Assembly (NCBI GenBank): GCA_035625205.1
Contig: DASPQB010000213.1
Coordinates: 10-64,009 of the forward strand
DNA length: 64,000 nt
Reading direction: 5' to 3'
Origin: Nitrospirota bacterium
GTDB taxonomy: Bacteria; Nitrospirota; UBA9217
Shown: piece by piece, positions 1-64,000 of the stretch
How positions within the stretch are numbered: the first letter of the stretch is position 1
Layout: every line of letters begins with the position of its first letter
The notes under the pieces: generated by a model
Databases searched by the model: none
Told to the model about the DNA's origin: nothing
The model's input: only the letters and a program-made list of their open reading frames with translations
Position numbers and translations under genes: made by a program

Positions 1-90
1 GACAACGTCTTTGCTGTCCAATTCCACCCTGAGAAGAGCCAGGCCCTGGGTCTTTCGATTTTGAAACGGTTCGGAGAACAGAAAGGATAA
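1..90 (+). CDS. hisH: Imidazole glycerol phosphate synthase glutamine amidotransferase subunit HisH, C-terminal fragment; the gene starts upstream of the window
   Basis: Translation of 1-90 is DNVFAVQFHPEKSQALGLSILKRFGEQKG*, the conserved HisH C-terminus (FHPEKS motif), and it lies directly upstream of hisA. Confidence 0.6.
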   Translation, partial: DNVFAVQFHPEKSQALGLSILKRFGEQKG

Positions 91-195
91 AACAAGACGA
101 ACGTGAGAGCCGGGAGTGAAGAATCGAAGGGTTCGTTCTCACTTACATCGCCCCCTTTCCCGTTTCGCCGCTAATCCGATTCCTAGTGTAGAGCC

Positions 196-942
196 ATGCT
201 TATCATTCCTGCTATTGATCTTAAAGAAGGCAAATGTGTCCGCCTCGAACAGGGGCTCATGGCGACGGCCACGGTTTACTCCGATGATCCCGCAACCACG
301 GCAAAACATTGGGAGTCCCAGGGGGCCGAGCTCCTCCACGTCGTTGATCTGAACGGCGCTTTTGCAGGCGTCCCTAGGAACCTCGATGCAATCAAAGCCA
401 TTCGTGCTGCTATTAAAATCCCGATCGAGGTCGGCGGCGGAATTCGCGACATGGACACAATCGCGAACCTGGTTTCCATCGGCATCGACCGCATCATTCT
501 CGGCACCGCTGCCATAGAGAGTCCGGCTTTTGTACAAAAAGCCTGTGCGACCTTTCCGGGAAAGATTATCGTGGGTATCGACGCCAAGGACGGCATGGTC
601 GCGATCAAAGGTTGGGCCGAGGTGACCTCGATGAAGGCAATCGATCTGGCTATTCAGATGCAGGACTACGGAGTTATCTCCATCATCTACACTGACATCA
701 GGCGCGATGGCATGCTCTCCGGCCCGAACATCGAAGCTACTAAGGCGCTTGCCGATGCACTCCACATACCCGTCATCGCCTCTGGAGGTGTCCACACGAT
801 GAAAGATATCGAGAACCTTCTTACGGTGCGCTACTCCGGCGTGATCGGCGTGATTACGGGAAAGGCGATCTACAGCGGATCCCTTAACTTGAAAGAAGCG
901 ATCACGTTTATTAAAATGAACGACAACCGGTGCGTGAGATAG
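196..942 (+). CDS. hisA: ProFAR isomerase (1-(5-phosphoribosyl)-5-[(5-phosphoribosylamino)methylideneamino]imidazole-4-carboxamide isomerase)
   Basis: The 248 aa ORF starts [17 protein letters not shown] and carries the GGGIR and ASGGV motifs typical of HisA; it sits between hisH and hisF. Confidence 0.9.
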
Positions 943-1038
943 CGGTGATGGCTCTCGAAAGTTTTTCGAGTATCCCCTATGTACACCTGCAGCCCTGTCA
1001 GTCCGTCAGTTTGCAGGCTCGAGGAGAAATACCAGAAC

Positions 1039-1878
1039 ATGTTAACCAAACGCATAATCCCTTGCCTCGATGTTAAAGGCGGCCGCGTTGTGAAGGGTGT
1101 GAGCTTCGTGAACCTGCGTGACGCAGGAGACCCTGTGGAAATCGCGAAAGCATATGACGAGCAGGGCGCGGATGAGCTAACGTTTCTTGACATCACCGCT
1201 TCGCACGAAGAACGCGGCATCATATTAGACGTCGTTCGACGGACGGCCGAACAGGTCTTCATGCCTCTCACCGTGGGCGGCGGCATAAAAATACTCGACG
1301 ACATTCGGAATCTTCTACTCGCGGGCGCAGACAAGGTTTCAATCAACACGACCGCGGTTCACGATCCTGAGTTCATTAAATCTGCATCCCTGCGTTTCGG
1401 AAGCCAATGCATCGTCGTGGCCATTGACGCAAAACGGGTCGTGGCACATGGCGAAGACTTCAAGCCTCCGCTTACGTGGTCAGACGATCTAAAGTACGCA
1501 CCGCTCTTCCTTAAGCCGGGCCAAACAACCGGTTGGGAAGTGTACACTCACGGCGGCAGAAATCCCATGGGCATTGATGCTGTTGCTTGGGCAAAAAAAA
1601 TGGAGGAGTACGGCGCAGGCGAGATCCTGCTCACCAGCATGAACCAGGACGGCCAGAAGACCGGCTATGATCTTGAACTGACGCGGGCGGTTGCCGAGGC
1701 GGTGACCCTCCCTGTCATTGCCTCGGGCGGCGTGGGGAATCTCGAGCATATCTATGAAGGATTTACCAAGGGCAAGGCCGATGCAGCCCTCGCTGCATCG
1801 ATCTTTCATTTTAAGGAATATACGATCAGGCAGGCAAAGGAATATCTGAAAGAGCGAGGTGTACCAGTAAGGCTGTGA
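1039..1878 (+). CDS. hisF: Imidazole glycerol phosphate synthase cyclase subunit HisF, with an internal insertion of about 20 aa
   Basis: [20 protein letters not shown] and the rest of the protein match the HisF TIM-barrel signature. The start is moved to the ATG at 1039, which has a GAGGAGAAA ribosome-binding site; the ORF-track start at 979 is an upstream extension. Confidence 0.9.
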
Positions 1879-1944
1879 AAAAAACCTTTAGTAGCTTTCA
1901 AACGGTCGGCTTAAAGGGCGGGTAAAACCACCCCACCGTATTCG

Positions 1945-3366
1945 CTATTCCCAGTCCAGCAACCTTTTGTTTCCGGCAAGCTTCTGGATATGAGTGATGT
2001 CCTGGGAAACCTCAAGACAGCCGCGGTAGGTGCCCGACTGGTCGCGTACAGCAAAGTAGCGAATGTGGATCGCCTTACCCTGCATCTGGATCCAGAACTC
2101 GGCAACATCTTTTGTTCCGGCCTTGAATGATGACAATATCTTTTCCACCATCTCTATGCTCTTTGGCGGATGGCAGTTCTGGACCTTTCTACCGATGACG
2201 CCAGGGCTTCGCGGGAAGAGACGATCCGGTGTGGCCGAGTAGTAGACAACCTCATCGTTCTCATTCACATAGGATATATCGATCGGCAGGTGCGTAAGCA
2301 TTAAATTTACCTGGTCGGCAGTGAGCAGGCCGGTGTCGAGATTCAAGCTGCCGATCTTATCAGCAATATACCTCTGCTGGAACGATTCCGCGGACGGCTT
2401 CCATCGGGCTGCCGGGTTGATCCAAGCATAGCCGATTTCCTCCTCTCCTTTACTGACCTTCGCCCACTCGTCCTCGGAGAGTGTTTCAAGAGCCATAGGA
2501 AACAGAATGTGCTCTTCCTTATAGATCATGTCCTTTACCATCTTGGCCAAGGCATCGATGGCCACTTTCTCCATCTTGCCGTCCTTCGCCCGCTTGCGCA
2601 CGTCCTTCAGGAACCCTCGTATATCATCGTGGAGCGCCCACATAATTTTTGATGGCCCGGAAACGCCCTTCGTCTCGAAGATCGGGAAAAGCTGGTTTTC
2701 CTTGCGGAGATAGTGTTTGTCGATCTGTGCAAGGCGTTCGAGGATGCTGAGGAGCTTATCCTTCTCCTTGCTATAGTCCGTGATGGCCTCCGCTTCTCCC
2801 AGGATATCCTCCGCAGCCCGGTTCTCGAGCATCAGCGTATGGAGGGGGTGGCCTGCAGGCAGACCAGGGACAGTCTTCTGCTCCAGCGCTTCCTTGAAGA
2901 CCTGCACATGTACATCACAGAGGCTCTTGATCTCTGTTTCAGGCATTCCTCCGGCAATGAGCTGCTGTTCCATCTGCGCGATTTCCCAGGGCGCCACGTC
3001 CTTGATCAATTCCTCGAACTTCTTCTTCTGGATTTCAACGTCCTTTCCCGCATGCAGCTCTTTAATGATATGCTTAAGCGTATCGATCCGCACATCCTGT
3101 TCATCAGGGCCACCTTCTCCATACGACACCGTGACTGATTCGCCGGTTTTCTTCTTGATTTCGACTGCGATATCGTCGAGCAATTTTTTCACTTCCATCC
3201 CGCCGATCATTGCAACCTTGCCGAGGGACGCCATCCGGCCCACGGTCTTACGCATGAACGGATTGTCGAGCATCTTGAATTCAGCATTCAGGCTAATCAA
3301 AAAATCTTTTAGAAAAGGATAATGTGCTATGATATCGTTCACTTTCGTCTTCGAGCTCAGCTCCAT
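1945..3366 (-). CDS. DUF438/DUF1858-type sensor protein with a hemerythrin-like HHE region and a C-terminal PAS domain
   Basis: 473 aa ORF. The N-terminus MELSSKTKVNDIIAHYPFLKDFL looks like DUF1858, the central part is DUF438/hemerythrin-like, and the C-terminal end looks like a PAS domain. There is a ribosome-binding site GGAGAAAAAC before the ATG. Confidence 0.6.
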   Translation of the reverse strand: MELSSKTKVNDIIAHYPFLKDFLISLNAEFKMLDNPFMRKTVGRMASLGKVAMIGGMEVKKLLDDIAVEIKKKTGESVTVSYGEGGPDEQDVRIDTLKHIIKELHAGKDVEIQKKKFEELIKDVAPWEIAQMEQQLIAGGMPETEIKSLCDVHVQVFKEALEQKTVPGLPAGHPLHTLMLENRAAEDILGEAEAITDYSKEKDKLLSILERLAQIDKHYLRKENQLFPIFETKGVSGPSKIMWALHDDIRGFLKDVRKRAKDGKMEKVAIDALAKMVKDMIYKEEHILFPMALETLSEDEWAKVSKGEEEIGYAWINPAARWKPSAESFQQRYIADKIGSLNLDTGLLTADQVNLMLTHLPIDISYVNENDEVVYYSATPDRLFPRSPGVIGRKVQNCHPPKSIEMVEKILSSFKAGTKDVAEFWIQMQGKAIHIRYFAVRDQSGTYRGCLEVSQDITHIQKLAGNKRLLDWE

Positions 3367-3840
3367 GTTTTTCTCCTCGCCATGTTATGTTATGGAGATT
3401 ATAGCAGGTCGTTGCGCGGACATATATGATGTAGGTCATGAAAACCGGTCGGTACTTGACATCCTCCCGGCCCCTCGGACGGGGTTTTACAGCGCGTGGT
3501 GATAAAAAAAGAGCCGGGAAAATGAATGCTGAAAACATGTCCCTGGCTCTTGATAATGGATTTTGACTCAGGTTGTTTATTTCTTTACCAAATTTCCAGT
3601 CTTGGTCTTATTCACGATCCTGAAGATGCTCGCTTTTTAAAAAACCGTCATGAAAGACTTGATTTAATTTGAGGTTATCGTGAATGTCGACACGTACGGG
3701 GACCTAGCATCACTGTCCCCGTAGAATCGTGATCACCAGAATAAAAAAGTCCCACTACCTTATCGGACATGACTTTTCCCCCTGATATCAACTTGCGCAA
3801 GATCTGACATGCATCCGATGTATGGAACACCACGGTCCGC

Positions 3841-5142
3841 TTATGCTTCCTGCAAATATTCCATGATTTTTTCTCGCAGCGTTTTGTAGACCCACTCGAA
3901 CTTAGCGTCGTCAGCTTCCAACAGCGTGACTCGAAAGCCCTGCAAATCGCAGTTGAATCCCGTGAGTGGAACCACACAGATACCTGTCGCACCCAGGAGA
4001 TAATAAACGAACCGTTTGTCGAGCGGAACGTCATCCACGAGCTTCTCAACCATCTCTTTCGCCTTGGCGTTTCCGATGGCAAGTTTCTGGTTCGGCGACA
4101 GGGCATTCGCGCGGAACATGACCGTCAGGTAAAAGGCACCGTTCGTCCTGTTTACGATAATGCCCTTGATGTCCTTCAAGAGGTCGTAAGCGATGCGTGA
4201 TCTCCTCTCGAACACCGCATTGCGGTGGGCAATGTGGCTTGCATATCGCGCATCACTCATGATAAGAGGGATCACCCTCTGGGGAAGGGTCGTTGAGCAG
4301 ACTTCAAGCATTTTGTCGTCCACGATGCTCTTGATGTATTTCGCAAACAGGGTGTCTTTATCAGCGTTGTAGACCTCGATCCAGCCACACCTGGCTCCGG
4401 GCCAAGGAAGTTCTTTCGAAATGCCCTTCATCGATATTCCGCAGACGCCGTTAATCACTTCTGCAAGAGGAACGGCTTTTATCCCATTGTATGTCAAGTT
4501 GATGTAGATCTCGTCGCAGACCATGAAAAGATCGTACTGTTTCGCGATGGCAACAATCTCCATCAACACTTCTCGCGGGTAGACCGCGCCTGTGGGATTG
4601 TCCGGGTTGATGACCAGGATGCCGGAGATGGATGGATTATACTTCACTTTCATCCGGAGGTCGTCCAGGTCAGGGTACCAGCGGTTGTGCGGGTCGAGCT
4701 TGTAGGAAAGGTATTCCGAGCCGGCGTGCGATGCTTCTGAAGACGAATGAGTACTGTAGGCGGGACTTGGACCGATGACGCGATACTCTTTCCGGAGCAG
4801 ACCGTAGACCTTGCTGATGGCGTCTCCAAGCCCGTTAAAGAAGATGATATCCTCTTTCGTGATGTTTACTCCGCCGTTCTTGTTCGCTTTCTCGGCGAGG
4901 AACTCCCTCGTCGCATCGAGACCCTTGGTTGGAGAATACGCATAGGTCAGGTCTTCCTTCATCGTCACAGTGATGATGTCCTTGATCCAGCCGGGGAGCT
5001 TTTCTCCCTTCATTACCGGGTCGCCAATGTTCTCCCAGTTGATCTCAATCCCGAGCTTAGCAAATTCCTTTGCTACGGCGACGATCTCGCGGATCTCATA
5101 CTTAAGCTCATCGGCGCCGAGTGAAACGATGTTATTTCTCAT
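3841..5142 (-). CDS. Pyridoxal phosphate-dependent class I/II aminotransferase, alanine aminotransferase-like
   Basis: 433 aa ORF with the NPDNPTG motif and the KxxxxPG(A)R lysine region (SKELPWPGARCGW); AAAGGAG ribosome-binding site. Confidence 0.8.
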   Translation of the reverse strand: MRNNIVSLGADELKYEIREIVAVAKEFAKLGIEINWENIGDPVMKGEKLPGWIKDIITVTMKEDLTYAYSPTKGLDATREFLAEKANKNGGVNITKEDIIFFNGLGDAISKVYGLLRKEYRVIGPSPAYSTHSSSEASHAGSEYLSYKLDPHNRWYPDLDDLRMKVKYNPSISGILVINPDNPTGAVYPREVLMEIVAIAKQYDLFMVCDEIYINLTYNGIKAVPLAEVINGVCGISMKGISKELPWPGARCGWIEVYNADKDTLFAKYIKSIVDDKMLEVCSTTLPQRVIPLIMSDARYASHIAHRNAVFERRSRIAYDLLKDIKGIIVNRTNGAFYLTVMFRANALSPNQKLAIGNAKAKEMVEKLVDDVPLDKRFVYYLLGATGICVVPLTGFNCDLQGFRVTLLEADDAKFEWVYKTLREKIMEYLQEA

Positions 5143-5321
5143 AAAGCTCCTTTATAAAGATGGGAGATTAATGGTTATATTACCAAATTCGACAGCCGGG
5201 AGTAAAGCCAAATATGGAATTCCCATTAAAATCCTCATTATGCACAGGGGCAGAGAGGTAAACCTAGAAAATTTCCGGATATTCCTCGCCTTGTCCATTT
5301 TGTCCCCCAAGATCTTTCTCC

Positions 5322-6152
5322 TCACGGGGTATTCAGCTTCCCAGCCACATATCTCCGGGCACGTTCGATGGCCTCCCGTATTGCAATGTTCTCCGGCAGG
5401 GCCGCGGCCATCTTATCGACGTATCTCCGCTCCTGGACCATCTGCAGTGAACTGGTGAAATTGAGGTCGTAGAGCCAGGTGAGCTGGAGCAGTTTAAAAT
5501 CGTTCAGGGTCTTAAGCTCTGACTTTAAGGCCATCCGTCCCTGAAGCAGACAGGCAAGGACCGTCGGCGAATAGCCCGGTGTGTCTGGAAGGCCGAGCGC
5601 AACGGCCGTAGCCCTGCACTCCTCCTCCTGATCGTAATACTCAATGAACACACGCAAGATATCAAGCTTGTCAGCGTCACGGACAATGTGAGTAAACAAC
5701 TGCGTCCTATGGTCCAGTGTATCGGGGAGCGTAAAAACATTGTGCAGAGTCACGGCGCGGATAATGAGGTTTTGTTCCCCTTCCGGCAACCCCCCTAACA
5801 CATCCTGTTCCAGCAATACCTTTGCCCCAAGTACCGCATGATTCGCCGAGATATCGTCGTCGAAGGTCTTGTAGTGCAGGTACTGTGGAAACCTTCCCAC
5901 GTCGTGGCATAGGGCGATCGCTTCGGCTATAAGCATGTCCTGCTTGTTCAGCTGCAGGCTGCGACCGATCCGCACGGCATTCAGGCAAACATTGTATGTG
6001 TGGTCCTTCTTAACAGCAAAGTTCCGCTGATCTTCCTCGACGTGTGTGGAAAAGTGGCCGCAATAGTCGGCAAACCAGTTTTTTAATACGGTAAGGTCTT
6101 TTTGATTCATCATTGCCGGTCCTGAAAATTCGTGATTGTACTGCAATGACAT
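5322..6152 (-). CDS. HD-domain phosphohydrolase-like protein
   Basis: 276 aa ORF with the H..HD metal-binding signature (ALCHDVGR ... DADKLD). The true start may instead be the internal MMNQKDL. Confidence 0.7.
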   Translation of the reverse strand: MSLQYNHEFSGPAMMNQKDLTVLKNWFADYCGHFSTHVEEDQRNFAVKKDHTYNVCLNAVRIGRSLQLNKQDMLIAEAIALCHDVGRFPQYLHYKTFDDDISANHAVLGAKVLLEQDVLGGLPEGEQNLIIRAVTLHNVFTLPDTLDHRTQLFTHIVRDADKLDILRVFIEYYDQEEECRATAVALGLPDTPGYSPTVLACLLQGRMALKSELKTLNDFKLLQLTWLYDLNFTSSLQMVQERRYVDKMAAALPENIAIREAIERARRYVAGKLNTP

Positions 6153-6305
6153 GTGCGAGTCAATAACATCTTCTCTTATTTTTTTTGATTTTTTTCCCCC
6201 TGGTATGATAAATTAAGCTGCTTGCCTTTCTAAGTTCTTGTTTCTTGCTTCGGCTCATATCTGGCTTGCGGGCACAGGAAGACTTTTTTGGGGAGGATCT
6301 CGATT

Positions 6306-6668
6306 ATGTTCATCCGCGAATTACCTGACTGTGAAGAATTCATTGCGGGCGATAACTGTTCGCTGCGTGAGATCTTTCATCCGGACAAGGTCGATATTGC
6401 CTTGAGATACAGTCTGGCACATGCAGTCGTGAGGCCGGGAGATACAACCTGGATGCACCGGTTAAAAACCTCGGAAGTCTATTACATATTGGATGGTGAA
6501 GGCATTATGCATATCAATGACGAATCAGCGCCTGTCCGGACCGGTTCGACCGTGTATATTCCACCAATGGCAAAACAGTGCATCACAAATTCGGGGAAAC
6601 GGGACCTTACGTTCATCTGCATCGTTGATCCGGCATGGCGCAAAGAGGATGAAGAGGTGCTCCGATAG
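6306..6668 (+). CDS. Cupin-domain protein
   Basis: Small beta-barrel signature (MHRLKTSEVYYILDGEGIMHIND...GSTVYIPP). The ATG at 6306 is preceded by GGGGAGG; the ORF-track start at 6288 is a TTG. Confidence 0.65.
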   Translation: MFIRELPDCEEFIAGDNCSLREIFHPDKVDIALRYSLAHAVVRPGDTTWMHRLKTSEVYYILDGEGIMHINDESAPVRTGSTVYIPPMAKQCITNSGKRDLTFICIVDPAWRKEDEEVLR

Positions 6669-6957
6669 AAATGAGGCTGGAAGAACGTCCATGAAATAAA
6701 GCGTACGCTGTATAGACAAGATTGAACAGACCTTTTTTGCAGCGTTTTCTTATGATTGCCTCTTTTTGCAAATCATTTCTGGCAATATGTCCTCGCTGAG
6801 CACGTATTCATCAGTGGTCTGCTCGGCATACCCTTATTCTTGTCCTGCATATGTTCCGTTCCCATGCAAGACCTAAGCAAAAAAGCAGACGGTCTGGCAT
6901 CAGGGCGCGTGCAGAGGTCGCGACTGAGCAGAAACAACTTAGATTTTCGAGGGTCCC

Positions 6958-7917
6958 ATGCCTCTCATCGATAAATCCGACTATGAAGCTCCCTTCCTGT
7001 TGCGCAACGGGCACCTTCAAACCATTGTTCCTACCTTGATACGCAAACTCGACAAGAAATTATATCATCGAGAGCGCATTAATACTCCTGACGATGACTT
7101 TCTCGACGTTGACTGGGCAACGGTAGGCAGTGAAAAGATCGCCATTCTTTCCCATGGCCTGGAAGGAAATTCCCATCGCCACTATGTCATCGGGATGGCA
7201 GGGATGCTGAATCGATTCGGCTGGGATGCTCTGGCCTGGAATTACCGCGGATGCTCCGGTGAAACGAATCGCAAGCTGCGCATGTATCATAATGGTTCAA
7301 TTGATGATCTGGATTGTGTTGTCCGGCATGTACTCAAATCCAACGCGTATCGAACAATCGCATTGATCGGGTTCAGTCTTGGTGGAAATTTAACGTTAGT
7401 ATACCTTGGTCGTAATGCAGAGGTAATTGACCCTCGTATTCAGAAAGCCGCTGTTTTTTCCGTTCCATGTGACCTCCGTGCAAGTGCATCGGAACTTTCA
7501 AAGCTGAAAAATAAAATTTATATGACTTTTTTTTTACGAACCCTCCATGCGAAGATCAAGGCAAAAATGAAAATTCTCCCGGGCCAGATAAATGATGATG
7601 GTTACCATCGCATCAAGAATTTCCGGGATTTCGACAACCGGTATACCGCGCCGATCCATGGTTTTAACGATGCGGAAGATTACTGGAGCAAATGCAGCAG
7701 CAACCAATTCATACCACGCATCAAGATTCCCACCTTGATCGTCAATGCGCTTGATGACCCTTTCCTCGCTGATGGCTGTTACCCCCTTCAGGAGTCATCA
7801 AACCATAAGAATGTCTACCTGGAAATGCCAAGCTTCGGTGGACACGTCGGCTTTGTGCGATTTAATGAGGACAAGAGTTACTGGTCGGAAAGAAGGGCGA
7901 TTGCATTCCTGCAGTAG
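6958..7917 (+). CDS. Alpha/beta-fold hydrolase of the YheT/ABHD family
   Basis: 319 aa ORF with HGLEG near the N-terminus, a GFSLGG nucleophile elbow, and later Asp and His regions. Confidence 0.75.
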   Translation: MPLIDKSDYEAPFLLRNGHLQTIVPTLIRKLDKKLYHRERINTPDDDFLDVDWATVGSEKIAILSHGLEGNSHRHYVIGMAGMLNRFGWDALAWNYRGCSGETNRKLRMYHNGSIDDLDCVVRHVLKSNAYRTIALIGFSLGGNLTLVYLGRNAEVIDPRIQKAAVFSVPCDLRASASELSKLKNKIYMTFFLRTLHAKIKAKMKILPGQINDDGYHRIKNFRDFDNRYTAPIHGFNDAEDYWSKCSSNQFIPRIKIPTLIVNALDDPFLADGCYPLQESSNHKNVYLEMPSFGGHVGFVRFNEDKSYWSERRAIAFLQ

Positions 7918-8336
7918 AACTGAAGCATCACCGGCCTTTTAACGCGATCTCCGCTGCAGCAGGCGGGGTTATCTTCGCTATGTTCCTCCCCGCATGGTGA
8001 GCACCCCCCGGCGATTGATCTCTGCAGATGTTTTTTCGAATTAACCTTGATATGATAAAAAAGGGGAAAAGCAGGTCACAGCCTTTAACAACGGATTAGC
8101 TCCGCAAAAAATCGTGTTCCTGAACAAGACTATCACTGTAACTCGGCGTACAAGAAGCAACTTTTTTCTGTCCATCGCATATAGTATGTCCGGGCAGTGT
8201 TCCGACGTTCGACAAATTCAGCCGGCCACTCCAAGCTTCACACAGCCTCCCCTCAAAAACCATTTGCCATAAATCCCTTCATGCGTTATTATGTAAAATT
8301 GTTTTTTACATCCTAACTCTCCATAAAGGTTAACGA

Positions 8337-10202
8337 ATGCTCCAGGTCACGAACATAGAAAAATCCTATGGAAAACAGGTGCTCTTCGACGGCGTCAGCT
8401 TTACCGTCAACCCGCGCGAGCGCGTGGGTCTTGTAGGCAGGAACGGCCACGGCAAGTCCACGCTCTTCCGCATCATCTTGGGCGAAGAGCACCAGGACTC
8501 TGGCACGATCACCGTGCCTTCAGGGTATACCATCGGCCACTTGTCCCAGCACATCCAATTTGCCGAGGACTCGGTGATCAAAGAGGCGTGCCTCGCCCTT
8601 CCCACAAACGAAGACCATATCGACGAGACGTATAAAGCCGAGGCGATCCTGCACGGCCTCGGGTTCACCAATGCGGACTTCGATCGCCATCCTTCGTCGC
8701 TTTCTGGCGGATACCAGGTCCGCCTGAACCTGGCAAAAGTACTCGTGTCCGAACCGAACCTCCTGCTGCTTGACGAACCCACGAACTACCTTGACATCGT
8801 TTCGGTCCGCTGGATCACGCAGTTCCTGCGCGCCTGGCGGAACGAACTCATTATCATCACCCACGACCGGGACTTTATGGACAGCATCACCACCCACACC
8901 ATGATCATCCACCGCTGCAAAATGCGGAAGATCTCGGGAGGAACGCAGAAACTCTATGACCAGATCCTGATGGAAGAAGAAATCTACGAAAAGACGCGCC
9001 AGAACGATGAAAAGAAGCGCAAAGAGATTGAACAGTTCATCAATCGATTTCGCGCCCAGGCAACCAAGGCCAGCGCAGTCCAGTCCCGCATTAAGGCGCT
9101 TGCGAAGCACGAGAAGCTCGACAAGCTTGAAGAAATTAAATCGCTCGACTTCAAGTTCCGCTCGGCCCCCTTCGAGGCCAAATGGCTCATGACCGTGGAA
9201 GACCTGTCCTTTGGCTTCGCCCAGGACGGTCCCCCATTGATCGACGGGCTTTCCTTTGCTGTCGGCAAGAGAGACCGCATTGCCGTGATAGGTAAGAACG
9301 GCAAAGGCAAGACCACGCTGCTCAACCTGCTGGCAAAAGAGCTGTCTCCGACCTCGGGCGAGGTGAAGACCCACCCGAACACGAAAATCGCTTATTTCGG
9401 CCAGACCAACATCAACCGCCTTCGTCCGGCAAAGACTGCGCTCCAGGAGGTCATGGAGTCGCATCCTGATTGCGGTCAGGGCGAAGCCCGCGCGATCTGC
9501 GGCCTCATGATGTTCGAGGGAGACAACGCGCTCAAAAAGGTGAGCGTGCTCTCGGGCGGCGAGAAAAGCCGCGTGCTTTTGGGCAAGCTCCTGGTCTCAC
9601 CGGCCAACCTGCTGATGCTCGATGAGCCTACGAACCACCTGGATATGGAGTCCATTGATACGCTGATCGAGGCCATCGAGGCCTTTGATGGAGCGGTCAT
9701 CATCGTGACCCACAGCGAGCTGATCCTTGAAGCTGTGGCAACCAAACTGATCGTTTACGATAACGGCAATGTTTCGCTCTTTGAAGGAACGTACCTTGAC
9801 TTCCTCGAACGTGTAGGATGGAGCGATGAAGGCGGAGTGCGCGTAAAGAAGGGGAAAAAGCAGGAAGCTCACAGAAACATCAACCGGAAAGATTCGAAGA
9901 AGCTGCGCGCCGCCATCGTAGCAGATAGATCGAATATCCTGAATACGCTCAAATCGAGGATCACGGCCATCGAAGGGGAGATCACGAAGCTCGAGCATGG
10001 TTTGGAACTCGCGACTCAGGATCTGCTCGAAGCTTCGGTCAAAGGCAAGGCCCTTGAGATCAAGAAGCTTTCTCAATCCATCGACGACGCGAGGACGAGG
10101 ATTGAGAAGCTTTTTGCGGAGCTTGAGACGGTAACAGCGGAGCATGACGCGAAAGCTTTGGAATATGATCAGCAGTTGAACGAGCTGGCGCACATATCGT
10201 AA
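8337..10202 (+). CDS. ABC-F family ATPase with two ABC domains and a C-terminal coiled-coil extension
   Basis: 621 aa ORF with two Walker A motifs (GRNGHGKST, GKNGKGKTT), two LSGG signature motifs, and a charged C-terminal coiled coil. Confidence 0.85.
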   Translation: MLQVTNIEKSYGKQVLFDGVSFTVNPRERVGLVGRNGHGKSTLFRIILGEEHQDSGTITVPSGYTIGHLSQHIQFAEDSVIKEACLALPTNEDHIDETYKAEAILHGLGFTNADFDRHPSSLSGGYQVRLNLAKVLVSEPNLLLLDEPTNYLDIVSVRWITQFLRAWRNELIIITHDRDFMDSITTHTMIIHRCKMRKISGGTQKLYDQILMEEEIYEKTRQNDEKKRKEIEQFINRFRAQATKASAVQSRIKALAKHEKLDKLEEIKSLDFKFRSAPFEAKWLMTVEDLSFGFAQDGPPLIDGLSFAVGKRDRIAVIGKNGKGKTTLLNLLAKELSPTSGEVKTHPNTKIAYFGQTNINRLRPAKTALQEVMESHPDCGQGEARAICGLMMFEGDNALKKVSVLSGGEKSRVLLGKLLVSPANLLMLDEPTNHLDMESIDTLIEAIEAFDGAVIIVTHSELILEAVATKLIVYDNGNVSLFEGTYLDFLERVGWSDEGGVRVKKGKKQEAHRNINRKDSKKLRAAIVADRSNILNTLKSRITAIEGEITKLEHGLELATQDLLEASVKGKALEIKKLSQSIDDARTRIEKLFAELETVTAEHDAKALEYDQQLNELAHIS

Positions 10203-10231
10203 CCAAATTATGAGGAGCAGCAAGAAAGAGC

Positions 10232-12265
10232 TTGATTGCCGAAAAAGCTTTACCGGTGCTCTTATCTGAAATTTTATTCGAGAATTTACGTGTGAAAAAG
10301 TTCAACCGCTTTCTACTCCATTTCCTGAGAGACGCCAAGCTATGGTTGTCCTTCATGGTCTATCTAACCCTGTTCAGGATCTCGTTCATCTTCTACTTTC
10401 GGAATAGGATACAACCGGATACCAACTACTCCGCTATTGCTTTTTCTGTGCTGAACGGCTGCCGATTTGACTCCATGGCGGCCACCTGCTGGTTCGCCCT
10501 TTCCTTTCTGGCAAGTATTCTGCTTGTATCTTTTGATGCTGACCGGACTGCCGATCGCATTCGCGCGATCACCGGCGCTGCCTTCATTATTGTTACTACC
10601 ATCGCCTGGGTGGTGACGTTCGGCTATTTTAACGAATATAACGACCAGTTCAATTATGTGCTCTTCAATCTGTACTATGACGACACGGCGGCGATCTTTA
10701 AAACGATCTGGGCCGACTATCATCCCCTGATTTACCTTTTTATCATCGGCGGTGCATCCACGCTGGCTATTACCCTTCAAAAAAGGTTTATGCAAAGGCA
10801 CCTTATAACACCGGATACGATAACGGAACGCCGGTTTACACCCCTCACCGGCATTATGATCGCACTCGGTATTGTAGCACTGGTCGTGGCGGCTGCACGT
10901 GGTTCTGTCGGTCTGCGTCCGGCGCAGCGCAAGGATATCGCAGTTACGAGGGATATATTCCTGAATCAATCGGTCGTGAACCCCTATTTCTCTCTGCTTT
11001 TTGCCGTGGAGGACCACCGAGATGCGGCAGGATATGCGGGGCTGGAAACTTTTTTGCCAGACGGCAACGTCCGGAAAGCGGTGAAGGCGCTTTTCCACAC
11101 CAACCAATCCTCTGACAATCTCGATACTTATTTCCTCAGGCATGCCCAGGGACCCAAAGGCGTTCCGCCACGCCACATTTTCCTCGTGGTCATGGAAAGC
11201 TATGATGAGTGGCCATTTCTGAAGAAGTATGCATCTTTGGGCGTAACGCAAAACCTGAAAGTGCTGGCGCAGAAAGGTCTCTCCTTTGACACCTTCTTGC
11301 CCGCTTCAGGCGGTACCATGCAGTCTCTCAGCACGATCATCACGGGTTTTCCCTATTCTCGCGTGGAGATCAATTACCAGGTGACGGCTCGCAAGCCTTA
11401 TCCCTCATCCATTGCGGAAACCTTTAAGCGCTTGGGCTACCGGACTCGCCTGTTCTACGGCGGCTATCTGAGTTGGCAGCGGTTTGGCGATTTCGCCCAT
11501 GATCAGGGCTTCGAGGAGATTTACGGCGCGCCACATATGTTGAAGCCGGGCGTTACACCCCACGAGTGGGGCGTGGACGACGAGTATCTTGTTGACTTTA
11601 TAGTCAACACGGTAAATGACGACAAACCGAGCTTCGATCTCATCATGACGACAAGTTACCATCCACCATACAATATCGATGTGTGGGCAAAGGGTTTTCC
11701 ATTAAAAGAAGTGCCGGACGATATCAAACCCATTTTTGATGGCACGACGAGCCTCACGATGCTTGGCCACCTGTGGTATGCGGACAAGTGTCTCGGTGAT
11801 CTCGTCCAGAGGCTCGAAGCGAAACTTTCGCGTCCGCTCTTCGCGTTTACAGGGGATCATTTCGGCCGCAAGTTCATCAATGCGAAGCCGGACTTTTTCG
11901 AACGCTCCGGTGTCCCCTTTATTCTGTATGGTAAGGAGGTTCTCCGGGGCGTCAAGATTCCTAAAGGCGCCGTCGGCGCTCACCTTGACATCCCTCCCAC
12001 ACTTATAGAACTCACCGCTCCGAAGGGTTTTGAGTATTATTCGGTGGGACAGGACCTCCTGACGCCGCGGAGTCAATTTCTCGGTATCGGTTTTTTCAGG
12101 GTCATCGGCAAGGACTTCCTGCTTGACGTGGTGGAGTCGAAGTTTTGTCCGCTTCCCGGCAAAGAACTGCCGAATAAGCTCCCGGATATGGAGGAACTGA
12201 AGACAACCTTCAATCGCGCGTACGGAGTCGGCTGGTGGCGGGTAAGAATGGGTGACAAGCTGTAA
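10232..12265 (+). CDS. LTA-synthase/sulfatase-family membrane protein (phosphoglycerol or phosphoethanolamine transferase-like)
   Basis: Multi-transmembrane N-terminus followed by a sulfatase-like domain (VMESYDEW ... TSYHPPY). The start is uncertain: the track start is a TTG, and an internal ATG at about 10355 is possible. Confidence 0.7.
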   Translation: MIAEKALPVLLSEILFENLRVKKFNRFLLHFLRDAKLWLSFMVYLTLFRISFIFYFRNRIQPDTNYSAIAFSVLNGCRFDSMAATCWFALSFLASILLVSFDADRTADRIRAITGAAFIIVTTIAWVVTFGYFNEYNDQFNYVLFNLYYDDTAAIFKTIWADYHPLIYLFIIGGASTLAITLQKRFMQRHLITPDTITERRFTPLTGIMIALGIVALVVAAARGSVGLRPAQRKDIAVTRDIFLNQSVVNPYFSLLFAVEDHRDAAGYAGLETFLPDGNVRKAVKALFHTNQSSDNLDTYFLRHAQGPKGVPPRHIFLVVMESYDEWPFLKKYASLGVTQNLKVLAQKGLSFDTFLPASGGTMQSLSTIITGFPYSRVEINYQVTARKPYPSSIAETFKRLGYRTRLFYGGYLSWQRFGDFAHDQGFEEIYGAPHMLKPGVTPHEWGVDDEYLVDFIVNTVNDDKPSFDLIMTTSYHPPYNIDVWAKGFPLKEVPDDIKPIFDGTTSLTMLGHLWYADKCLGDLVQRLEAKLSRPLFAFTGDHFGRKFINAKPDFFERSGVPFILYGKEVLRGVKIPKGAVGAHLDIPPTLIELTAPKGFEYYSVGQDLLTPRSQFLGIGFFRVIGKDFLLDVVESKFCPLPGKELPNKLPDMEELKTTFNRAYGVGWWRVRMGDKL

Positions 12266-12288
12266 TTTTATCGGCCTGCATAGACTGC

Positions 12289-12323
12289 AAAAAAGGCCCG
12301 AACCAGCGGTTCGGGCCTTTTTT
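12289..12323. terminator. Bidirectional rho-independent terminator between two convergent genes
   Basis: AAAAAA-GGCCCGAACC-agc-GGTTCGGGCC-TTTTTT: a perfect 10 bp GC-rich stem flanked by an A-run and a T-run, lying between the 12265 (+) and 12337 (-) gene ends. Confidence 0.65.
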
Positions 12324-12336
12324 CAAGAGGTCCTTG

Positions 12337-12867
12337 TTACTTCAGTACAGACAGCTGCTTGATCGTCTGTTTGATCTCATTTGCGTCTGGTGCATTGGGC
12401 ATGATCTCGAGGTATTTCTGAAACTCTTTGACCGCATCCTTGGGCTTGTGCAGATCGTTTGCAAGAACCACGCCGAGGTTGCGGTGACCATTGGGAAAGT
12501 TCGGGTCGATCTTGAGCGCCTTCCGGTATTCCTCGACCGCCTTGTCGAAGTTGCGCACACCTCGGTAGCAGGTCCCTAAATCTACGCGCACACTGACGTT
12601 CTTTGGATCAAGGGCAAGCGCTTTCTGATACGCTTCGATAGCCTCGCTGTAGCGCTGGGTGTCCATCAGCGAATTCCCAAAATTGATCCAGACTTCTTTG
12701 CTCTTGGGCGATGTCTTGGTTGCCTGCTCGAGCTGGTTCATTTCCAACGGCGAAGGGCCGGTCTGCGGCACATAGGACGTCTGGCTTTTTTCTTCCTTGT
12801 GCTGCTGGCATCCCACGACGCTGAACAGCAAAACCAGTATGGTCATGATGCTAGTGATGTTCTTCAT
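12337..12867 (-). CDS. TPR-repeat lipoprotein
   Basis: Signal peptide ending in a lipobox (LLFSVVGC), then tetratricopeptide repeats. Confidence 0.7.
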   Translation of the reverse strand: MKNITSIMTILVLLFSVVGCQQHKEEKSQTSYVPQTGPSPLEMNQLEQATKTSPKSKEVWINFGNSLMDTQRYSEAIEAYQKALALDPKNVSVRVDLGTCYRGVRNFDKAVEEYRKALKIDPNFPNGHRNLGVVLANDLHKPKDAVKEFQKYLEIMPNAPDANEIKQTIKQLSVLK

Positions 12868-12952
12868 GGTTCCTCCCGTGATTACTTGGCATTCAAGCGG
12901 CCCTCTTAAACTCGCGACACGTCTAGCCCACGTCCCAACTTGCTCCCGTCCT

Positions 12953-13273
12953 TTATCCTTTCATGAATGAGCAGCAATAGTCCGTCACTTTCCTTACTTT
13001 CAATTTAAACTTTGAGTTAGCCGCAACCTCGAAGGACTGCCCCCCCTGAATGAGCTTCCAGCTGGTTTCGCCGGGCAGAAGCACTTCAAGATCACCGGAC
13101 AATATTTCCATGAGCTCCTTGTCCGCGGTACCGAACTCGAATTCTCCAGGCAGCATCACACCGAGGGTCTTCTTTGCCCCGTCAGCAAACAGCACCGTCC
13201 TGCTTGTCACTTTTCCCTCGAAATAAACGTTTGCCTCACGTATTACCGTTACCCCCTTAAATTCAGACATCAT
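12953..13273 (-). CDS. ppnP: Pyrimidine/purine nucleoside phosphorylase PpnP (DUF1255, YaiE family)
   Basis: [27 protein letters not shown]...[18 protein letters not shown] matches the approximately 95 aa YaiE cupin family. The start ATGATG at 13273 has an AGGAAAGGGG ribosome-binding site; the ORF-track start at 13471 is an extension. Confidence 0.75.
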
Positions 13274-14192
13274 GCACCCCTTTCCTGATATGGCATATAC
13301 AGGCCTTCCGGCCGGATCCCGGGACATTTGTACCGTCTTTTTTACACTGTATAGCGGGAAAATGTCAATGACAAAAAAATGATCGAAATTTGAAGCAGCT
13401 TTTTTTGCCTTCGTATCGTCCGGGAGGCCACTCTGACAGCCAGGTAGCAGCATTGGCCCGTTCCTTGACATTGATATTCACAGGATATAAATTTTATGTA
13501 AGGCCGATTTTCACTCTACCGAGTTCAGATTTGCCGAACAGCACCACTACTCATAACAAAGTATTCTTTTTAGTTTTCGGCCGTCGAAATCATGGTGCTT
13601 CATTCGCATTTATCCAGGAAGGAGTCCTGCGGTGGTCCAGCGGCGCGGCCACTGCTTCTCCCTGCCGCAGCGACGAAAGCATTCTTGACATCATCCTTGT
13701 CAGGAAGAACGCCGTTCCTAGCAGCCTAACTTGGTACGAGGCTCTGCTTAGGAAAACCGTAGCGTGATTCTATTTAAAGTGATATCGACGCGCGGTGGTC
13801 TTACAAGGAAGCGTTGCATTCCCGTGTCGACCGGCAACAAGATGGTAGCGCACCGCATCGACCTCTCATGCGCCAGCGAAGGCTGAGCAGTCCAAGAACA
13901 GCATCGTGATCCTCGAGGATGTGAACATTGTCACTGGACGGTAAATGATGCGCTTGAAACAGTGAAAGAAGCGAAATTTGTAAAATTGGTCCTGGCCTTG
14001 CCAACGGCTCCCGGGGGACACCATCTTGGAGTTACATTCCATGGTTGCTGCATAGAACGCTGCCTCGGCGTTCCTACTGAATGCATTGTTATAAGCGGGT
14101 ACTGCCGGGATTTCGAGCGAGTCTACGACGAAATAGCGGTGGACGTGCTGAACAAATCCGTTGCGGAATCTTCGTGATGAGGAGCTGTTATC

Positions 14193-15179
14193 ATGAGACT
14201 ACTTCTTGTCGGCGATATTATGTTCGGCAGATTAGTAAATGAAACCTTGAAAAGCATGCCGCCGACGTATCCCTGGGGCAATACCCTGCCCCTGTTCAGG
14301 GCAAGCGACCTGCGCATCGGCAATCTTGAATGCGTCCTCTCAGACCGCGGCGCGCCTTGGGACCGCACCCCGAAAACCTTCCATTTCAGAACCGATGCAA
14401 AAAATAAGGAATGTCTGAAAGCGGCCGGCTTCAATTTTCTGTCCCTTGCGAACAACCACACGCTTGATTATGAGTATGAGGCCCTTCTTGACATGCTTGC
14501 TCTCCTGGATACAGCAGGTGTCCGCCATGGAGGCGCAGGGGCTGATTTAACCCAGGCCTCACAACCCGCTCTGCTCAGTGCAGGCGGAACCACCACGGCC
14601 TTTATCGCGTTTACCGACAACGAGCCGGACTGGGAAGCTACGGATCAGCGAGCGGGCATCCATTTCGTTCCCCTCGACCTGACCGATGAACGGGCCGTGC
14701 ATCTTTTCGACCTTATCAGAGAAGCAAAGACCAAGGCTGATCTCGTAATCGTAACAGCCCACTGGGGATCGAACTGGGGATACCAGCCGGAGCCCGAGCA
14801 TGTTCCCTTCGCGCGGATGCTCGTCGATAGCGGAGCAGACATCGTGCTCGGCCACTCATGCCACGTTTTTCGGGGGATAGAAATCTACAGAGAGCGTTTG
14901 ATCCTGTACAGCACGGGCGATTTCGTTGACGACTATGCAGTCGACCAGATTGAGAGAAATGATGAATCATTCATCTTCGTCGTTGAAACTGAAGGCAGCC
15001 GCATTACCGGTCTCACACTCCATCCCACGGTGATCAGTCACATGCAGGCTCGACTCGCGAGTCCCCGCGATGCCGTTGTTATTGCCGGCCGGATGCAGCG
15101 GCTGTGTGATAGGCTTGGAACCCAGTCGCGGTGGGATGAAGCGAAGCGGTGTCTTGAGATTTTTATAAAAAAAGAATAG
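14193..15179 (+). CDS. CapA-family metallophosphatase (poly-gamma-glutamate synthesis protein-like)
   Basis: 328 aa ORF with the MRLLLVGDIMFGR N-terminus and HWG and GHS regions typical of CapA/PgsA; GAGGAG ribosome-binding site. Confidence 0.75.
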   Translation: MRLLLVGDIMFGRLVNETLKSMPPTYPWGNTLPLFRASDLRIGNLECVLSDRGAPWDRTPKTFHFRTDAKNKECLKAAGFNFLSLANNHTLDYEYEALLDMLALLDTAGVRHGGAGADLTQASQPALLSAGGTTTAFIAFTDNEPDWEATDQRAGIHFVPLDLTDERAVHLFDLIREAKTKADLVIVTAHWGSNWGYQPEPEHVPFARMLVDSGADIVLGHSCHVFRGIEIYRERLILYSTGDFVDDYAVDQIERNDESFIFVVETEGSRITGLTLHPTVISHMQARLASPRDAVVIAGRMQRLCDRLGTQSRWDEAKRCLEIFIKKE

Positions 15180-15370
15180 AATAACTTGAAGAGCGATGCT
15201 GACAGTAACCAAAGTTACACACAGGTTAAATCAAACCAATAAAAAGACATCGCTCCGTGAGTGCTTTGAGACATCCGTGATAATCCGTTTCGATCCATGG
15301 CCACCTTCCGTTTGAGATGAGGTCCTTTTCCAGGTTTAACTATGTTCATCCCCGGTTTCATGAATTTGCC

Positions 15371-17053
15371 TTACCTCGTTAAATGACGGTACTTGATGCG
15401 GTGCGGTTGGTCCGCATCGGCTCCGAGCCGTGCCTTGCGGTCTGCCTCATATTCTGAATAGTTCCCATCGAAGAAGGCGACTTTGCTCTCGCCTTCAAAT
15501 GCCAGGATGTGCGTGGCAATGCGATCAAGGAACCAGCGGTCGTGGCTGATCACGACTGCACAGCCGGCAAAGTTCTCGAGTCCTTCCTCAAGCGCCCGCA
15601 TGGTATTCACATCGAGGTCGTTCGTAGGCTCGTCGAGGAGTAGCACGTTCGCTTCTTCCTTCAGGATGCGGGCAAGGTGTACCCGGTTCCGCTCCCCGCC
15701 GGAGAGAACACCGACCTTCTTCTGCTGGTCCGTGCCGCTGAAATTGAACCGCGATACATAGGCTCGTGAGTTCATCAAGGTCTTTGCCAGCTGGACCTGC
15801 TCCTGGCCATTCGTGATCACCTGCCAAATCGTCTTGTTCGGGTCGAGGGAGTCGCGGCTCTGATCAACGTACCCCAGCTTCACGGTCTCGCCAATTCTAA
15901 TCGTTCCCCTGTCCGGCTTGTCCTGACCTGTGATCATACGGAAGAGCGTCGTCTTGCCCGCGCCGTTCGGCCCGATTACGCCCACGATGCCGCCGGGGGG
16001 GAGCATGAAGCTCATGTTATCGATAAGGATGTTATCGCCAAATGCCTTGGTCACGTTCTCGGCTTCAATCACGACCTTGCCGAGCCGCGGGCCCGGGGGA
16101 ATGTAAATTTCCAGCTCCTTTGCGCGCTTTTCTCCCTGTTGGGAGAGGAGCGTTTCGTAGGAGTTGATGCGCGCCTTGGATTTAGCATGCCTTCCCTTGG
16201 GTGACATCCTTATCCACTCGAGTTCACGCTGGAGGGTCTTCTGGCGCTCGCTCTCCGACTTTTCTTCCTGCTTCAATCGCTCACCCTTTTGTTCGAGCCA
16301 TGACGAGTAGTTCCCTTTCCAGGGGATCCCCTGGCCGCGGTCGAGTTCCAGGATCCAGCCGGCGACATTATCGAGAAAGTAGCGATCGTGGGTCACAGCA
16401 ATGACCGTGCCTTCGTACTTCTGGAGGTGATGCTCCAGCCATGCCACGGACTCAGCATCCAGGTGGTTCGTGGGTTCGTCGAGCAGGAGGATGTCTGGTT
16501 TCTGAAGAAGGAGCCGGCAGAGTGCAACGCGCCGCTTTTCGCCGCCGGAAAGGACCTTGACGAGCGCATCACCGGCAGGACAGCGCAGGGCGTCCATGGC
16601 CATCTCGAGGCGACTGTCCAGCTCCCAGGCGTTCTGATGATCAAGCTTCTCTTGCACTTCGCCCTGCCGCTCTATCAGCTGCTGCATTTCGGTGTCCGAC
16701 AGAGGGTTGGCAAAGGACTCGTTAATCTTGTTGTATTCCGCGAGTAGGTCCACCGTCTCTTGTACTCCCTCTTCAACGATCTGGCGGACGGTCTTGGCAG
16801 GATCGAGTTTCGGCTCCTGCTCGAGCATGCCGACGGAGTAGCCCGGCGATAGCACGGCCTCTCCCACATACTCCTTGTCTTGGCCTGCCATGATCTTGAG
16901 CAGCGAACTCTTTCCTGAGCCGTTCAGGCCGAGCACGCCGATCTTTGCGCCGTAGAAGTAAGAAAGGTAGATGTCCTTCAGAACCGGCTTTTTGTCATAG
17001 AACTTTCCGACTCCGACCATGGAATAGATTATTTTGTTTGGTTCCACCGCCAT
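15371..17053 (-). CDS. ettA: Energy-dependent translational throttle protein EttA (ABC-F ATPase)
   Basis: 560 aa ORF matching EttA/YjjK along its whole length ([19 protein letters not shown] ..., two ABC cassettes, arm-domain insertion). Confidence 0.9.
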
Positions 17054-17179
17054 AAGATTTTTTAAACCTCCGCAAAAAAGTGCGCTCTTCTGTATGCCGT
17101 CTTTTAGCCAATTTTAATATCGGAGATGTCGATTTGTCATGCTGAGAAAGCGTCCGCCACGGCAGTATCATTTCAGATT

Positions 17180-18040
17180 TTAAGATAGAATGGCGCTGAT
17201 ATCTTTACTGTCATAGGTTTCTCTCCTCCACCGGTACGGCAGGTCGATGATCGTTCCCGGCGCACGTATCGTGGTAAGCGCCCGGAACGCTTCCGCAAGG
17301 ACGATCCGCTGCTGTGCTCTGTTAAAGGGTTCTCCTAAAGGATGGCCGAAGGGCCATCTCAGGTAAATGGTCCTCGGCGGTTTGACCATCTCCGAGTATG
17401 CCCGTACGATCGATATGCCGACCGTCGGGACCCCTGCGTTCTCTATTTCCCTCTGTATCAATCCTACTGATTGATTGCAAATTCCTCAGCCGGGCGTCAA
17501 GAGAACGACATCGACGCCCGCTTTTTTCAAACTCCTTGCAACCTCGGACGCACTCTTATGAATCAGCGTGGGAATATTTCGGCCGGTTATATGTCCCATG
17601 AATCCGTAGTGCAGGTCGGCAACATGCCCGATGCGGCCTTCTTGCTCGAATTCTCTCAGCCGTTCAAGAGGAAAAACGATGTTGATATCTCTATCGGCAT
17701 CGGAGTGATCATAATAGTCGTGAGTAATCATGAGACTTAAAAGAGGTTTCCTGTAATCGATGACCCTGAAAGACGGATCGCCCTCATGATCCTTCATATC
17801 GAATGGTTTCTGTTCACGGTGATGAACACCGGCTGTTGTCACGAGTGCGACGGTAGATGTGGCGAGCGCTTTCGTCACCGGGGTCCAGGGAATATCGACG
17901 GATTTCCACGGTTCGTAGGATGCTGTAAGCCTCTCGGCGAGCGAAGGAAACCGGGCGATCACTTTTGCAATGAATTGATTTTTCAATCTTCTGAAACTCA
18001 TGGTTCCTGTGCTCCTGATCTGGATGCGCCGAAGCCACAT
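17180..18040 (-). CDS. Putative selenoprotein of the glycine/sarcosine/betaine/D-proline reductase protein B family (GrdB/PrdB-like); the in-frame TGA at 17486-17488 is read as selenocysteine
   Basis: Track ORFs 17486..18040 and 17180..17461 are in the same frame, separated only by TGA plus 8 sense codons. The joined sequence is ...VDVVLLTPG-U-GICNQSVGLIQREIENAGVPTVGISIV, which resembles the Sec region of GrdB/PrdB. A short hairpin lies immediately downstream of the UGA. Confidence 0.5.
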
Positions 18041-18697
18041 CTTGTTGAATCACCGTCCCAGGAAGAAAGGGCACACGGTTAAACGCACAGGAGAGCGCCG
18101 GTTTTCAAGCCACAGGAGCAAAAACCACTGGACCACCAAGGCTCGCTCCATTCATGTCAATTCTTAGAATCACACGTATACTTCAATTGAGCCCTATCGG
18201 GACTCTTTATAACAGCAGGTTAAGCGAGACCACGACAGAGGCATCGAATACCGCCTCTCCTCGGCATTATGATAAGCCGCTTTTCCTCGATACCCGCAAT
18301 TTTGCTGTGACGAGCTATCCGGTGCTCGGGTCGATTTTTTTGCTTTTTGAGGAAAACCGCTCAGCAATCGGGTACAAGCCATCAGATACGGGATCGCAAG
18401 CTGGTTCCTGGCTGGAATTGTCTATCCTGAAGCCACTCTCACGTGACTGAAACCCGACCTGTCCCGCCAGGTCAACACCCTTCTTGATTTCTGTTTGCCA
18501 TAACACGACTGAAACCCGGAAATAACACCGGCGTTATCCATCCATTTCATGCGATCAAAATTGTCATCTGAAAACCATCGGACCTTCCCCTCGCCTGGAT
18601 ATTTCCGAGTATACGATGCTTGTAGCCGCGGTGTTCCGATCAGCAATTGGCCTGCGTGACAATCTTTGGTTCGCGTCTGTTGCCTCACGGGACTGCT

Positions 18698-19618
18698 CTA
18701 TTCCTTCAACATCTCCTCGATTGTAATTTTGACCGAGTCGGAGAGGGCCGGACGATGATAGCCCCCTTCGAGCGCGAACACTGCGGGACGAGAGGCACAG
18801 GATTGCAAGATACTGTGCACAATGCTGCGGATGCCTTCGTTCGAGACCCGTATATTGGTGTACACGTCGTTGACATGAATATCGTACCCTGCTGACACCA
18901 GGACGATGTCCGGCTGGAAGCGTTGAATCAGCCCCGGCAGAATATCCTGATATACCATGAGATACTCTTTGTTTCCCGAGCCGGACTGGATCGGGACATT
19001 GTAGGTAAATCCCGATCCCTTACCCTTCCCGCGTTCCATATCTTTGCCAGTATCGGGATAGTACGGATGCTGGTGCGTACTGAAGTAGAAGACGCTATCG
19101 TCTTCTTCAAAGATATGCTGAGTTCCGTTTCCGTGGTGGGCGTCGAAATCGATGATGAATACACTCTGGTAACCGATAGACTGCGCGTAGCGCGCCCCGA
19201 TCGCGATGTTATTAAAAATGCAGAACCCCATGGCCTGGTCCGTCTCGGCATGATGCCCGGGAGGCCGGATTGCGCAGAATGCACGTTCGATTTCGTTTTT
19301 TTTGCACAGCTCAATCGCCTCCATGACTGCACCGGCAGCATGAAGCGCAGCCTCGAAACTACCTTCCGACATATAGGTGTCTGGATCGAGTTCTCCAGCT
19401 CCAAAGTTTTTTATTTTTTCTATATAATCGCGTGTGTGGACACGGGCGAGATCAGTGCAGGTCGCGCTACGCGGCGTGACGGGAATCAGCTTCGGCCAAA
19501 GGCCCGATGCCTTGAGCGTGACAATGATGTTGATGATCCGGTCCGCTAAATCAGGATGCCAAACCGGCGGTTCATGGTGAAGGCAGATTTCATCAAAGGC
19601 AAAACCGACTTTTTTCAT
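18698..19618 (-). CDS. Histone deacetylase / acetoin utilisation (AcuC)-family deacetylase
   Basis: 306 aa ORF with RPPGHHA, DFDAHHGNG and YHRP-type motifs typical of Zn-dependent HDAC-fold enzymes. Confidence 0.85.
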   Translation of the reverse strand: MKKVGFAFDEICLHHEPPVWHPDLADRIINIIVTLKASGLWPKLIPVTPRSATCTDLARVHTRDYIEKIKNFGAGELDPDTYMSEGSFEAALHAAGAVMEAIELCKKNEIERAFCAIRPPGHHAETDQAMGFCIFNNIAIGARYAQSIGYQSVFIIDFDAHHGNGTQHIFEEDDSVFYFSTHQHPYYPDTGKDMERGKGKGSGFTYNVPIQSGSGNKEYLMVYQDILPGLIQRFQPDIVLVSAGYDIHVNDVYTNIRVSNEGIRSIVHSILQSCASRPAVFALEGGYHRPALSDSVKITIEEMLKE

Positions 19619-19783
19619 GGGGATAGATTATCCCTTCGCGGGGCCGAACTCGTGTGGTAGCCCTCTTCCCAGGGCAGCTCCTGAGGGCCACCCTTAAAGG
19701 ATAAAGATGTTCCAGATTGTAACGCACGCCCACCGTTAAAGCATGAGGGGGTCCCGCGCAGTGTTCTTAAACAACGCGCTCAG

Positions 19784-20518
19784 CTACTTCTTACCGCACG
19801 TCGGGCAATCGGGGTCTTTCCGGATCTTGAACTTCTGGAAGCTGGTAGTGGCCCCTTCCCAGACGAGGAGTTGCCCTTTGATGTTCGAGCCGATTCCGGA
19901 AAGGTACTTCAAGGTCTCCAGGGCCTGGAGCGAACCAACAACCGCCGGTGTGACACCGAGCACGGGAAAAACTTCCTTCGGCGGAGCTTCCGGAAAGAGA
20001 CACCGCAAGCAAGGTGTTTCCGGCGACTGAATAAAAGAGAGCCTTCCGTCGATGCCCCAGATGCTGCCGTACACGAGGGGAATCTTTTTTCTGATAGCGC
20101 ACTCGTTCAACAGGAACCGGGTCGGGAAATTGTCCATGCAGTCAAGGATTATATTAGCGTCGCCTACCAGTTCGTCAACGTTCTCATCCATGATCTTGTC
20201 GGTGAAGGCAGTGATCGAGATTTCCGGGTTGAATCGCTCGAGGGTCATCTTGCCCGAGACGGCCTTGTTCGTGCCGATTCGCGTGTGATCGTGCAGGATC
20301 TGGCGGTTCAGATTTGACCAGTCCGGGGAATCAAAGTCGCAGATCCGTATGTTGCCCACGCCTGCCACAGCGAGGTAGATCGAAACAGGCGAACCCAGCC
20401 CGCCTGCTCCAGCGATAAAGACCGTGGATTTCTTGATCCTCTCCTGGGTGGCTTCACCCCACCCTTCCATCATCATTTGCCTCGTGTAGCGCTTCTGTTC
20501 CGTTTCAGAAAGACTCAT
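19784..20518 (-). CDS. ThiF/MoeB/HesA-family E1-like adenylyltransferase
   Basis: GAGGLGS nucleotide-binding motif and two CxxC pairs (CLRC ... CPTC); 244 aa with no rhodanese domain. GGGGAGGA ribosome-binding site. Confidence 0.85.
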   Translation of the reverse strand: MSLSETEQKRYTRQMMMEGWGEATQERIKKSTVFIAGAGGLGSPVSIYLAVAGVGNIRICDFDSPDWSNLNRQILHDHTRIGTNKAVSGKMTLERFNPEISITAFTDKIMDENVDELVGDANIILDCMDNFPTRFLLNECAIRKKIPLVYGSIWGIDGRLSFIQSPETPCLRCLFPEAPPKEVFPVLGVTPAVVGSLQALETLKYLSGIGSNIKGQLLVWEGATTSFQKFKIRKDPDCPTCGKK

Positions 20519-20603
20519 GCAATCCTCCCCTTCCCCTCCCCATGACTGCGCATGGACATAAGGGCTAATTATATCCCGTCGGATTTGTTTTTATCAAGTA
20601 TTT

Positions 20604-21455
20604 TTATTTCAGTCGCACTCTGGCTTTGCGCAGCAGGAGGTCGGGCACATAGGATGATTTGAAAACTCGCAGATTCTCTTTGTCCAAATCCTGCTCAAGG
20701 TTCAGGTATTTATACTTCGGTGAGAGGACCCGTGCAAAATTATTGAACATATACTGGTAAATGCCCTTGAATTTTGTCCGGGCTTTGGCAAAATGTAGCA
20801 CAAACGTCTCGTCGCTCACCTCTTCCCCGAGCACGAAGCCCGCTGGCTCATTGTCCGCATAGTATATGCCCCCGCAAAGGACAAGTTCCTCGTAGCGGTC
20901 AAGCGCCTCAAGACAGGCCGCATAATCAGTGTCAGCGGCTTTCAACTTCGACGTTGATTGCCAGTTCAGAAGAATTGCGCGTGCTTGGGAGAGCCGGTCA
21001 ATCGTGAGCGGCGACGCGTCATGCTGGTAGAGCTTCTGGAACTGCGCAAGAAGATTCCGTTTTTTATGCAGATTCCTTCCCTTGTAAGTACTCATTTTTT
21101 CTACCGTGAATACGTAGTCCGCGTCGCCATCTTTGTAGGTTATTTCGAAAGCATCGGTTTCGAAAATGGAAAGCCATGCTTCAGGGATCGGAAAGAGGAA
21201 ATCCACGGTTTTCATGAGATCCTTGAGCAAGCCGATGTCCGCCGTGCGCACATCGAAGACCGGCATAAGATAGGTGCGCCCGTCGTAGGACGTCCCTTTG
21301 ACAAAAATGTTCCTGTCTATGATAACTTCATAATCATGGTTTCCCCGAAAGAGGTAAAGGTTGGCAAAGGTATATTCGGAGAGGCCGGCCTTAGCCCCCT
21401 TGAGCAAGGGGGCCAGAAGTTCCTTGTGCTCTAGTCCAAGCTTTTCGATCAGCAT
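20604..21455 (-). CDS. DUF2156-family protein (similar to the C-terminal transferase domain of phosphatidylglycerol lysyltransferase)
   Basis: 283 aa ORF with the YVFTVEKM...GRNLHKKRN pattern typical of DUF2156/LPG-synthase C-terminal domains. The family assignment is from motif recall only. Confidence 0.5.
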   Translation of the reverse strand: MLIEKLGLEHKELLAPLLKGAKAGLSEYTFANLYLFRGNHDYEVIIDRNIFVKGTSYDGRTYLMPVFDVRTADIGLLKDLMKTVDFLFPIPEAWLSIFETDAFEITYKDGDADYVFTVEKMSTYKGRNLHKKRNLLAQFQKLYQHDASPLTIDRLSQARAILLNWQSTSKLKAADTDYAACLEALDRYEELVLCGGIYYADNEPAGFVLGEEVSDETFVLHFAKARTKFKGIYQYMFNNFARVLSPKYKYLNLEQDLDKENLRVFKSSYVPDLLLRKARVRLK

Positions 21456-21587
21456 TCTTCAACTATAATCGATAACAAGATTTTGTCAAGGGACGCGACC
21501 GTGAGCGTGGGTTTACAATTGGACTTTGTGGTATACTTGTAAAAACAGGATCTATACCGCAATTCCCATCTCACGAAGGAGGAAGGT

Positions 21588-22376
21588 ATGCTCGTCATAG
21601 CGGATAACTTAAACATACGGAATAGAGATTATATGGGAGCAATCAAGAAAAAAGACCGGAAGGCGATCGAGTCCATGGCCAAGGAGCTTGCGTCAAAAGG
21701 AGCTGATATGATCAATGTCCAAGTCTCAATCGACGGCGCCTTAGATGAGGATATGCTTTCCTTCTCTGTGGAAGCTGTTCAGCATGGGGCGGCTGGCCTT
21801 CCTCTCTGCCTTGATTCGCGAAACGTGAAGGCTCTAGCAAAGGCTGTGCCGCTTTGCGAAGAACCGCCGATCATCAACTACCTTTCTGCAGACGAGGAAA
21901 AACCCGAGGAACTCCTGGCCCTCGTCAGAGAGACGAAGTCCAACCTTATCATTCGCGCGCTCAAGGGAACCGTGCCCTCAACGCTCGAAGCCAAGCTCAT
22001 GATCCTCGAGGATTTGATCGAGAAAGCGAACGGGGCGGATATCCCAAACGAACGGCTCTTCGCCGACCCATCGGTGGTGCACATCAGCAAGGGCCAGGGC
22101 CAGGAGCATCTCTTAAACGCCCATGAAAGCGTCATCGTATTGAATGAAATGATCGATCCACCGCTCAACACAGTGATCTGGCTTTCAAATGTAACCTCGG
22201 GTCTCCCGAAGAATCTGAAATCGACCGTTGCTGCGGCCTATCTCTACTACCTTGCCGGAGCCGGGCTAAGTGCAGCGCTGGTGAACGTGAAGGACGAGGA
22301 AATGCAGAGGGCGGTATACCTGATTAAGGCCTTCCGGGATGATGTGATCTTCTCCCCGGGAGATTTGGCGTCGTAG
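21588..22376 (+). CDS. Pterin-binding (dihydropteroate-synthase-like) protein, similar to methyltetrahydrofolate:corrinoid methyltransferases AcsE/MtrH
   Basis: MLVIADNLN ... LCLDS ... LSNVTSGLP are the hallmarks of the MtrH/AcsE pterin-binding TIM-barrel; AGGAGGAAGG ribosome-binding site. Confidence 0.6.
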   Translation: MLVIADNLNIRNRDYMGAIKKKDRKAIESMAKELASKGADMINVQVSIDGALDEDMLSFSVEAVQHGAAGLPLCLDSRNVKALAKAVPLCEEPPIINYLSADEEKPEELLALVRETKSNLIIRALKGTVPSTLEAKLMILEDLIEKANGADIPNERLFADPSVVHISKGQGQEHLLNAHESVIVLNEMIDPPLNTVIWLSNVTSGLPKNLKSTVAAAYLYYLAGAGLSAALVNVKDEEMQRAVYLIKAFRDDVIFSPGDLAS

Positions 22377-22554
22377 TTGCGAGGCATTACACGACGGAGG
22401 CTCTGAGACACGGATGTCTTAGGAAAAAGGCGCACGCCGAGCTGAGAAGTAAGCATGAATTGTATTCTTCGGACGATATCTCGTCTCCGAGTCCCCCCTC
22501 TTTTTTTCTCCATACCACCCGGCGTGACTTGCGGTGTACCTAATCTCTTTTCCC

Positions 22555-23565
22555 TCACTGCTTCAAGTAATCCTTCTGCACTTCCGGAATAAGCTGCTGA
22601 TAATCCTCATAGGGGACCTTCGAATGCCATTTGTCTGCCACGATGCCGATTCCTATCACTAGATAAAGCAATGATACTAAGATGATCGGGAATAGGTATG
22701 CTTTTACAACACCAACCTTGTTACCAACGCTGACCGAAAGATCGAGCGCGCCGGGAGCGGGACAGCGGCTCACACAGGTCAGACAGCCAAAACATTCCTC
22801 GGATTTCACGATCGTCCTGCTCTCCACGTCGATCAGCGTCGGACAATTCGTCGTGCAGGCATGACAATGGGTGCACTGCTCCTCGTTTCTGCGTACCTTG
22901 AATGGACTCAGCCAGGAGAGAAGCCCGAGGAGCGCACCGTAGGGGCAGAGGTAGCGACACCAGAAGTTCTTATACAGGAGGGACAGCATGGCAAGCGCAA
23001 TGAGGACCCACAGCGTGACCGTCGTCATTTCCGTGAAGAACTTCATCATTCGTACGTCCACGACCTTGTAGTAGTCGGCAATGAAGAAGAGTGCCATCAT
23101 GTTCGGCGGCATTGCAATACCGATCAGGAAGAGGAAGAGGCCGAGGAGTACATACTTGATTGACCGAAGTGACTTGTCCGTGAAGGGACCAATACGGAAG
23201 TTTCTGCCAAACACCTTCTCCCCTGCCATCCAGAATAACTGCGACAGCGTGCCGATGGGGCAGATCCAGCCGCAAAAGCCTTTTTTCATGATCAGCGACA
23301 CCGCGAGGATGGCCACAAATAGAATGAAACCGGCGGGATGTACGGGCTCGACGATCCCGGTCATGATGAAGTACTTGAACGCCATGAGCCCGCCGATGGG
23401 CAGGAATGCGTCGACTGATGGAGGTCTCTGCACAAAGGGGTGGCCGGGTGCCTCGAAGTGCTGAACGAACTGATAGAACTGGTGTCCAATGGCGAGCGTG
23501 AGGAGAAAAAAACCGAGCTGCACAGAATATCGGAGCGGCCGCAGGTATGTTCGTGGTATCTTCAT
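22555..23565 (-). CDS. Membrane-bound 4Fe-4S polyferredoxin (NapH/MauN/NosR-like)
   Basis: Multiple transmembrane segments, CGWICP/CRYLCPYG cysteine motifs, and two classical CxxCxxCxxxCP ferredoxin motifs. Confidence 0.75.
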   Translation of the reverse strand: MKIPRTYLRPLRYSVQLGFFLLTLAIGHQFYQFVQHFEAPGHPFVQRPPSVDAFLPIGGLMAFKYFIMTGIVEPVHPAGFILFVAILAVSLIMKKGFCGWICPIGTLSQLFWMAGEKVFGRNFRIGPFTDKSLRSIKYVLLGLFLFLIGIAMPPNMMALFFIADYYKVVDVRMMKFFTEMTTVTLWVLIALAMLSLLYKNFWCRYLCPYGALLGLLSWLSPFKVRRNEEQCTHCHACTTNCPTLIDVESRTIVKSEECFGCLTCVSRCPAPGALDLSVSVGNKVGVVKAYLFPIILVSLLYLVIGIGIVADKWHSKVPYEDYQQLIPEVQKDYLKQ

Positions 23566-23866
23566 GGTCTTTATACTACATCGCGCAGAGGCAAAACGCT
23601 ATGATGTTTATCATAGGGAACTTTAAAGCAGCGGCTTTACGTGTAATCAATTGGCTGGTGCCCTGAAAGCAGTAGCACGTGAAGCGTAGCACCCGTTTTT
23701 TCCCGTCGGCATCTAACGGATTCATCTGTAATCACCGAATCTCAAATTTTCTTATTTCTGGTGATATTTTCTTATCAACGTTGCTTAAGAACATCGTTCG
23801 CCATAAGTCTTTCGCCCGAAGAAATGAGCTTTACAATCTCAGGAAGAGTGTGCTATTTTTAAAGCC

Positions 23867-25246
23867 ATGGTCCATGATCTTCATGATTTTTTTTATCCCA
23901 AGACCGTCGCCCTTATCGGTGCTACAAACAACCCCATGAAGCCGGGCACGGGTATCCTCGAGAACCTGTCCCATTTCAACGGCGCCGTATTCCCGGTGAA
24001 TCCCAAACACGAAATGCTGCTTGGCCACCGTTGCTATCCGTCGATCTCCGCGGTCCCCGAAACGATCGACATGGCTATCATCGCTCTGCCTGCACAGCTC
24101 ATCGAACAGGAAATCGAAGCAGTCCACAAAAAAGGCATACGCAGGATCATTTTAGTCAGCTCCGGATTTGCCGAAGCGGGTGAAGACGGAAGCCGGATGC
24201 AGCAGCGGATCGCGATGACGACGAAGGCGTACGGCATCCGGGTGATCGGTCCGAATGCCCTCGGTGTTTACAACACAGACAACGGACTTGACAGCTTTTT
24301 TGTGTCCCGCGAACGCGTGTCACGGCCCTCGCAGGGCAGACTGTCGATCATCTCGCAGAGCGGCGCCATCGCCGTCATCCTTATGGAAGCGCTGGCCCGC
24401 GACGGTATGGGCATAGCCAAGGCAGTGAACTACGGCAACCGGCTGGATGTGGACGATGCCGATGCCCTCGAATATTTTGCAGACGATGCACAAACAGGGT
24501 CCGTTGTCATGTACATGGAGTCCGTGGCTGATGGCAGGAAGTTCCTCACTGCAGCAAAAGCATTCGCTGCAAAAAAACCCCTCGTCATCTGGAAGGCCGG
24601 CAAGTATGAATTAGGAGCAGCAGCCGTGGCGTCGCATACGGCAACACTCGCCGGCAGATACGGACTGTACGAGGCTGCTTTTCGCCAAGCCGGTGCTGTG
24701 GAGGCCAACGATTTCGATCATATGATCGACGCGGCAAAAGCCGTTGCTCTCATGGACTATCCCTGTGTGGGAAACCGTCTCCTGGTCGTAACGAATGGCG
24801 GAGGCATGGCTGTCGCAGCATCTGACCAGGCACAGCGAGAAGGATTCACCATGCCTCACGTTCCACAAGAGGTCAGGGCAAAACTCGACGGGGTCTTCCC
24901 GCATTTTTTTGTGAAAAACAATCCCATTGATCTGACGGGTAGTGGCAGGAACGACGACTACTATACGGCGCTCAAGGAAGCATTGCCTCATTTCGACGCT
25001 GCTGTCGTAATTGTGCTCATGGGGGCAACGACGGTCACGGAAGAAGCCACACACATGGTTGCCCGCGCGTGCCATGAGATAAAGAAGCCTGTTACGTGCT
25101 GCCTCCTACAGGGGCTAGGCTACACGCAGGATGCCATGCATGAACTGCTGAAGCTCGGTGTTCCTGTGTATCCGTCGCCGGAGCGCGCCGTGCGGGCACT
25201 GGCTACGCTCAGACATGCAACCCAAAAAAGAGAAGGCTGCAAGTGA
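23867..25246 (+). CDS. Acetyl-CoA synthetase (ADP-forming)/NDP-forming acyl-CoA synthetase alpha subunit (CoA-binding and CoA-ligase domains)
   Basis: KTVALIGATNNP CoA-binding N-terminus, succinyl-CoA-synthetase-like fold, phosphohistidine region (ASHTATLAG). Confidence 0.8.
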   Translation: MVHDLHDFFYPKTVALIGATNNPMKPGTGILENLSHFNGAVFPVNPKHEMLLGHRCYPSISAVPETIDMAIIALPAQLIEQEIEAVHKKGIRRIILVSSGFAEAGEDGSRMQQRIAMTTKAYGIRVIGPNALGVYNTDNGLDSFFVSRERVSRPSQGRLSIISQSGAIAVILMEALARDGMGIAKAVNYGNRLDVDDADALEYFADDAQTGSVVMYMESVADGRKFLTAAKAFAAKKPLVIWKAGKYELGAAAVASHTATLAGRYGLYEAAFRQAGAVEANDFDHMIDAAKAVALMDYPCVGNRLLVVTNGGGMAVAASDQAQREGFTMPHVPQEVRAKLDGVFPHFFVKNNPIDLTGSGRNDDYYTALKEALPHFDAAVVIVLMGATTVTEEATHMVARACHEIKKPVTCCLLQGLGYTQDAMHELLKLGVPVYPSPERAVRALATLRHATQKREGCK

Positions 25247-25266
25247 TTTACTGTTAAGCATAAACC

Positions 25267-25968
25267 ATGACGATGCCCCAGGACATTATTCAGGAAGCAT
25301 TGAAAGAAGGCCGCAAGACGCTCTTCGAACATGAGGCCAAGGACCTTGTGCGCTCCGTCGGTATAATCGTGCCGCGGTATGTGCTCGTCGATCCTATTGA
25401 CTCAAAGGCCGTCGTTGAGGCGGGCGAGAAACTCGGCTTTCCTGTGGTGCTCAAGGCCGTATCCCCTCACATCACGCATAAAACCGATGCAGGCGCCGTG
25501 ATGCTGAACATCACGACCAACGCCGGGCTTGCTGCATCGATACGGACTATGAAAAATATGATTGCTACGCGGGCACCTGGCGCAGTGATCCGGTCGTTTT
25601 TGATCGAGAAGATGATGCCACAGGGACTCGAGCTTCTAATCGGTGGCATGCGCGATGAACAGTTCGGTCCTGCCATAGCTTTCGGGCTCGGGGGGGTATG
25701 GGTCGAAGCGCTCAAAGACGCCGTCTTCGGCATCCTGCCGCTCACTCATGAAGAAATGAACGACATGATATCACAGACGCGGGCAGGTATGTTCCTGAAG
25801 GGTTTCCGCGGCAGCCCTCCGCTCGATGAAGAAGCCGCACATCTGATCATCGCGAACCTATCGAGGCTCCTGATCGATCATCCGAGGATCAAGGAAGTCG
25901 ATCTTAATCCCGTGCGCATTTACGCACGAGGTGCGGCTACCCTGGATGTCAGGATCGTTCTTCAATAG
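25267..25968 (+). CDS. Acetyl-CoA synthetase (ADP-forming) beta subunit (ATP-grasp domain)
   Basis: ATP-grasp signature (FPVVLKAVSPHITHKTDAGAVML ... KEVDLNP), immediately downstream of the alpha subunit. Confidence 0.8.
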   Translation: MTMPQDIIQEALKEGRKTLFEHEAKDLVRSVGIIVPRYVLVDPIDSKAVVEAGEKLGFPVVLKAVSPHITHKTDAGAVMLNITTNAGLAASIRTMKNMIATRAPGAVIRSFLIEKMMPQGLELLIGGMRDEQFGPAIAFGLGGVWVEALKDAVFGILPLTHEEMNDMISQTRAGMFLKGFRGSPPLDEEAAHLIIANLSRLLIDHPRIKEVDLNPVRIYARGAATLDVRIVLQ

Positions 25969-26075
25969 GCCCCTCCCCAGTGCTGTGAGATATATCGCAA
26001 TTGTCCGAACGAGCCGCAACCGGCAAGGTTTTCTCTTGAGAATCTGCTGTCTGAGTTATTGGCTTATTTTTTACT

Positions 26076-26960
26076 ATGAGTGATGACAAAATTATCGAAG
26101 AACTTGCCTATCTTCGGGCCGAAGTCAAACGCCTTCGAACGGCATTGGACCGGCAGACAACTAACCTCGACACCCTGCTGAAGCAGCGAGGCTTCATGAT
26201 CTATAAGAAAGAGCCGGTCGGAGATTTGCTTATCCCCGCAAAGAAGTATCTGAGCCGCTATTATCGAATGCTCCACAAATATTCCTTTCGTCTCTTCCTC
26301 CGTGATGTAATCAAACACCAGGACCGGTTTGGGCTCGAAGACGTGACCCGGTATGCCACTTCGTCCGTGACAAAAGAATACATCGATACTCTCGCTACCA
26401 TGAAGCTCATCAACAAGAGAACAAAGGGGTACACGCTTGCGAAGAGACCGATCACAAGCTTCGGGCCGACCCTGGAGTGGTATATCGCTGAAGTTTTCAA
26501 ACGTGAGTTCGGTTCGGAAGCAGTCTGGGGTGTTAAGTTTAAACGGCCCAACGTTGGTGGGGATTACGATGTGATAGCAAAATTCGACGGTTCCCTTATC
26601 TCAATAGAGGTTAAATCATCCCCGCCAAAACAGATTTATGAAAGCGAAATCACCGCTTTTCTCGACCGGGCGGAGGACCTGGCACCAGCGGTAACAGTTT
26701 TTTTCATTGATACGGAGCTTAGAATGAAAGACAAACTGGTGCCCATGTTCGAGAAAGAGCTCCGCCAACGATATGACAGACCGCCGAAGGTAATGCGCAT
26801 GGAGCGCGAGCTGTTCCAGTTCAGCGACCGCATTTTTATCGTGAACGCTAAGGAGAGCATCATCCAGAATATGGAAAAGGTAATGAGTTGGCATTTTCAA
26901 AGATCAGCCGTGCTGCAGTGTTCTGCCATGAGGAGCGTAAAATACCATAAACAAACATAA
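26076..26960 (+). CDS. Hypothetical protein with an N-terminal coiled coil, a putative winged-helix region and a PD-(D/E)xK (Mrr-catalytic-like) nuclease motif
   Basis: GGDYDVIAKFDGSLISIEVKSS contains a D-x13-E-x-K restriction-endonuclease-fold motif. The upstream segment (KEYIDTLATMKLINKRTKGYTLAKR) looks like a winged HTH. Confidence 0.5.
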   Translation: MSDDKIIEELAYLRAEVKRLRTALDRQTTNLDTLLKQRGFMIYKKEPVGDLLIPAKKYLSRYYRMLHKYSFRLFLRDVIKHQDRFGLEDVTRYATSSVTKEYIDTLATMKLINKRTKGYTLAKRPITSFGPTLEWYIAEVFKREFGSEAVWGVKFKRPNVGGDYDVIAKFDGSLISIEVKSSPPKQIYESEITAFLDRAEDLAPAVTVFFIDTELRMKDKLVPMFEKELRQRYDRPPKVMRMERELFQFSDRIFIVNAKESIIQNMEKVMSWHFQRSAVLQCSAMRSVKYHKQT

Positions 26961-27605
26961 ATGCGTGCTATCAGTTGCTGTTAGAAATTTTCGGTTGCAA
27001 CAGCCCTGGCACAGGCCAAGGCGACGCTCGCTGGCAATCCATGGTCTCAACATGCTCTGTTTCCTATGCTCGGTTACCTGCGCTTTCTCTTTCTAGACTG
27101 TGCAATAAATTATCAAGCAGTGGTAAGACAGTCGGGAAAGAACGCGTCGGGCAAGCATCGGCTTCCGCGAAGACATTGAGAGCGGTTGGAGCAACATGCC
27201 GGTCTTTTTTTCTCTCCTTTGCGGAACGGTCTTTGTCGAGTCAGGCGATGCAGGGGACGGCGAGTTCCACGATTCGGACCTAAAACGCTTGATAGGGGCC
27301 GAGGTAAAGCTCAACAACCGATCTGGTATATTCGCCGCTTCCCGTCACCTTCCGGCTTGTTTTTACACGAGGTCTGGACCATAAAGGCGAATCCCGGATT
27401 TATCTGGCTCTCTGGATGCCGGCTCAGTTCTAACAGGTGCATCGGCAGTGGAATCATGATGGGAAGCGAAAATTATTTTCGCCACAGATGACAGCTAGGG
27501 AGCGCGGCCCTGAATTAACTCCCTCATTGCATTTCCCGCTGGTCTCGCTGTTTGATTCTTTTTCCTTGGTCACCGGCTTGGCCGGTATGCGTTGTGGAGG
27601 CGGCC

Positions 27606-28496
27606 ATGATACTCGTTACAGGTGGAACGGGATTTGTCGGCAGCAATCTGGTTCGGCGCTTGCGCAATGATGACATTGCTGTGCGCGTTCTGGTGAGAAG
27701 TCCTGGCAAGGGCCAGGCGCTCAAAGACATCGCCGTCGATATTGTCGAGGGCGACGTATCCAATAAGGCCTCGCTCGAAAAGGCGGCGCATGGCTGCGAC
27801 CGCGTCGTCCATCTCGTCGGCATCATCCAGGAGACGCTGAGCGCGACATTCCAGATCGTACATGTGGACGGCACTCGGAACGTCCTTGAAGCGGCAAAGA
27901 AAGCCGGTGTGCGTCATATCTTCTACCAGAGCGCGCTTGGCACACGACCGGGTGCGGTAAGCAGGTATCATAAGACAAAGTGGGAGGCTGAGGAACTCGT
28001 ACGAGCGAGCAACGTACCGTATACTATCCTCAGACCGTCGCTCATCTACGGACCCGGAGATCAGTTTACAATGAGGCTCGTGGAGATGATCAAGCGCGTC
28101 CCGGTACTGCCGGTCATCGGTTCCGGCCGCTCCCGGGTCCAGCCAATCTACATCGACGATGCGGTCTCTTGTATCGTGAAGGCTATAACCGGCTATTCTT
28201 TTTTGAATGAGATGTTCGAAGTCGGTGGGCCGGACCAGTTGACCTATGACGAATTGGTCGGTGCGGTCGCCGATGCTCTCGGCGTATATCGGCCGACCGT
28301 TCACCTGCCAGTATTTCTGGCAAAGAGCGCAGCGCGGCTTCTCGAGACCATGTTGACCGCGCCGCCGATGACCTCTGACCAGCTCATCATGCTTCAGGAA
28401 GACAACGTTTGCAGCATGCGTGACATCCGCGACGCGTTCGGCATCGAACCGATAAAGTTCCGCGAAGGACTCAAAAAGTTTATTGCACCCAAATGA
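27606..28496 (+). CDS. NAD(P)H-binding SDR-family protein (NDUFA9/NmrA-like epimerase or reductase)
   Basis: MILVTGGTGFVGSNLV Rossmann motif, then YxxxK. The start is set at the ATG at 27606; the ORF-track start at 27552 is an extension. Confidence 0.8.
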   Translation: MILVTGGTGFVGSNLVRRLRNDDIAVRVLVRSPGKGQALKDIAVDIVEGDVSNKASLEKAAHGCDRVVHLVGIIQETLSATFQIVHVDGTRNVLEAAKKAGVRHIFYQSALGTRPGAVSRYHKTKWEAEELVRASNVPYTILRPSLIYGPGDQFTMRLVEMIKRVPVLPVIGSGRSRVQPIYIDDAVSCIVKAITGYSFLNEMFEVGGPDQLTYDELVGAVADALGVYRPTVHLPVFLAKSAARLLETMLTAPPMTSDQLIMLQEDNVCSMRDIRDAFGIEPIKFREGLKKFIAPK

Positions 28497-28642
28497 ACTC
28501 AGCCTATCGGTGATCAATCGTTACGAATACGGAGTCACTTAAAAAAACTATCCTATAATGGTGCAATGCATCCACAAAACTAAATCCTTTGCTTTGTGTC
28601 AAAAATGATTTACAATAAGATTTACGGTGCTGATCAGGAAGG

Positions 28643-29584
28643 ATGGACAGGAATAACATGCGCGTGAAAGTTTTGGTGTCGTGTATCTTAGCCGTGGTTG
28701 TTATTGCTGCGGCATTAATCGGCATTTCCAGCTGCGGCAGAAAGGGAAAACTGATAGCGATTAACGTGTTGCCACAGGACGCCAGCATAATCCCCGGATC
28801 CGCGCAACAATTTCAGGCCGAGGGAGTTTTATCAGACGGTGGTACGTATATCCTTTATGAAGCAAACTGGAGTCTATCGAGTACGTCGGTTGCAACGATC
28901 GGTTCAACAGGCATTCTGGTTGCATCCACAACCACGGGAACAACTATGATCACGGCTGCCGACCCATACTCAAGTTTTAGCGGCACCACCATGCTAACGA
29001 TTGATTTGCCCGCATCTATTAAAGTAACTCCAACCAACCCGAGTATAACTCCGGGGCTAACCCATCAGTTCACGGCTACAGGGAATATCAGGAATGCTGC
29101 AACTCAGAACCTGACAGAATTTGTGACATGGACGTCGTTAAATCCTGCCGTTGCAACTGTCGTGAGCACCCCCGGCATAGACATCATTGGCAGCGGTGTT
29201 GTAACTTCTATTGCTACGGGTACGGCGATCATTCAGGCTACTGACCCAATTTCGGGGATCGTCGGCACCACAACGCTCATTGTTACAGCACTACCGCTCG
29301 CAGGTACGATATTAAATCCAGCTAATCCGGTGATTGCAGCAGATGGGGCGGCACTGCAGTTTACCTTAGAGGGAATATACTCTGATGGCACAACACGTGA
29401 CTGGACAGCGTCGGCAATCTGGAGTTCATCAGTTACCGCTGTTGCGACGATTGACATCAATGGGTTGGCTACACCGGTAGCCGCCGGCACAACGGTGATT
29501 GCTGCTAGGGATCCGATAACGGGCATCGTCGCAAGCACCACGTTAACGGTTACCTTGGATAACGGAACGGTTATAACTCCCTAG
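28643..29584 (+). CDS. Secreted lipoprotein with three bacterial Ig-like (Big_2) repeats
   Basis: Signal peptide with lipobox (GISSC), then three repeats ending ...TTMLTIDL / TTLIVTAL / TTLTVTLD. Confidence 0.75.
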   Translation: MDRNNMRVKVLVSCILAVVVIAAALIGISSCGRKGKLIAINVLPQDASIIPGSAQQFQAEGVLSDGGTYILYEANWSLSSTSVATIGSTGILVASTTTGTTMITAADPYSSFSGTTMLTIDLPASIKVTPTNPSITPGLTHQFTATGNIRNAATQNLTEFVTWTSLNPAVATVVSTPGIDIIGSGVVTSIATGTAIIQATDPISGIVGTTTLIVTALPLAGTILNPANPVIAADGAALQFTLEGIYSDGTTRDWTASAIWSSSVTAVATIDINGLATPVAAGTTVIAARDPITGIVASTTLTVTLDNGTVITP

Positions 29585-29867
29585 AAAAGATCATGTTCAT
29601 AATGCTAGATGAAGCGGACGGTCGTCCTGCTTACCTTTTATTACATTATCGTAGAGCGAGGGCAGGTGAAAAAAATGCTCTGATGGTTGGCATTGGTAAA
29701 TCAAGAAAAGGCGGGTTTTCTTATTGGGCACAGAGGACGCATATCTCAGTCAAACCTGTTGCCGACACTAGGTCACACCTTATTCCAGAAATGACCCTTG
29801 AGAGCAAGTTCTTCTCCCCCTGCTCTCGGCGGTTAAACGCACTTCCTGGCAAATGCAGCTTGCCAGT

Positions 29868-31798
29868 TCACGCCGGTTTCTTTCTCGCCTCGATCTCCCG
29901 TTTCACCGTCGGGAAGGAATGCAGGTCTGTATGGGGCAAAAAGAGCGCCGACATATATTCGTCCATGAAGCTGCGCGAGACCGATAGCTCGACATAGGTC
30001 ATTTTCTTTGCGATCTCCTCAGCCTCGTGCCGCAAGCGGTCGCACAGGAGACCGTAGTAGGCGCCCATGATGGACGTGTTGCCGAGGAACTGGAATTTGT
30101 CCAGCGCCATGTCGGGCAGCATACCGATCGTGATGGCGCGCTCAATATCGAGGTACCGGCCGAACCCGCCGGCGATATAAAGCTTTTGAACGTCTCCGAA
30201 GGTCATTCCCATATGCGACAGCAGCGTGGCAAAGCCTGCGTAGATCGCGGCCTTGGCGCGGATCAGATTGTCCAAGTCCACTTCCGTTATCACGATTTCC
30301 TTGTTGATGGCGCTCTCAATGCGCCAGGCGAGCACATATTCCAGGCCGTTCTCTCCTCTCCGCACACGCTTGGACCCGATCTCTTCCCGGATTTTTCCCT
30401 TCTGGTCGATGACGCCGTTCAGATACATCTCGGCTAGGATGTCGATCATGCCAGATCCGCAGATGCCGATGGGCTTCACATCGCCGATAACCCGGTAGTT
30501 CACGTCATATGTCCTGGCGTCGATCTCGACTTCTTCGATGGCCCCTTCCATGGCGCGCATACCGAACTTGATGCCGCTCCCCTCGAATGCGGGTCCCGCG
30601 GAACACGCCGCGGTCACGAGCCAGTCCTTGTTCCCAAGCACAATCTCGCCGTTGGTGCCCACGTCGATGAAAAGCGAAACCTGCTCCTGTTTGTGGATCT
30701 GCGACACGAGCACGCCTGCGGTAATATCGCCACCCACGTAGCTGGCCACGTTCGGCATGGAGTAGACGAGGGCCTGCGGGTCAAGTTGGAAGCCCACGCT
30801 CTTCCCGCGAACGAGGGGGAAAAAAGTCGCAACTGGGATATAAGGCTCCTCGCGGATATACTGAGGGTCTATCCCATAAAAAAGATGCGTCATGGTAGTG
30901 TTGCCCGCGACGACGATATAATCGATCATGCCCGGAGAAATGCCATGCTTTTCCGCCAGCTCCCCGAGCATTGTGTTGATATTACCCAGTACCAGGTCCT
31001 GGAGTTCCTTTAGACCGTTCCGTTCCGTCGCATAAACGATGCGTGTAATTACATCGTCACCGCATTTCACCTGGCTGTTGTATGTCGAAGCCGTGCCGAT
31101 GACATGGCCGTTTTTCATTTCTACGAGGTACGCGACCACAGTCGTGGTCCCGATATCGATTGCCGCGCCGTAGCGTTGGCGAATCACTTCTCCGGGGTAG
31201 ATGTCGAGCACCTCGAGCACATCGCCCACGTTGAAGCACGATACCGTCACCTTCCATTTGCCGTCACGCAGCACGTGCGGCAGCTTTGAAAGCACCTGGT
31301 AGTTCATGTGCAGGTGGGCAGCGTCAAAGCCTGCGTTATCCAGCGCACGCCGGAGACGCTCGTAATCCGCAATGTTATCGTCGATCGTGGGAGGAGTAAT
31401 GTCGAGGTAGATGCGGATCATGCGAGAGTCCAGGCACCCGCCGGCGGCTTTCATGAGCTGCAGGATTTCCTCGGTCTTCGCCCCTGTCGCGATCTTATGT
31501 TTGGCCTGCATGCGCGACTCGGGGGGGATCTCTACGACAACATCGCTCTCAATGTGCGAATGACAGGCAAGCACGTACCCGCGGCCGATCTCTTCGGAAG
31601 TCAGGTAGGACTGGGACTTTCCGCTCTCAACATCTCCTTCTTTGATAATGACTTTGCATTTGCCGCAATTGCCTTTCCCGCCGCAGGACGAGAGCACATA
31701 GACACCCGCAGCCTTGACGGCCCTGAAAAGATTGGTATTGTCATCCACACTGACGGTGATGTTATCCGGTAAAAATGTAATTTGTCGTTTCACCTGCA
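29868..31798 (-). CDS. RACo-like reductive activator of corrinoid proteins (2Fe-2S ferredoxin domain plus ASKHA ATPase, DUF4445)
   Basis: N-terminal plant-type ferredoxin cysteines (SCGGKGNCGKCKV ... LAC) and a C-terminal actin-like ATPase domain, as in RACo/AcsV. Start assigned to the GTG at 31798, preceded by GGGGAGGG. Confidence 0.7.
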
Positions 31799-32022
31799 CA
31801 GGACCCTCCCCGGCATCCTCGCCTTCGACATGAAAAACATAAAGGATGGTAACAGCAGTGCGACACAACCACTGAAATCATGCTCCAGTGCAAACGCCTG
31901 TTCATCGATGAATTATCGGTGAATATAACAGGGCGTGTAACATGGGTCAAGGGGATTCTGAGCCGGAACCGGACTTCTGCGGTGTTCTGTGGCCGTGACA
32001 GGAACGGTGAATCTCCCGGGAG

Positions 32023-32553
32023 ATGTCATTGACATCTCCCGGGAGATTCATTATTATGAACCCAGCGTCGATGAACACGATGATGATTCAAAAATTACTT
32101 TTCATGGCCGCAGCGTTCAGCACCTGTTTGTCCTTGTTTGCCTGCGCCTCTGCGCCTGTGAAACCCGTAGTTGGTTACACACCTGCCATCGGCGATAAGG
32201 CGGCCCGAACCGCTCTCGCGATGATCGGCAGGCCCTACAAATATAGAGGCGACAGCCCCGAAGGCTTCGACTGCAGCGGCCTGGTGCGATACAGTTATTT
32301 GGCTGCCGGATTAGACGTACCGCACAAAACTAATGATTTGAAGAACGCAAGCAGCCCGGTGGGCTACCAAAAAATGCGGAAGGGCGATCTTCTTTTTTTT
32401 TCTGAACAAGGGGTAAAATACGCTCACGTCGGCATCTACATCGGCGATGATCGCTTCGTCCACGCTCCCAGCACTGGCCAAAAAGTCCGCGAAGATACTC
32501 TCCGGGACTCTTACTGGAAAAAATCCTTCCTGGAAGCGCGGAGATTTCATTGA
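32023..32553 (+). CDS. NlpC/P60 (C40) family cell-wall peptidase lipoprotein
   Basis: Signal peptide, then the catalytic Cys region (FDCSGLV) and His (YAHVGIYIG). Confidence 0.8.
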   Translation: MSLTSPGRFIIMNPASMNTMMIQKLLFMAAAFSTCLSLFACASAPVKPVVGYTPAIGDKAARTALAMIGRPYKYRGDSPEGFDCSGLVRYSYLAAGLDVPHKTNDLKNASSPVGYQKMRKGDLLFFSEQGVKYAHVGIYIGDDRFVHAPSTGQKVREDTLRDSYWKKSFLEARRFH

Positions 32554-32698
32554 TGCCTGACAAGCCCGTCCTAGTTCATTACAAATACCTGAATACTCAC
32601 AAATATTTGCTACGGCTTTCAATATCCTGCCTTAACGGCCGCTGTTCTTCCCTCGTCCCCCATCGTTGTTCTCTGGTGTAGGTTCCGGCTTTTCTGCA

Positions 32699-33361
32699 TC
32701 AGTATTTCTTCTTCACATACGCTTCCAGCTCTTTATAGAAATCCCTGCCCATGAACGTCTCAATGGTCTTTTTGAGGCTCTTGTACATGGGCTCACCTGC
32801 CGGTTCAGCCATGCATTTGATGTGATTGAGGTAAGGCGTGTCTTGAATGGAGATCACCTTTTTGCCTTTTTCGGTGGTGTAGAACGCGAGGGGGTATTGA
32901 ACGCAGTCGGCGAACTTGAACTCCTCCCAGACCATTCCCTTCTCGATGGCGTAGCTGTGGACGCTGCAGTACCGCATGCCATCCTTATTGGTGTAAATCA
33001 GTGCGCAGTCATTGTTGAACAGGAGCACGCAGCGGAAATCCTGGCCTCCGAAGTTCCTGCGGATGGCCTGAGCCTCGTCTTCGTGGATTACGCAGCCGGT
33101 TGGGCACTGGGTTTTGCACGTTCCGAGGATCGACCCGTTCTTTTTTACTGCTTCGCGGTTCTCCGGGGAGAGGTAAGCGAGGATTCCCTCGAGGTGCGCC
33201 TCGACCTTTTTCGCTTCCGCGGGCGGAACGATGCAGGAGCGGTAACAGCACATTGACTTGCAGCCGTATTTTTTCACATCGCAGGTGTAGGGACGCGTGA
33301 ATATTTCGGGATTAACAAGGACGAATGCGATTTCGACAAAGCCTTTTTGGTCAGATGACAT
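32699..33361 (-). CDS. Cysteine-rich hypothetical protein, probably DUF3109 family
   Basis: 220 aa ORF with CDVKKYGCKSMCC, YLSPENR, CVQYP and FMGRDFYKELE, matching my recall of the DUF3109 pattern; the family assignment is tentative. Confidence 0.45.
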   Translation of the reverse strand: MSSDQKGFVEIAFVLVNPEIFTRPYTCDVKKYGCKSMCCYRSCIVPPAEAKKVEAHLEGILAYLSPENREAVKKNGSILGTCKTQCPTGCVIHEDEAQAIRRNFGGQDFRCVLLFNNDCALIYTNKDGMRYCSVHSYAIEKGMVWEEFKFADCVQYPLAFYTTEKGKKVISIQDTPYLNHIKCMAEPAGEPMYKSLKKTIETFMGRDFYKELEAYVKKKY

Positions 33362-33673
33362 GAATTACCTCCGCAACCAAGCTGATATTTACTGCCGAGA
33401 CCTGCTCTGAGCGCGCCAACAGTTCGCAGAGTGAGCTGCGCGCATCGCAAATTTCCGCTCTGCGCTCTTCTCACATCTGGCAGTGGAAGGCATTTTAAGA
33501 CAGTCAGCGGAGGATGTAAAGTTTTTTTTCTTCTTCTTTGATTTTCTCTTGCATTTGATGAAAAAAAGAGTATATTGCGAAACAAAAATGAGCCTGCAGG
33601 AGCCTCTTTTCGTGACTGACGAAGCGTCATCACAGCGCTCAGAAAAAAAATGAGCGCGAATCATTTTTATTCT

Positions 33674-33705
33674 TGACAAAGAGTAGTATTTTTGATAAAT
33701 GAAAA
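33674..33705 (+). promoter_or_regulatory. Sigma70-like promoter upstream of the speH leader
   Basis: TTGACA, then a 17 nt spacer, then GATAAAT/TAAATG, about 145 nt upstream of the speH TTG start. A second TTGCAT-16-TATATT element lies about 100 bp further upstream. Confidence 0.4.
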
Positions 33706-33849
33706 CTAAGTTTGATGTTGTTGGCGCCGTCTGACTGTAAGACGGGTTGGATTCGAACTACAAACCCTTCCGTAAGAACGGGAGGCAGTGCTCGCAGACC
33801 CCGCAAATCGCGTGGGGTAGTTCGGCGGGCGGAGAAGGAGGCAAACAGG

Positions 33850-34251
33850 TTGCACGCGTTGGGCACTCATCTGTTGTTGGAGTTGAGGGATTGCAACCCC
33901 AAGACCCTCGGTAATTTGGAATTTGTACAGGAAACACTCAAAAATGCAGCTCTTGAGGCAAAAGCGACAATTGTTGAGGTCGCTTTCCATGAGTTCAGTC
34001 CTTTTGGCATCAGCGGGATGGTGGTAATAGCCGAATCCCATCTTGCAATCCACACCTGGCCAGAATACGGCTACGCCGCGGTAGACGTCTTCACCTGCGG
34101 GGACCTTATCGATCCCCGTGTCGCAGCAAAATTCCTTATCGAAAAGTTCCAGTGTCAAAACCCTTCCATTATCGAGATGAAGCGGGGAATTCTCGGCCAC
34201 GAGAAGCTTCCTCACAAGCCTATCGTACAGGGAGAGCTGGTTTCAGCATGA
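33850..34251 (+). CDS. speH: S-adenosylmethionine decarboxylase proenzyme (class 1A, SpeH type)
   Basis: LHALGTHLLLELRDCNP ... FHEFSPFGISGMVVIAESHLAIHTWPEYGYAAVDVFTCG is the SpeH signature. The TTG start at 33850 has a GGAGAAGGAGG ribosome-binding site; the track ORF from 33712 is a spurious upstream extension. Confidence 0.8.
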   Translation: MHALGTHLLLELRDCNPKTLGNLEFVQETLKNAALEAKATIVEVAFHEFSPFGISGMVVIAESHLAIHTWPEYGYAAVDVFTCGDLIDPRVAAKFLIEKFQCQNPSIIEMKRGILGHEKLPHKPIVQGELVSA

Positions 34252-35168
34252 TCGAGCCTAAGAGTTACAAGTGGTTCATTGAATATACGAGTCCCCAGGA
34301 AGGTCATATTCATGGGATTCGTACTATTCACTACGCAAGCCAGACCAAGTACCAGAACATGGAGATCATGGAAAGCGGGAGCTATGGCCGGTGCCTCGTC
34401 CTGGACGGCAAGATGCAGTCGTCCCTCACCGACGAGTTCATCTATCATGAGGCACTGGTCCATCCTGCCCTTTTGACCCATCCGAACCCGAAGCGGGTCT
34501 TCATCGTAGGCGGCGGCGAGGGAGCCACGCTCCGAGAAGTGCTTCGCCACAGAAGCGTCGAGTACTGCATGATGGTGGACATTGACCAGGAAGTAGTTGA
34601 AAAATCGAAGGAACTGCTTCCTGAGTGGCACCAGGGCGCATTTGATGACCCACGAACGGACCTGCGGTACATGGATGCCCGCAAGTATTTGGAAGAAACC
34701 GCTGACAGTTATGATGCCATAATTATTGATATTTCCGAGCCCGTCGAGGAAGGCCCCGCCTACCTCCTGTTCACGCGCGAGTTCTATGAGATCGTAAAAG
34801 AGCGTCTCACGTCAGACGGAACAATCGCTCTTCAGGCCGGAACTACAGCCCTGCACCAGCTCTTAAATTTTACCGCCGTGAACAAGACCCTGAACGCGGT
34901 TTTCCCCGTTGTCACACCCTACAATGTATGCATCCCCTCATTCGGTCTTCCCTGGGGCTTCACCTTGGCTTCCAAGAACAATGACCCCAGCAAGTTCACC
35001 CCCCAGCATGTGGATGAACTGATCAAAAAACGGATCAAGGGTGAAAACAGGTACTATGACGGCATCACAAATCAAGGCATGTATATGCTCCCAAAACACA
35101 TTCGCAAGGCCATGGCCGAAGAAACGAAAATAATCGAAGACAACGCTCCGCTTTTCACCTATCATTAA
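34248..35168 (+). CDS. speE: Spermidine synthase (aminopropyltransferase)
   Basis: VLDGKMQSS ... GGGEGATLREVL ... DIIIDISEP are spermidine-synthase motifs. The ATG overlaps the speH TGA (ATGA), so the two genes are translationally coupled. Confidence 0.9.
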   Translation: MIEPKSYKWFIEYTSPQEGHIHGIRTIHYASQTKYQNMEIMESGSYGRCLVLDGKMQSSLTDEFIYHEALVHPALLTHPNPKRVFIVGGGEGATLREVLRHRSVEYCMMVDIDQEVVEKSKELLPEWHQGAFDDPRTDLRYMDARKYLEETADSYDAIIIDISEPVEEGPAYLLFTREFYEIVKERLTSDGTIALQAGTTALHQLLNFTAVNKTLNAVFPVVTPYNVCIPSFGLPWGFTLASKNNDPSKFTPQHVDELIKKRIKGENRYYDGITNQGMYMLPKHIRKAMAEETKIIEDNAPLFTYH

Positions 35169-35174
35169 GAGGCC

Positions 35175-36659
35175 ATGAACCCTCCTCCTATACGATTCGA
35201 GGATGAGCAATTCCGCACACCACTGTTTGACGCTATGGTCAATCTTGCGGAGAGCCGCAAGGTTTCCTTCCATACCCCCGGTCATAAAAGCGGCAAAGGC
35301 ATATCCACCCGGTTCCGCAAATTCGTTGGACCACGCATATTTTCCATCGACTTAACGACCCTCGACGAAGTAGACTCCTTGCAGAACCCCACGGGTGTGA
35401 TCAAGGAAGCCCAGGAACTGGCCGCCAAAGCAGCCGGGGCGGACCGATCCTACTTTCTCGTGAACGGAACGACCGTAGGAAACCATGCCATGGTAGCGTC
35501 CACGACCGGTCCCGGGGATAAGGTCCTGATTGCCAGAAATTGCCACCGTTCCGTGCTTACCGGTCTCATCATGAGCGGCGCGCAACCGATTTTTTTCCAG
35601 CCGGTTTTCGACCGGAACTTAAAGCTTACCCTAAACGTCACATTCGAGACCGTAAAGCAGGCCATTGACTCAAATCCGGGCGCTCGTGCTCTTCTGATCA
35701 CGAGCCCAAACTATTACGGTCTCTGCGCAGACATCGAAAGAATTATTCCCTACGCTCACGAGAAGGGTCTTATTGTGTTCGTGGACGAAGCGCACGGTCC
35801 TCATCTCAAGTTCAACCCTAAACTTCCCAAATGCGCTCTGGAGGCCGGTACCGATCTCTGCGTCCAATCGACCCACAAGATCGTCGGCGGCATGACGCAG
35901 GCATCCATGCTCCATGTCAAGGCAGGCAGGATCAATATCGATGACGTGACGAACACGCTCAAGCTTCTCCAGACCACAAGCCCTTCCTACATCCTGATGG
36001 CGTCTTTGGACCTTGCCCGGATGCAAATGGCGACAGAAGGTAAGAAGCTCCTCAATCGGACCATCAAACTCGCTGAGGAGGCCCGGTCCAAAATTCAGAA
36101 GATCAATGGCATCAGCTGCTTTGGCAAAGAAGAGGCGAAGGCCGTCGGGATGCCTGACATGGATGTGACGAAATTAACGATCACTGTTTCGGACATGGGG
36201 CTTTCCGGCTACCACGTGTCTCAGTTGCTGAACAACAGGTTCGACATTCAAGTTGAGATGGCCGATCCTTTCCATGTGCTTGTTATTGTTTCGATTGGCG
36301 ACCGACAGGACGACCTTGATCGCCTCGTGGAAGCCCTCCAGCAGATATCGTCAGAGACAGGGCTGCAGGGTGCGCTCCTCCCCCTGGACAGGGTCCATCC
36401 GCCGATGCTTCAAAACCGTTACGCCATGACCCCGCGTAAGGCGTTCTATTCAGACAGTGAGTTGGTAAACGTGAATGATTCCGTCGGGAGGGTTTCAACG
36501 GAGATCGTGACCGTCTACCCACCCGGCATCCCGCTCTTCGTACCCGGTGAAGAGATATCCCAAGACGCCATCGACTACATCCAGAACATGGCCGGCTTAG
36601 GTGCCATCATAGACGGCTTGAACGAGAACAACAACCGCGTTCGCGTGGCAAAGGTCTAA
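35175..36659 (+). CDS. speA: Orn/Lys/Arg decarboxylase family (fold-type I, Bacillus SpeA-like arginine decarboxylase)
   Basis: SFHTPGHKSG and STHKIVGGMTQASMLHVK (PLP lysine) are typical of the OKR_DC_1 family; third gene of the polyamine operon. Confidence 0.75.
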   Translation: MNPPPIRFEDEQFRTPLFDAMVNLAESRKVSFHTPGHKSGKGISTRFRKFVGPRIFSIDLTTLDEVDSLQNPTGVIKEAQELAAKAAGADRSYFLVNGTTVGNHAMVASTTGPGDKVLIARNCHRSVLTGLIMSGAQPIFFQPVFDRNLKLTLNVTFETVKQAIDSNPGARALLITSPNYYGLCADIERIIPYAHEKGLIVFVDEAHGPHLKFNPKLPKCALEAGTDLCVQSTHKIVGGMTQASMLHVKAGRINIDDVTNTLKLLQTTSPSYILMASLDLARMQMATEGKKLLNRTIKLAEEARSKIQKINGISCFGKEEAKAVGMPDMDVTKLTITVSDMGLSGYHVSQLLNNRFDIQVEMADPFHVLVIVSIGDRQDDLDRLVEALQQISSETGLQGALLPLDRVHPPMLQNRYAMTPRKAFYSDSELVNVNDSVGRVSTEIVTVYPPGIPLFVPGEEISQDAIDYIQNMAGLGAIIDGLNENNNRVRVAKV

Positions 36660-37036
36660 AACTGGACATTGGGCATATACTTCAAACGTCTCGAGCCTGT
36701 CTTTGCATGCTTCTTTCTCTCTGCTCAACACTCATTGCGAAAAATACTGTAATTCCCTGTCCCGCATCCATTTTTTCATTGAACATCCTATGTCACGTTT
36801 TCCTTGACATTCCGAGGCGTGGATGTCGGCCTTTAATAGCCATTCACGAAGTATCTTCACAGCCTGCTTGATTATCAAAAAAGCAGTGGAATTCCTGCGT
36901 ATTGTGATTGGAGAGACAATCTGGCCTCGCCCCCGTCTTGCGCTCGCTCTATCCTTATTTTGAATTGAAAATTGTCCTTGGGCATGGCATAATCGCAGCC
37001 AAGTTCGATTCATTCATCAGCGTGAAGGAGCGTTCC

Positions 37037-38278
37037 ATGCTTATTCAGCCATTGCTTGGCATCATTATCTTCCTCGGGATTGCCTGGGTAATCAGCGAAC
37101 AAAGGAATAAGGTAAAATATCCTGAGATTCTCACCGGCATTGTGGTTCAATTCGCAATTGCAGGGATCCTGCTTTATATACCTGTATTCAAGAAATTTTT
37201 CCTGGTCTTAAACAACGTCGTCCTGTCGCTCGAAGCTGCAACCAAGGCGGGCACGTCCTTCGTATTTGGATACATAGGCGGCGGAACGCCGCCCTTCCTT
37301 CTCCAAGACCCAGGATCAAACTTCATTCTCGCTTTCCAAGCATTGCCGCTGGTCCTGGTGATCGGCGCGCTCTCAGCGCTCCTTTTCTACTGGAAGATCA
37401 TTCCAGCCGTTGTCAAAGGCTTTTCCTTGCTGCTCCAGAAAACCTTGAACATAGGCGGCGCACTGGGCTTAGGAGCCTCAACGACGATTTTTCTCGGCAT
37501 GGTAGAGGCTCCGCTTGTGGTTAAGCCCTACCTCAAGAGTATGACACGGAGCGAACTTTTTTCGCTCATGACCGTGGGCATGGCCTGCATTGCCGGCACC
37601 GTGATGGTCCTCTATGCCACCATCCTAAACAATGTGATCCCTGATCCCATGGGCCATATCCTCGTCGCATCATTCATCCATGTGGCGGCTGCAATTACGA
37701 TCGCCCGTATTATGGTCCCGGAATCCGGCGATGGAACCGCAGTAAGTCATCTGCCGCAGCCCGTAGTTACGAATTCCATGGACGCCGTTGTCAAGGGGAC
37801 CATGGACGGTCTTCAGCTTCTCCTCAATATCATCGCCATGCTTTTGGTGATGGTTGCTCTCGTGCACCTTGCAAATGTACTCGTTGGCCTTCTTCCAAAT
37901 ATTACTGGACGGCCGCTTACCCTCCAGAGAATCCTCGGGTTCCTTATGGCCCCGCTCGTCTGGCTTTTCGGCATCCCCTGGCCTCAAGCACAGACGGCTG
38001 GCTTTCTCATGGGGACAAAAACGATCCTGAACGAATTGCTCGCATTCCTTGAATTGGCTAAGCTGCCACCAGGAGCACTTGACGACCGCAGTCGATTAAT
38101 CATGACCTATGCGCTCAGCAGCTTTGCGAACTTTGGCAGCTTGGGAATCCTGATCGGCGGTCTCGGCAGTCTGGCGCCTGAACGACGTAATGAGGTTGTC
38201 GCCCTCGGCCTGAAGGCGATCGTGGCCGGCACGCTCGCAACCTGCATGACCGGTGCGGTGATCGGGATATTTACCTAA
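37037..38278 (+). CDS. nupC: Concentrative nucleoside transporter, NupC/CNT family
   Basis: MLIQPLLGIIIFLGIAWVISEQRNK matches the NupC N-terminus, and the protein is a multi-transmembrane permease. The ORF-track start at 36908 is an extension. Confidence 0.85.
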   Translation: MLIQPLLGIIIFLGIAWVISEQRNKVKYPEILTGIVVQFAIAGILLYIPVFKKFFLVLNNVVLSLEAATKAGTSFVFGYIGGGTPPFLLQDPGSNFILAFQALPLVLVIGALSALLFYWKIIPAVVKGFSLLLQKTLNIGGALGLGASTTIFLGMVEAPLVVKPYLKSMTRSELFSLMTVGMACIAGTVMVLYATILNNVIPDPMGHILVASFIHVAAAITIARIMVPESGDGTAVSHLPQPVVTNSMDAVVKGTMDGLQLLLNIIAMLLVMVALVHLANVLVGLLPNITGRPLTLQRILGFLMAPLVWLFGIPWPQAQTAGFLMGTKTILNELLAFLELAKLPPGALDDRSRLIMTYALSSFANFGSLGILIGGLGSLAPERRNEVVALGLKAIVAGTLATCMTGAVIGIFT

Positions 38279-38389
38279 ACGCGATCAAAGGCTTGTTCAG
38301 CGACGTCGCGGTTTGTCGGTGTTCAGCATTGCCGCACCTTTTCTTTCTAAAAACATACCCTTCCACGACTCATTCTGGTATAATCAAGT

Positions 38390-40003
38390 ATGAATTTTTT
38401 CAGCATGGGTGGTCGGTTCATTCAGGGCGTAAATCTATTCTTCAAGGTTCTCCTAAGCTACAAGTCGAATTCACTCAGGAGCATCTTCGCAACTCCAGAC
38501 ATTAAACAAGAGCGCCTGCGGTGGCTCCACGCCAAAAACGCGCTCATGCTGCGCGAGCACATGATTGCCATGCGTGGCGTCCTCATCAAGATCGGCCAGT
38601 TTATGTCTTCCCGCGTTGATATCCTTCCTGAGGAATACACCGAAGAACTCTCAAAACTCCAGGACCAGGTGCCCCCGGCACCGTTTTACGCTATCGCGAA
38701 GCGGGTAACCGAGGAGTTGGGTCCGATGGAAGAAATTTTTTCCTCTTTTACCGAGGTACCGATTGCGTCTGCGTCGCTCGGTCAGGTTCACCGCGCTTGC
38801 CTCAGAGACGGGGATTGCATCGTCATCAAGGTCCAGTACCCAGGCATTGAGGACGTGATCGCCGCGGACATGCGGACGCTCAAGTTCATCATCAGGATTC
38901 TGCGGTTGCTTTATCGTCAGATCAACCTGGACGTTATCTATTCCGAATTCTCACGCATCGTGCAGGAGGAACTCGATTATATCCAGGAAGGAAAAAATGC
39001 AGAGACCTTCGCGCGCAACTTTGCCGAGAGCAAGACAATACATATTCCTATCGTTTACTGGCCTTATACGACCTCCAAGGTTCTTGCGCTCGAATATCTC
39101 GAAGGCATAAAGATCACGGATTTCGACGCCATTGACCGGGCTGGGATTGACCGGAAGGCTGCTGCCAGGATACTGGCGGAAGCCTACGCCCAAATGTTCT
39201 TTCTGGACGGCTTGTTCCACGGAGATCCGCATCCCGGCAACATCTTTGTCCGGCCAGGACCCGAAATCATTCTGGTCGATTTCGGCATGGTCGACCGCAT
39301 CACAGCCCAGCGACGGGAAGGATTGCGGCGCGGTTTTTCCGCGATCGTTGACCGGGATGCTCTGGGCTTGGTTCGCTCACTCGTAGACATGGGTTTCATA
39401 CCTCTGACTAAGGACATCCAGCCTTTTGTGCATTTCGTTGACAGAATCTTCCAAAAATATCGCGACCTGTCGGCTTCTGAGTTCAAGGCCATGGACATCA
39501 ACGACATCGGACGCGACATCCAGGAGGCTCTCCAGCTTTCCCCCTCCCTCCAAATACCGAACGACTTCATCCTTTTTGGCCGCGTCATCGGAATGCTGAA
39601 CGGCCTCGGCTTGCGCCTCGATCCTGAAACGAACATCATCGAGATCGCGGCACCTTTCGCCAAGCGATTCATCAGATCTGACGAATTTACCGCTACCGGA
39701 TTACTTGTTCAGGCCGGCGCGTCGGGGCGGGCACTGCTGAAGCTGCCGAAGCTTTTAACTGAATTTATCGTAACCACGAGCCGTGGTGAGACCCGCGTTG
39801 AGATCACGTCGCGGGACATTGTGGAGGAACTCCGAAAGATCTCGAGCATCGGAAAAGGATTTGTGTTTGCGATCCTGGCGGTAGGTGCGGGCATAGGCGC
39901 AGTCGATCTGCGCATTAACCATTTCAATTCGGAGAGCATGTGGGCGGCCGTTGCCTGCGGCGTTCTTTTCCTGTTGCTCCTGTTTTCTCTTCGGGAAAAG
40001 TAA
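38390..40003 (+). CDS. ubiB: ABC1/UbiB-family atypical protein kinase
   Basis: IKIGQFMSSRVDILPEEYTEEL, GQVHRA and HGDPHPGN are the ABC1/AarF kinase signature. The ATG lies 7 nt after an extended -10 (TGgTATAAT), so the mRNA is possibly leaderless. Confidence 0.8.
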   Translation: MNFFSMGGRFIQGVNLFFKVLLSYKSNSLRSIFATPDIKQERLRWLHAKNALMLREHMIAMRGVLIKIGQFMSSRVDILPEEYTEELSKLQDQVPPAPFYAIAKRVTEELGPMEEIFSSFTEVPIASASLGQVHRACLRDGDCIVIKVQYPGIEDVIAADMRTLKFIIRILRLLYRQINLDVIYSEFSRIVQEELDYIQEGKNAETFARNFAESKTIHIPIVYWPYTTSKVLALEYLEGIKITDFDAIDRAGIDRKAAARILAEAYAQMFFLDGLFHGDPHPGNIFVRPGPEIILVDFGMVDRITAQRREGLRRGFSAIVDRDALGLVRSLVDMGFIPLTKDIQPFVHFVDRIFQKYRDLSASEFKAMDINDIGRDIQEALQLSPSLQIPNDFILFGRVIGMLNGLGLRLDPETNIIEIAAPFAKRFIRSDEFTATGLLVQAGASGRALLKLPKLLTEFIVTTSRGETRVEITSRDIVEELRKISSIGKGFVFAILAVGAGIGAVDLRINHFNSESMWAAVACGVLFLLLLFSLREK

Positions 40004-40124
40004 TGGTTTCCGATCTTTCTCCTTACCTGCTCCCGTCGTGCCCCTCTTTTCAAGTGGATTAAACATTTGGATAGTGCCGGCCGCGTTCCCGCTGTCTATG
40101 GCAGAAGCTGCACGGTCGAATAAA

Positions 40125-40904
40125 TTATAGGACGCGTAGGATTTCTGTAGCACGGTAGCGGTCTGCCACGTAGAGAGTGAGTTTTTCTGACATGATCTTG
40201 CGATGGGTCTTGAGGGCCACGTCGGGATGATTATTCTGTTCCGAGAGATGGGCAAGACAGGCCCACTGAAGGCGGTTCGAACGGGATGCATGGAGCAGCA
40301 CCTCCGCAGCCTCGATATTTGAAATGTGGCCGCGCGGGCCTTTAATTCGCTGTTTGAGATATGCAGGATAGGGCCCGTGCGCAAGCATCTCCGGATCATA
40401 GTTACTCTCGAGGAACACGGCGTCGAGCGAAGACACGATGTGCACGAGGTCCTTGAACACGTGACCAAGGTCCGTAAGGATCCCCAGCCTCTTTTTGCCG
40501 GCCTCGATTACGAATGCCGATCCGTCCACACCGTCATGAGGCGTGGGGATCGCATACACGTGCACATCGCCGATCCTCAGTTTATCATTTGACCGGAAGT
40601 ATCGTACATCTTTTATTTTTCCGAGCGCACAACGTGACGATGCTGCTGCCAGCGTCGCTGGCGTCACGAAGATGGGGAGGCCGTATTTCCGATGCAGCAC
40701 TCCTGCATGCCGGATGTGGTCGGAATGGTCGTGCGAGATGATCACAGCGTCTATATCGTGAATCTTGCGGCCTTGCGCTGCGAGTCGCTCCTCCGTCTGC
40801 AGCCCGTTGATCCCGGCATCGAAAAGCAACCTTGTACCTTCGGTCTCGACATAGATACAGTTACCGCTGCTGCCCGATTGGAGTGAGATCGCAATCATGC
40901 TCAT
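40125..40904 (-). CDS. MBL-fold metallo-hydrolase
   Basis: HxHxDH motif (ISHDHSDHIRHAG), then later His and Asp ligands. Confidence 0.8.
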   Translation of the reverse strand: MSMIAISLQSGSSGNCIYVETEGTRLLFDAGINGLQTEERLAAQGRKIHDIDAVIISHDHSDHIRHAGVLHRKYGLPIFVTPATLAAASSRCALGKIKDVRYFRSNDKLRIGDVHVYAIPTPHDGVDGSAFVIEAGKKRLGILTDLGHVFKDLVHIVSSLDAVFLESNYDPEMLAHGPYPAYLKQRIKGPRGHISNIEAAEVLLHASRSNRLQWACLAHLSEQNNHPDVALKTHRKIMSEKLTLYVADRYRATEILRVL

Positions 40905-41201
40905 GACGGATGCACTTTATCAGCCCAGAAGACGTTTGTCAACTGAAACACTGGAATATCTGGAGCAATCTGCTAAACAGTGATTCGTTCACATGTAACA
41001 CACTTAAGCGTGGCTGGCTCGATCGGTAAGATTGCAAGCTTTTATTCGTTTACAGGAAGTCTGGCAAACATGGCGTATGACATCGGTCTTTTGGAGAAAT
41101 CCGCTCGCGGCATTACCGCTTGTTCTCTGTAGTGAGGGGTTTCTTTGCGCATTGGTGTTTCTCCATGTACAGCACAGGTTCTTACGCAGAAGGGGAGCTT
41201 T

Positions 41202-41933
41202 ATGCAGAACCACGCGCTGCTCGATCGAGTTAGCATAGTCCTCGTAAACACCAAAACGCCGGCAAATATCGGTGCAACCGCTCGTTGTATGATGAACATG
41301 GGCCTCACACACCTCGTTCTTGTGAATCCACCCCATGACGATAACGGCGATGCCTCCAGACTTGCTGCAGGTGCTGACCATATTTTGCAGCGAGCGCTGG
41401 TCTTTTCCTCGCTTAAGGAAGCAGTCACTGGCCAGAGTTTGGTCATTGGCACCTCGCGTCGGAAAAGCAAGCGACGGAAGAACATCCTATTACCGCGCGA
41501 TATGGCTATGAGCGTTGTATCTCTCCTTGACGAGAATAAGGTGTCGATCGTATTCGGCAATGAAGTTACAGGGTTGGAAATCCGCGACATCACGCTTTGC
41601 CATGAATTGATATCTATACCTTCTGCTGAAGCATTTCCATCGTTGAACCTTTCTCATGCTGTCATGATAGTTGCCTACGAGTTGTTTCTGGCCGCTGTCG
41701 CGCCCACTGCGCCTTCGGCCAGAAAACTTGGACGTACAGAAGATGTGGAGCTTTTTTATGACCGTTTGGAGGATACGCTTCAAGCTATTGGTTTCTTTAA
41801 TGGCCAGGATTCCATCCGCATGATGCATTCGCTCAGGCAAATCTTCGCCAGGTCCCGGTTAGACAGCAGGGACGTAAAAATATTGCAGGGAATTCTCTCT
41901 ACTTTCAACAGGGTGAGAAGAAACAGTGCTTGA
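41202..41933 (+). CDS. trmJ: tRNA (cytidine/uridine-2'-O)-methyltransferase TrmJ (SpoU/TrmH family)
   Basis: SIVLVNTKTPANIGATARCMMNMG ... IVFGNEVTGL are the SPOUT class signature. The start is chosen at MQNHALL (41202). Confidence 0.8.
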   Translation: MQNHALLDRVSIVLVNTKTPANIGATARCMMNMGLTHLVLVNPPHDDNGDASRLAAGADHILQRALVFSSLKEAVTGQSLVIGTSRRKSKRRKNILLPRDMAMSVVSLLDENKVSIVFGNEVTGLEIRDITLCHELISIPSAEAFPSLNLSHAVMIVAYELFLAAVAPTAPSARKLGRTEDVELFYDRLEDTLQAIGFFNGQDSIRMMHSLRQIFARSRLDSRDVKILQGILSTFNRVRRNSA

Positions 41934-42028
41934 TGTTACCGCCCAATAATCCTCTGAGTAAAATCTACACGTAATTTTATTCTTCTCCATCAAATTACAA
42001 TTATAAATTAATGCCTAGCTGCACATTC

Positions 42029-42058
42029 TGGTTGACAAGTCTTGTCGTTAACACTATA
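42029..42058 (+). promoter_or_regulatory. Sigma70 consensus-like promoter for the two-CW gene, embedded in TTGTCA/TGACAA repeats
   Basis: TTGACA-agtcttgtcgttaacac-TATATT (17 nt spacer) in a 340 bp AT-rich tract. The -35 forms the palindrome TTGACAAG-tc-TTGTCG, and TTGTCA recurs twice more within 40 bp. Confidence 0.45.
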
Positions 42059-42275
42059 TTATTGTCAAGAAATTAAATAATTGTCAGCCTGTCCGGCAGC
42101 GATTCTGATACCTATCTCAAAGAAAATTGCGGCAACCTTTTTTCTTTTAGATAGGGGGCGGGCAAATAGAACGGTTGTTCACGACGCAGTATTTCAGAAC
42201 GAAGACTTTTTTTGTGAAAGCGAAATCAATAGGTGGTCTGATCTCAATCCATACGGGAAGGATTATTAGAAAGAT

Positions 42276-42650
42276 ATGGGAAAGTTGAATTGCTGGGAGC
42301 ATAAGATGTGTGGACGCCAGCCGGGTGGCCATAAGGCTCAGGAACTCGGTATATGCCCCGTCACCGTCTATACGGACCTCGATGGCGTACATGGCGGTGC
42401 TAATGCTGGCAGGGCATGCTGGGCAATAGCCGGATCGCTATGCGGTGGCAAAATTCAGGGGACGTATGCTCAAAAACTGAATAACTGCTGGAGATGTGAT
42501 TTTATGAATGCCGTTAAGAAGGAGGAAGCACCGACCCCCCTTGGCTTTTCTGCCACGCGTCTCGGATTGGACAAAGCACTGGAAAAACAACGGCTCATGG
42601 AAAGCGACGCTCTTGCCCCTGCTAGAAGGGTAAAGGAAGAACAGCACTGA
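42276..42650 (+). CDS. Small Cys/Trp-rich protein with duplicated CW motif (two-CW-domain-like)
   Basis: MGKLNCWEHKMCGRQPGG...GICPVT...GRACWAIAGSLCGG...NCWRCDF: repeated C-W cores in a 124 aa ORF, convergent with ftsZ and with its own promoter. Confidence 0.55.
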   Translation: MGKLNCWEHKMCGRQPGGHKAQELGICPVTVYTDLDGVHGGANAGRACWAIAGSLCGGKIQGTYAQKLNNCWRCDFMNAVKKEEAPTPLGFSATRLGLDKALEKQRLMESDALAPARRVKEEQH

Positions 42651-42760
42651 GCATCGGTATGACAATTCGTTCTTAAGAGAAGACTAGTATCTCGAACAGC
42701 GGGCCGCTGGATGCACGGATGTCGTAACGTGATATAAAAAACTTTGCACGCTGTTATTTT

Positions 42761-43879
42761 TTAGTCCGCTTGACGTCTAAGGAACGTGGGTTTGTCCAGG
42801 TCCTCGCTGTCGATGCCCAACGCCTCGTTCTTGAAATCAAAGGACTCCTGCCTGCGCTTCGGCCGTTCTGCAACCTTCATGAAATCCTTCAGGTTCACCG
42901 GCCGTTTTACGCGCTCTCGGATGCCCTCTTCGTCAAATCCCGTCGCAATGACCGTAACCATTACTTCCTCGCTCATCACGGGGTTGATCACTGCTCCGAA
43001 AATGATGTTCGCGCCCGGATCTACCTCGTCTTTGATGATCGCTGAAGCCTCGTTAAGTTCGTAGATCCCCATATCGTTGCCGCCGGTGATGTTCATGAGC
43101 ACCGCGCGGGCACCCTTGATGGATCCGTCTTCCAGCAACGGGCTTGCGATCGCCTTCTGGGCCGCATCGATAGCCCGTCCCTCGCCTTTGCTGATGCCGG
43201 TGCCCATCACGGCCCTGCCGCGGTTCGTCATCACGGTCTTAACATCGGCAAAATCGACATTGACATATCCAGGCACCATCACGACATCGGAGATACCCTT
43301 GACCGCCTGCCCGAGCACGCTGTCCGCTAATTTGAAGGACTCGAGGAGTGTGGTTTTCCTTTCCGCGAGATTCAGCAGTCGTTCATTCGGAATCACAATG
43401 AGCGCATCGACGTTCTTTTTGAGTTCGGTAAGTCCTTCTTCAGCCTTATGCATCCTGGTCATGCCTTCAAAACTGAACGGTTTCGTCACCACACCCACGG
43501 CAAGGGCGCCGACTTCACGTGCAAGGTTTGCGATCACCGGCGCAGCGCCCGTCCCCGTACCTCCACCCATGCCTGCAGTAATGAAGACCATGTCGGCCCC
43601 GTCGATCGCCACTTTGATTTTTTCAGAGTCTTCAAGCGCCGCGTTACGTCCAATCTCAGGATTTGCGCCGGCCCCCCTGCCGCAGGTGAGCTTTGACCCA
43701 ATCTGGAGCTTGATTGGCGCTCGTGCCAGATCCAAGGCCTGCATATCAGTGTTCACGACGATGAACTGCACTCCCTTGATGTCCGACTGGACCATGGTGG
43801 ACACGGCATTGCTACCGCCTCCTCCGACGCCAATAACCTTGATAACAGCTGGGACTCTCTCTTCCTCAAACTGAAACAT
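42761..43879 (-). CDS. ftsZ: Cell division GTPase FtsZ
   Basis: [26 protein letters not shown] ... GGGTGTG tubulin signature. The start is chosen at the canonical MFQFE; the ORF-track start at 43987 adds 36 aa. Confidence 0.9.
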
Positions 43880-44089
43880 CCCTGTTACCCTCCTCTCCTC
43901 GCACGATTCGGTAAGCTCCGAATGCTTATGCAAGCTGGCAGCAAATTCTATGATATCCTGAAACCCGAGTTCTAGATTGTCGTCCATGTCACCTCCGGAT
44001 CTCGTGAATTAAGAGCAGTCTTCATTAATTGAAGGCGAGAAAATTAAATTAAGTATCGGCAATTTCCGCTTTTCCATTTCGCGATATCG

Positions 44090-45337
44090 CTATATATATT
44101 CCCCTAGCCATTTCCAGAAGCGGCTGACCGAGCCGGCGCTCCTGAAAGAACGCGGCGCTTCTTTCCGGTTTTCCGCGCCGTAAAGCACTAAACCCACCCC
44201 CGTCGCATAAATGGGACTATTGACCACATCCATCAGCCCACCGATGTTTCGCGGCGTGCCTCGCCTTATGGGGAGGCCTAAAAAGCGTTCGGCAGAGTCC
44301 TGTACGCCTTCCATGAGCGCCGTACCTCCGGTCAGGACGACGCCGGACGCGAACATGTCCTCGAACCCTGTTTTCTTAAGCCTCTGTTGCACCATCCCGA
44401 ACAATTCTTCAACGCGCGGCTCGATAATCTCGCAAAGGATCTGGCGCGACAAGAGCCGAGGTGGCCTGCCTCCCACGCTCGGAACATCAAGCGTGTCCTC
44501 ACTTTTTACAAGGGACGAGAGGGCGCAACCGTATTTGATCTTGATCTTTTCAGCCTCCGACGCAGGTGTACGGAGACCGATGGCGATATCGTTCGTAAGG
44601 TGGTTCCCACCGATAGGCAGCACTTCGGTATGCCATAAACTTCCTTCGAGAAAGAATGCGAGGTCTGTCGTCCCTCCTCCGATGTCGACGACCACGACAC
44701 CGAGTTCCTGCTCCTCGGTCGTGAGTACTGCCCTGCTTGATGCCAGAGGCTGGAGCACCAGGTCGCTCACATGAAGCCCCGCGCGAGAGCAGCTCTTCAC
44801 GATATTTTGGATGGCCGTCACCGCGCCGGTGATGATATGCACTTTCACGTCGAGCCTCGTCCCTGACATACCGTGCGGGTCCTTGATACCGTCCTGGTCA
44901 TCAATGATAAATTCCTGGGGCAGGACGTGGAGAATCTGCTGGTCCATAGGGATGTTTACCGCCCGGGCCCCGTCAATCGCCCGAGCCACATCCGCAGACC
45001 CCACCTCACGGTTCTTGATCGCTGCGACGCCGCGGGAGTTGATACCCTTGATATGGCCGCCTGAGATACCGACATAGACCGAGTTGATTTCGACGCCAGC
45101 CATGAGTTCAGCTTCCTGCACAGCTTTCTTAATAGACTCCACCGTGCTGTCGATGTTGACTACCACACCTTTTTTCAGGCCATGGGAGGGACTAATGCCG
45201 ATTCCGATGATGTCAACCTGTCCGCCTTCCTTCACTTCTCCGACTATGGCGCACACTTTGGTTGTTCCCAGGTCGAGCCCGACGAGCACATTATCAGACT
45301 TTTTTTTAGCCACAACGCCTCCTTGGGTCCGGGTCAC
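44090..45337 (-). CDS. ftsA: Cell division protein FtsA
   Basis: LVGLDLGTTKVCAIVGEV actin-like ATPase N-terminus; located between ftsQ and ftsZ. Confidence 0.9.
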   Translation of the reverse strand: MTRTQGGVVAKKKSDNVLVGLDLGTTKVCAIVGEVKEGGQVDIIGIGISPSHGLKKGVVVNIDSTVESIKKAVQEAELMAGVEINSVYVGISGGHIKGINSRGVAAIKNREVGSADVARAIDGARAVNIPMDQQILHVLPQEFIIDDQDGIKDPHGMSGTRLDVKVHIITGAVTAIQNIVKSCSRAGLHVSDLVLQPLASSRAVLTTEEQELGVVVVDIGGGTTDLAFFLEGSLWHTEVLPIGGNHLTNDIAIGLRTPASEAEKIKIKYGCALSSLVKSEDTLDVPSVGGRPPRLLSRQILCEIIEPRVEELFGMVQQRLKKTGFEDMFASGVVLTGGTALMEGVQDSAERFLGLPIRRGTPRNIGGLMDVVNSPIYATGVGLVLYGAENRKEAPRSFRSAGSVSRFWKWLGEYI

Positions 45338-45367
45338 ATGTTCATTAATCAGGGATCAGGAACGTCT

Positions 45368-46261
45368 TTAGATCTTTTTCCGGATGCTGACCCCATGCCC
45401 CTTAACCCTATCCTTTTTCACCATCACCGCAGCCTGGCGTTCAGGACGAACGTCTACATAAGAGATCTCAATGCCGCGCTGCTTTACGTCAGCCATGACT
45501 TCTGCCAGCCTGAGGAGTTTTTCTGCATACCGCCCACTTCCCAGCCTGAATTCATGATCGGCGTAGAAGACGGTAAGCGCATCGGGCGAATTCGCCCTGA
45601 CGGTGACATCCGCGAGTTGCCAGCCACCTCGTTCCGCTATTTCATGGAGGAGCAGCACGACCTCAACAAGCCCTTCTGACGTCACCTGGTCGCCGGGCCT
45701 GGCAGGATAATCTTTGATGGCCACGACCGGGAGCAGCCAGGCTGAGGGATTTCCCTTCGGTAGCGGCTCGAGAATAACTCCGTCATCATCCATTAGGTAT
45801 CGTGCAGATCCCGTATCAAGGATCATCGTCGGGATCCGCTCAGAAAACACCATCGTTATGCGGTTAGGCAAGCTGCGGTGGATCCTGACCTCCCTGACCC
45901 AGGGGTTCGCACGCGCACGCCGCGCCGCAGCTTCAAGATCCACGCGAAAAATATTCTGTCCCGTAAAGGCTGCGACTATATCTCTTAAGTCCGCCTGGGT
46001 CAGCTGCTTCACACCCTTGATATCCACCCCGGAAACAACCAACGCGTCGGCATGCACTATCATCTGGTATACCTGCCACCCGAGGAATCCGGTGCCTGCG
46101 AGCATGACCACGACCGCCATCTTGACAATCATCCCGCCAATCCCGACCGAACGGCTCCCGGTTTGCATCGCACGGCGTCCCACATCGACCCGCATCTCCC
46201 TCGTCCAGTTCGATTTACCGAGGTACGATCTAGGCACTTTTACATTCTTATAATCTCTCAT
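45368..46261 (-). CDS. ftsQ: Cell division protein FtsQ (POTRA domain)
   Basis: Single transmembrane segment, then POTRA-like region; located between ddl and ftsA. Confidence 0.8.
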   Translation of the reverse strand: MRDYKNVKVPRSYLGKSNWTREMRVDVGRRAMQTGSRSVGIGGMIVKMAVVVMLAGTGFLGWQVYQMIVHADALVVSGVDIKGVKQLTQADLRDIVAAFTGQNIFRVDLEAAARRARANPWVREVRIHRSLPNRITMVFSERIPTMILDTGSARYLMDDDGVILEPLPKGNPSAWLLPVVAIKDYPARPGDQVTSEGLVEVVLLLHEIAERGGWQLADVTVRANSPDALTVFYADHEFRLGSGRYAEKLLRLAEVMADVKQRGIEISYVDVRPERQAAVMVKKDRVKGHGVSIRKKI

Positions 46262-46296
46262 CCACGTGGACCAAACTTATACACGCTGTTAACGAC

Positions 46297-47223
46297 CTAC
46301 TTTTCCGCAATCGCCAGCCTCAAAATCTCCTCCACGAGATCGGGAAATGAGATTCCCACGCCCCGCGCAATGTCCGGCAGAAGGCTCGTGGCAGTCATGC
46401 CCGGCAGGGTGTTCACTTCAAGGATGTAAGGCGACCCGCCTGCATCAATGATGAAATCGACCCTGCTGTAGCCTCTGCAACCCAAAGCACGGTGGGCAGA
46501 CAAACCTGCATCGAGGAGGCGCTCGTATGCAGCATCATCGATCCTGGCCGGGAAGAAGTGCTCTGACATCCCTTCCTTATATTTTGCCTCATAGTCGTAG
46601 AACACATTTTTCGGCACGATCTCGATAGCACCGAGAGCCCTATTGCCCAGAACCGCCACCTGCACCTCTTTGCCGGTAATATATTGTTCGATCAATATCT
46701 CACGATCATACTTAAATGCCAGTTCGACTGCCGGAACCAGCTCTTCGTTATTGTAAATCAGGCTCACACCGACGCTCGAACCTTCGGAGCTCGGCTTCAC
46801 GACAAGTGGATATCCGATGATCGATGGGACCTCATTCACCTGCTCCCGCTTTCCTGCATCAAGGACCATATAGGGGCCTACAAGAAGGCCGTGGGCCTTG
46901 AACAACAATTTAGAGAGGATCTTATTCATGCCCACAGCACTCGCAAGAATGCCCGAGCCTGTGTAGGGGATGCCCTCGATTTCGAGCAGCCCCTGGATTG
47001 CGCCGTCCTCGCCGAACTTCCCGTGCAGACCGTTGAATGCGATCTCGATTCCTGACGTGCGGATAACTTCTGCAACATTCCTCGTCACATCGATGGCGAC
47101 AGCATTGTACCCTTTTTCCTTCAACGCTTTCAGGATGGCACTGCCGGTCGAAAGCGATACCTCTCGTTCGGAAGAGATGCCGCCCATTAATACGCCGATT
47201 TTTTTGTTCGTTACCAATCCCAT
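46297..47223 (-). CDS. ddl: D-alanine--D-alanine ligase
   Basis: KIGVLMGGISSEREVSLSTG ... ATP-grasp Ddl signature. Confidence 0.9.
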   Translation of the reverse strand: MGLVTNKKIGVLMGGISSEREVSLSTGSAILKALKEKGYNAVAIDVTRNVAEVIRTSGIEIAFNGLHGKFGEDGAIQGLLEIEGIPYTGSGILASAVGMNKILSKLLFKAHGLLVGPYMVLDAGKREQVNEVPSIIGYPLVVKPSSEGSSVGVSLIYNNEELVPAVELAFKYDREILIEQYITGKEVQVAVLGNRALGAIEIVPKNVFYDYEAKYKEGMSEHFFPARIDDAAYERLLDAGLSAHRALGCRGYSRVDFIIDAGGSPYILEVNTLPGMTATSLLPDIARGVGISFPDLVEEILRLAIAEK

Positions 47224-47256
47224 GGCTCTTGACTTCTGCTCCTTGGCTTTTTCTCG

Positions 47257-48165
47257 TTAATCCTCTCCGATAATCTTAATCTCCGGCTCGAGCCGCACAC
47301 CGTGGATTTGAAGCACCTTTTGCTTCACGATCTCCATGAGCGCCAGCACTTCCGATGCCTTGGCATTGCCTCTGTTCACAATAAAATTGGCGTGTTTCTC
47401 GGAGACCTGAGCACTGCCCACGGATGTGCCTTTGAGCCCCGCTGCTTCTATCAGTTTGCCTGCCGACTCTTCCTGAGGATTCCTGAAAACCGAACCAGCG
47501 TTCGGTAGTCCTACTGGCTGCCACTGTTTCCTCGTACCGAGAATTTCCCTGACCTGTTCTTGAATCTTGTTCCGGTCGCCGCGACGCAGAATGATACGGA
47601 CGTCAAGGATTGCGTGCCCTTCCGGAATCGCGCTTGTCCTATACCCAAATTTCATCTCCTCTCGACCCCTTGTTACCATGTTGCCTTCGGGCGAAAGCAG
47701 TGTTACAGAATCAACTACATCGCCGAACTCTCCTACAGTGGTACCGGCATTCATGCATACTGCTCCACCCACGGTACCCGGAATGCCGGTGATAAATTCG
47801 AGGCCCGTCAGCCCTTCCTTGACGCAAAAAGAAAGGAGCTTCTGCAGTGGCACGCCGGCCTCTACAAAAACGACGGTGAACGCGCCACCGATCGAGCGAT
47901 ACTCGCGTTCAATCTTCATGGCCTGCATACGCTGCAGGCTGATCACAATGCCGCGAAACCCGCCATCCCGCACAAGGAGATTTGTTCCTCCTCCAAGGAC
48001 AAAGCATTTCAGTTTTTTTTCTCTTATCTCCTGTAAAAGGGTTGCAAGATCGTTGCGGTCGACGGGAATGGCAAATACATCTGCTGGCCCTCCGATGGCA
48101 TACGACGTATGTCTGCTCATCGGCTCATGCCGCTTGATTTCACCTTTAAAGCCTGTGATCTCCAT
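47257..48165 (-). CDS. murB: UDP-N-acetylenolpyruvoylglucosamine reductase MurB
   Basis: [13 protein letters not shown] ... [11 protein letters not shown]-binding signature. The start is placed at MEITGF (48165), which overlaps the end of murC by 20 nt. Confidence 0.85.
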
Positions 48166-49531
48166 GCCGTAATTTCTCCAGAACTTGTTCACCCAGTTTC
48201 CAGACGTCTCCGGCACCGAGCGTGATCATGAGATCCCCTTTGTTGAGGACCTTTGTCAAGTGCTCGATCAGCTTATGCCGTTCTGGTATAAACGTGACGT
48301 CTTTGTGCCCGTGCTTCTTAATACCCTCGTAGAGCGCATGCCCGCTTACGCCGGGGATCGGCTTCTCTCCTGCCGCGTAAATGTCCATGACGATAAGCTT
48401 GTCCGCCTGGTTGAATGCCGTACAGAATTCCTCGAGAAGATACTGGGTCCTCGTGTACCGGTGCGGTTGGAACACCGCTACCACTCGCCGCTCCATACCC
48501 GCAGCCGCTGCTGCAAGTGTGGCCTTGATCTCCGTTGGATGGTGACCATAATCATCTACGACGATGACGCCACCCGCCTCTCCCTTGATTTGAAAACGTC
48601 TCTGCACGCCGCTGAACTCCCGAAGCGCCTTGCGGATCGTTTCAATATCGATGTCCAACTCGCACGCCACTGCGATCGCTGCAAGGCTGTTGCTGATGTT
48701 GTGCACACCCGGTACAGAGAGCTCAAAGAGCCCGAGGTCCTTGTTGTGATTCATCACTTTGAAAGTCGATCCCAGTGGACGGAGCGAGATGTCCCGCGCA
48801 TGGTAGTCGGCCTGAGTGCTCATACCGTAGGTTTGATACCTTTTCTGGAGCGACGGAATGAGCGCCTGGATGTGAGGCTGGTCAAGACAGAGGACGGATA
48901 CGCCATAAAAAGGGACCTTGTTAATGAATGTGAGGAAGGCCGCCTTTATTTCATCGATGTCTTTATAGTAATCTAGATGCTCCGCATCGATGTTCGTGAC
49001 CACGGCGATCGTCGGCGATAGTTTGAGAAAACTCCCGTCGCTCTCGTCCGCCTCGGCAACAAGGAACTCGCCCTGGCCGAGTTTGGCGTTCGTTCCCAGG
49101 CTGTTCAGTTTTCCACCGATCACGACGGTGGGATCAATGCCTCCCGCGGCAAATACCGTTGCAACCATGGAAGTCGTTGTGGTTTTGCCATGCGCGCCTG
49201 CGATCGCTACTCCGTACTTGAGCCGCATGAGCTCCGCGAGCATCTCGGCCCGTGGGATTACCGGTACCTGCTTCTCACGCGCAGCGATAACCTCCACGTT
49301 GTCGTTTTTTACCGCTGACGAGATCACGACCACGTGCGGCGATGTGATGTTCTCGGCCCGGTGGCCAACAAAGATCTCTCCGCCAAGACGCCTCAACCGT
49401 TCCGTCGTGTCTGATTCTTTGATGTCTGAGCCGGAAACGTTATATCCAAGGTTCAAAAGCACCTCGGCGATGCCGCTCATACCGATACCACCGATGCCGA
49501 CAAAGTGAATATGCTTAATTCGTTTGAACAT
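48146..49531 (-). CDS. murC: UDP-N-acetylmuramate--L-alanine ligase MurC
   Basis: [18 protein letters not shown] ... [11 protein letters not shown] Mur-ligase motifs. Confidence 0.9.
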
Positions 49532-50606
49532 AGTCCTTACACATCCTCACGATCTCTTCTGCTCCCGTATTTTCCATACACGGTGTACGTGAAGGAGCGT
49601 CCTGCCCGACGTACTCTAATATCAGCCTGGCCAATGTCTCTGGCTTGAGGTCCCGCTGTGCAATCACGACCGCCGTGCCCCGCTCTGCCAGCGTTCGCGC
49701 ATTGTACTCCTGGTGATTATCGGCTGCGAAAGGATACGGTATCAGCACGGCGCGCTTTCCACAGACGGCGAGTTCCGCTACGGTTGTGGCGCCGGAGCGT
49801 GATACCACGAGGTCCGCGGCCGCGTATGCGCCTGCCATGTCTTGAATATAGGGTAGCACCACTGCATGAACGCCTGCATCACGATAGCTTGCTGCAACTT
49901 CAGTAACGTCCTTCTCGCCGGTTTGATGCAGGATCTGGAGATGTTCTGTTTTATTTAGAATGCCTGCAACATCCTTCATGGCCATGTTGATAGCATGGGC
50001 ACCGCCGCTCCCGCCCATAACAAAGACTGTAAAGTTTCCGGGCACAAGCCCGAAATCCTTGAGAGCTTTCTCACGATTCCCCTCGTCGATACCTTTTCTG
50101 ACCAGCGGGCCGACCTTCTTCGTCTTCTTAGCCGGGAAAAACGGCTGCGCCCCTGTGCCAGGAAAAGAGAGGATGACCTTACTTGCCAATCTCCCCAGCT
50201 TTCTATTTGCCAGTCCGGCATAGGAATTGGGCTCCACGATCAAAAACGGGATCCGGACGACCCAGGCAGCGAGTGCCACCGGTCCCGAGGAATACCCTCC
50301 CACGCCGATTACCACATCCGGTCTCTTTTCGCGGAGCAGGCGTATGGACTGCATTACGCTCAGCGGCAGTGTAACTATCGTTTTCACTGCAGAGCCGAAC
50401 GTCATGCCTTTCAGCTTTCCCACGGTGATGAAACGGACCGGCAGCCCTTCACGCGGAAGCACTTTTGCCTCGATTCCCTGCTCCGTGCCGATGAACAAAA
50501 CATCGTTGTTATGTTCTTTCAGCACTTCGCGCGCAATGGCGATCCCGGGATAGAGATGCCCACCAGTCCCTCCACCGGCGATGACGACTTTCATAGTTTT
50601 GTTCAC
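49515..50606 (-). CDS. murG: UDP-GlcNAc:undecaprenyl-PP-MurNAc-pentapeptide GlcNAc transferase MurG
   Basis: [19 protein letters not shown] ... GT28 signature. Confidence 0.9.
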
Positions 50607-50627
50607 CCGGATCTTGGCTCCTCGAAG

Positions 50628-51740
50628 CTATCCGGTTTCTTTTGAAACATTTAATAATACCCCGAGCGCTCCCATGGTTATGACGAGCGACGAGCCTCCA
50701 TAACTTACCAGCGGAAGGGCAATGCCTTTGGTCGGCAGAAGCCCCGTGACCACAGCCATGTTGATCAGGCCCTGAAGGCAGATAAGTAGCGTCATGCCTA
50801 GGGCCAGGAGCCTGCTGAATGGGTCACCGACGGCCAGAGCGATACGGACGCCGCGCCACAGGATGATCAGGAAGAGCAGGATCACGACGAGCGCTCCGAT
50901 CAACCCCAGTTCCTCACCGATCACGGCATAGATGAAATCCGAATGCCGCTCTGGCAGGAAAAAGAGCTTTTGCCGCCCCTCCCCCAATCCGCGGCCAAAC
51001 AAGCCTCCGCTCCCGAAAGCTAGGAAAGACTGGATGATCTGGTGTCCTGCACCCTGCGGATCGGACCAGGGATCGAGAAATGCGACTATCCTTCTCCACC
51101 GGTATGCCTTGTGTGTCACGGCGACTATGACTAATGGAAGCACCGCAAGCAGCGTGCCGCCGATATGAAAAATATTCGCTCCTCCCGCAAAAAGCATGAT
51201 GACTACAACACAGGCAAGTGTCATGGCACTGCCAAAATCCGGCTGGAGGACAGCCACGCTCAGGAACACTACAGTCACGACATAGGCCGGCACCACCCCG
51301 TTCATGAAATCTCGGATACGCTCCCCTTTCTTGGCGATATAGTAGCTCATGTATACAACAACCGCCACCTTGGCGAGTTCTGCCGGTTGAAATGACATCA
51401 TGCCAAGCCGGAGCCACCTCCGCGACCCATTGACCATTCTGCCAATACCGGGGACGAGCGTGACCGCGAGGAGCATAAACGAGATCGCCATGATGGCCAG
51501 CACAACTTTTTGACCAGACAATATGTGGTGATCGATGCGCATGGTAACCGTCAGGAGTGCGAGGCCCACGGCTGCCCACAAGAGTTGCCGTTTCATGAAG
51601 AACGATGAGTCGTCATAGGTCGTAAGCGCCACCATGCTGCTGGAACTATATACCATCACCACGCTGATAACGAGCAGCATCAAGATAGCAAAGAGCAGCG
51701 TCTTGTCGTATTGTCCTTTATCGTGCGTCACATGTCGCAT
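50628..51740 (-). CDS. ftsW: Peptidoglycan glycosyltransferase FtsW (SEDS family)
   Basis: 370 aa polytopic SEDS protein lying between murD and murG in the dcw cluster. Confidence 0.9.
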   Translation of the reverse strand: MRHVTHDKGQYDKTLLFAILMLLVISVVMVYSSSSMVALTTYDDSSFFMKRQLLWAAVGLALLTVTMRIDHHILSGQKVVLAIMAISFMLLAVTLVPGIGRMVNGSRRWLRLGMMSFQPAELAKVAVVVYMSYYIAKKGERIRDFMNGVVPAYVVTVVFLSVAVLQPDFGSAMTLACVVVIMLFAGGANIFHIGGTLLAVLPLVIVAVTHKAYRWRRIVAFLDPWSDPQGAGHQIIQSFLAFGSGGLFGRGLGEGRQKLFFLPERHSDFIYAVIGEELGLIGALVVILLFLIILWRGVRIALAVGDPFSRLLALGMTLLICLQGLINMAVVTGLLPTKGIALPLVSYGGSSLVITMGALGVLLNVSKETG

Positions 51741-51755
51741 TAACCCTACCCCTCT

Positions 51756-53093
51756 TCACAGGTTCATAACCGCTTCTTTAAATTGTCTTCCCCGGTCTTC
51801 GAAGTCCCTGAACATGTCGAAACTGGCGCATGCAGGAGACAGCAGCACCACATCTCCCCGTGAGGACTGTGCCGCGGCTAATTTTACTGCATCCTGGAGC
51901 GTCTGCGCGAATACAGTCTCTGTGGAGCTACCGAGAGCTTTTGCCATCTTATCCGCTGCTTTGCCGATCAGAATCAGCAGCTTCACTTTTTCCTTGAACA
52001 GATTGCAGAGAGGGCTAAAGTCACTTCCCTTGTCCAGCCCTCCCGCGATCAGGATGACCGGGTTGGTGAATCCTTCGACGGACTTCACGACAGCGCCCAC
52101 GTTCGTGCCTTTCGAGTCGTTAATCCAGGCGACTCCGTCCTTTTCCCGCACGAACTCAAGCCTGTGCTCAAGGCCGGGAAATTCCCTCAATACGGCCGCC
52201 ACGGACACAGAATCGGCATCAGCGCACATAGACAGCGCTACGGCCGCGAGTGCATTCTCGAGATTGTGTACGCCTTTGATCTTGATCTCATCAGTACGTA
52301 TGATCCGCCTATTGTTGAACGTAAGGTATCCATCCAGGAGGCAGGCGCCTGGACTAAACCGAAGCAGCCGCGAGAAGGGTATCACCGTGGCTGACGTACG
52401 ATTTGCATAAGACTTCACGAGCGGATCATCGAAGTTGAGAATGGCAAAATCATCTTTTCGCTGATTCATCAAGATACGCGTTTTTGCTTCACCGTACTCG
52501 GCAATGTCGTGGTACCGGTCAAGGTGGTCCTGTGTGACATTCAGGATCGCCGCAATGCGGGGATGGAATGTCTCAATATATTCAAGCTGGAAGCTCGAGA
52601 GTTCGGCGACGATCCAATCCCGTTGTTTCAATAAGGCGATGTCTTCTGTCAAGGCGTTCCCGATGTTCCCTGCGACGAGTACCTTCTTCCGGGCACGCCT
52701 GAGCATGAGTCCCACGAGCGTCGTGACTGTGGATTTGCCATTTGTTCCCGTGATACCGACATAGGGCGCATCGGAGAGCAGCCAGGCAAGCTCAAGCTCG
52801 CTGATCACATGTATACCGCGATGCTGCGCAGCGCGGATTTGCGGGATCCGCGGTACGCCGGGACTCAGCACAATGAGATCAGCTTCGAGAAAAATACCGT
52901 CTGGATGTCCCCCCCCTTTAACAACGATGCGGTCGTCGCCGAGGGACTTCACTTGTGCACCAAGCTGGTCCAACGGCTTTATGTCTGTCACCGTAACGAT
53001 CGCCCCAAGGGCATGAAGCGCCCGCGCCGCGGCGACCCCACTCCGCGCTAACCCGACGACTGTCACTCTCCTGCCTCGAAAATCCTCTTTCAC
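51756..53093 (-). CDS. murD: UDP-N-acetylmuramoylalanine--D-glutamate ligase MurD
   Basis: DFRGRRVTVVGLARSG ... GITGTNGKST. The start is set at the GTG at 53093 (GAGGG ribosome-binding site); the ORF-track start is 53153. Confidence 0.85.
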   Translation of the reverse strand: MKEDFRGRRVTVVGLARSGVAAARALHALGAIVTVTDIKPLDQLGAQVKSLGDDRIVVKGGGHPDGIFLEADLIVLSPGVPRIPQIRAAQHRGIHVISELELAWLLSDAPYVGITGTNGKSTVTTLVGLMLRRARKKVLVAGNIGNALTEDIALLKQRDWIVAELSSFQLEYIETFHPRIAAILNVTQDHLDRYHDIAEYGEAKTRILMNQRKDDFAILNFDDPLVKSYANRTSATVIPFSRLLRFSPGACLLDGYLTFNNRRIIRTDEIKIKGVHNLENALAAVALSMCADADSVSVAAVLREFPGLEHRLEFVREKDGVAWINDSKGTNVGAVVKSVEGFTNPVILIAGGLDKGSDFSPLCNLFKEKVKLLILIGKAADKMAKALGSSTETVFAQTLQDAVKLAAAQSSRGDVVLLSPACASFDMFRDFEDRGRQFKEAVMNL

Positions 53094-53203
53094 GTTACCC
53101 TCAACTTTTTTCTCAAGGGAAGCACGAAGCTCACTTCGTGACGAACACACCACGAAAATGCTAATGTTTTCTGTGACTCCCTCGTATCGTGGTCAGAGAG
53201 CCA

Positions 53204-54286
53204 TTATCTCAGTTTCAACGTACTGATCGAAATTAAAGCCAAGATGATCCCGATGATCCAGAAGCGGGTGATGACCTTCGACTCGGCCCATCCAATCTGT
53301 TCAAAGTGATGATGAATCGGCGCCATCTTGAAGATACGCTTTCCCGTCAGCTTATACGATGCTACCTGGAGAATCACGGAGGCCGTTTCGATGACAAAAA
53401 TCCCCCCCACAATTACTAGGATCAACTCGTGCTTTGTCACTACTGCCAGCGTGCCAAGGGCGCCACCAAGAGACAAGGATCCTACATCGCCCATGAACAC
53501 CTCAGCGGGATGTGCGTTGTACCACAGGAACCCGAGGCTCGCGCCCACCAAGGCGCCGCAGAAAATTGCAAGCTCGCCGCTGCCCGAGATGTAGAGGATC
53601 TTCAGGTAGTCCGCGATGATCTTGTTCCCGCCAAGATAGACGATCACCGCATTGGCCGTAGCTGCAATGCCCACAAGGCCGATGGCAAGGCCGTCAAGAC
53701 CATCTGTGAGGTTCACGGCGTTTGAAGAACCCACGATCACGATGACGACAAAGGGGATGTAAAACCATCCCAAATCGAGAAAAAGCCTTTTCAGGAACGG
53801 TACCGAAAGGTACGTACTGTTCGGGTCGCCGGGATTACAATAGAGGAAAATTCCGATCACTGCCGAGGCTAATATCTGGAGTCCGAATTTCTGCACCGCC
53901 AGCAACCCGGTGGACCGTTTCTTCACGACTTTAAGGTAGTCATCCCAGAAGCCGATCCCCCCGAACGTGAGAGTCGCAAAGAGCACGATCCATACGTATT
54001 TGTCCGTTAAGTCGGACCACAAGAGCACGGAACTCACGAGTGCCGCAACAATGAGAAGTCCGCCCATGGTCGGCGTCCCCTGCTTGGCAAGATGGCTTTG
54101 GGGACCGTCGCTCCTGACGTGCTGGCCCACTTTGAGTCTGCGGAGCCAGGCAATCATCGATGGGGCCAAGATGAACGTTACAATGAGCGCCGTCAGGACG
54201 GCACCGGCGCTCCGAAACGTGATGTACCGGAATACGTTAAAACCGGAGAAGGTATCACGCAGCGGATACAGCAAGTGATAGAGCAT
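53204..54286 (-). CDS. mraY: Phospho-N-acetylmuramoyl-pentapeptide transferase MraY
   Basis: Polytopic; [13 protein letters not shown] and HHHFE motifs. Confidence 0.9.
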
Positions 54287-55662
54287 TAAAATGCCTCCAG
54301 AATCTTTTCCATCTTCATTCCCCGTGAGCCTTTGATGAGAATGACATCGCCCGGATGCGTCAGCTGTTTCAGCAGCCTCCCTGCGTTCTCTCGCGACATC
54401 GCCCCGAGCACCTGCTCTTTCTTCATTCCCGCTTCCAGGGCGCCCTTTTCGACGTACGTTGCCTGCTCGCCGATCGTTATCAGGAGATCCACCTTGAACT
54501 GCGCTGCCGTATGCCCGACTTCACGGTGTGCTTCTGCCGACATCTCTCCCAACTCGAGCATATCCCCGATTACAGCAATCGCCTTCCTCCCGGATTTAAG
54601 CGATACGAGCGTTTTGATCGCCGCCTCCATGGAAGCAGGATTTGCATTGTAGTAATCAGCAAGGACGGTCCTGCCTTCGATCCTTTTTAACTCAGACCGT
54701 CCGGCTACCGGCAGAAATGCATCAAGTCCAAATTTTACCATATCGATCGGAACGCCGACTGCGAGTGCGGCGGCAGCAGCTGCAAGGGCATTATACACAT
54801 TATGTGTTCCCATGGCGCGCAGCCGAATGTCAATGCGTGCGTCATCAGCCACAATCGTCACATCGGAATATTCCATCCCCTGACGCACATCGGATGCCAT
54901 GACGTCGGCCTTGTTGGCGACGCCGAAGGTTACAAGACGCCCGGCAAACCTCTTTTTCATGACGCCAAAATATTCATCGTCGGCATTCAAAACCGCTGTT
55001 GCCTCCGATTTAAGGTTGTCCAGGAGTTCACCTTTCGCCTGCGCAACATTGTCCATCGTGCCGAGAAACTCAAGGTGTGCGGGACCGATGTTGGTTATGA
55101 CCCCGACCGTGGGCATGACAATCCTCGCAAGCAGGTCAATCTCCCCCGGCGCGCTCATTCCCATTTCGATGACGCCTGACCAGTGGCTGCCGTTCATTTT
55201 CAAGAGTGTAAGCGGAACGCCGATATGGTTGTTCAAGTTGCCCTCGTTCTTGAGCACCGGCCCTTTCTGTTTCAGGATGGACGCAAGCATTTCCTTAGTC
55301 GTAGTCTTGCCATTCGAACCCGTGATGCCGACGACGGGGATGGCGAATTTTTTTCGGTGTAAATGAGCCATCTCCTGGAGAGCATAGAGCGTATCTTCTA
55401 CCGGAAGGATGTTCTTCAAGCCTCCGAGGTTCGAGAACTTTTGTTCCAGTTCGGTCCGTTCCACGAGCGCACCCCAAGCGCCTTTCTTGATCGCATCCTT
55501 GACAAAATCATGGCCGTCAAAATGGTCACCCTTAAGAGCGATGAATAGTTCTCCCTCCTTTATGTTCCGGGAATCAATGGACACCCCTTTAATTTCCAAG
55601 CGCCAAACCCTCCCTACAACTTCCCCGAGCGTCTTTTTTTCTGAATTGTTCATGGCACACAA
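54286..55662 (-). CDS. murF: UDP-MurNAc-tripeptide--D-alanyl-D-alanine ligase MurF
   Basis: [14 protein letters not shown] and a Mur-ligase C-terminal domain. Confidence 0.9.
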
Positions 55663-55726
55663 CGATATTGCATGTTCCCGGGTCCATGCAGTCTCTTAAA
55701 AAAGCGATCCCCTCCTGCATCGCGCA

Positions 55727-57262
55727 TCACAACCATCTCCTTTTTAGCATCTCATCCCTGGCTACTTCCCGGTCGTCAAAGTGGATCTTTTTTTCTCCAA
55801 TGATCTGGTAATCTTCATGCCCTTTGCCTGCCAGGACAACAACGTCTCCGGGTTTCCCCATGGCAAAGGCCGCCTTGATTGCGTCACGTCGGTCGGGAAT
55901 GACCAGATAAGGCGTCTTGCCGGTACCTGCCGTGCTGCCCGGATCGAGGTTTTCAACTTTCACTGCGATCGATACCATGCCGTCTTCTATCTCTCCGATA
56001 ATCGACAGCACATCCTCGGTCCTGGGGTTATCTGTTGTGATGATCACAATATCGCTCCCCTTCGCCGCGACACGGCCCATCTTCGGTCGCTTCGTCCGAT
56101 CACGGTCGCCTCCGCACCCAAAGACGGTTATGACCCGTCCCTCGGTGATCTCCCGGACGGCTTCAAGCAGCCTCTCGAGGGCGTCCTCCGTATGAGCATA
56201 ATCAACGATTACGCCGAAGGGCTTTCCGTCCCCTATCTTTTCCATGCGTCCAGGAACGGCTCGCATGGTTCTCAAGCCCTCTGCAATCACCGTGGTCTTG
56301 AAACCCATAGCAACGCCGATCGCTGTGGCGATGAGGATATTATAGATGTTGTGCCTGCCCACGAGCGGCGATTCGACTGTTACCAGCCCTGAAGGTGTAG
56401 CGACGTCGAAGGTGAGACCGTGAATGCCGTGGTGCATCGCTCCCAGGGGCCGCACATCTGCGCGCACTGAAAGACCCGTCGTGATTACTCTCGCCTTCGT
56501 CGCCCTGATGATATCCCCTGCCCGCATATCATCAATATTAACAACTGCGCATGCGTCCGGACTAAGGCCTTTAAACAGCAGAAGCTTTGCTTCAAAATAA
56601 GAATCCATGGTTTTATGGAAGTCCAGGTGATCTTGCGTCAGATTCGTGAAGGCGGCAACGGCGAACCGACATCCCACGGTTCTGCCCAGTGCAAGAGCGT
56701 GCGATGAGACCTCCATGATGCAGATCTCAGTTCCGAGGTCTGCCATTTCGGACATCAATCGCTGCAGTTCAAGCGATTCTGGCGTCGTGTTCGGTGCGGA
56801 ATAGACCTTGCTGCCCACGCGGTAATCGATAGTGCCGATAAGGCCCACGGTGCCGTGAGCGGCCTCGACAATAGATTTCACGAGATAGGTGGTGGTGGTC
56901 TTACCGTTGGTTCCGGTCACTCCGACGAGCTTCAACCTTTCCGACGGATGATTGAAAAAAGCATCGGCGAGGAGCGCAAGTGCTTTGCGCGAGTCATTGA
57001 CGCCAATCAGCAGCGCACTTCCCGCATCGGCATTACTCTTCTGTTCGGCAACAACGGCGATTGCCCCCTGCCTCATAGCCTGCGGAATAAACTGATGGCC
57101 GTCCGAGTGAAATCCTCGCACGGCCACAAACAGGGAACCCGGTACTACCTTCCGGGAATCATGGGCAATGTCTCTCACCTCGCTCTCCAACGTTTCACGC
57201 GGTAGCGTTGCGTCTAATTTCAGTACCTTCAGGAGGTCTCCAAGCTTCACCGAGACAGACAC
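55727..57262 (-). CDS. murE: UDP-MurNAc-L-Ala-D-Glu--2,6-diaminopimelate ligase MurE
   Basis: GVTGTNGKTTTTYL ... DNPR motif. The start is set at the GTG at 57262 after GGGAGGAG; the ORF-track start at 57373 adds about 37 aa that look non-native. Confidence 0.85.
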   Translation of the reverse strand: MSVSVKLGDLLKVLKLDATLPRETLESEVRDIAHDSRKVVPGSLFVAVRGFHSDGHQFIPQAMRQGAIAVVAEQKSNADAGSALLIGVNDSRKALALLADAFFNHPSERLKLVGVTGTNGKTTTTYLVKSIVEAAHGTVGLIGTIDYRVGSKVYSAPNTTPESLELQRLMSEMADLGTEICIMEVSSHALALGRTVGCRFAVAAFTNLTQDHLDFHKTMDSYFEAKLLLFKGLSPDACAVVNIDDMRAGDIIRATKARVITTGLSVRADVRPLGAMHHGIHGLTFDVATPSGLVTVESPLVGRHNIYNILIATAIGVAMGFKTTVIAEGLRTMRAVPGRMEKIGDGKPFGVIVDYAHTEDALERLLEAVREITEGRVITVFGCGGDRDRTKRPKMGRVAAKGSDIVIITTDNPRTEDVLSIIGEIEDGMVSIAVKVENLDPGSTAGTGKTPYLVIPDRRDAIKAAFAMGKPGDVVVLAGKGHEDYQIIGEKKIHFDDREVARDEMLKRRWL

Positions 57263-57380
57263 CTCTCTTTTTCTCCTCCCGCGCAACGAGGGCGAAATTT
57301 GGAAAGGCGGGGATGATGGTCGAGATGACGCAATGGCATCTCCTTGCATACTTTCGTACAAAGAACATCTCAAGGACGAG

Positions 57381-59111
57381 TCACCTGGTCACCAACAGCA
57401 TCCTGCCTCCCACGTCATCAGGCGGCACCTGCAGGTATGCGAGGCTCTGTTCCGCCACGGCCCGAAACACCGGCGCCGCCACCGTCCCGCCGTAAATGTC
57501 ACCCTCGGGGGTATCAATCATAACGAGGATGACAAGTTTTGGCGATAGGACGGGGGCGAAGCCAATAAAAGAGCTGACATACTCTTTCTTCGAATACAGG
57601 CCCGTCCGCTGATCGATCTTTTGTGCCGTACCGGTCTTGCCTGCCGCAGTGTATCCGGCCGGCTTCGCCTCTTGGCCCGTACCCATATCGACCACCCGCT
57701 TCAACATGCTATTCACCTTAGCGCAGGTCTCCTCCGTCACGACGCGCCCTACGGCCCGAGGCCCGAATTTCTTTCCCCCTTCCCCATTACGGTCAATGAT
57801 CTCCGATACAATATAGGGCGTCATCATCATACCACCGTTTGCAAGTGAACAGTACGCTGTTGTCATTTGTATCGGCGTCACTCCGATCCCCTGACCGATC
57901 GCGATCTCGCCGATGGAAACTCCAGACCACAGCCGGCAGTCCCGAAGCAGGCCTGGTATTTCTCCAGGCAGATCCACTCCGGTCTTTTTGCCGAAACCGA
58001 AAGCGCTAATATACTTGAAAAACCGTTCTTTTCCAAGCCGCAGCGCGACTTTGATCGTGCCCACATTGCTCGATTCCGCAATCACTTCGGCAAAGGTAAG
58101 CACGCCGTTCCTGTGAGCGTCCTTGATCTCCCGATCTGCAAGCTTGATGCTTCCGGCGCTGCAATCGAACCGCTCAAGGGGATGTACCACACGCTCTTCC
58201 AGTGCCGCAGCAGCGAGGACCGGCTTGAAAATGGAGCCGGGCTCGAACGCATCGGTCACTGCCCTGTTCCGCCACTCCGCAGGTTTATAGCGCTGCGGCT
58301 CATTAGGGTTAAATGCTGGATGGCCGTATCCGTTCGTTCGGACCGAGAGCGCAAGCACTTCTCCGGTCTGTGGGCTCATGACGATGCAGACTCCTCCCTT
58401 TGCATGGGAGCGCGCAAGCGATGCATCGAGCTCTTTTTCGGCAATATGCTGAATCACCTCATCGATGGTAAGTGTGATGTCATGGCCAGCTCTCGGCAAT
58501 TTATACTGGAAGCCGGGGCCACCGGGAAATACCATCCTGCCTCTTGCGTCTTTTTCAGCCAGCACCCATCCGCTCACACCGTGGAGGATCTTGTCGTACT
58601 CGCGCTCCAGACCTTCAAGACCTTCGTTATCAACACCTGTAAATCCGATAAGCGGTCCAGCGAGGGATTTGTTCGGGTAAAATCGTCGTGCCTCCGGGCG
58701 GAGTTGGACCTCTTCGGAGCCCATTTCTTTAACCTTTTCAGCTTTTATCGGGTCAACTTTTCGACTGAGCCACACGAAATGCTTGTCGCCGCCTAATTTT
58801 CGTTCGAGCATGCCTGGATCTTCGCGCAGGATACGGGAAAGCTGTTGGGCCAGTTCGCGGGGATTTTCGATCTTCGAAGGAATACCGTATACTGAATCAA
58901 CGTCGAGGCTGACAGCCAGCTCTCTGCCCATGCGGTCACGGATGGTGCCCCGCATGGGTTCGATTGTTACCACCTGTTCCTGCTGTCGTTCAGCTTTGGC
59001 CGTGAGTTTTGCACGCTCGATGACCTGCAGGTATACGAGACGCAGAGCCACGAGCGTGAATCCCAGGACCATGATGAACAACACTGCGATTATTCTCCCC
59101 CGTCGTTCCAT
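57381..59111 (-). CDS. ftsI: Peptidoglycan D,D-transpeptidase FtsI (PBP3, class B PBP)
   Basis: N-terminal transmembrane segment, then PBP dimer and transpeptidase domains with SxxK (GSIFK), SxN and KTG (KTGTAQ). Confidence 0.9.
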   Translation of the reverse strand: MERRGRIIAVLFIMVLGFTLVALRLVYLQVIERAKLTAKAERQQEQVVTIEPMRGTIRDRMGRELAVSLDVDSVYGIPSKIENPRELAQQLSRILREDPGMLERKLGGDKHFVWLSRKVDPIKAEKVKEMGSEEVQLRPEARRFYPNKSLAGPLIGFTGVDNEGLEGLEREYDKILHGVSGWVLAEKDARGRMVFPGGPGFQYKLPRAGHDITLTIDEVIQHIAEKELDASLARSHAKGGVCIVMSPQTGEVLALSVRTNGYGHPAFNPNEPQRYKPAEWRNRAVTDAFEPGSIFKPVLAAAALEERVVHPLERFDCSAGSIKLADREIKDAHRNGVLTFAEVIAESSNVGTIKVALRLGKERFFKYISAFGFGKKTGVDLPGEIPGLLRDCRLWSGVSIGEIAIGQGIGVTPIQMTTAYCSLANGGMMMTPYIVSEIIDRNGEGGKKFGPRAVGRVVTEETCAKVNSMLKRVVDMGTGQEAKPAGYTAAGKTGTAQKIDQRTGLYSKKEYVSSFIGFAPVLSPKLVILVMIDTPEGDIYGGTVAAPVFRAVAEQSLAYLQVPPDDVGGRMLLVTR

Positions 59112-59117
59112 AGGCGT

Positions 59118-59483
59118 CTAGTCTTTTGGTTTTTTTCTCTTCACGATGACGATGTTTTCCTTTGCTGGTCTGACCATGCCCAGCCGTTTTACTGCAAGAT
59201 CCTCAATCCTCGCCGGGGAAGCTAGGCTCGACGCCTCGATCCGCAGGGAACTGTTTTCGCGCTCGAGTTCCTGCTTCTCGTGTTCCAGAGACTCGATCTG
59301 ATATCCAAGACGCATGATCTTAACCTTACCGCCGACGTACAAAAGCAATCCGGTGATAATGAGAAGAACAACAACGACACGCCGGAAATTTCCACGTCTG
59401 CTCCTCTCGAACACCAATGACCCTATGTTGCCGACCGGCGCATGCATACGATAACTCTTTCTCCCATAAATTGACAGTTGCAA
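59118..59483 (-). CDS. ftsL: Cell division protein FtsL (septum formation initiator)
   Basis: Small bitopic protein with a transmembrane segment and a leucine-zipper-like coiled coil, between rsmH and ftsI. Confidence 0.7.
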   Translation of the reverse strand: MQLSIYGRKSYRMHAPVGNIGSLVFERSRRGNFRRVVVVLLIITGLLLYVGGKVKIMRLGYQIESLEHEKQELERENSSLRIEASSLASPARIEDLAVKRLGMVRPAKENIVIVKRKKPKD

Positions 59484-59553
59484 ATACCAGTTGCGGTGAA
59501 GCTGTGACCTTCATTCGAGAATGAAACTACAACCTTCGAATTTCGTTTTCCTA

Positions 59554-60483
59554 TCACGGAAGTTTCTCTGCAGCCCTTAGCTTGGCGCTCCGTGAGGCGG
59601 GGTTCATATCAATTTCGTCTGATCCCGCACTGATAGGCCGGCTCGTCAGAATCTTGAGCACTGGTTTTTTCCCACACGAGCAGACCGGCAGTTTCGGAGG
59701 GCAGATGCAGCCTTTGGCAGAAACTGCAAAAGCCTGTTTTACCACGCGATCCTCGAGCGAGTGAAACGAGATTACCACGAACCTTCCGCCGGCTTTCAGC
59801 AGGTAAATAATCTTGTCTACGCCTTCCCGTAACGCACCGAGTTCGTCATTGACTGCTATTCGCAGGGCCTGGAAGGTAAGTGTAGCTGGGTGGATACGCC
59901 GGGGAGGGTAAGGAGGAAATACACGCGAGACAATTTCCGCCAACTGGACCGTACTTGTGATGGATCCCCGGGCTCTCGCCCTCACTATGGCATTTGCAAT
60001 GGCGCCAGCCCTGCGCTCTTCCCCGTATTCGCGGATTATCCTCGCAAGTTCGTCCCGCGAAAGGTTATTTACCAGGTCCGCTGCAGTCTGTAGCCTGCTT
60101 GTGTCCATGCGCATATCAAGCGGACCCTCCAGCAGGAAACTAAAACCTCGTTCCGGACTCTTGACGTGAAACCATGAAATACCAAGGTCCAAGAGCACGC
60201 CGTCGACGCAATTATATCCTAGTCCTGCCAATACGTCGGGCATGTTCCGGTAATTCGCCTGTCGAACGATTGCCCGCTTACCGTAAATCGCAAGTGACGC
60301 TTTCGCCCGCTCAACGGCTTCGTAATCCTGATCTAAGCCGATCAGAATACCATCCGGAGCCGACCTGTTCAGGATCTCCGCAGCATGCCCTCCGGCTCCA
60401 AGCGTTCCGTCGACATAGACCCCCCCAGACCGCGGTGCAATCAGTTCAACGGCTTCCCGGAGCAAAACGGGAATGTGCTCCAC
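59554..60483 (-). CDS. rsmH: 16S rRNA (cytosine1402-N4)-methyltransferase RsmH (MraW)
   Basis: HIPVLLREAVELIAPRSGGVYVDGTLGAGGHA ... ISFHSLEDRVVK. The start is ambiguous: the GTG at 60483 gives MEHIPVLL, and the GTG at 60552 is an alternative. The ORF-track start at 60801 is an out-of-context extension that overlaps the STAS gene. Confidence 0.8.
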   Translation of the reverse strand: MEHIPVLLREAVELIAPRSGGVYVDGTLGAGGHAAEILNRSAPDGILIGLDQDYEAVERAKASLAIYGKRAIVRQANYRNMPDVLAGLGYNCVDGVLLDLGISWFHVKSPERGFSFLLEGPLDMRMDTSRLQTAADLVNNLSRDELARIIREYGEERRAGAIANAIVRARARGSITSTVQLAEIVSRVFPPYPPRRIHPATLTFQALRIAVNDELGALREGVDKIIYLLKAGGRFVVISFHSLEDRVVKQAFAVSAKGCICPPKLPVCSCGKKPVLKILTSRPISAGSDEIDMNPASRSAKLRAAEKLP

Positions 60484-60568
60484 CTTCGGAGCCGGTAGGT
60501 TGGCGTGAAGAGCATTTGATCCTCCGCCATTTTCCCTTAGATGATTTTTCACTCCATACTCTAAACGT

Positions 60569-60928
60569 TTATAATCCCAGCGGGAGGTTCGTCGCCGGTT
60601 TTGCCACTCCAAAGCTTTTTGCGGCCTGCTGGACCGTTTCAAAGACCTGGAATTCTTCGAGCACGCCTGTGGTGCGAAAAATATTTTTGATATAGTCCGA
60701 CAATGCGGCGAGCCTAATATCGCCGCCAAATGACTGGAGCCGACGTTTTTCTTCGACCAGCGACGGCAGGATCGTGAACTGGATGTGCTCCGCTGACTCA
60801 AAGTTTAGGATCAGACCATACATTTCGCCCTTAATGAGCTGGCCAATCACGCGGTTAATCTCAGCCATCTTCGCTGAATCAATCTCGCCTTCAAGGTTCA
60901 TCTGATATACTTTGAGTTTTTCGTCCAT
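60569..60928 (-). CDS. STAS-domain (anti-sigma-factor-antagonist-like) protein lacking the phosphorylatable Ser, inserted between mraZ and rsmH
   Basis: 119 aa ORF. LILNFESAEHIQFTILPSL ... FGGDIRLAALSDYIKNIFRTTGVLEEFQVFETVQQA follows the SpoIIAA/STAS fold pattern, with ATG start and TAA stop. Confidence 0.55.
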   Translation of the reverse strand: MDEKLKVYQMNLEGEIDSAKMAEINRVIGQLIKGEMYGLILNFESAEHIQFTILPSLVEEKRRLQSFGGDIRLAALSDYIKNIFRTTGVLEEFQVFETVQQAAKSFGVAKPATNLPLGL

Positions 60929-60932
60929 GTCA

Positions 60933-61367
60933 TTACAGGCCCAATGCGGCGAGCGCCTCGCCGATCTTGTCGCCGTTCTGATTATTGCGCGCCTCCCACG
61001 CCTTGGCGTCCCATATTTCTATCTTGTCGATGATCCCGACAAGCATCACGTTTTTGGTTATGCCCGCATGTTCTCGGTGCGGCGGGGGAATGAGAATTCG
61101 ACCCTGTTTATCGAGTTCGCACTCCGTGGCCGACGAAAGCAGGAAGCGCCTGAAGTCCTTGACCTCTTGCTTCATGAGAGAAAGGGTCTTAATCTTCTCT
61201 TCGAGCCGCTCCCATTCTTCGAGCGGATAGACTGTGAGACAGCGATCATAGTCCATTGCGAGGACTAGTCTGCCGTCATAACGGTCTGCAATGATATCAC
61301 GAAATTTTGAGGGCACGCTCACTCTGCCTTTGGAATCCACGGTATGTTCAAAACTGCCTCTGAACAT
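60933..61367 (-). CDS. mraZ: Transcriptional regulator MraZ
   Basis: MFRGSFEHTVDSKGRVSVPSKFRD ... second DxxxR repeat. The start is at MFRGS; the ORF-track start at 61499 is an extension. Confidence 0.85.
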   Translation of the reverse strand: MFRGSFEHTVDSKGRVSVPSKFRDIIADRYDGRLVLAMDYDRCLTVYPLEEWERLEEKIKTLSLMKQEVKDFRRFLLSSATECELDKQGRILIPPPHREHAGITKNVMLVGIIDKIEIWDAKAWEARNNQNGDKIGEALAALGL

Positions 61368-61370
61368 GTC

Positions 61371-61440
61371 CCTCCCTCGTGTACCCACCACTTCCCACTT
61401 TATACCACCAACTGCTCGAAGTATATATTTCATGTCATGC
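61371..61440 (-). promoter_or_regulatory. Pmra-like sigma70 promoter with downstream MraZ-box direct repeats
   Basis: On the minus strand: TTGACA (61438-61433), a 17 nt spacer, TATACT (61415-61410), then GTGGGaaGTGGTGGGT repeats with 10 bp periodicity at 61390-61373, upstream of the mraZ start. Confidence 0.5.
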
Positions 61441-61552
61441 AATGTCAAGAAAAATATTAATTTTTCATATGTTACACGGTGGGTAATATATTTTGGCATT
61501 GTACGTTATTAGCGTGACAAAGTTGCCACAATAAAGTAATATATTTGAAGTT

Positions 61553-61858
61553 ATGATCACTAATTATTTCATCGCCGTTAGCGATGAACATGTGAAACGT
61601 GAGAAGGCAAGGGCGCGCGATTTACGCGCTTCACAATGGTGGAAACGGAAACGTTCTGCGGGAATCTGTCACTACTGCGGAAGGACTTTCAAGCCTGCCG
61701 ACCTGACGATGGATCATCTGATACCAATTGCCCGCGGTGGGAAATCCATCCAGGGAAATCTCGTTCCTGCGTGCAAAGACTGCAACAACAAAAAAAAATA
61801 TCTCCTCCCCACAGAATGGGAGGAGTATCTAAATACCCTCAAAAAGGATCAACTATAA
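61553..61858 (+). CDS. Small HNH endonuclease
   Basis: CHYCG...DHLIPIARGG...NLVPACKDCNNKK is the HNH ββα-Me motif. It is divergent from mraZ and preceded by GTGACA-17-TAATAT. Confidence 0.7.
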   Translation: MITNYFIAVSDEHVKREKARARDLRASQWWKRKRSAGICHYCGRTFKPADLTMDHLIPIARGGKSIQGNLVPACKDCNNKKKYLLPTEWEEYLNTLKKDQL

Positions 61859-61928
61859 TTTCTGTAACGGCAAGGCACCATAGATAAAGAGATGGCAACC
61901 TTCGCACTACCTCGTGGCCGCTTGTTTC

Positions 61929-62495
61929 CTACCCCGTCGCTCTTACCCAGTCCACCCTCGCAAGTTTGTTGTCATGCGACCATCGATAGCTCACTTCTCC
62001 ATGAAACGCTTTTTTAATTGCGCGCCCGATACGCTGCGCAAGCTTCTCATTCGTGGTGGAGATCACGATGCTTCCATATCCGTTCTCCTTCACGGCGATC
62101 ACCCGCTCGAGTGGATTTAGTCCACGCGCCCGCTCCTCCTCATTCCTCACGAGGTTCATCAGATCCGTCTTGTGAGGAAGCACGTAGTCTCCTCTCAACG
62201 TTACAATGCCGCCGGGAAAATTATCACGAATTTTCATACACGCCGGACAAACCACGGACACAGTCTCAGGCATCTTCTTTGCCTTCGTGTACACCACGCT
62301 GTCAGCATACCACCTCTTGTTCATGTATACCGCCCGGCACCCCTCGCATAGGGAAACGCTGCGGCTTGCACCCCGAGGCATATAGGGATCGGTCGTGGAT
62401 GATTTCTTTTTATAAGTCTGCTTGTATGTTCGTTCTACTTTTTTTCCGACCATCTTCATAGGGACCGCCTCCTTAATCATCGTCAAAACTACCAT
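61929..62495 (-). CDS. Hypothetical C4 zinc-ribbon protein
   Basis: CEGC ... CPAC cysteine pairs followed by an approximately 100 aa conserved-looking domain; no confident family assignment. Confidence 0.45.
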   Translation of the reverse strand: MVVLTMIKEAVPMKMVGKKVERTYKQTYKKKSSTTDPYMPRGASRSVSLCEGCRAVYMNKRWYADSVVYTKAKKMPETVSVVCPACMKIRDNFPGGIVTLRGDYVLPHKTDLMNLVRNEEERARGLNPLERVIAVKENGYGSIVISTTNEKLAQRIGRAIKKAFHGEVSYRWSHDNKLARVDWVRATG

Positions 62496-62508
62496 CGGGT
62501 TTTTTCGT

Positions 62509-62724
62509 TTATTTCACCTTTCTCTGAATCTCGGGATACTGTTTCTTAAACTCGGGAATGTTCCGCGCAAGGAACAGTTTCAGAGCTTTAATCTCCGCCT
62601 GGATGTCCATGATCTCTTCCGCTGTCTCATTTTCATGTTTCCTCAGCATATCGGCCAGATTGGACAGGGCCTTTTCCTGGATCTTGAGCCGCTCTACGCT
62701 ACTGCCATTCCCCTTGCTGATCAT
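62509..62724 (-). CDS. Small hypothetical coiled-coil protein
   Basis: 71 aa ORF lying between the MTH1187-like gene and the zinc-ribbon gene on the same strand. It contributes no other support. Confidence 0.3.
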   Translation of the reverse strand: MISKGNGSSVERLKIQEKALSNLADMLRKHENETAEEIMDIQAEIKALKLFLARNIPEFKKQYPEIQRKVK

Positions 62725-62743
62725 AGTTCACCTCGCTTGTAAT

Positions 62744-63039
62744 TTACTTTTTCAGTATCATTCCGAGTTTCTTTTCCACCACTTCCAGTTTCTTGTCCAT
62801 CCGCACATCATTCCCTTTACGGTCATTGATTTTGATGGTCGTGATAGCCCGCTCAGCATTCTGCATTACGAGATCATGACAGTTCTTGACTATGCCCATT
62901 ACCGCATCCCACTCTCCTTCGAGTATGGTCCCCATTGCGTTGGCAAGCAAACACCGCTTCCGACCACGACTTTCATGACATCTGCGATAACGGTACTTAG
63001 TCTTACACCCTTTCCTAACGGCACAATACTAAATTCCGC
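62744..63039 (-). pseudogene. MTH1187/YkoF-family (DUF77) gene disrupted by a -1/+1 frameshift near 62942-62955
   Basis: The N-terminal half MAEFSIVPLGKGVRLSTVIADVMKVVVGSG (frame of ORF 62899..63165) and the C-terminal half (L)LANAMGTILEGEWDAVMGIVKNCH...TTIKINDR (ORF 62744..62950) are both typical of the approximately 100 aa MTH1187 family, but they are in different frames. Confidence 0.55.
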
Positions 63040-63284
63040 CATCGTGCTCATGCACTTTCTCTTCTTCTTTGTCCAGCGTAAATGCTTCATCCTCGCATAA
63101 CATACTTTCCTACTAACTAAAGTATAGCCCCGGTCCCCGGCAATGTAAAGACGGTAACAGCTCATAATTCCGTTGAAAACTGAAGTTGTCTATGACATAA
63201 TCGGCTTTGACTGCAACTATCTTCACCGGATTGCACGAGAACAAACGGACCTGTTAAGAAAAGGCGAAATCGATGTGTTCTGTT

Positions 63285-64000
63285 ATGAAAATAATCAGAA
63301 TCGTTCCCGTCCTCCTCGCTTACCTTCTTATCTCCTGCTCCCTCGCGCTCTTGCCAGCGGGAACCCGGTTTCGGAAAATTCTTCTTACAAAAAATACTTC
63401 TTTTTTTTCCCGCATGATGCTTTCTCTCCTGGGTGTACACGTTGATATCAACCATCGTGGGCGGTTGCCAAGATCAAGCGCCGGCTCGCTTATCGTTTCC
63501 AACCACACTTCTTACATTGATGTTCTCGTCATCGCATCACTGACGCCTGCCGTTTTTATTACATCAGCGGAGCTCGGCAGTACGGTCTTCCTCGGCATGC
63601 TCGCACGACTCGGGGGGAGCATTTTTGTGGAACGAAGAAAACCATTCGGACTCAAGAAGGAGATAGCGATGGTTGCGCGCGCAATCGCAGAGGGGTTCAC
63701 CGTGGTACTCTTCCCCGAAGGAACCACATCCAGCGGAGAACGCATTCAACCTTTCAAAAAGTCGCTCTTTGAGGCAGCCGTGATGGCAGGGGTCGACATT
63801 CTTCCGGTATGCCTGCGATATACTAAAATAAATGGCGGAGCTTTGACCGTGCATAATCGGGGGAGTGTGTTCTATTACGGCGAGGAGACCTTTTTCAGGC
63901 ATTTTCCAAAATTCTCATTGCTGAAATCCGTAGACGTTGTTGTCATCCCCCTGAAGAGCATAAAGGTGCGTGATCATGCCTCGCGAAAAGAGCTTGCGTT
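63285..64000 (+). CDS. 1-acyl-sn-glycerol-3-phosphate acyltransferase (PlsC/LPLAT family), 3'-truncated by the window end
   Basis: Open frame from the ATG at 63285 to the window end with no stops. NHTSYIDV (HX4D) and FPEGTTS motifs; N-terminal transmembrane segment. Confidence 0.75.
   Translation, partial: MKIIRIVPVLLAYLLISCSLALLPAGTRFRKILLTKNTSFFSRMMLSLLGVHVDINHRGRLPRSSAGSLIVSNHTSYIDVLVIASLTPAVFITSAELGSTVFLGMLARLGGSIFVERRKPFGLKKEIAMVARAIAEGFTVVLFPEGTTSSGERIQPFKKSLFEAAVMAGVDILPVCLRYTKINGGALTVHNRGSVFYYGEETFFRHFPKFSLLKSVDVVVIPLKSIKVRDHASRKELA

Follow-up and report, generated by a model that had tools for sequence, protein, structure and literature searches.

A stand-alone two-CW protein gene between trmJ and ftsZ in a Nitrospirota bacterium: survivor of a tandem pair and candidate sensory module

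The locus described here raises two questions: what a protein of 124 amino acids, rich in cysteine and tryptophan, might do at the end of the dcw cluster of a Nitrospirota bacterium, and whether the long AT-rich tract in front of its gene is a device of tight regulation. Both ideas come from a first-pass annotation made on the sequence alone, which had described an isolated ORF with repeated C-W cores between trmJ and the dcw genes, and had suggested a metal or redox sensor module or a precursor-like peptide as its product. The window, that is the whole stretch of DNA that was analysed, comprises 64,000 nucleotides. The gene and its neighbours are the following:

41145-41933, forward strand: gene of a TrmJ/YjtD-family RNA 2'-O-methyltransferase, the upstream neighbour (TIGR00050, E = 2.2e-58, 197.9 bits, cutoff 167)
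42276-42650, forward strand: gene of the two-CW protein, ATG start, 124 amino acids, GenBank HYA87883.1
42761-43987, reverse strand: ftsZ, the convergent downstream neighbour at the end of the dcw cluster (TIGR00065, E = 3e-123)

The reading frame was found where it had been described, with ftsA, ftsQ, ddl and murB lying beyond ftsZ, and its Cys/Trp motifs are NCWEHKMCG (residues 5-13), GRACWAIAGSLCGG (45-58) and NCWRCDF (70-76). An identical sequence, from a Nitrospirota MAG, is deposited as HYA87883.1, where GenBank labels it merely as "hypothetical protein". The ORF is conserved in related genomes, where comparison with the nearest orthologs shows strong purifying selection (dN/dS 0.036-0.068), some 530 close homologs with lengths of 106-155 amino acids share 66-99% identity with the product, and an exhaustive HMM search collected 1471 family clusters at 50% identity, 851 of them at E ≤ 1e-10; these numbers together establish that the ORF is a real gene. 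The upstream position of trmJ is kept in 22 syntenic loci, and the arrangement beside ftsZ is conserved in many Nitrospirota. The trmJ/ftsZ context itself gave no hint on the function of the two-CW gene. No further two-CW copy is present elsewhere within the 64-kb window.

The window protein is a genuine member of the two-CW family. The NCBIfam model NF045718 (two_CW_domain) matched it with E = 6.6e-30 and 103.3 bits against a cutoff of 35, so the outcome of the profile comparison proposed in the first-pass annotation was positive, and the alignment covered the whole model. Two parts of the protein can be distinguished on this basis:

42285-42524, forward strand: two-CW domain proper, residues 4-83, aligned with NF045718 positions 1-80 of 80; invariance was assessed over 136 domain copies
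42525-42647, forward strand: subfamily-specific C-terminal tail with an acidic linker, the motif GFSxTRLG (residues 90-97), a predicted helix (95-112) and a variable end

The domain, about 85 residues long, forms a compact module in which six cysteines are invariant and a seventh nearly so. In a sample of 136 diverse domain copies, drawn from the cluster representatives, N5, C6, W7, C12, R14, G18, C27, G41, G45, R46, C48, W49, C71 and C74 were conserved at 95-100%; C6, C12, C27, C48, C71 and C74 are the six invariant cysteines of the family, and C56 is found in 93%. The window protein has all seven (positions 6, 12, 27, 48, 56, 71 and 74), and also both CW pairs (6-7 and 48-49), of which C6-W7 occurs in 136 of the 136 copies, C48 likewise in all of them and W49 in 133. 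The Cys and Trp positions are thus conserved in the homologs, and C27 is followed by proline in 125/136 copies. There is one CxxC pair, C71-x2-C74, and the remaining Cys spacings are 5, 14, 20, 7 and 14 residues. When the two CW halves were compared for an internal duplication they aligned in the expected register, yet not significantly (hhalign E = 0.2), and the duplication was not accepted.

The stand-alone subfamily of the Nitrospirota has additional features, namely a third CW pair (C71-W72), an invariant His at position 39, where Asn or His stands family-wide, and the C-terminal GFSxTRLG motif with its helix. Within this subfamily G90, F91, T94, R95, L96 and G97 are invariant, and the tail was found in about 12% of the diverse representatives. 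Neither a signal peptide nor a membrane span was predicted for the protein.

The structure was modelled with AlphaFold. An alignment of 24 sequences gave an unusable model with pLDDT 46, and a 108-sequence alignment was used instead, from which a confident and globular model was obtained (pLDDT 89.5, with block means of 85-96 over the domain stretch, residues 4-83). The first 60 residues of the model are loop-rich and a helix occupies residues 95-112. Foldseek returned no match for this model, whose fold is unmatched in the PDB. The window protein had no Pfam family at E ≤ 10, and no relatives were recovered from Pfam or the PDB by single-sequence and profile searches; a ferredoxin match at E = 0.35 was dismissed as noise. 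The comparison of 108 family members with Pfam matched 36 families in all, of which the 25 most frequent were listed. In the library searched, neither two-CW nor the accession NF045718 occurred in any paper, and broader keywords gave irrelevant papers only.

The protein architecture was surveyed in the 150 best representatives of the family, which were distributed as follows:

Stand-alone proteins of at most 160 amino acids: 92
Multidomain proteins with an N-terminal two-CW domain: 35
Multidomain proteins with a C-terminal two-CW domain: 15
Proteins with two two-CW matches: 6 (4 full tandem fusions, 2 apparently split or partial)
Multidomain proteins with an internal two-CW domain: 2

The partners in the multidomain proteins are overwhelmingly signalling modules. 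In the 30 multidomain members that were scanned these included PAS/GAF-HisKA-HATPase_c, cNMP_binding-Pkinase(-PP2C), NIT-MCPsignal, PAS-GGDEF, Guanylate_cyc, Response_reg, HAMP-STAS, PilZ and Usp; a rhodanese and a rubrerythrin-like diiron domain were also seen, and in P0212 and P0295 the two-CW domain stands C-terminal to a ferritin-like diiron domain. Fusion to so many signalling output domains suggests that two-CW is a plug-in sensory module, and the metal or redox sensor proposed at the outset fits well with these fusions and with the invariant cysteines. Most plausibly the domain would bind a metal cofactor, with an Fe-S cluster favoured, and serve as a redox or small-molecule sensor, since invariant cysteines, a fold rich in loops, and fusions and neighbours of redox type all point in this direction. 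Against the cofactor stands the cysteine spacing, which fits no known cluster-binding motif. Furthermore, two-CW is also found C-terminal to receiver, GGDEF and MCP domains, and an output or interaction role fits this placement equally.

The mechanism that we propose can be outlined as follows. A cofactor held by the two-CW cysteines, most plausibly iron-sulfur, would sense the redox state or a small molecule. In hundreds of other proteins the domain is wired straight to kinases, chemoreceptors, cyclases and receiver domains, and the free-standing form would report the same signal through protein-protein contact, probably by way of the GFSxTRLG motif and the C-terminal helix, possibly as a dimer.

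Two different readings have to be weighed against these architectures. The cysteines might only hold the fold, as in a zinc-stabilised interaction or adaptor domain that senses nothing. An adaptor would suit a domain that is found at the N- or the C-terminus of signalling proteins, also behind receiver domains; the tandem and fused pairs suggest self-association, and a few members have very weak PHD or zinc-finger matches in Pfam (best E 0.018-0.09). These matches, however, are far under threshold, and the domain has one CxxC knuckle where zinc ribbons and treble clefts usually have two. In addition the recovered hosts (Nitrospirota MAGs, cable bacteria, Omnitrophica and Rokubacteria) may for the most part live anaerobically, a lifestyle that would be in keeping with an oxygen-labile cofactor, and we regard a purely structural zinc domain as unlikely.

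The precursor-like peptide of the first-pass annotation fared much worse. A small, Cys-rich, stand-alone product could be the precursor of a modified natural product, or, in view of the conserved ftsZ adjacency in many Nitrospirota, an accessory factor of cell division. No maturase is adjacent, the neighbours being TrmJ and FtsZ; conservation extends over the full length and peaks at the Cys positions, with no variable core behind a conserved leader; and large signalling proteins contain the domain, which is modelled confidently as a globular unit. The precursor idea is contradicted by the occurrence in such large proteins, the full-length conservation and the globular model, and was rejected. 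As for cell division, the two-CW gene is convergent with ftsZ and so not co-transcribed with it, and most paralogs lie far from dcw genes. A precursor or division role can hardly be credited.

The sensory reading was followed into the genomic context of the paralogs. A one-genome-per-species scan gave 80 loci, nearly all of them from Nitrospirota MAGs and a few from cable bacteria, Rokubacteria or Omnitrophica; 82 loci were analysed (81 fetched loci and the window). Single genomes of the related Nitrospirota have at least 4-7 genes for two-CW proteins, and three contexts recur:

Context A (window type): ABC1-family kinase (UbiB-like), MBL-fold protein, TrmJ, one or two two-CW copies, convergent ftsZ
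Context B: sigma-54 response regulator, PAS kinase, one or two two-CW copies, chemoreceptors
Context C: divergent ADP-forming CoA ligase, two-CW, polyferredoxin

Paralogs are thus situated among sigma-54 response regulators, PAS kinases and chemoreceptors, and the neighbourhoods of the divergent stand-alone members are heterogeneous, often with signalling genes. Two-CW genes stand in tandem in 30/82 loci, and single polypeptides with two domains also exist. Of 104 two-CW genes, 19 have a canonical sigma-54 promoter (TGGCA-N6-TTGCW) in the 200 nt in front of them, where the background rate predicts about 0.9; when the genes form a tandem pair, this promoter always stands before the first of the two. 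The genes of contexts A and C have sigma-70 promoters with 10-11 of 12 matches.

The same contexts bear on a further alternative, that two-CW proteins are small electron carriers, novel but ferredoxin- or rubredoxin-like, which serve membrane redox proteins and sense nothing. In context C the paralogs lie 34 nt upstream of a co-directional gene for a Fer4_5/Fer4 polyferredoxin membrane protein, in cable bacteria the homologs overlap the start of a DsbD_TM plus thioredoxin-like gene, and the rubrerythrin-like P0212 holds two-CW in the usual place of the rubredoxin domain; the strong constitutive-type promoter of the window gene, described below, would also suggest an abundant protein. On the other hand, most multidomain partners are signalling domains rather than redox enzymes, many paralogs are sigma-54-controlled beside two-component systems, and the window copy is without a nearby redox partner. 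We consider an electron carrier rather doubtful, while ranking it as the most serious of the competing functions.

To the second question, the upstream tract provided a different answer from the one expected. The first-pass annotation had reported an AT-rich tract of about 340 bp with a near-consensus promoter, and both statements were borne out: the tract measures 342 bp with 37% GC against 52% in the window. Its elements are listed here in order:

41990-42028, forward strand: conserved AT-rich block (TCAAnTTACAATTA...TAATG..TAG...ACATTC), aligned and partly invariant across the syntenic loci
42032-42060, forward strand: sigma-70-type promoter, TTGACA (42032-42037), 17 nt, TATATT (42055-42060), 11/12 match
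42062-42086, forward strand: two TTGTCA copies (42062-42067 and 42081-42086), the first forming an inverted repeat with the -35 TTGACAA
42130-42145, forward strand: degenerate sigma-54-like element CGGCAACCTTTTTTCT, -24 GG kept, -12 GC lost
42154-42246, forward strand: relic of an upstream paralog (a copy) with Shine-Dalgarno GGGGG, mutated start and about 80 nt of decayed coding sequence, recognised by alignment with L001, L002 and L004
42255-42262, forward strand: Shine-Dalgarno GGGAAGGA of the two-CW gene, GGAGGA in relatives

The -35 TTGAC and the -10 TATAnT occupy the same alignment position in almost all of the 22 syntenic context-A loci, which identifies them as a real promoter by phylogenetic footprint. 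The AT-rich block in front of it may be an UP-element-like or activator site. If the promoter is used, the leader would be about 208 nt long. Around the Shine-Dalgarno of the two-CW gene, the block GGAGGATTATTAGAAAGATATG is conserved in the window, L002, L001 and L004. The degenerate element at 42130-42145 aligns with the canonical TGGCA-N6-TTGCW promoters of L019, L020, L023, L026 and L030.

In most relatives the promoter is followed by an upstream paralog of 131-150 amino acids (the a copy) and then by a second one (the b copy). It is with the b copies that the window protein groups (core identity of 91-94% to L002, L001b and L004b), and the a copies form a separate clade with 73-78% core identity to it. 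L002, the nearest relative, has a gap of 684 bp that contains a frameshifted and stop-interrupted a-copy pseudogene (tblastn summed E 1.7e-17), and the window tract matches this gap at its ends only, positions 22-150 and 281-342 of the window intergenic sequence corresponding to 22-150 and 624-684 of L002. In the four-way alignment the window lacks about 370 aligned columns of the a copy, with the deletion junction near 42246/42247; what is left begins with the Shine-Dalgarno GGGGG at 42154-42158 and a start codon changed to ATA (42166-42168), which is ATG in L001 and L002. The comparison thus shows that the window gene is what survives of an ancestral tandem pair, namely its downstream member, that the conserved sigma-70 promoter originally served the upstream copy, and that this copy became a pseudogene, as is still visible in L002, before most of it was deleted in the window. 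The old promoter of the a copy would now transcribe the window gene. The stand-alone state of the gene reflects a recent loss of its tandem partner; the statement that it sits alone holds in the lineage of the window only, while most relatives have a tandem pair at the site.

It follows that the 5' UTR of roughly 200 nt noted initially consists of the leader of the a paralog and its decayed 5' end, the remainder being deleted; an old leader and gene relic of this kind makes it an evolutionary scar and not a dedicated regulatory RNA. No Rfam family matched at the gathering threshold when a riboswitch or structured leader was sought, the sole match at E < 1 being a meaningless miRNA model, and the folding energy of the leader is not unusual (z = -0.57). 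For a local hairpin at 42110-42157, no robust conservation was seen. A 62-amino-acid ORF at 42081-42269 overlaps the relic, is not conserved and was judged spurious.

The TTGTCA repeats had been interpreted as operator sites, and a dedicated repressor that acts there would tightly regulate the window gene. Their presence is not in doubt: together with TGACAA at 42033-42038, which belongs to the -35 element, the three hexamers span 54 bp, and three sites within 60 nt occurred with a frequency of about 1e-4 in shuffles of the tract and in 0/300 shuffles of the 64-kb window, so the clustering is non-random and improbable by chance. Moreover, TTGACAAG at the -35 and TTGTCAAG just past the -10 form an inverted repeat of the first TTGTCA with the -35, which is kept in the window, L001/L003 and L002, with one mismatch in L004; beyond these closest relatives the first TTGTCA is not conserved. 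Nevertheless, one of the three sites is simply the -35 hexamer. The imperfect palindrome TTGACAAG/CTTGTCG exists in the window as described, but it is not conserved in L001, L002 and L004, and the second downstream TTGTCA (42081-42086), the third site of the cluster, is absent from L002. The half-sites that are conserved lie about 29 bp apart from centre to centre, long for a dimeric operator, and their conservation is confined to sequences that are about 70-85% identical in intergenic DNA, where shared ancestry suffices. The motif is not enriched across the promoters of the family: 6 extra TTGTCA sites were counted in 30 strong two-CW promoter regions, against about 2 expected, mostly in the clade of the window, and TTGTCA as a family-wide operator was rejected on these counts. 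The evidence for tight regulation by these sites is therefore weak, and we regard a dedicated operator as distinctly unlikely.

Taking the whole account together, namely a cofactor-dependent sensory module, encoded here by the surviving copy of a tandem pair behind a relic leader, we give it a somewhat better than even chance of being correct. A more far-reaching version is put forward tentatively, as possible rather than probable: two-CW could be an unrecognised class of redox or gas sensor, with an Fe-S or other metal cluster ligated by cysteines and a fold that the PDB lacks, used across anaerobic bacteria as a plug-in input of kinases, chemoreceptors and cyclic-nucleotide enzymes, and the free copies of the Nitrospirota could be tandem, possibly heterodimeric sensor-adaptors driven by sigma-54 or sigma-70. 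The window locus is an ordinary representative, and the interest lies with the uncharacterised two-CW family. This family is large, with its 1471 clusters, and already modelled by NCBI, and its fold matches nothing solved; the invariant cysteines, together with fusions that reach nearly all classes of signalling output in bacteria, mark it as a good candidate for an undescribed redox- or metal-sensing input domain, one which occurs in mostly uncultured bacteria. The 124-amino-acid form, being small, strongly conserved and confidently predicted, is convenient for work on the cofactor and the structure. It should be emphasized that the locus also illustrates clearly how an apparent "long regulated 5' UTR" can turn out to be what a deleted tandem paralog has left behind.

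Finally, the protein can be compared with known systems. With the NF045718 family it shares the full-length match, both CW pairs and the six invariant cysteines, and the subfamily of the window differs by C71-W72, the invariant His39 and the GFSxTRLG motif with its helix. In classical rubrerythrins a rubredoxin Fe(Cys)4 electron-transfer domain stands C-terminal to the diiron domain, and two-CW takes the same C-terminal position in P0212 and P0295. The two domains differ in having two knuckles against one CxxC and about 40 against about 85 residues, and they have no sequence similarity; an equivalence in function to the rubredoxin domain of rubrerythrin would be suggested by position only.

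The WhiB-like (Wbl) proteins and other small stand-alone Fe-S redox sensors offer an analogy in size (about 100-130 amino acids), in being Cys-rich, multi-copy and stand-alone, and in a conserved C-terminal motif that possibly contacts a partner. The Cys pattern differs, however, and two-CW, unlike Wbl, is widely fused to signalling enzymes. Wbl hosts are actinobacterial, whereas the two-CW hosts recovered are Nitrospirota, Desulfobulbaceae (cable bacteria), Omnitrophica and Rokubacteria. The Whib model of Pfam (PF02467) gave no match for the window protein at E ≤ 10, nor was it among the 25 most frequent families of the 108 members.

CZB is a zinc-binding sensory domain, and the hemerythrin domain of chemoreceptors is likewise a metal-based sensory module. 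The CZB (PF13682) and chemoreceptor hemerythrin domains may be regarded as analogous to two-CW, each being small and cytoplasmic and occurring at one or the other terminus of MCPs, GGDEF proteins and kinases as well as free-standing. They are also alike in having conserved residues of metal-ligand type; the ligand set of two-CW, six or seven cysteines, is different, and the domains have no sequence or profile relationship with two-CW. In L053 the gene that directly follows a two-CW gene codes for a chemoreceptor with a CZB domain, which indicates that CZB and two-CW are distinct modules that co-occur.

A canonical sigma-54 promoter (TGGCA-N6-TTGCW) stands in front of 19 of the 104 two-CW genes, at a distance of 39-153 nt 5' of the first two-CW gene, in the following relative loci:
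L010, L011, L013, L017, L019-L023, L030, L033, L034, L036, L038-L040, L046, L060, L073: sigma-54 promoters
Since many of these promoters are adjoined by genes of NtrC-type activators and PAS kinases, it is suggested that the small two-CW proteins are targets of the neighbouring two-component systems.

PAS-domain proteins are also encoded directly 5' of two-CW genes in L053 (4528-5004 and 5318-5959), and upstream in L042. They terminate in a second Cys-rich motif (ICCSCKNIRN..GYWEQ.E.Y...H....FTHGICPHC), for which no Pfam match was obtained, only the PAS part being matched. Directly 3' of the L053 two-CW gene stands a chemoreceptor gene (6381-8084) with its own CZB zinc-binding sensor domain, so that in this locus adjacent genes specify two distinct sensor modules of Cys or metal type.

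In the window the leader of the two-CW gene, with the relic of the upstream paralog, contains:
42110-42157: imperfect hairpin (CCTATCTCAAAGAAAA...TTTTCTTTTAGATAGG), immediately 5' of the relic Shine-Dalgarno
42081-42269, + strand: 62-aa ORF covering leader and gene relic
The hairpin shares positions with the degenerate sigma-54-like element. Its strength varies: the window and L004 have a strong form, L001 and L002 a weak one. The ORF, being without conservation, is best taken as spurious. In L002 (5520-5960), which derives from Nitrospirota MAG MFD03044.bin.1.139, the upstream paralog persists as a pseudogene, broken by frameshift and stop codons, in the interval from trmJ to the intact copy; this is the intermediate state of the paralog loss, which in the window has gone to completion.

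Two loci, L029 and L043, are labelled 'Betaproteobacteria bacterium MAG281'. The gene order on their contigs is of the Nitrospirota type (ABC1-family kinase, MBL-fold protein, two-CW) and identity to the window protein is 72-77%; the contigs are probably mis-binned or mislabelled Nitrospirota.

Four family proteins (P0121, P0122, P0123 and also P0124) hold two two-CW domains in one polypeptide, and these fusions parallel the tandem two-CW gene pairs, which gives a hint that the domains function in pairs. A further gene arrangement was seen in cable bacteria:
L079:5986-8192, also L080, L076, L078 (Candidatus Electronema / Desulfobulbaceae): two-CW / DsbD-like gene junction
Here the stop of the two-CW gene overlaps the start of the DsbD-like gene, whose product has DsbD_TM and thioredoxin-like domains; the overlap suggests that two-CW is translationally coupled to a thiol-disulfide electron-transfer membrane protein in these organisms.

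Follow-up and report, generated by a model that had tools for sequence, protein, structure and literature searches.

The window analysed here, a stretch of 64,000 nucleotides, carries on its minus strand a 17-gene dcw cluster which runs from mraZ to ftsZ (61367 to 42761) and is canonical apart from a gene for a small STAS-domain protein between mraZ and rsmH. The mraZ gene (60933..61367, 144 aa) was identified by the Pfam MraZ profile (E = 2.2e-36) and by TIGR00242, with 153 bits against a cut-off of 98. The ATG of the STAS ORF (60569..60928, 119 aa) lies 4 nt (TGAC) 3' of the mraZ TAA stop codon, with no strong Shine-Dalgarno sequence before it. Next come rsmH, which covers 59554..60552 and encodes 332 aa if read from the favoured GTG at 60552 (Pfam Methyltransf_5, E = 8e-109), and ftsL (59118..59483; Pfam DivIC and FtsL, E about 1e-9). 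The genes ftsI, murE, murF, mraY, murD, ftsW, murG, murC, murB, ddl, ftsQ, ftsA and ftsZ, likewise assigned with Pfam, occupy 42761..59111, and the murB ORF is intact. The span 60484-60932, which an earlier note on this DNA had singled out, comprises the STAS ORF and the spacer ahead of an rsmH start at 60483.

A pattern scan found one strong minus-strand promoter, located upstream of mraZ. It is a Pmra-like sigma-70 promoter with TTGACA and TATACT separated by 17 nt (11/12 matches; 61420..61448, minus strand), and its -10 region, ATATATACT, is kept 5' of mraZ in Nitrospirota loci. Three boxes resembling MraZ-binding repeats, GTGGT-N5-GTGGG-N5-GTGGG, with a 10-bp period (61384..61408, minus strand), follow the -10 element and precede the Shine-Dalgarno sequence of mraZ. 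They match the published layout of MraZ-binding repeats, in which GTGG[A/T]G occurs three times with 4 nt in between (10.1101/2022.02.09.479790); the strict three-box pattern occurs at -40 to -44 in 36 of 51 Nitrospirota loci, the others being one base off. A terminator-like hairpin (61825-61802) ends the upstream minus-strand gene. Since the promoter precedes mraZ and the scan found no promoter- or terminator-like site on the minus strand from mraZ to ftsL, the STAS gene is likely to be co-transcribed from Pmra. The locus thus resembles the MraZ-RsmH (MraW) pair of E. coli, B. subtilis and Mycoplasma in having Pmra, three GTGG boxes with a 10-bp period and the same order of all other genes, and differs from it in that the gene directly 3' of mraZ encodes a STAS protein and not RsmH.

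Conservation of the gene and of its position

The STAS protein was matched by the Pfam profile HMM PF01740 at E = 7e-11 and 42.3 bits, against a gathering cut-off of 22.6, with residues 7-102 aligned over profile positions 10-106 of 106. A homologue search with the protein returned 320 clusters at E <= 0.001, and identities ranged from 81 to 94% among the 120 matches listed; an exact-sequence look-up gave no record of the window protein itself. Both length and sequence are kept across 53 species genomes and the 320 protein clusters. The median dN/dS of the gene was 0.08 (977 pairs, 48 full-length orthologues), and the value against the closest relative was 0.018. The PF01740 match, the homologues, the predicted fold and the dN/dS values show the ORF to be a real gene under strong purifying selection.

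The gene order was then compared in close relatives, with one genome per GTDB species, which gave 53 loci with STAS proteins 76-97% identical to that of the window. The titles of 52 of these loci name Nitrospirota, Nitrospirae or Nitrospiraceae MAGs. The order mraZ-STAS-rsmH-ftsL-ftsI was intact in 52 of the 53 Nitrospirota species genomes. The exception, L052, is a 390-nt fragment consisting of the last 18 codons of mraZ and residues 1-109 of the STAS protein; it adjoins a sigma-54 two-component system, and the same MAG also has a normal locus. An exhaustive search of a 50%-identity library placed the Nitrospirota STAS family in a single cluster, the next full-length relatives in the library being only 25-44% identical.

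Among more distant relatives, each sharing 20-49% identity with the query by which it was retrieved and drawn from DNA of 30-71% GC, the STAS gene occupied the mraZ-rsmH slot at 15 of 17 distinct loci. The loci concerned are L054, L056-L059, L061-L063, L065, L067 and L069-L075, while L060, L064, L066 and L068 are duplicates of four distant loci; a metagenome scan with the P0283 family contributed 8 loci. Among the 15 are two fragments from contig ends: of the two flanking genes, L054 shows only the upstream one, as a MraZ-like C-terminus, and L057 only the downstream one, rsmH. The remaining two of the 17 are L055, a fusion of a Zn-ribbon with a STAS domain, and L076, a weak match of 31%. Two of the distant lineages are, by the names of their sources, Thermodesulfobacteriota and 'Deltaproteobacteria' MAGs. 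As the sampling was anchored on the STAS protein, these counts give the place of the gene where it is present and not the share of dcw clusters that carry it. Its conserved same-strand position, in 52/53 close and 15/17 distant loci, makes it a member of the mra/dcw operon.

These results bear out what the earlier note had proposed, a STAS-domain gene between mraZ and rsmH, and two of the checks it suggested, an HMM for the STAS domain and a comparison of dcw synteny in relatives, came out in its favour. It had also named two findings that would speak against it, a gene absent or non-conserved in close relatives and one with no detectable STAS similarity, and neither was encountered. Full-text literature searches combining mraZ or dcw with STAS or anti-sigma antagonist returned nothing relevant, and a survey that compares the order of dcw genes between phyla makes no mention of a STAS insertion. 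We therefore found no description of the mraZ-STAS-rsmH arrangement in the literature searched; it represents a known fold in a new conserved context and with an altered motif. The descriptive part of this account we hold to be highly probable.

Predicted fold and the phosphorylation site

An AlphaFold2 model of the protein (pLDDT 87.9, pTM 0.81) has strands (E) and helices (H) in the order E7-16, H18-33, E38-49, H51-66, E70-74, H78-87, E94-96 and H99-105. Foldseek matched the model to SpoIIAA (1TH8_B, 1TID), RsbV, RsbS and TM1081 with TM scores of about 0.7-0.76, those for 1TH8_B and 1TID being 0.72-0.76, so that the model and its structural matches agree on the alternating beta/alpha STAS fold. 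Among solved structures, the profile of the STAS family found SpoIIAA at E = 4e-13. Like SpoIIAA and RsbV (PF01740; TIGR00377), the protein consists of a single domain some 115 aa long and shares their beta/alpha STAS fold.

The likeness does not extend to the phosphorylation site. An HMMER alignment to SpoIIAA of G. stearothermophilus (1TH8_B) sets Q50-F51-T52-I53 of the window protein opposite D57-S58-S59-G60. We take S58 to be the phosphorylated residue of SpoIIAA, its numbering having been confirmed by counting along the sequence. The position of the phospho-serine is thus occupied by F51 and the D-S-x-G motif is missing, in agreement with the statement of the earlier note that the protein has no phosphorylatable Ser-Gly motif. 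Both H48 and F51 are invariant in 54 Nitrospirota STAS sequences. The neighbouring T52 was considered as a phosphorylation site and dropped, because the phospho-serine is aligned with F51 and because T52 is variable among the same 54 sequences (T in 45, A in 7, R in 1 and M in 1).

Distant relatives located in dcw clusters read H-I-[NHQ]-[FY] at this site, with His once at the last position, the canonical STAS relatives aligned with them having [FY]-I-D-S-[AS]-G. Aromatic residues occupy the phosphorylation site in 59 of the 150 best library representatives, and 54 of these 59 also have the His. The signature residues of the window protein are H48, F51 at the phospho-serine position, and Y79; it thus carries the dcw-type signature which we propose, H48-x-x-[FY]51 together with Y79 and a gene in the slot between mraZ and rsmH. 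Judged from the alignments, this is a distinct dcw-type subfamily of STAS proteins, in which H-I-[NHQ]-[FY] replaces [FY]-I-D-S-x-G and whose genes are located almost only between mraZ and rsmH. Neither Pfam nor NCBIfam holds a model specific to it. Unlike SpoIIAA, proteins of this type have Phe or Tyr in place of S58 and Gln, Asn or His in place of D57.

The start of rsmH and the spacer ahead of it

The earlier note had regarded the start of rsmH as ambiguous between GTG at 60483 and GTG at 60552. The ambiguity is real, as the rsmH frame is open upstream to 60801 and both codons are in frame. A start at 60483 would give a protein of 309 aa, and GTG 60552 lies 16 nt 3' of the STAS stop codon. 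In L001, the closest relative, whose STAS protein is 97% identical, the codon equivalent to 60483 is GTA and that equivalent to 60552 is still GTG, and in L005, L002 and L017 an ATG is aligned with GTG 60552 ('GMKN' or 'GMKK' against 'GvKN' in the window). For these two reasons we favour GTG 60552. The stretch from the STAS stop codon to GTG 60483 (60484..60568, minus strand) would then probably be, for the most part, the 5' coding end of rsmH.

In relatives, the DNA between the STAS stop codon and the conserved N-terminus of RsmH forms a long hairpin. Each of its arms is a tandem array of a heptamer, as where (TGCGGAT)n faces (ATCCGCA)n. The heptamer unit varies between sub-clades and the arms stay complementary. 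Minimum free energies reach -65 kcal/mol, with z < -3 in 23 of 47 relatives, and within the 8-kb loci heptamer repeats are found only at the spacer between the STAS gene and rsmH. The window holds a degenerate remnant of this element at 60484..60568; its spacer has an MFE of -24 kcal/mol (z = -1.55), and the element has decayed. The remnant includes a GGAGGA-N5-ATG (ATG at 60515-60513) of the loop type, which is out of frame with rsmH. Depending on the sub-clade, rsmH starts in the loop (GAGGA-N8-ATG), in the last repeat of the 5' arm or at the 3' foot of the stem. An Rfam search with the spacer hairpin found no family, and its strand asymmetry, examined as a sign of RNA versus DNA function, was not significant (p = 0.12). 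Translational control of rsmH, RNA processing and repeat slippage are all possibilities for the role of the hairpin.

Relation of the STAS protein to MraZ and RsmH

The distance from the mraZ stop codon to the STAS ATG is 1-4 nt in 49 of 52 Nitrospirota loci, which suggests translational coupling, while the distance from the STAS stop codon to conserved RsmH homology is usually 79-153 nt and the spacer is structured. Of the five proteins compared, the STAS protein evolves the slowest, with a mean p-distance of 0.185 against 0.195 for MraZ, 0.266 for PBP, 0.278 for RsmH and 0.33 for FtsL. When PBP divergence was regressed out in a partial Mantel test with permutation p values, STAS divergence was correlated with that of MraZ (r = 0.46, p = 0.0005), a signal which could also reflect tight linkage or a like constraint on two small, slowly evolving proteins. 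The correlation of STAS with RsmH (r = 0.17, p = 0.07) and that with FtsL were not significant, and MraZ and RsmH gave r = 0.04. Outside Nitrospirota it is often the junction with rsmH which is tight (L058, 1-nt gap; L061, 4-nt overlap; L057, 0 nt), and the gaps between mraZ and the STAS gene are about 20-120 nt (121 nt in L059). The layout of the operon thus gives MraZ no preference over RsmH, and since dcw gene order is conserved in general, position alone is weak evidence of physical contact. The position beside mraZ, kept in very divergent lineages, speaks for the MraZ/RsmH module, and not for a sigma factor, as the functional context.

The reading which we prefer, at a probability of roughly 0.4, is that the STAS protein is a phosphorylation-independent adaptor acting on the MraZ module and possibly also on RsmH. 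It would be made from the Pmra transcript with its translation coupled to that of MraZ, and would work without phosphorylation as a protein-binding adaptor through the surface by which STAS domains usually interact, formed by the beta3-alpha2 loop (H48, F51) and the start of alpha3 (Y79). The predicted partner is the MraZ regulatory module: the STAS protein may tune how MraZ oligomerises or binds the GTGG repeats, and in this way dcw transcription, maybe in concert with RsmH, whose gene counteracts MraZ toxicity in E. coli. MraZ is reported to oligomerise through C-terminal helices which dock on neighbouring subunits, with an effect on DNA binding (PMC12957436). According to another report, the gene directly 3' of mraZ relieves the lethality of MraZ in E. 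coli and gives no relief in B. subtilis (10.1101/2022.02.09.479790). The C-terminal tail of the STAS protein, NLPLGL, which is conserved in Nitrospirota and modelled with low confidence, may be a docking peptide, as may the tails of other lineages, which differ from it but are likewise conserved and end in [FYW]-[QH]. NLPLGL resembles the C-terminus of MraZ (...AALGL); the likeness is confined to the Nitrospirota clade, which counts against MraZ as the partner.

Small proteins which act as anti-repressors or co-regulators of AbrB- or SinR-type transcription factors are known in AbbA-AbrB and SinI-SinR. The logic proposed here would be similar, with a small protein modulating by contact the DNA binding of an AbrB-fold oligomer, and the analogy is one of mechanism only, the STAS fold being unrelated to AbbA and SinI. 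We know of no STAS protein that targets an AbrB/MraZ-type regulator. A more specific form of the MraZ-directed reading, which we regard as possible but rather doubtful as a whole, would make the STAS protein a dedicated MraZ-binding co-regulator, either anti-repressor or co-repressor, with the Nitrospirota hairpin as a second layer of control. The hairpin over the translation start of rsmH would then separate the mraZ-STAS pair from rsmH-ftsL.

In most bacteria MraZ stands at the head of the division and cell-wall genes. If the STAS protein is indeed a dedicated MraZ co-regulator, an AbrB-fold transcription factor would be a new class of STAS partner and the STAS protein would supply the missing signal input to the MraZ/Pmra switch, which is widely conserved and governs ftsL and ftsI expression. 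Recent papers on MraZ still call the role of MraW unclear (PMC12957436; 10.1101/2022.02.09.479790), and no third protein in the MraZ-RsmH pair was described in the literature searched. A protein encoded between MraZ and RsmH in several deep lineages, at least as conserved as MraZ, would be a natural candidate for the missing regulator.

The same data were weighed for RsmH, the 16S rRNA m4C1402 methyltransferase, as the protein bound, the STAS protein then affecting its activity, its localisation or the RsmH-MraZ antagonism. Such a role would account for a STAS gene that is always immediately 5' of rsmH and for the frames which overlap or abut in L058, L061, L057 and L070, and the partial correlation with RsmH, though weak, is positive. 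We consider it unlikely, as the spacer in Nitrospirota is long and structured where the mraZ-STAS gap is minimal, and the co-variation with RsmH is far weaker than that with MraZ.

Other functions considered

GTP, ATP, lipids and ACP are ligands of some STAS domains, and the protein might be a ligand- or nucleotide-sensing STAS protein with a target outside the mraZ/rsmH pair, such as an enzyme of the divisome or of peptidoglycan-precursor synthesis, or an ABC ATPase as in MlaB-MlaF; co-expression would then be the only reason for its place in the operon. The extreme conservation of the protein fits a role with multiple contacts, and many relatives also match PF13466 (STAS_2), the MlaB-like family. 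MlaB, a subunit of the MlaFEDB lipid transporter, would in addition be a precedent for a STAS protein that serves as a stable, phosphorylation-independent binding subunit. The window protein itself, however, has no STAS_2 match at E <= 1, the top 50 structural matches listed include none to MlaB, the closest being SpoIIAA and RsbV, and its gene has mraZ and rsmH as neighbours, with no mlaFED or other transporter genes adjacent, so that neither mark of a MlaB-type protein is present. A sensor of this kind would also leave the constant mraZ-rsmH slot unexplained, and we think it quite unlikely.

The earlier note had suggested a partner-switching type of module, and the protein might accordingly sequester an anti-sigma kinase of the RsbW/SpoIIAB type encoded elsewhere, tying a sigma factor to the division operon. 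The closest solved structures and sequences are indeed SpoIIAA, RsbV and RsfB, and the sources annotate the homologues as 'anti-anti-sigma factor'; antagonists which are not phosphorylated exist, such as RsfA of M. tuberculosis. Against this, the phospho-serine is replaced by Phe or Tyr (His once) throughout the dcw-located subfamily, and the window protein stays below the NCBIfam cut-offs for anti-sigma antagonists, with 41.1 bits against 53.45 for TIGR00377 and 30.2 against 114.75 for TIGR02886. A search with Pfam for the partner enzymes, as the note had advised for the genome, found neither a HATPase_c (RsbW/SpoIIAB) kinase nor a PP2C/SpoIIE phosphatase in the 66 ORFs scanned over the 64 kb of the window, the only 'kinase' there being an unrelated ABC1/UbiB-type protein (38390-40003). 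Finally, unlike the genes of SpoIIAA and RsbV, those of the subfamily are tied to mraZ and rsmH in the mra operon and not to sigma or anti-sigma genes, at 15/17 distant and 52/53 close loci. With the phospho-serine lost, the score below the cut-off and no partner enzymes among the window ORFs scanned, the suggestion is unsupported, and we regard it as more unlikely still than a ligand sensor. That the ORF is spurious or decaying, or a recent selfish insertion without function, has a negligible probability and was ruled out by the dN/dS of 0.08 and the conservation in 53 species genomes and 320 clusters, to which the confident fold prediction may be added, the lack of a strong Shine-Dalgarno sequence before its ATG being the only point in favour.

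Whatever its partner, the dcw-type protein belongs to a large STAS subfamily without the phosphorylation site, defined here by at least 54 clusters at 50% identity, and current annotation mislabels its members as 'anti-anti-sigma factor'.

The spacer between the STAS gene and rsmH

In most Nitrospirota relatives the spacer between the STAS gene and rsmH was predicted by folding to form a long hairpin, whose arms are mutually complementary tandem heptamer repeats, (TGCGGAT)n against (ATCCGCA)n, and which overlaps the translation start of rsmH. Examples are found at 4360-4515, 4360-4483 and 4365-4474 of the related loci L006, L030 and L042, respectively. The folding energy (MFE) reached -65 kcal/mol, with a z-score below -3 in 23 of the 47 relatives. 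The heptamer unit differs in other sub-clades, and within the 8-kb loci the repeats are confined to this spacer. A search of Rfam with the spacer repeats matched no family. The counterpart in the window (60484-60568, minus strand) is decayed and has a z-score of -1.55.

The loop of the hairpin in the relatives carries a start site, GAGGA-N8-ATG, to which GGAGGA-N5-ATG corresponds on the minus strand of the window. The window ATG (60513-60515) lies in another frame than rsmH, and the resulting ORF is only 24 codons long. Since the repeat unit is 7 nt, changes in heptamer copy number would shift the frame.

Promoter and genes upstream of mraZ

On the minus strand at 61384-61448, a near-consensus promoter, TTGACA-17-TATACT, is followed by three MraZ-type GTGG[GT] boxes, which lie 5' of mraZ with a period of exactly 10 bp. 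This arrangement matches the textbook layout of the MraZ operator, and the Nitrospirota loci conserve it at an equal distance from the start codon of mraZ.

Divergent from mraZ lies an ORF of 101 aa (61553-61858, plus strand) with an HNH endonuclease domain (Pfam HNH, E = 2e-14), which keeps this position, with 56-85% identity, in 52 of the 53 related loci. Such conservation of a small HNH protein beside a core operon is unusual. Upstream of the HNH gene, an ORF of 188 aa (61929-62495, minus strand), conserved in 31 of the same 53 loci, contains CxxC pairs and gave only an NMD3-like match below threshold, which scored 23.4 bits where the cut-off is 24.9. It is followed by a terminator-like hairpin (61825-61802, minus strand).

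C-termini of MraZ and STAS

The C-terminal codons of MraZ lie at 60936-60956 of the window and those of STAS at 60572-60589. The two proteins share the ending LGL in the Nitrospirota clade (...AALGL in MraZ and ...NLPLGL in STAS). Among the other lineages having a dcw-type STAS gene, MraZ ends in LG[LI] in seven of nine, and the STAS tail ends in [FYW]-[QH]. Speculatively, the C-terminal likeness of the two sequences may represent mimicry of a docking peptide.

STAS copies outside the dcw cluster

One MAG, which has a normal dcw locus (L006), carries a second, truncated STAS copy in another locus (L052, 3595-3985), where it follows the genes for a histidine kinase with a HAMP domain and for a sigma-54 response regulator. 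This copy consists of the final 18 codons of mraZ and residues 1-109 of STAS, and its C-terminus differs. A duplication, a pseudogene or a chimeric assembly could each account for it. Of the relatives found outside dcw clusters, the closest (44% identity) is P0122, a protein of 203 aa (L055, 4001-4612) in which an N-terminal zinc ribbon (PF23545) is fused to a dcw-type STAS domain retaining the motif as H-V-H-F. Next to its gene lies that of a response regulator whose HTH domain is of the AraC type.

Elsewhere in the window, and with no relation to the STAS finding, a protein of 473 aa (1945-3366, minus strand) contains DUF1858, DUF438, hemerythrin and PAS_10 domains, a combination that looks like the architecture of a putative O2/NO/iron sensor.
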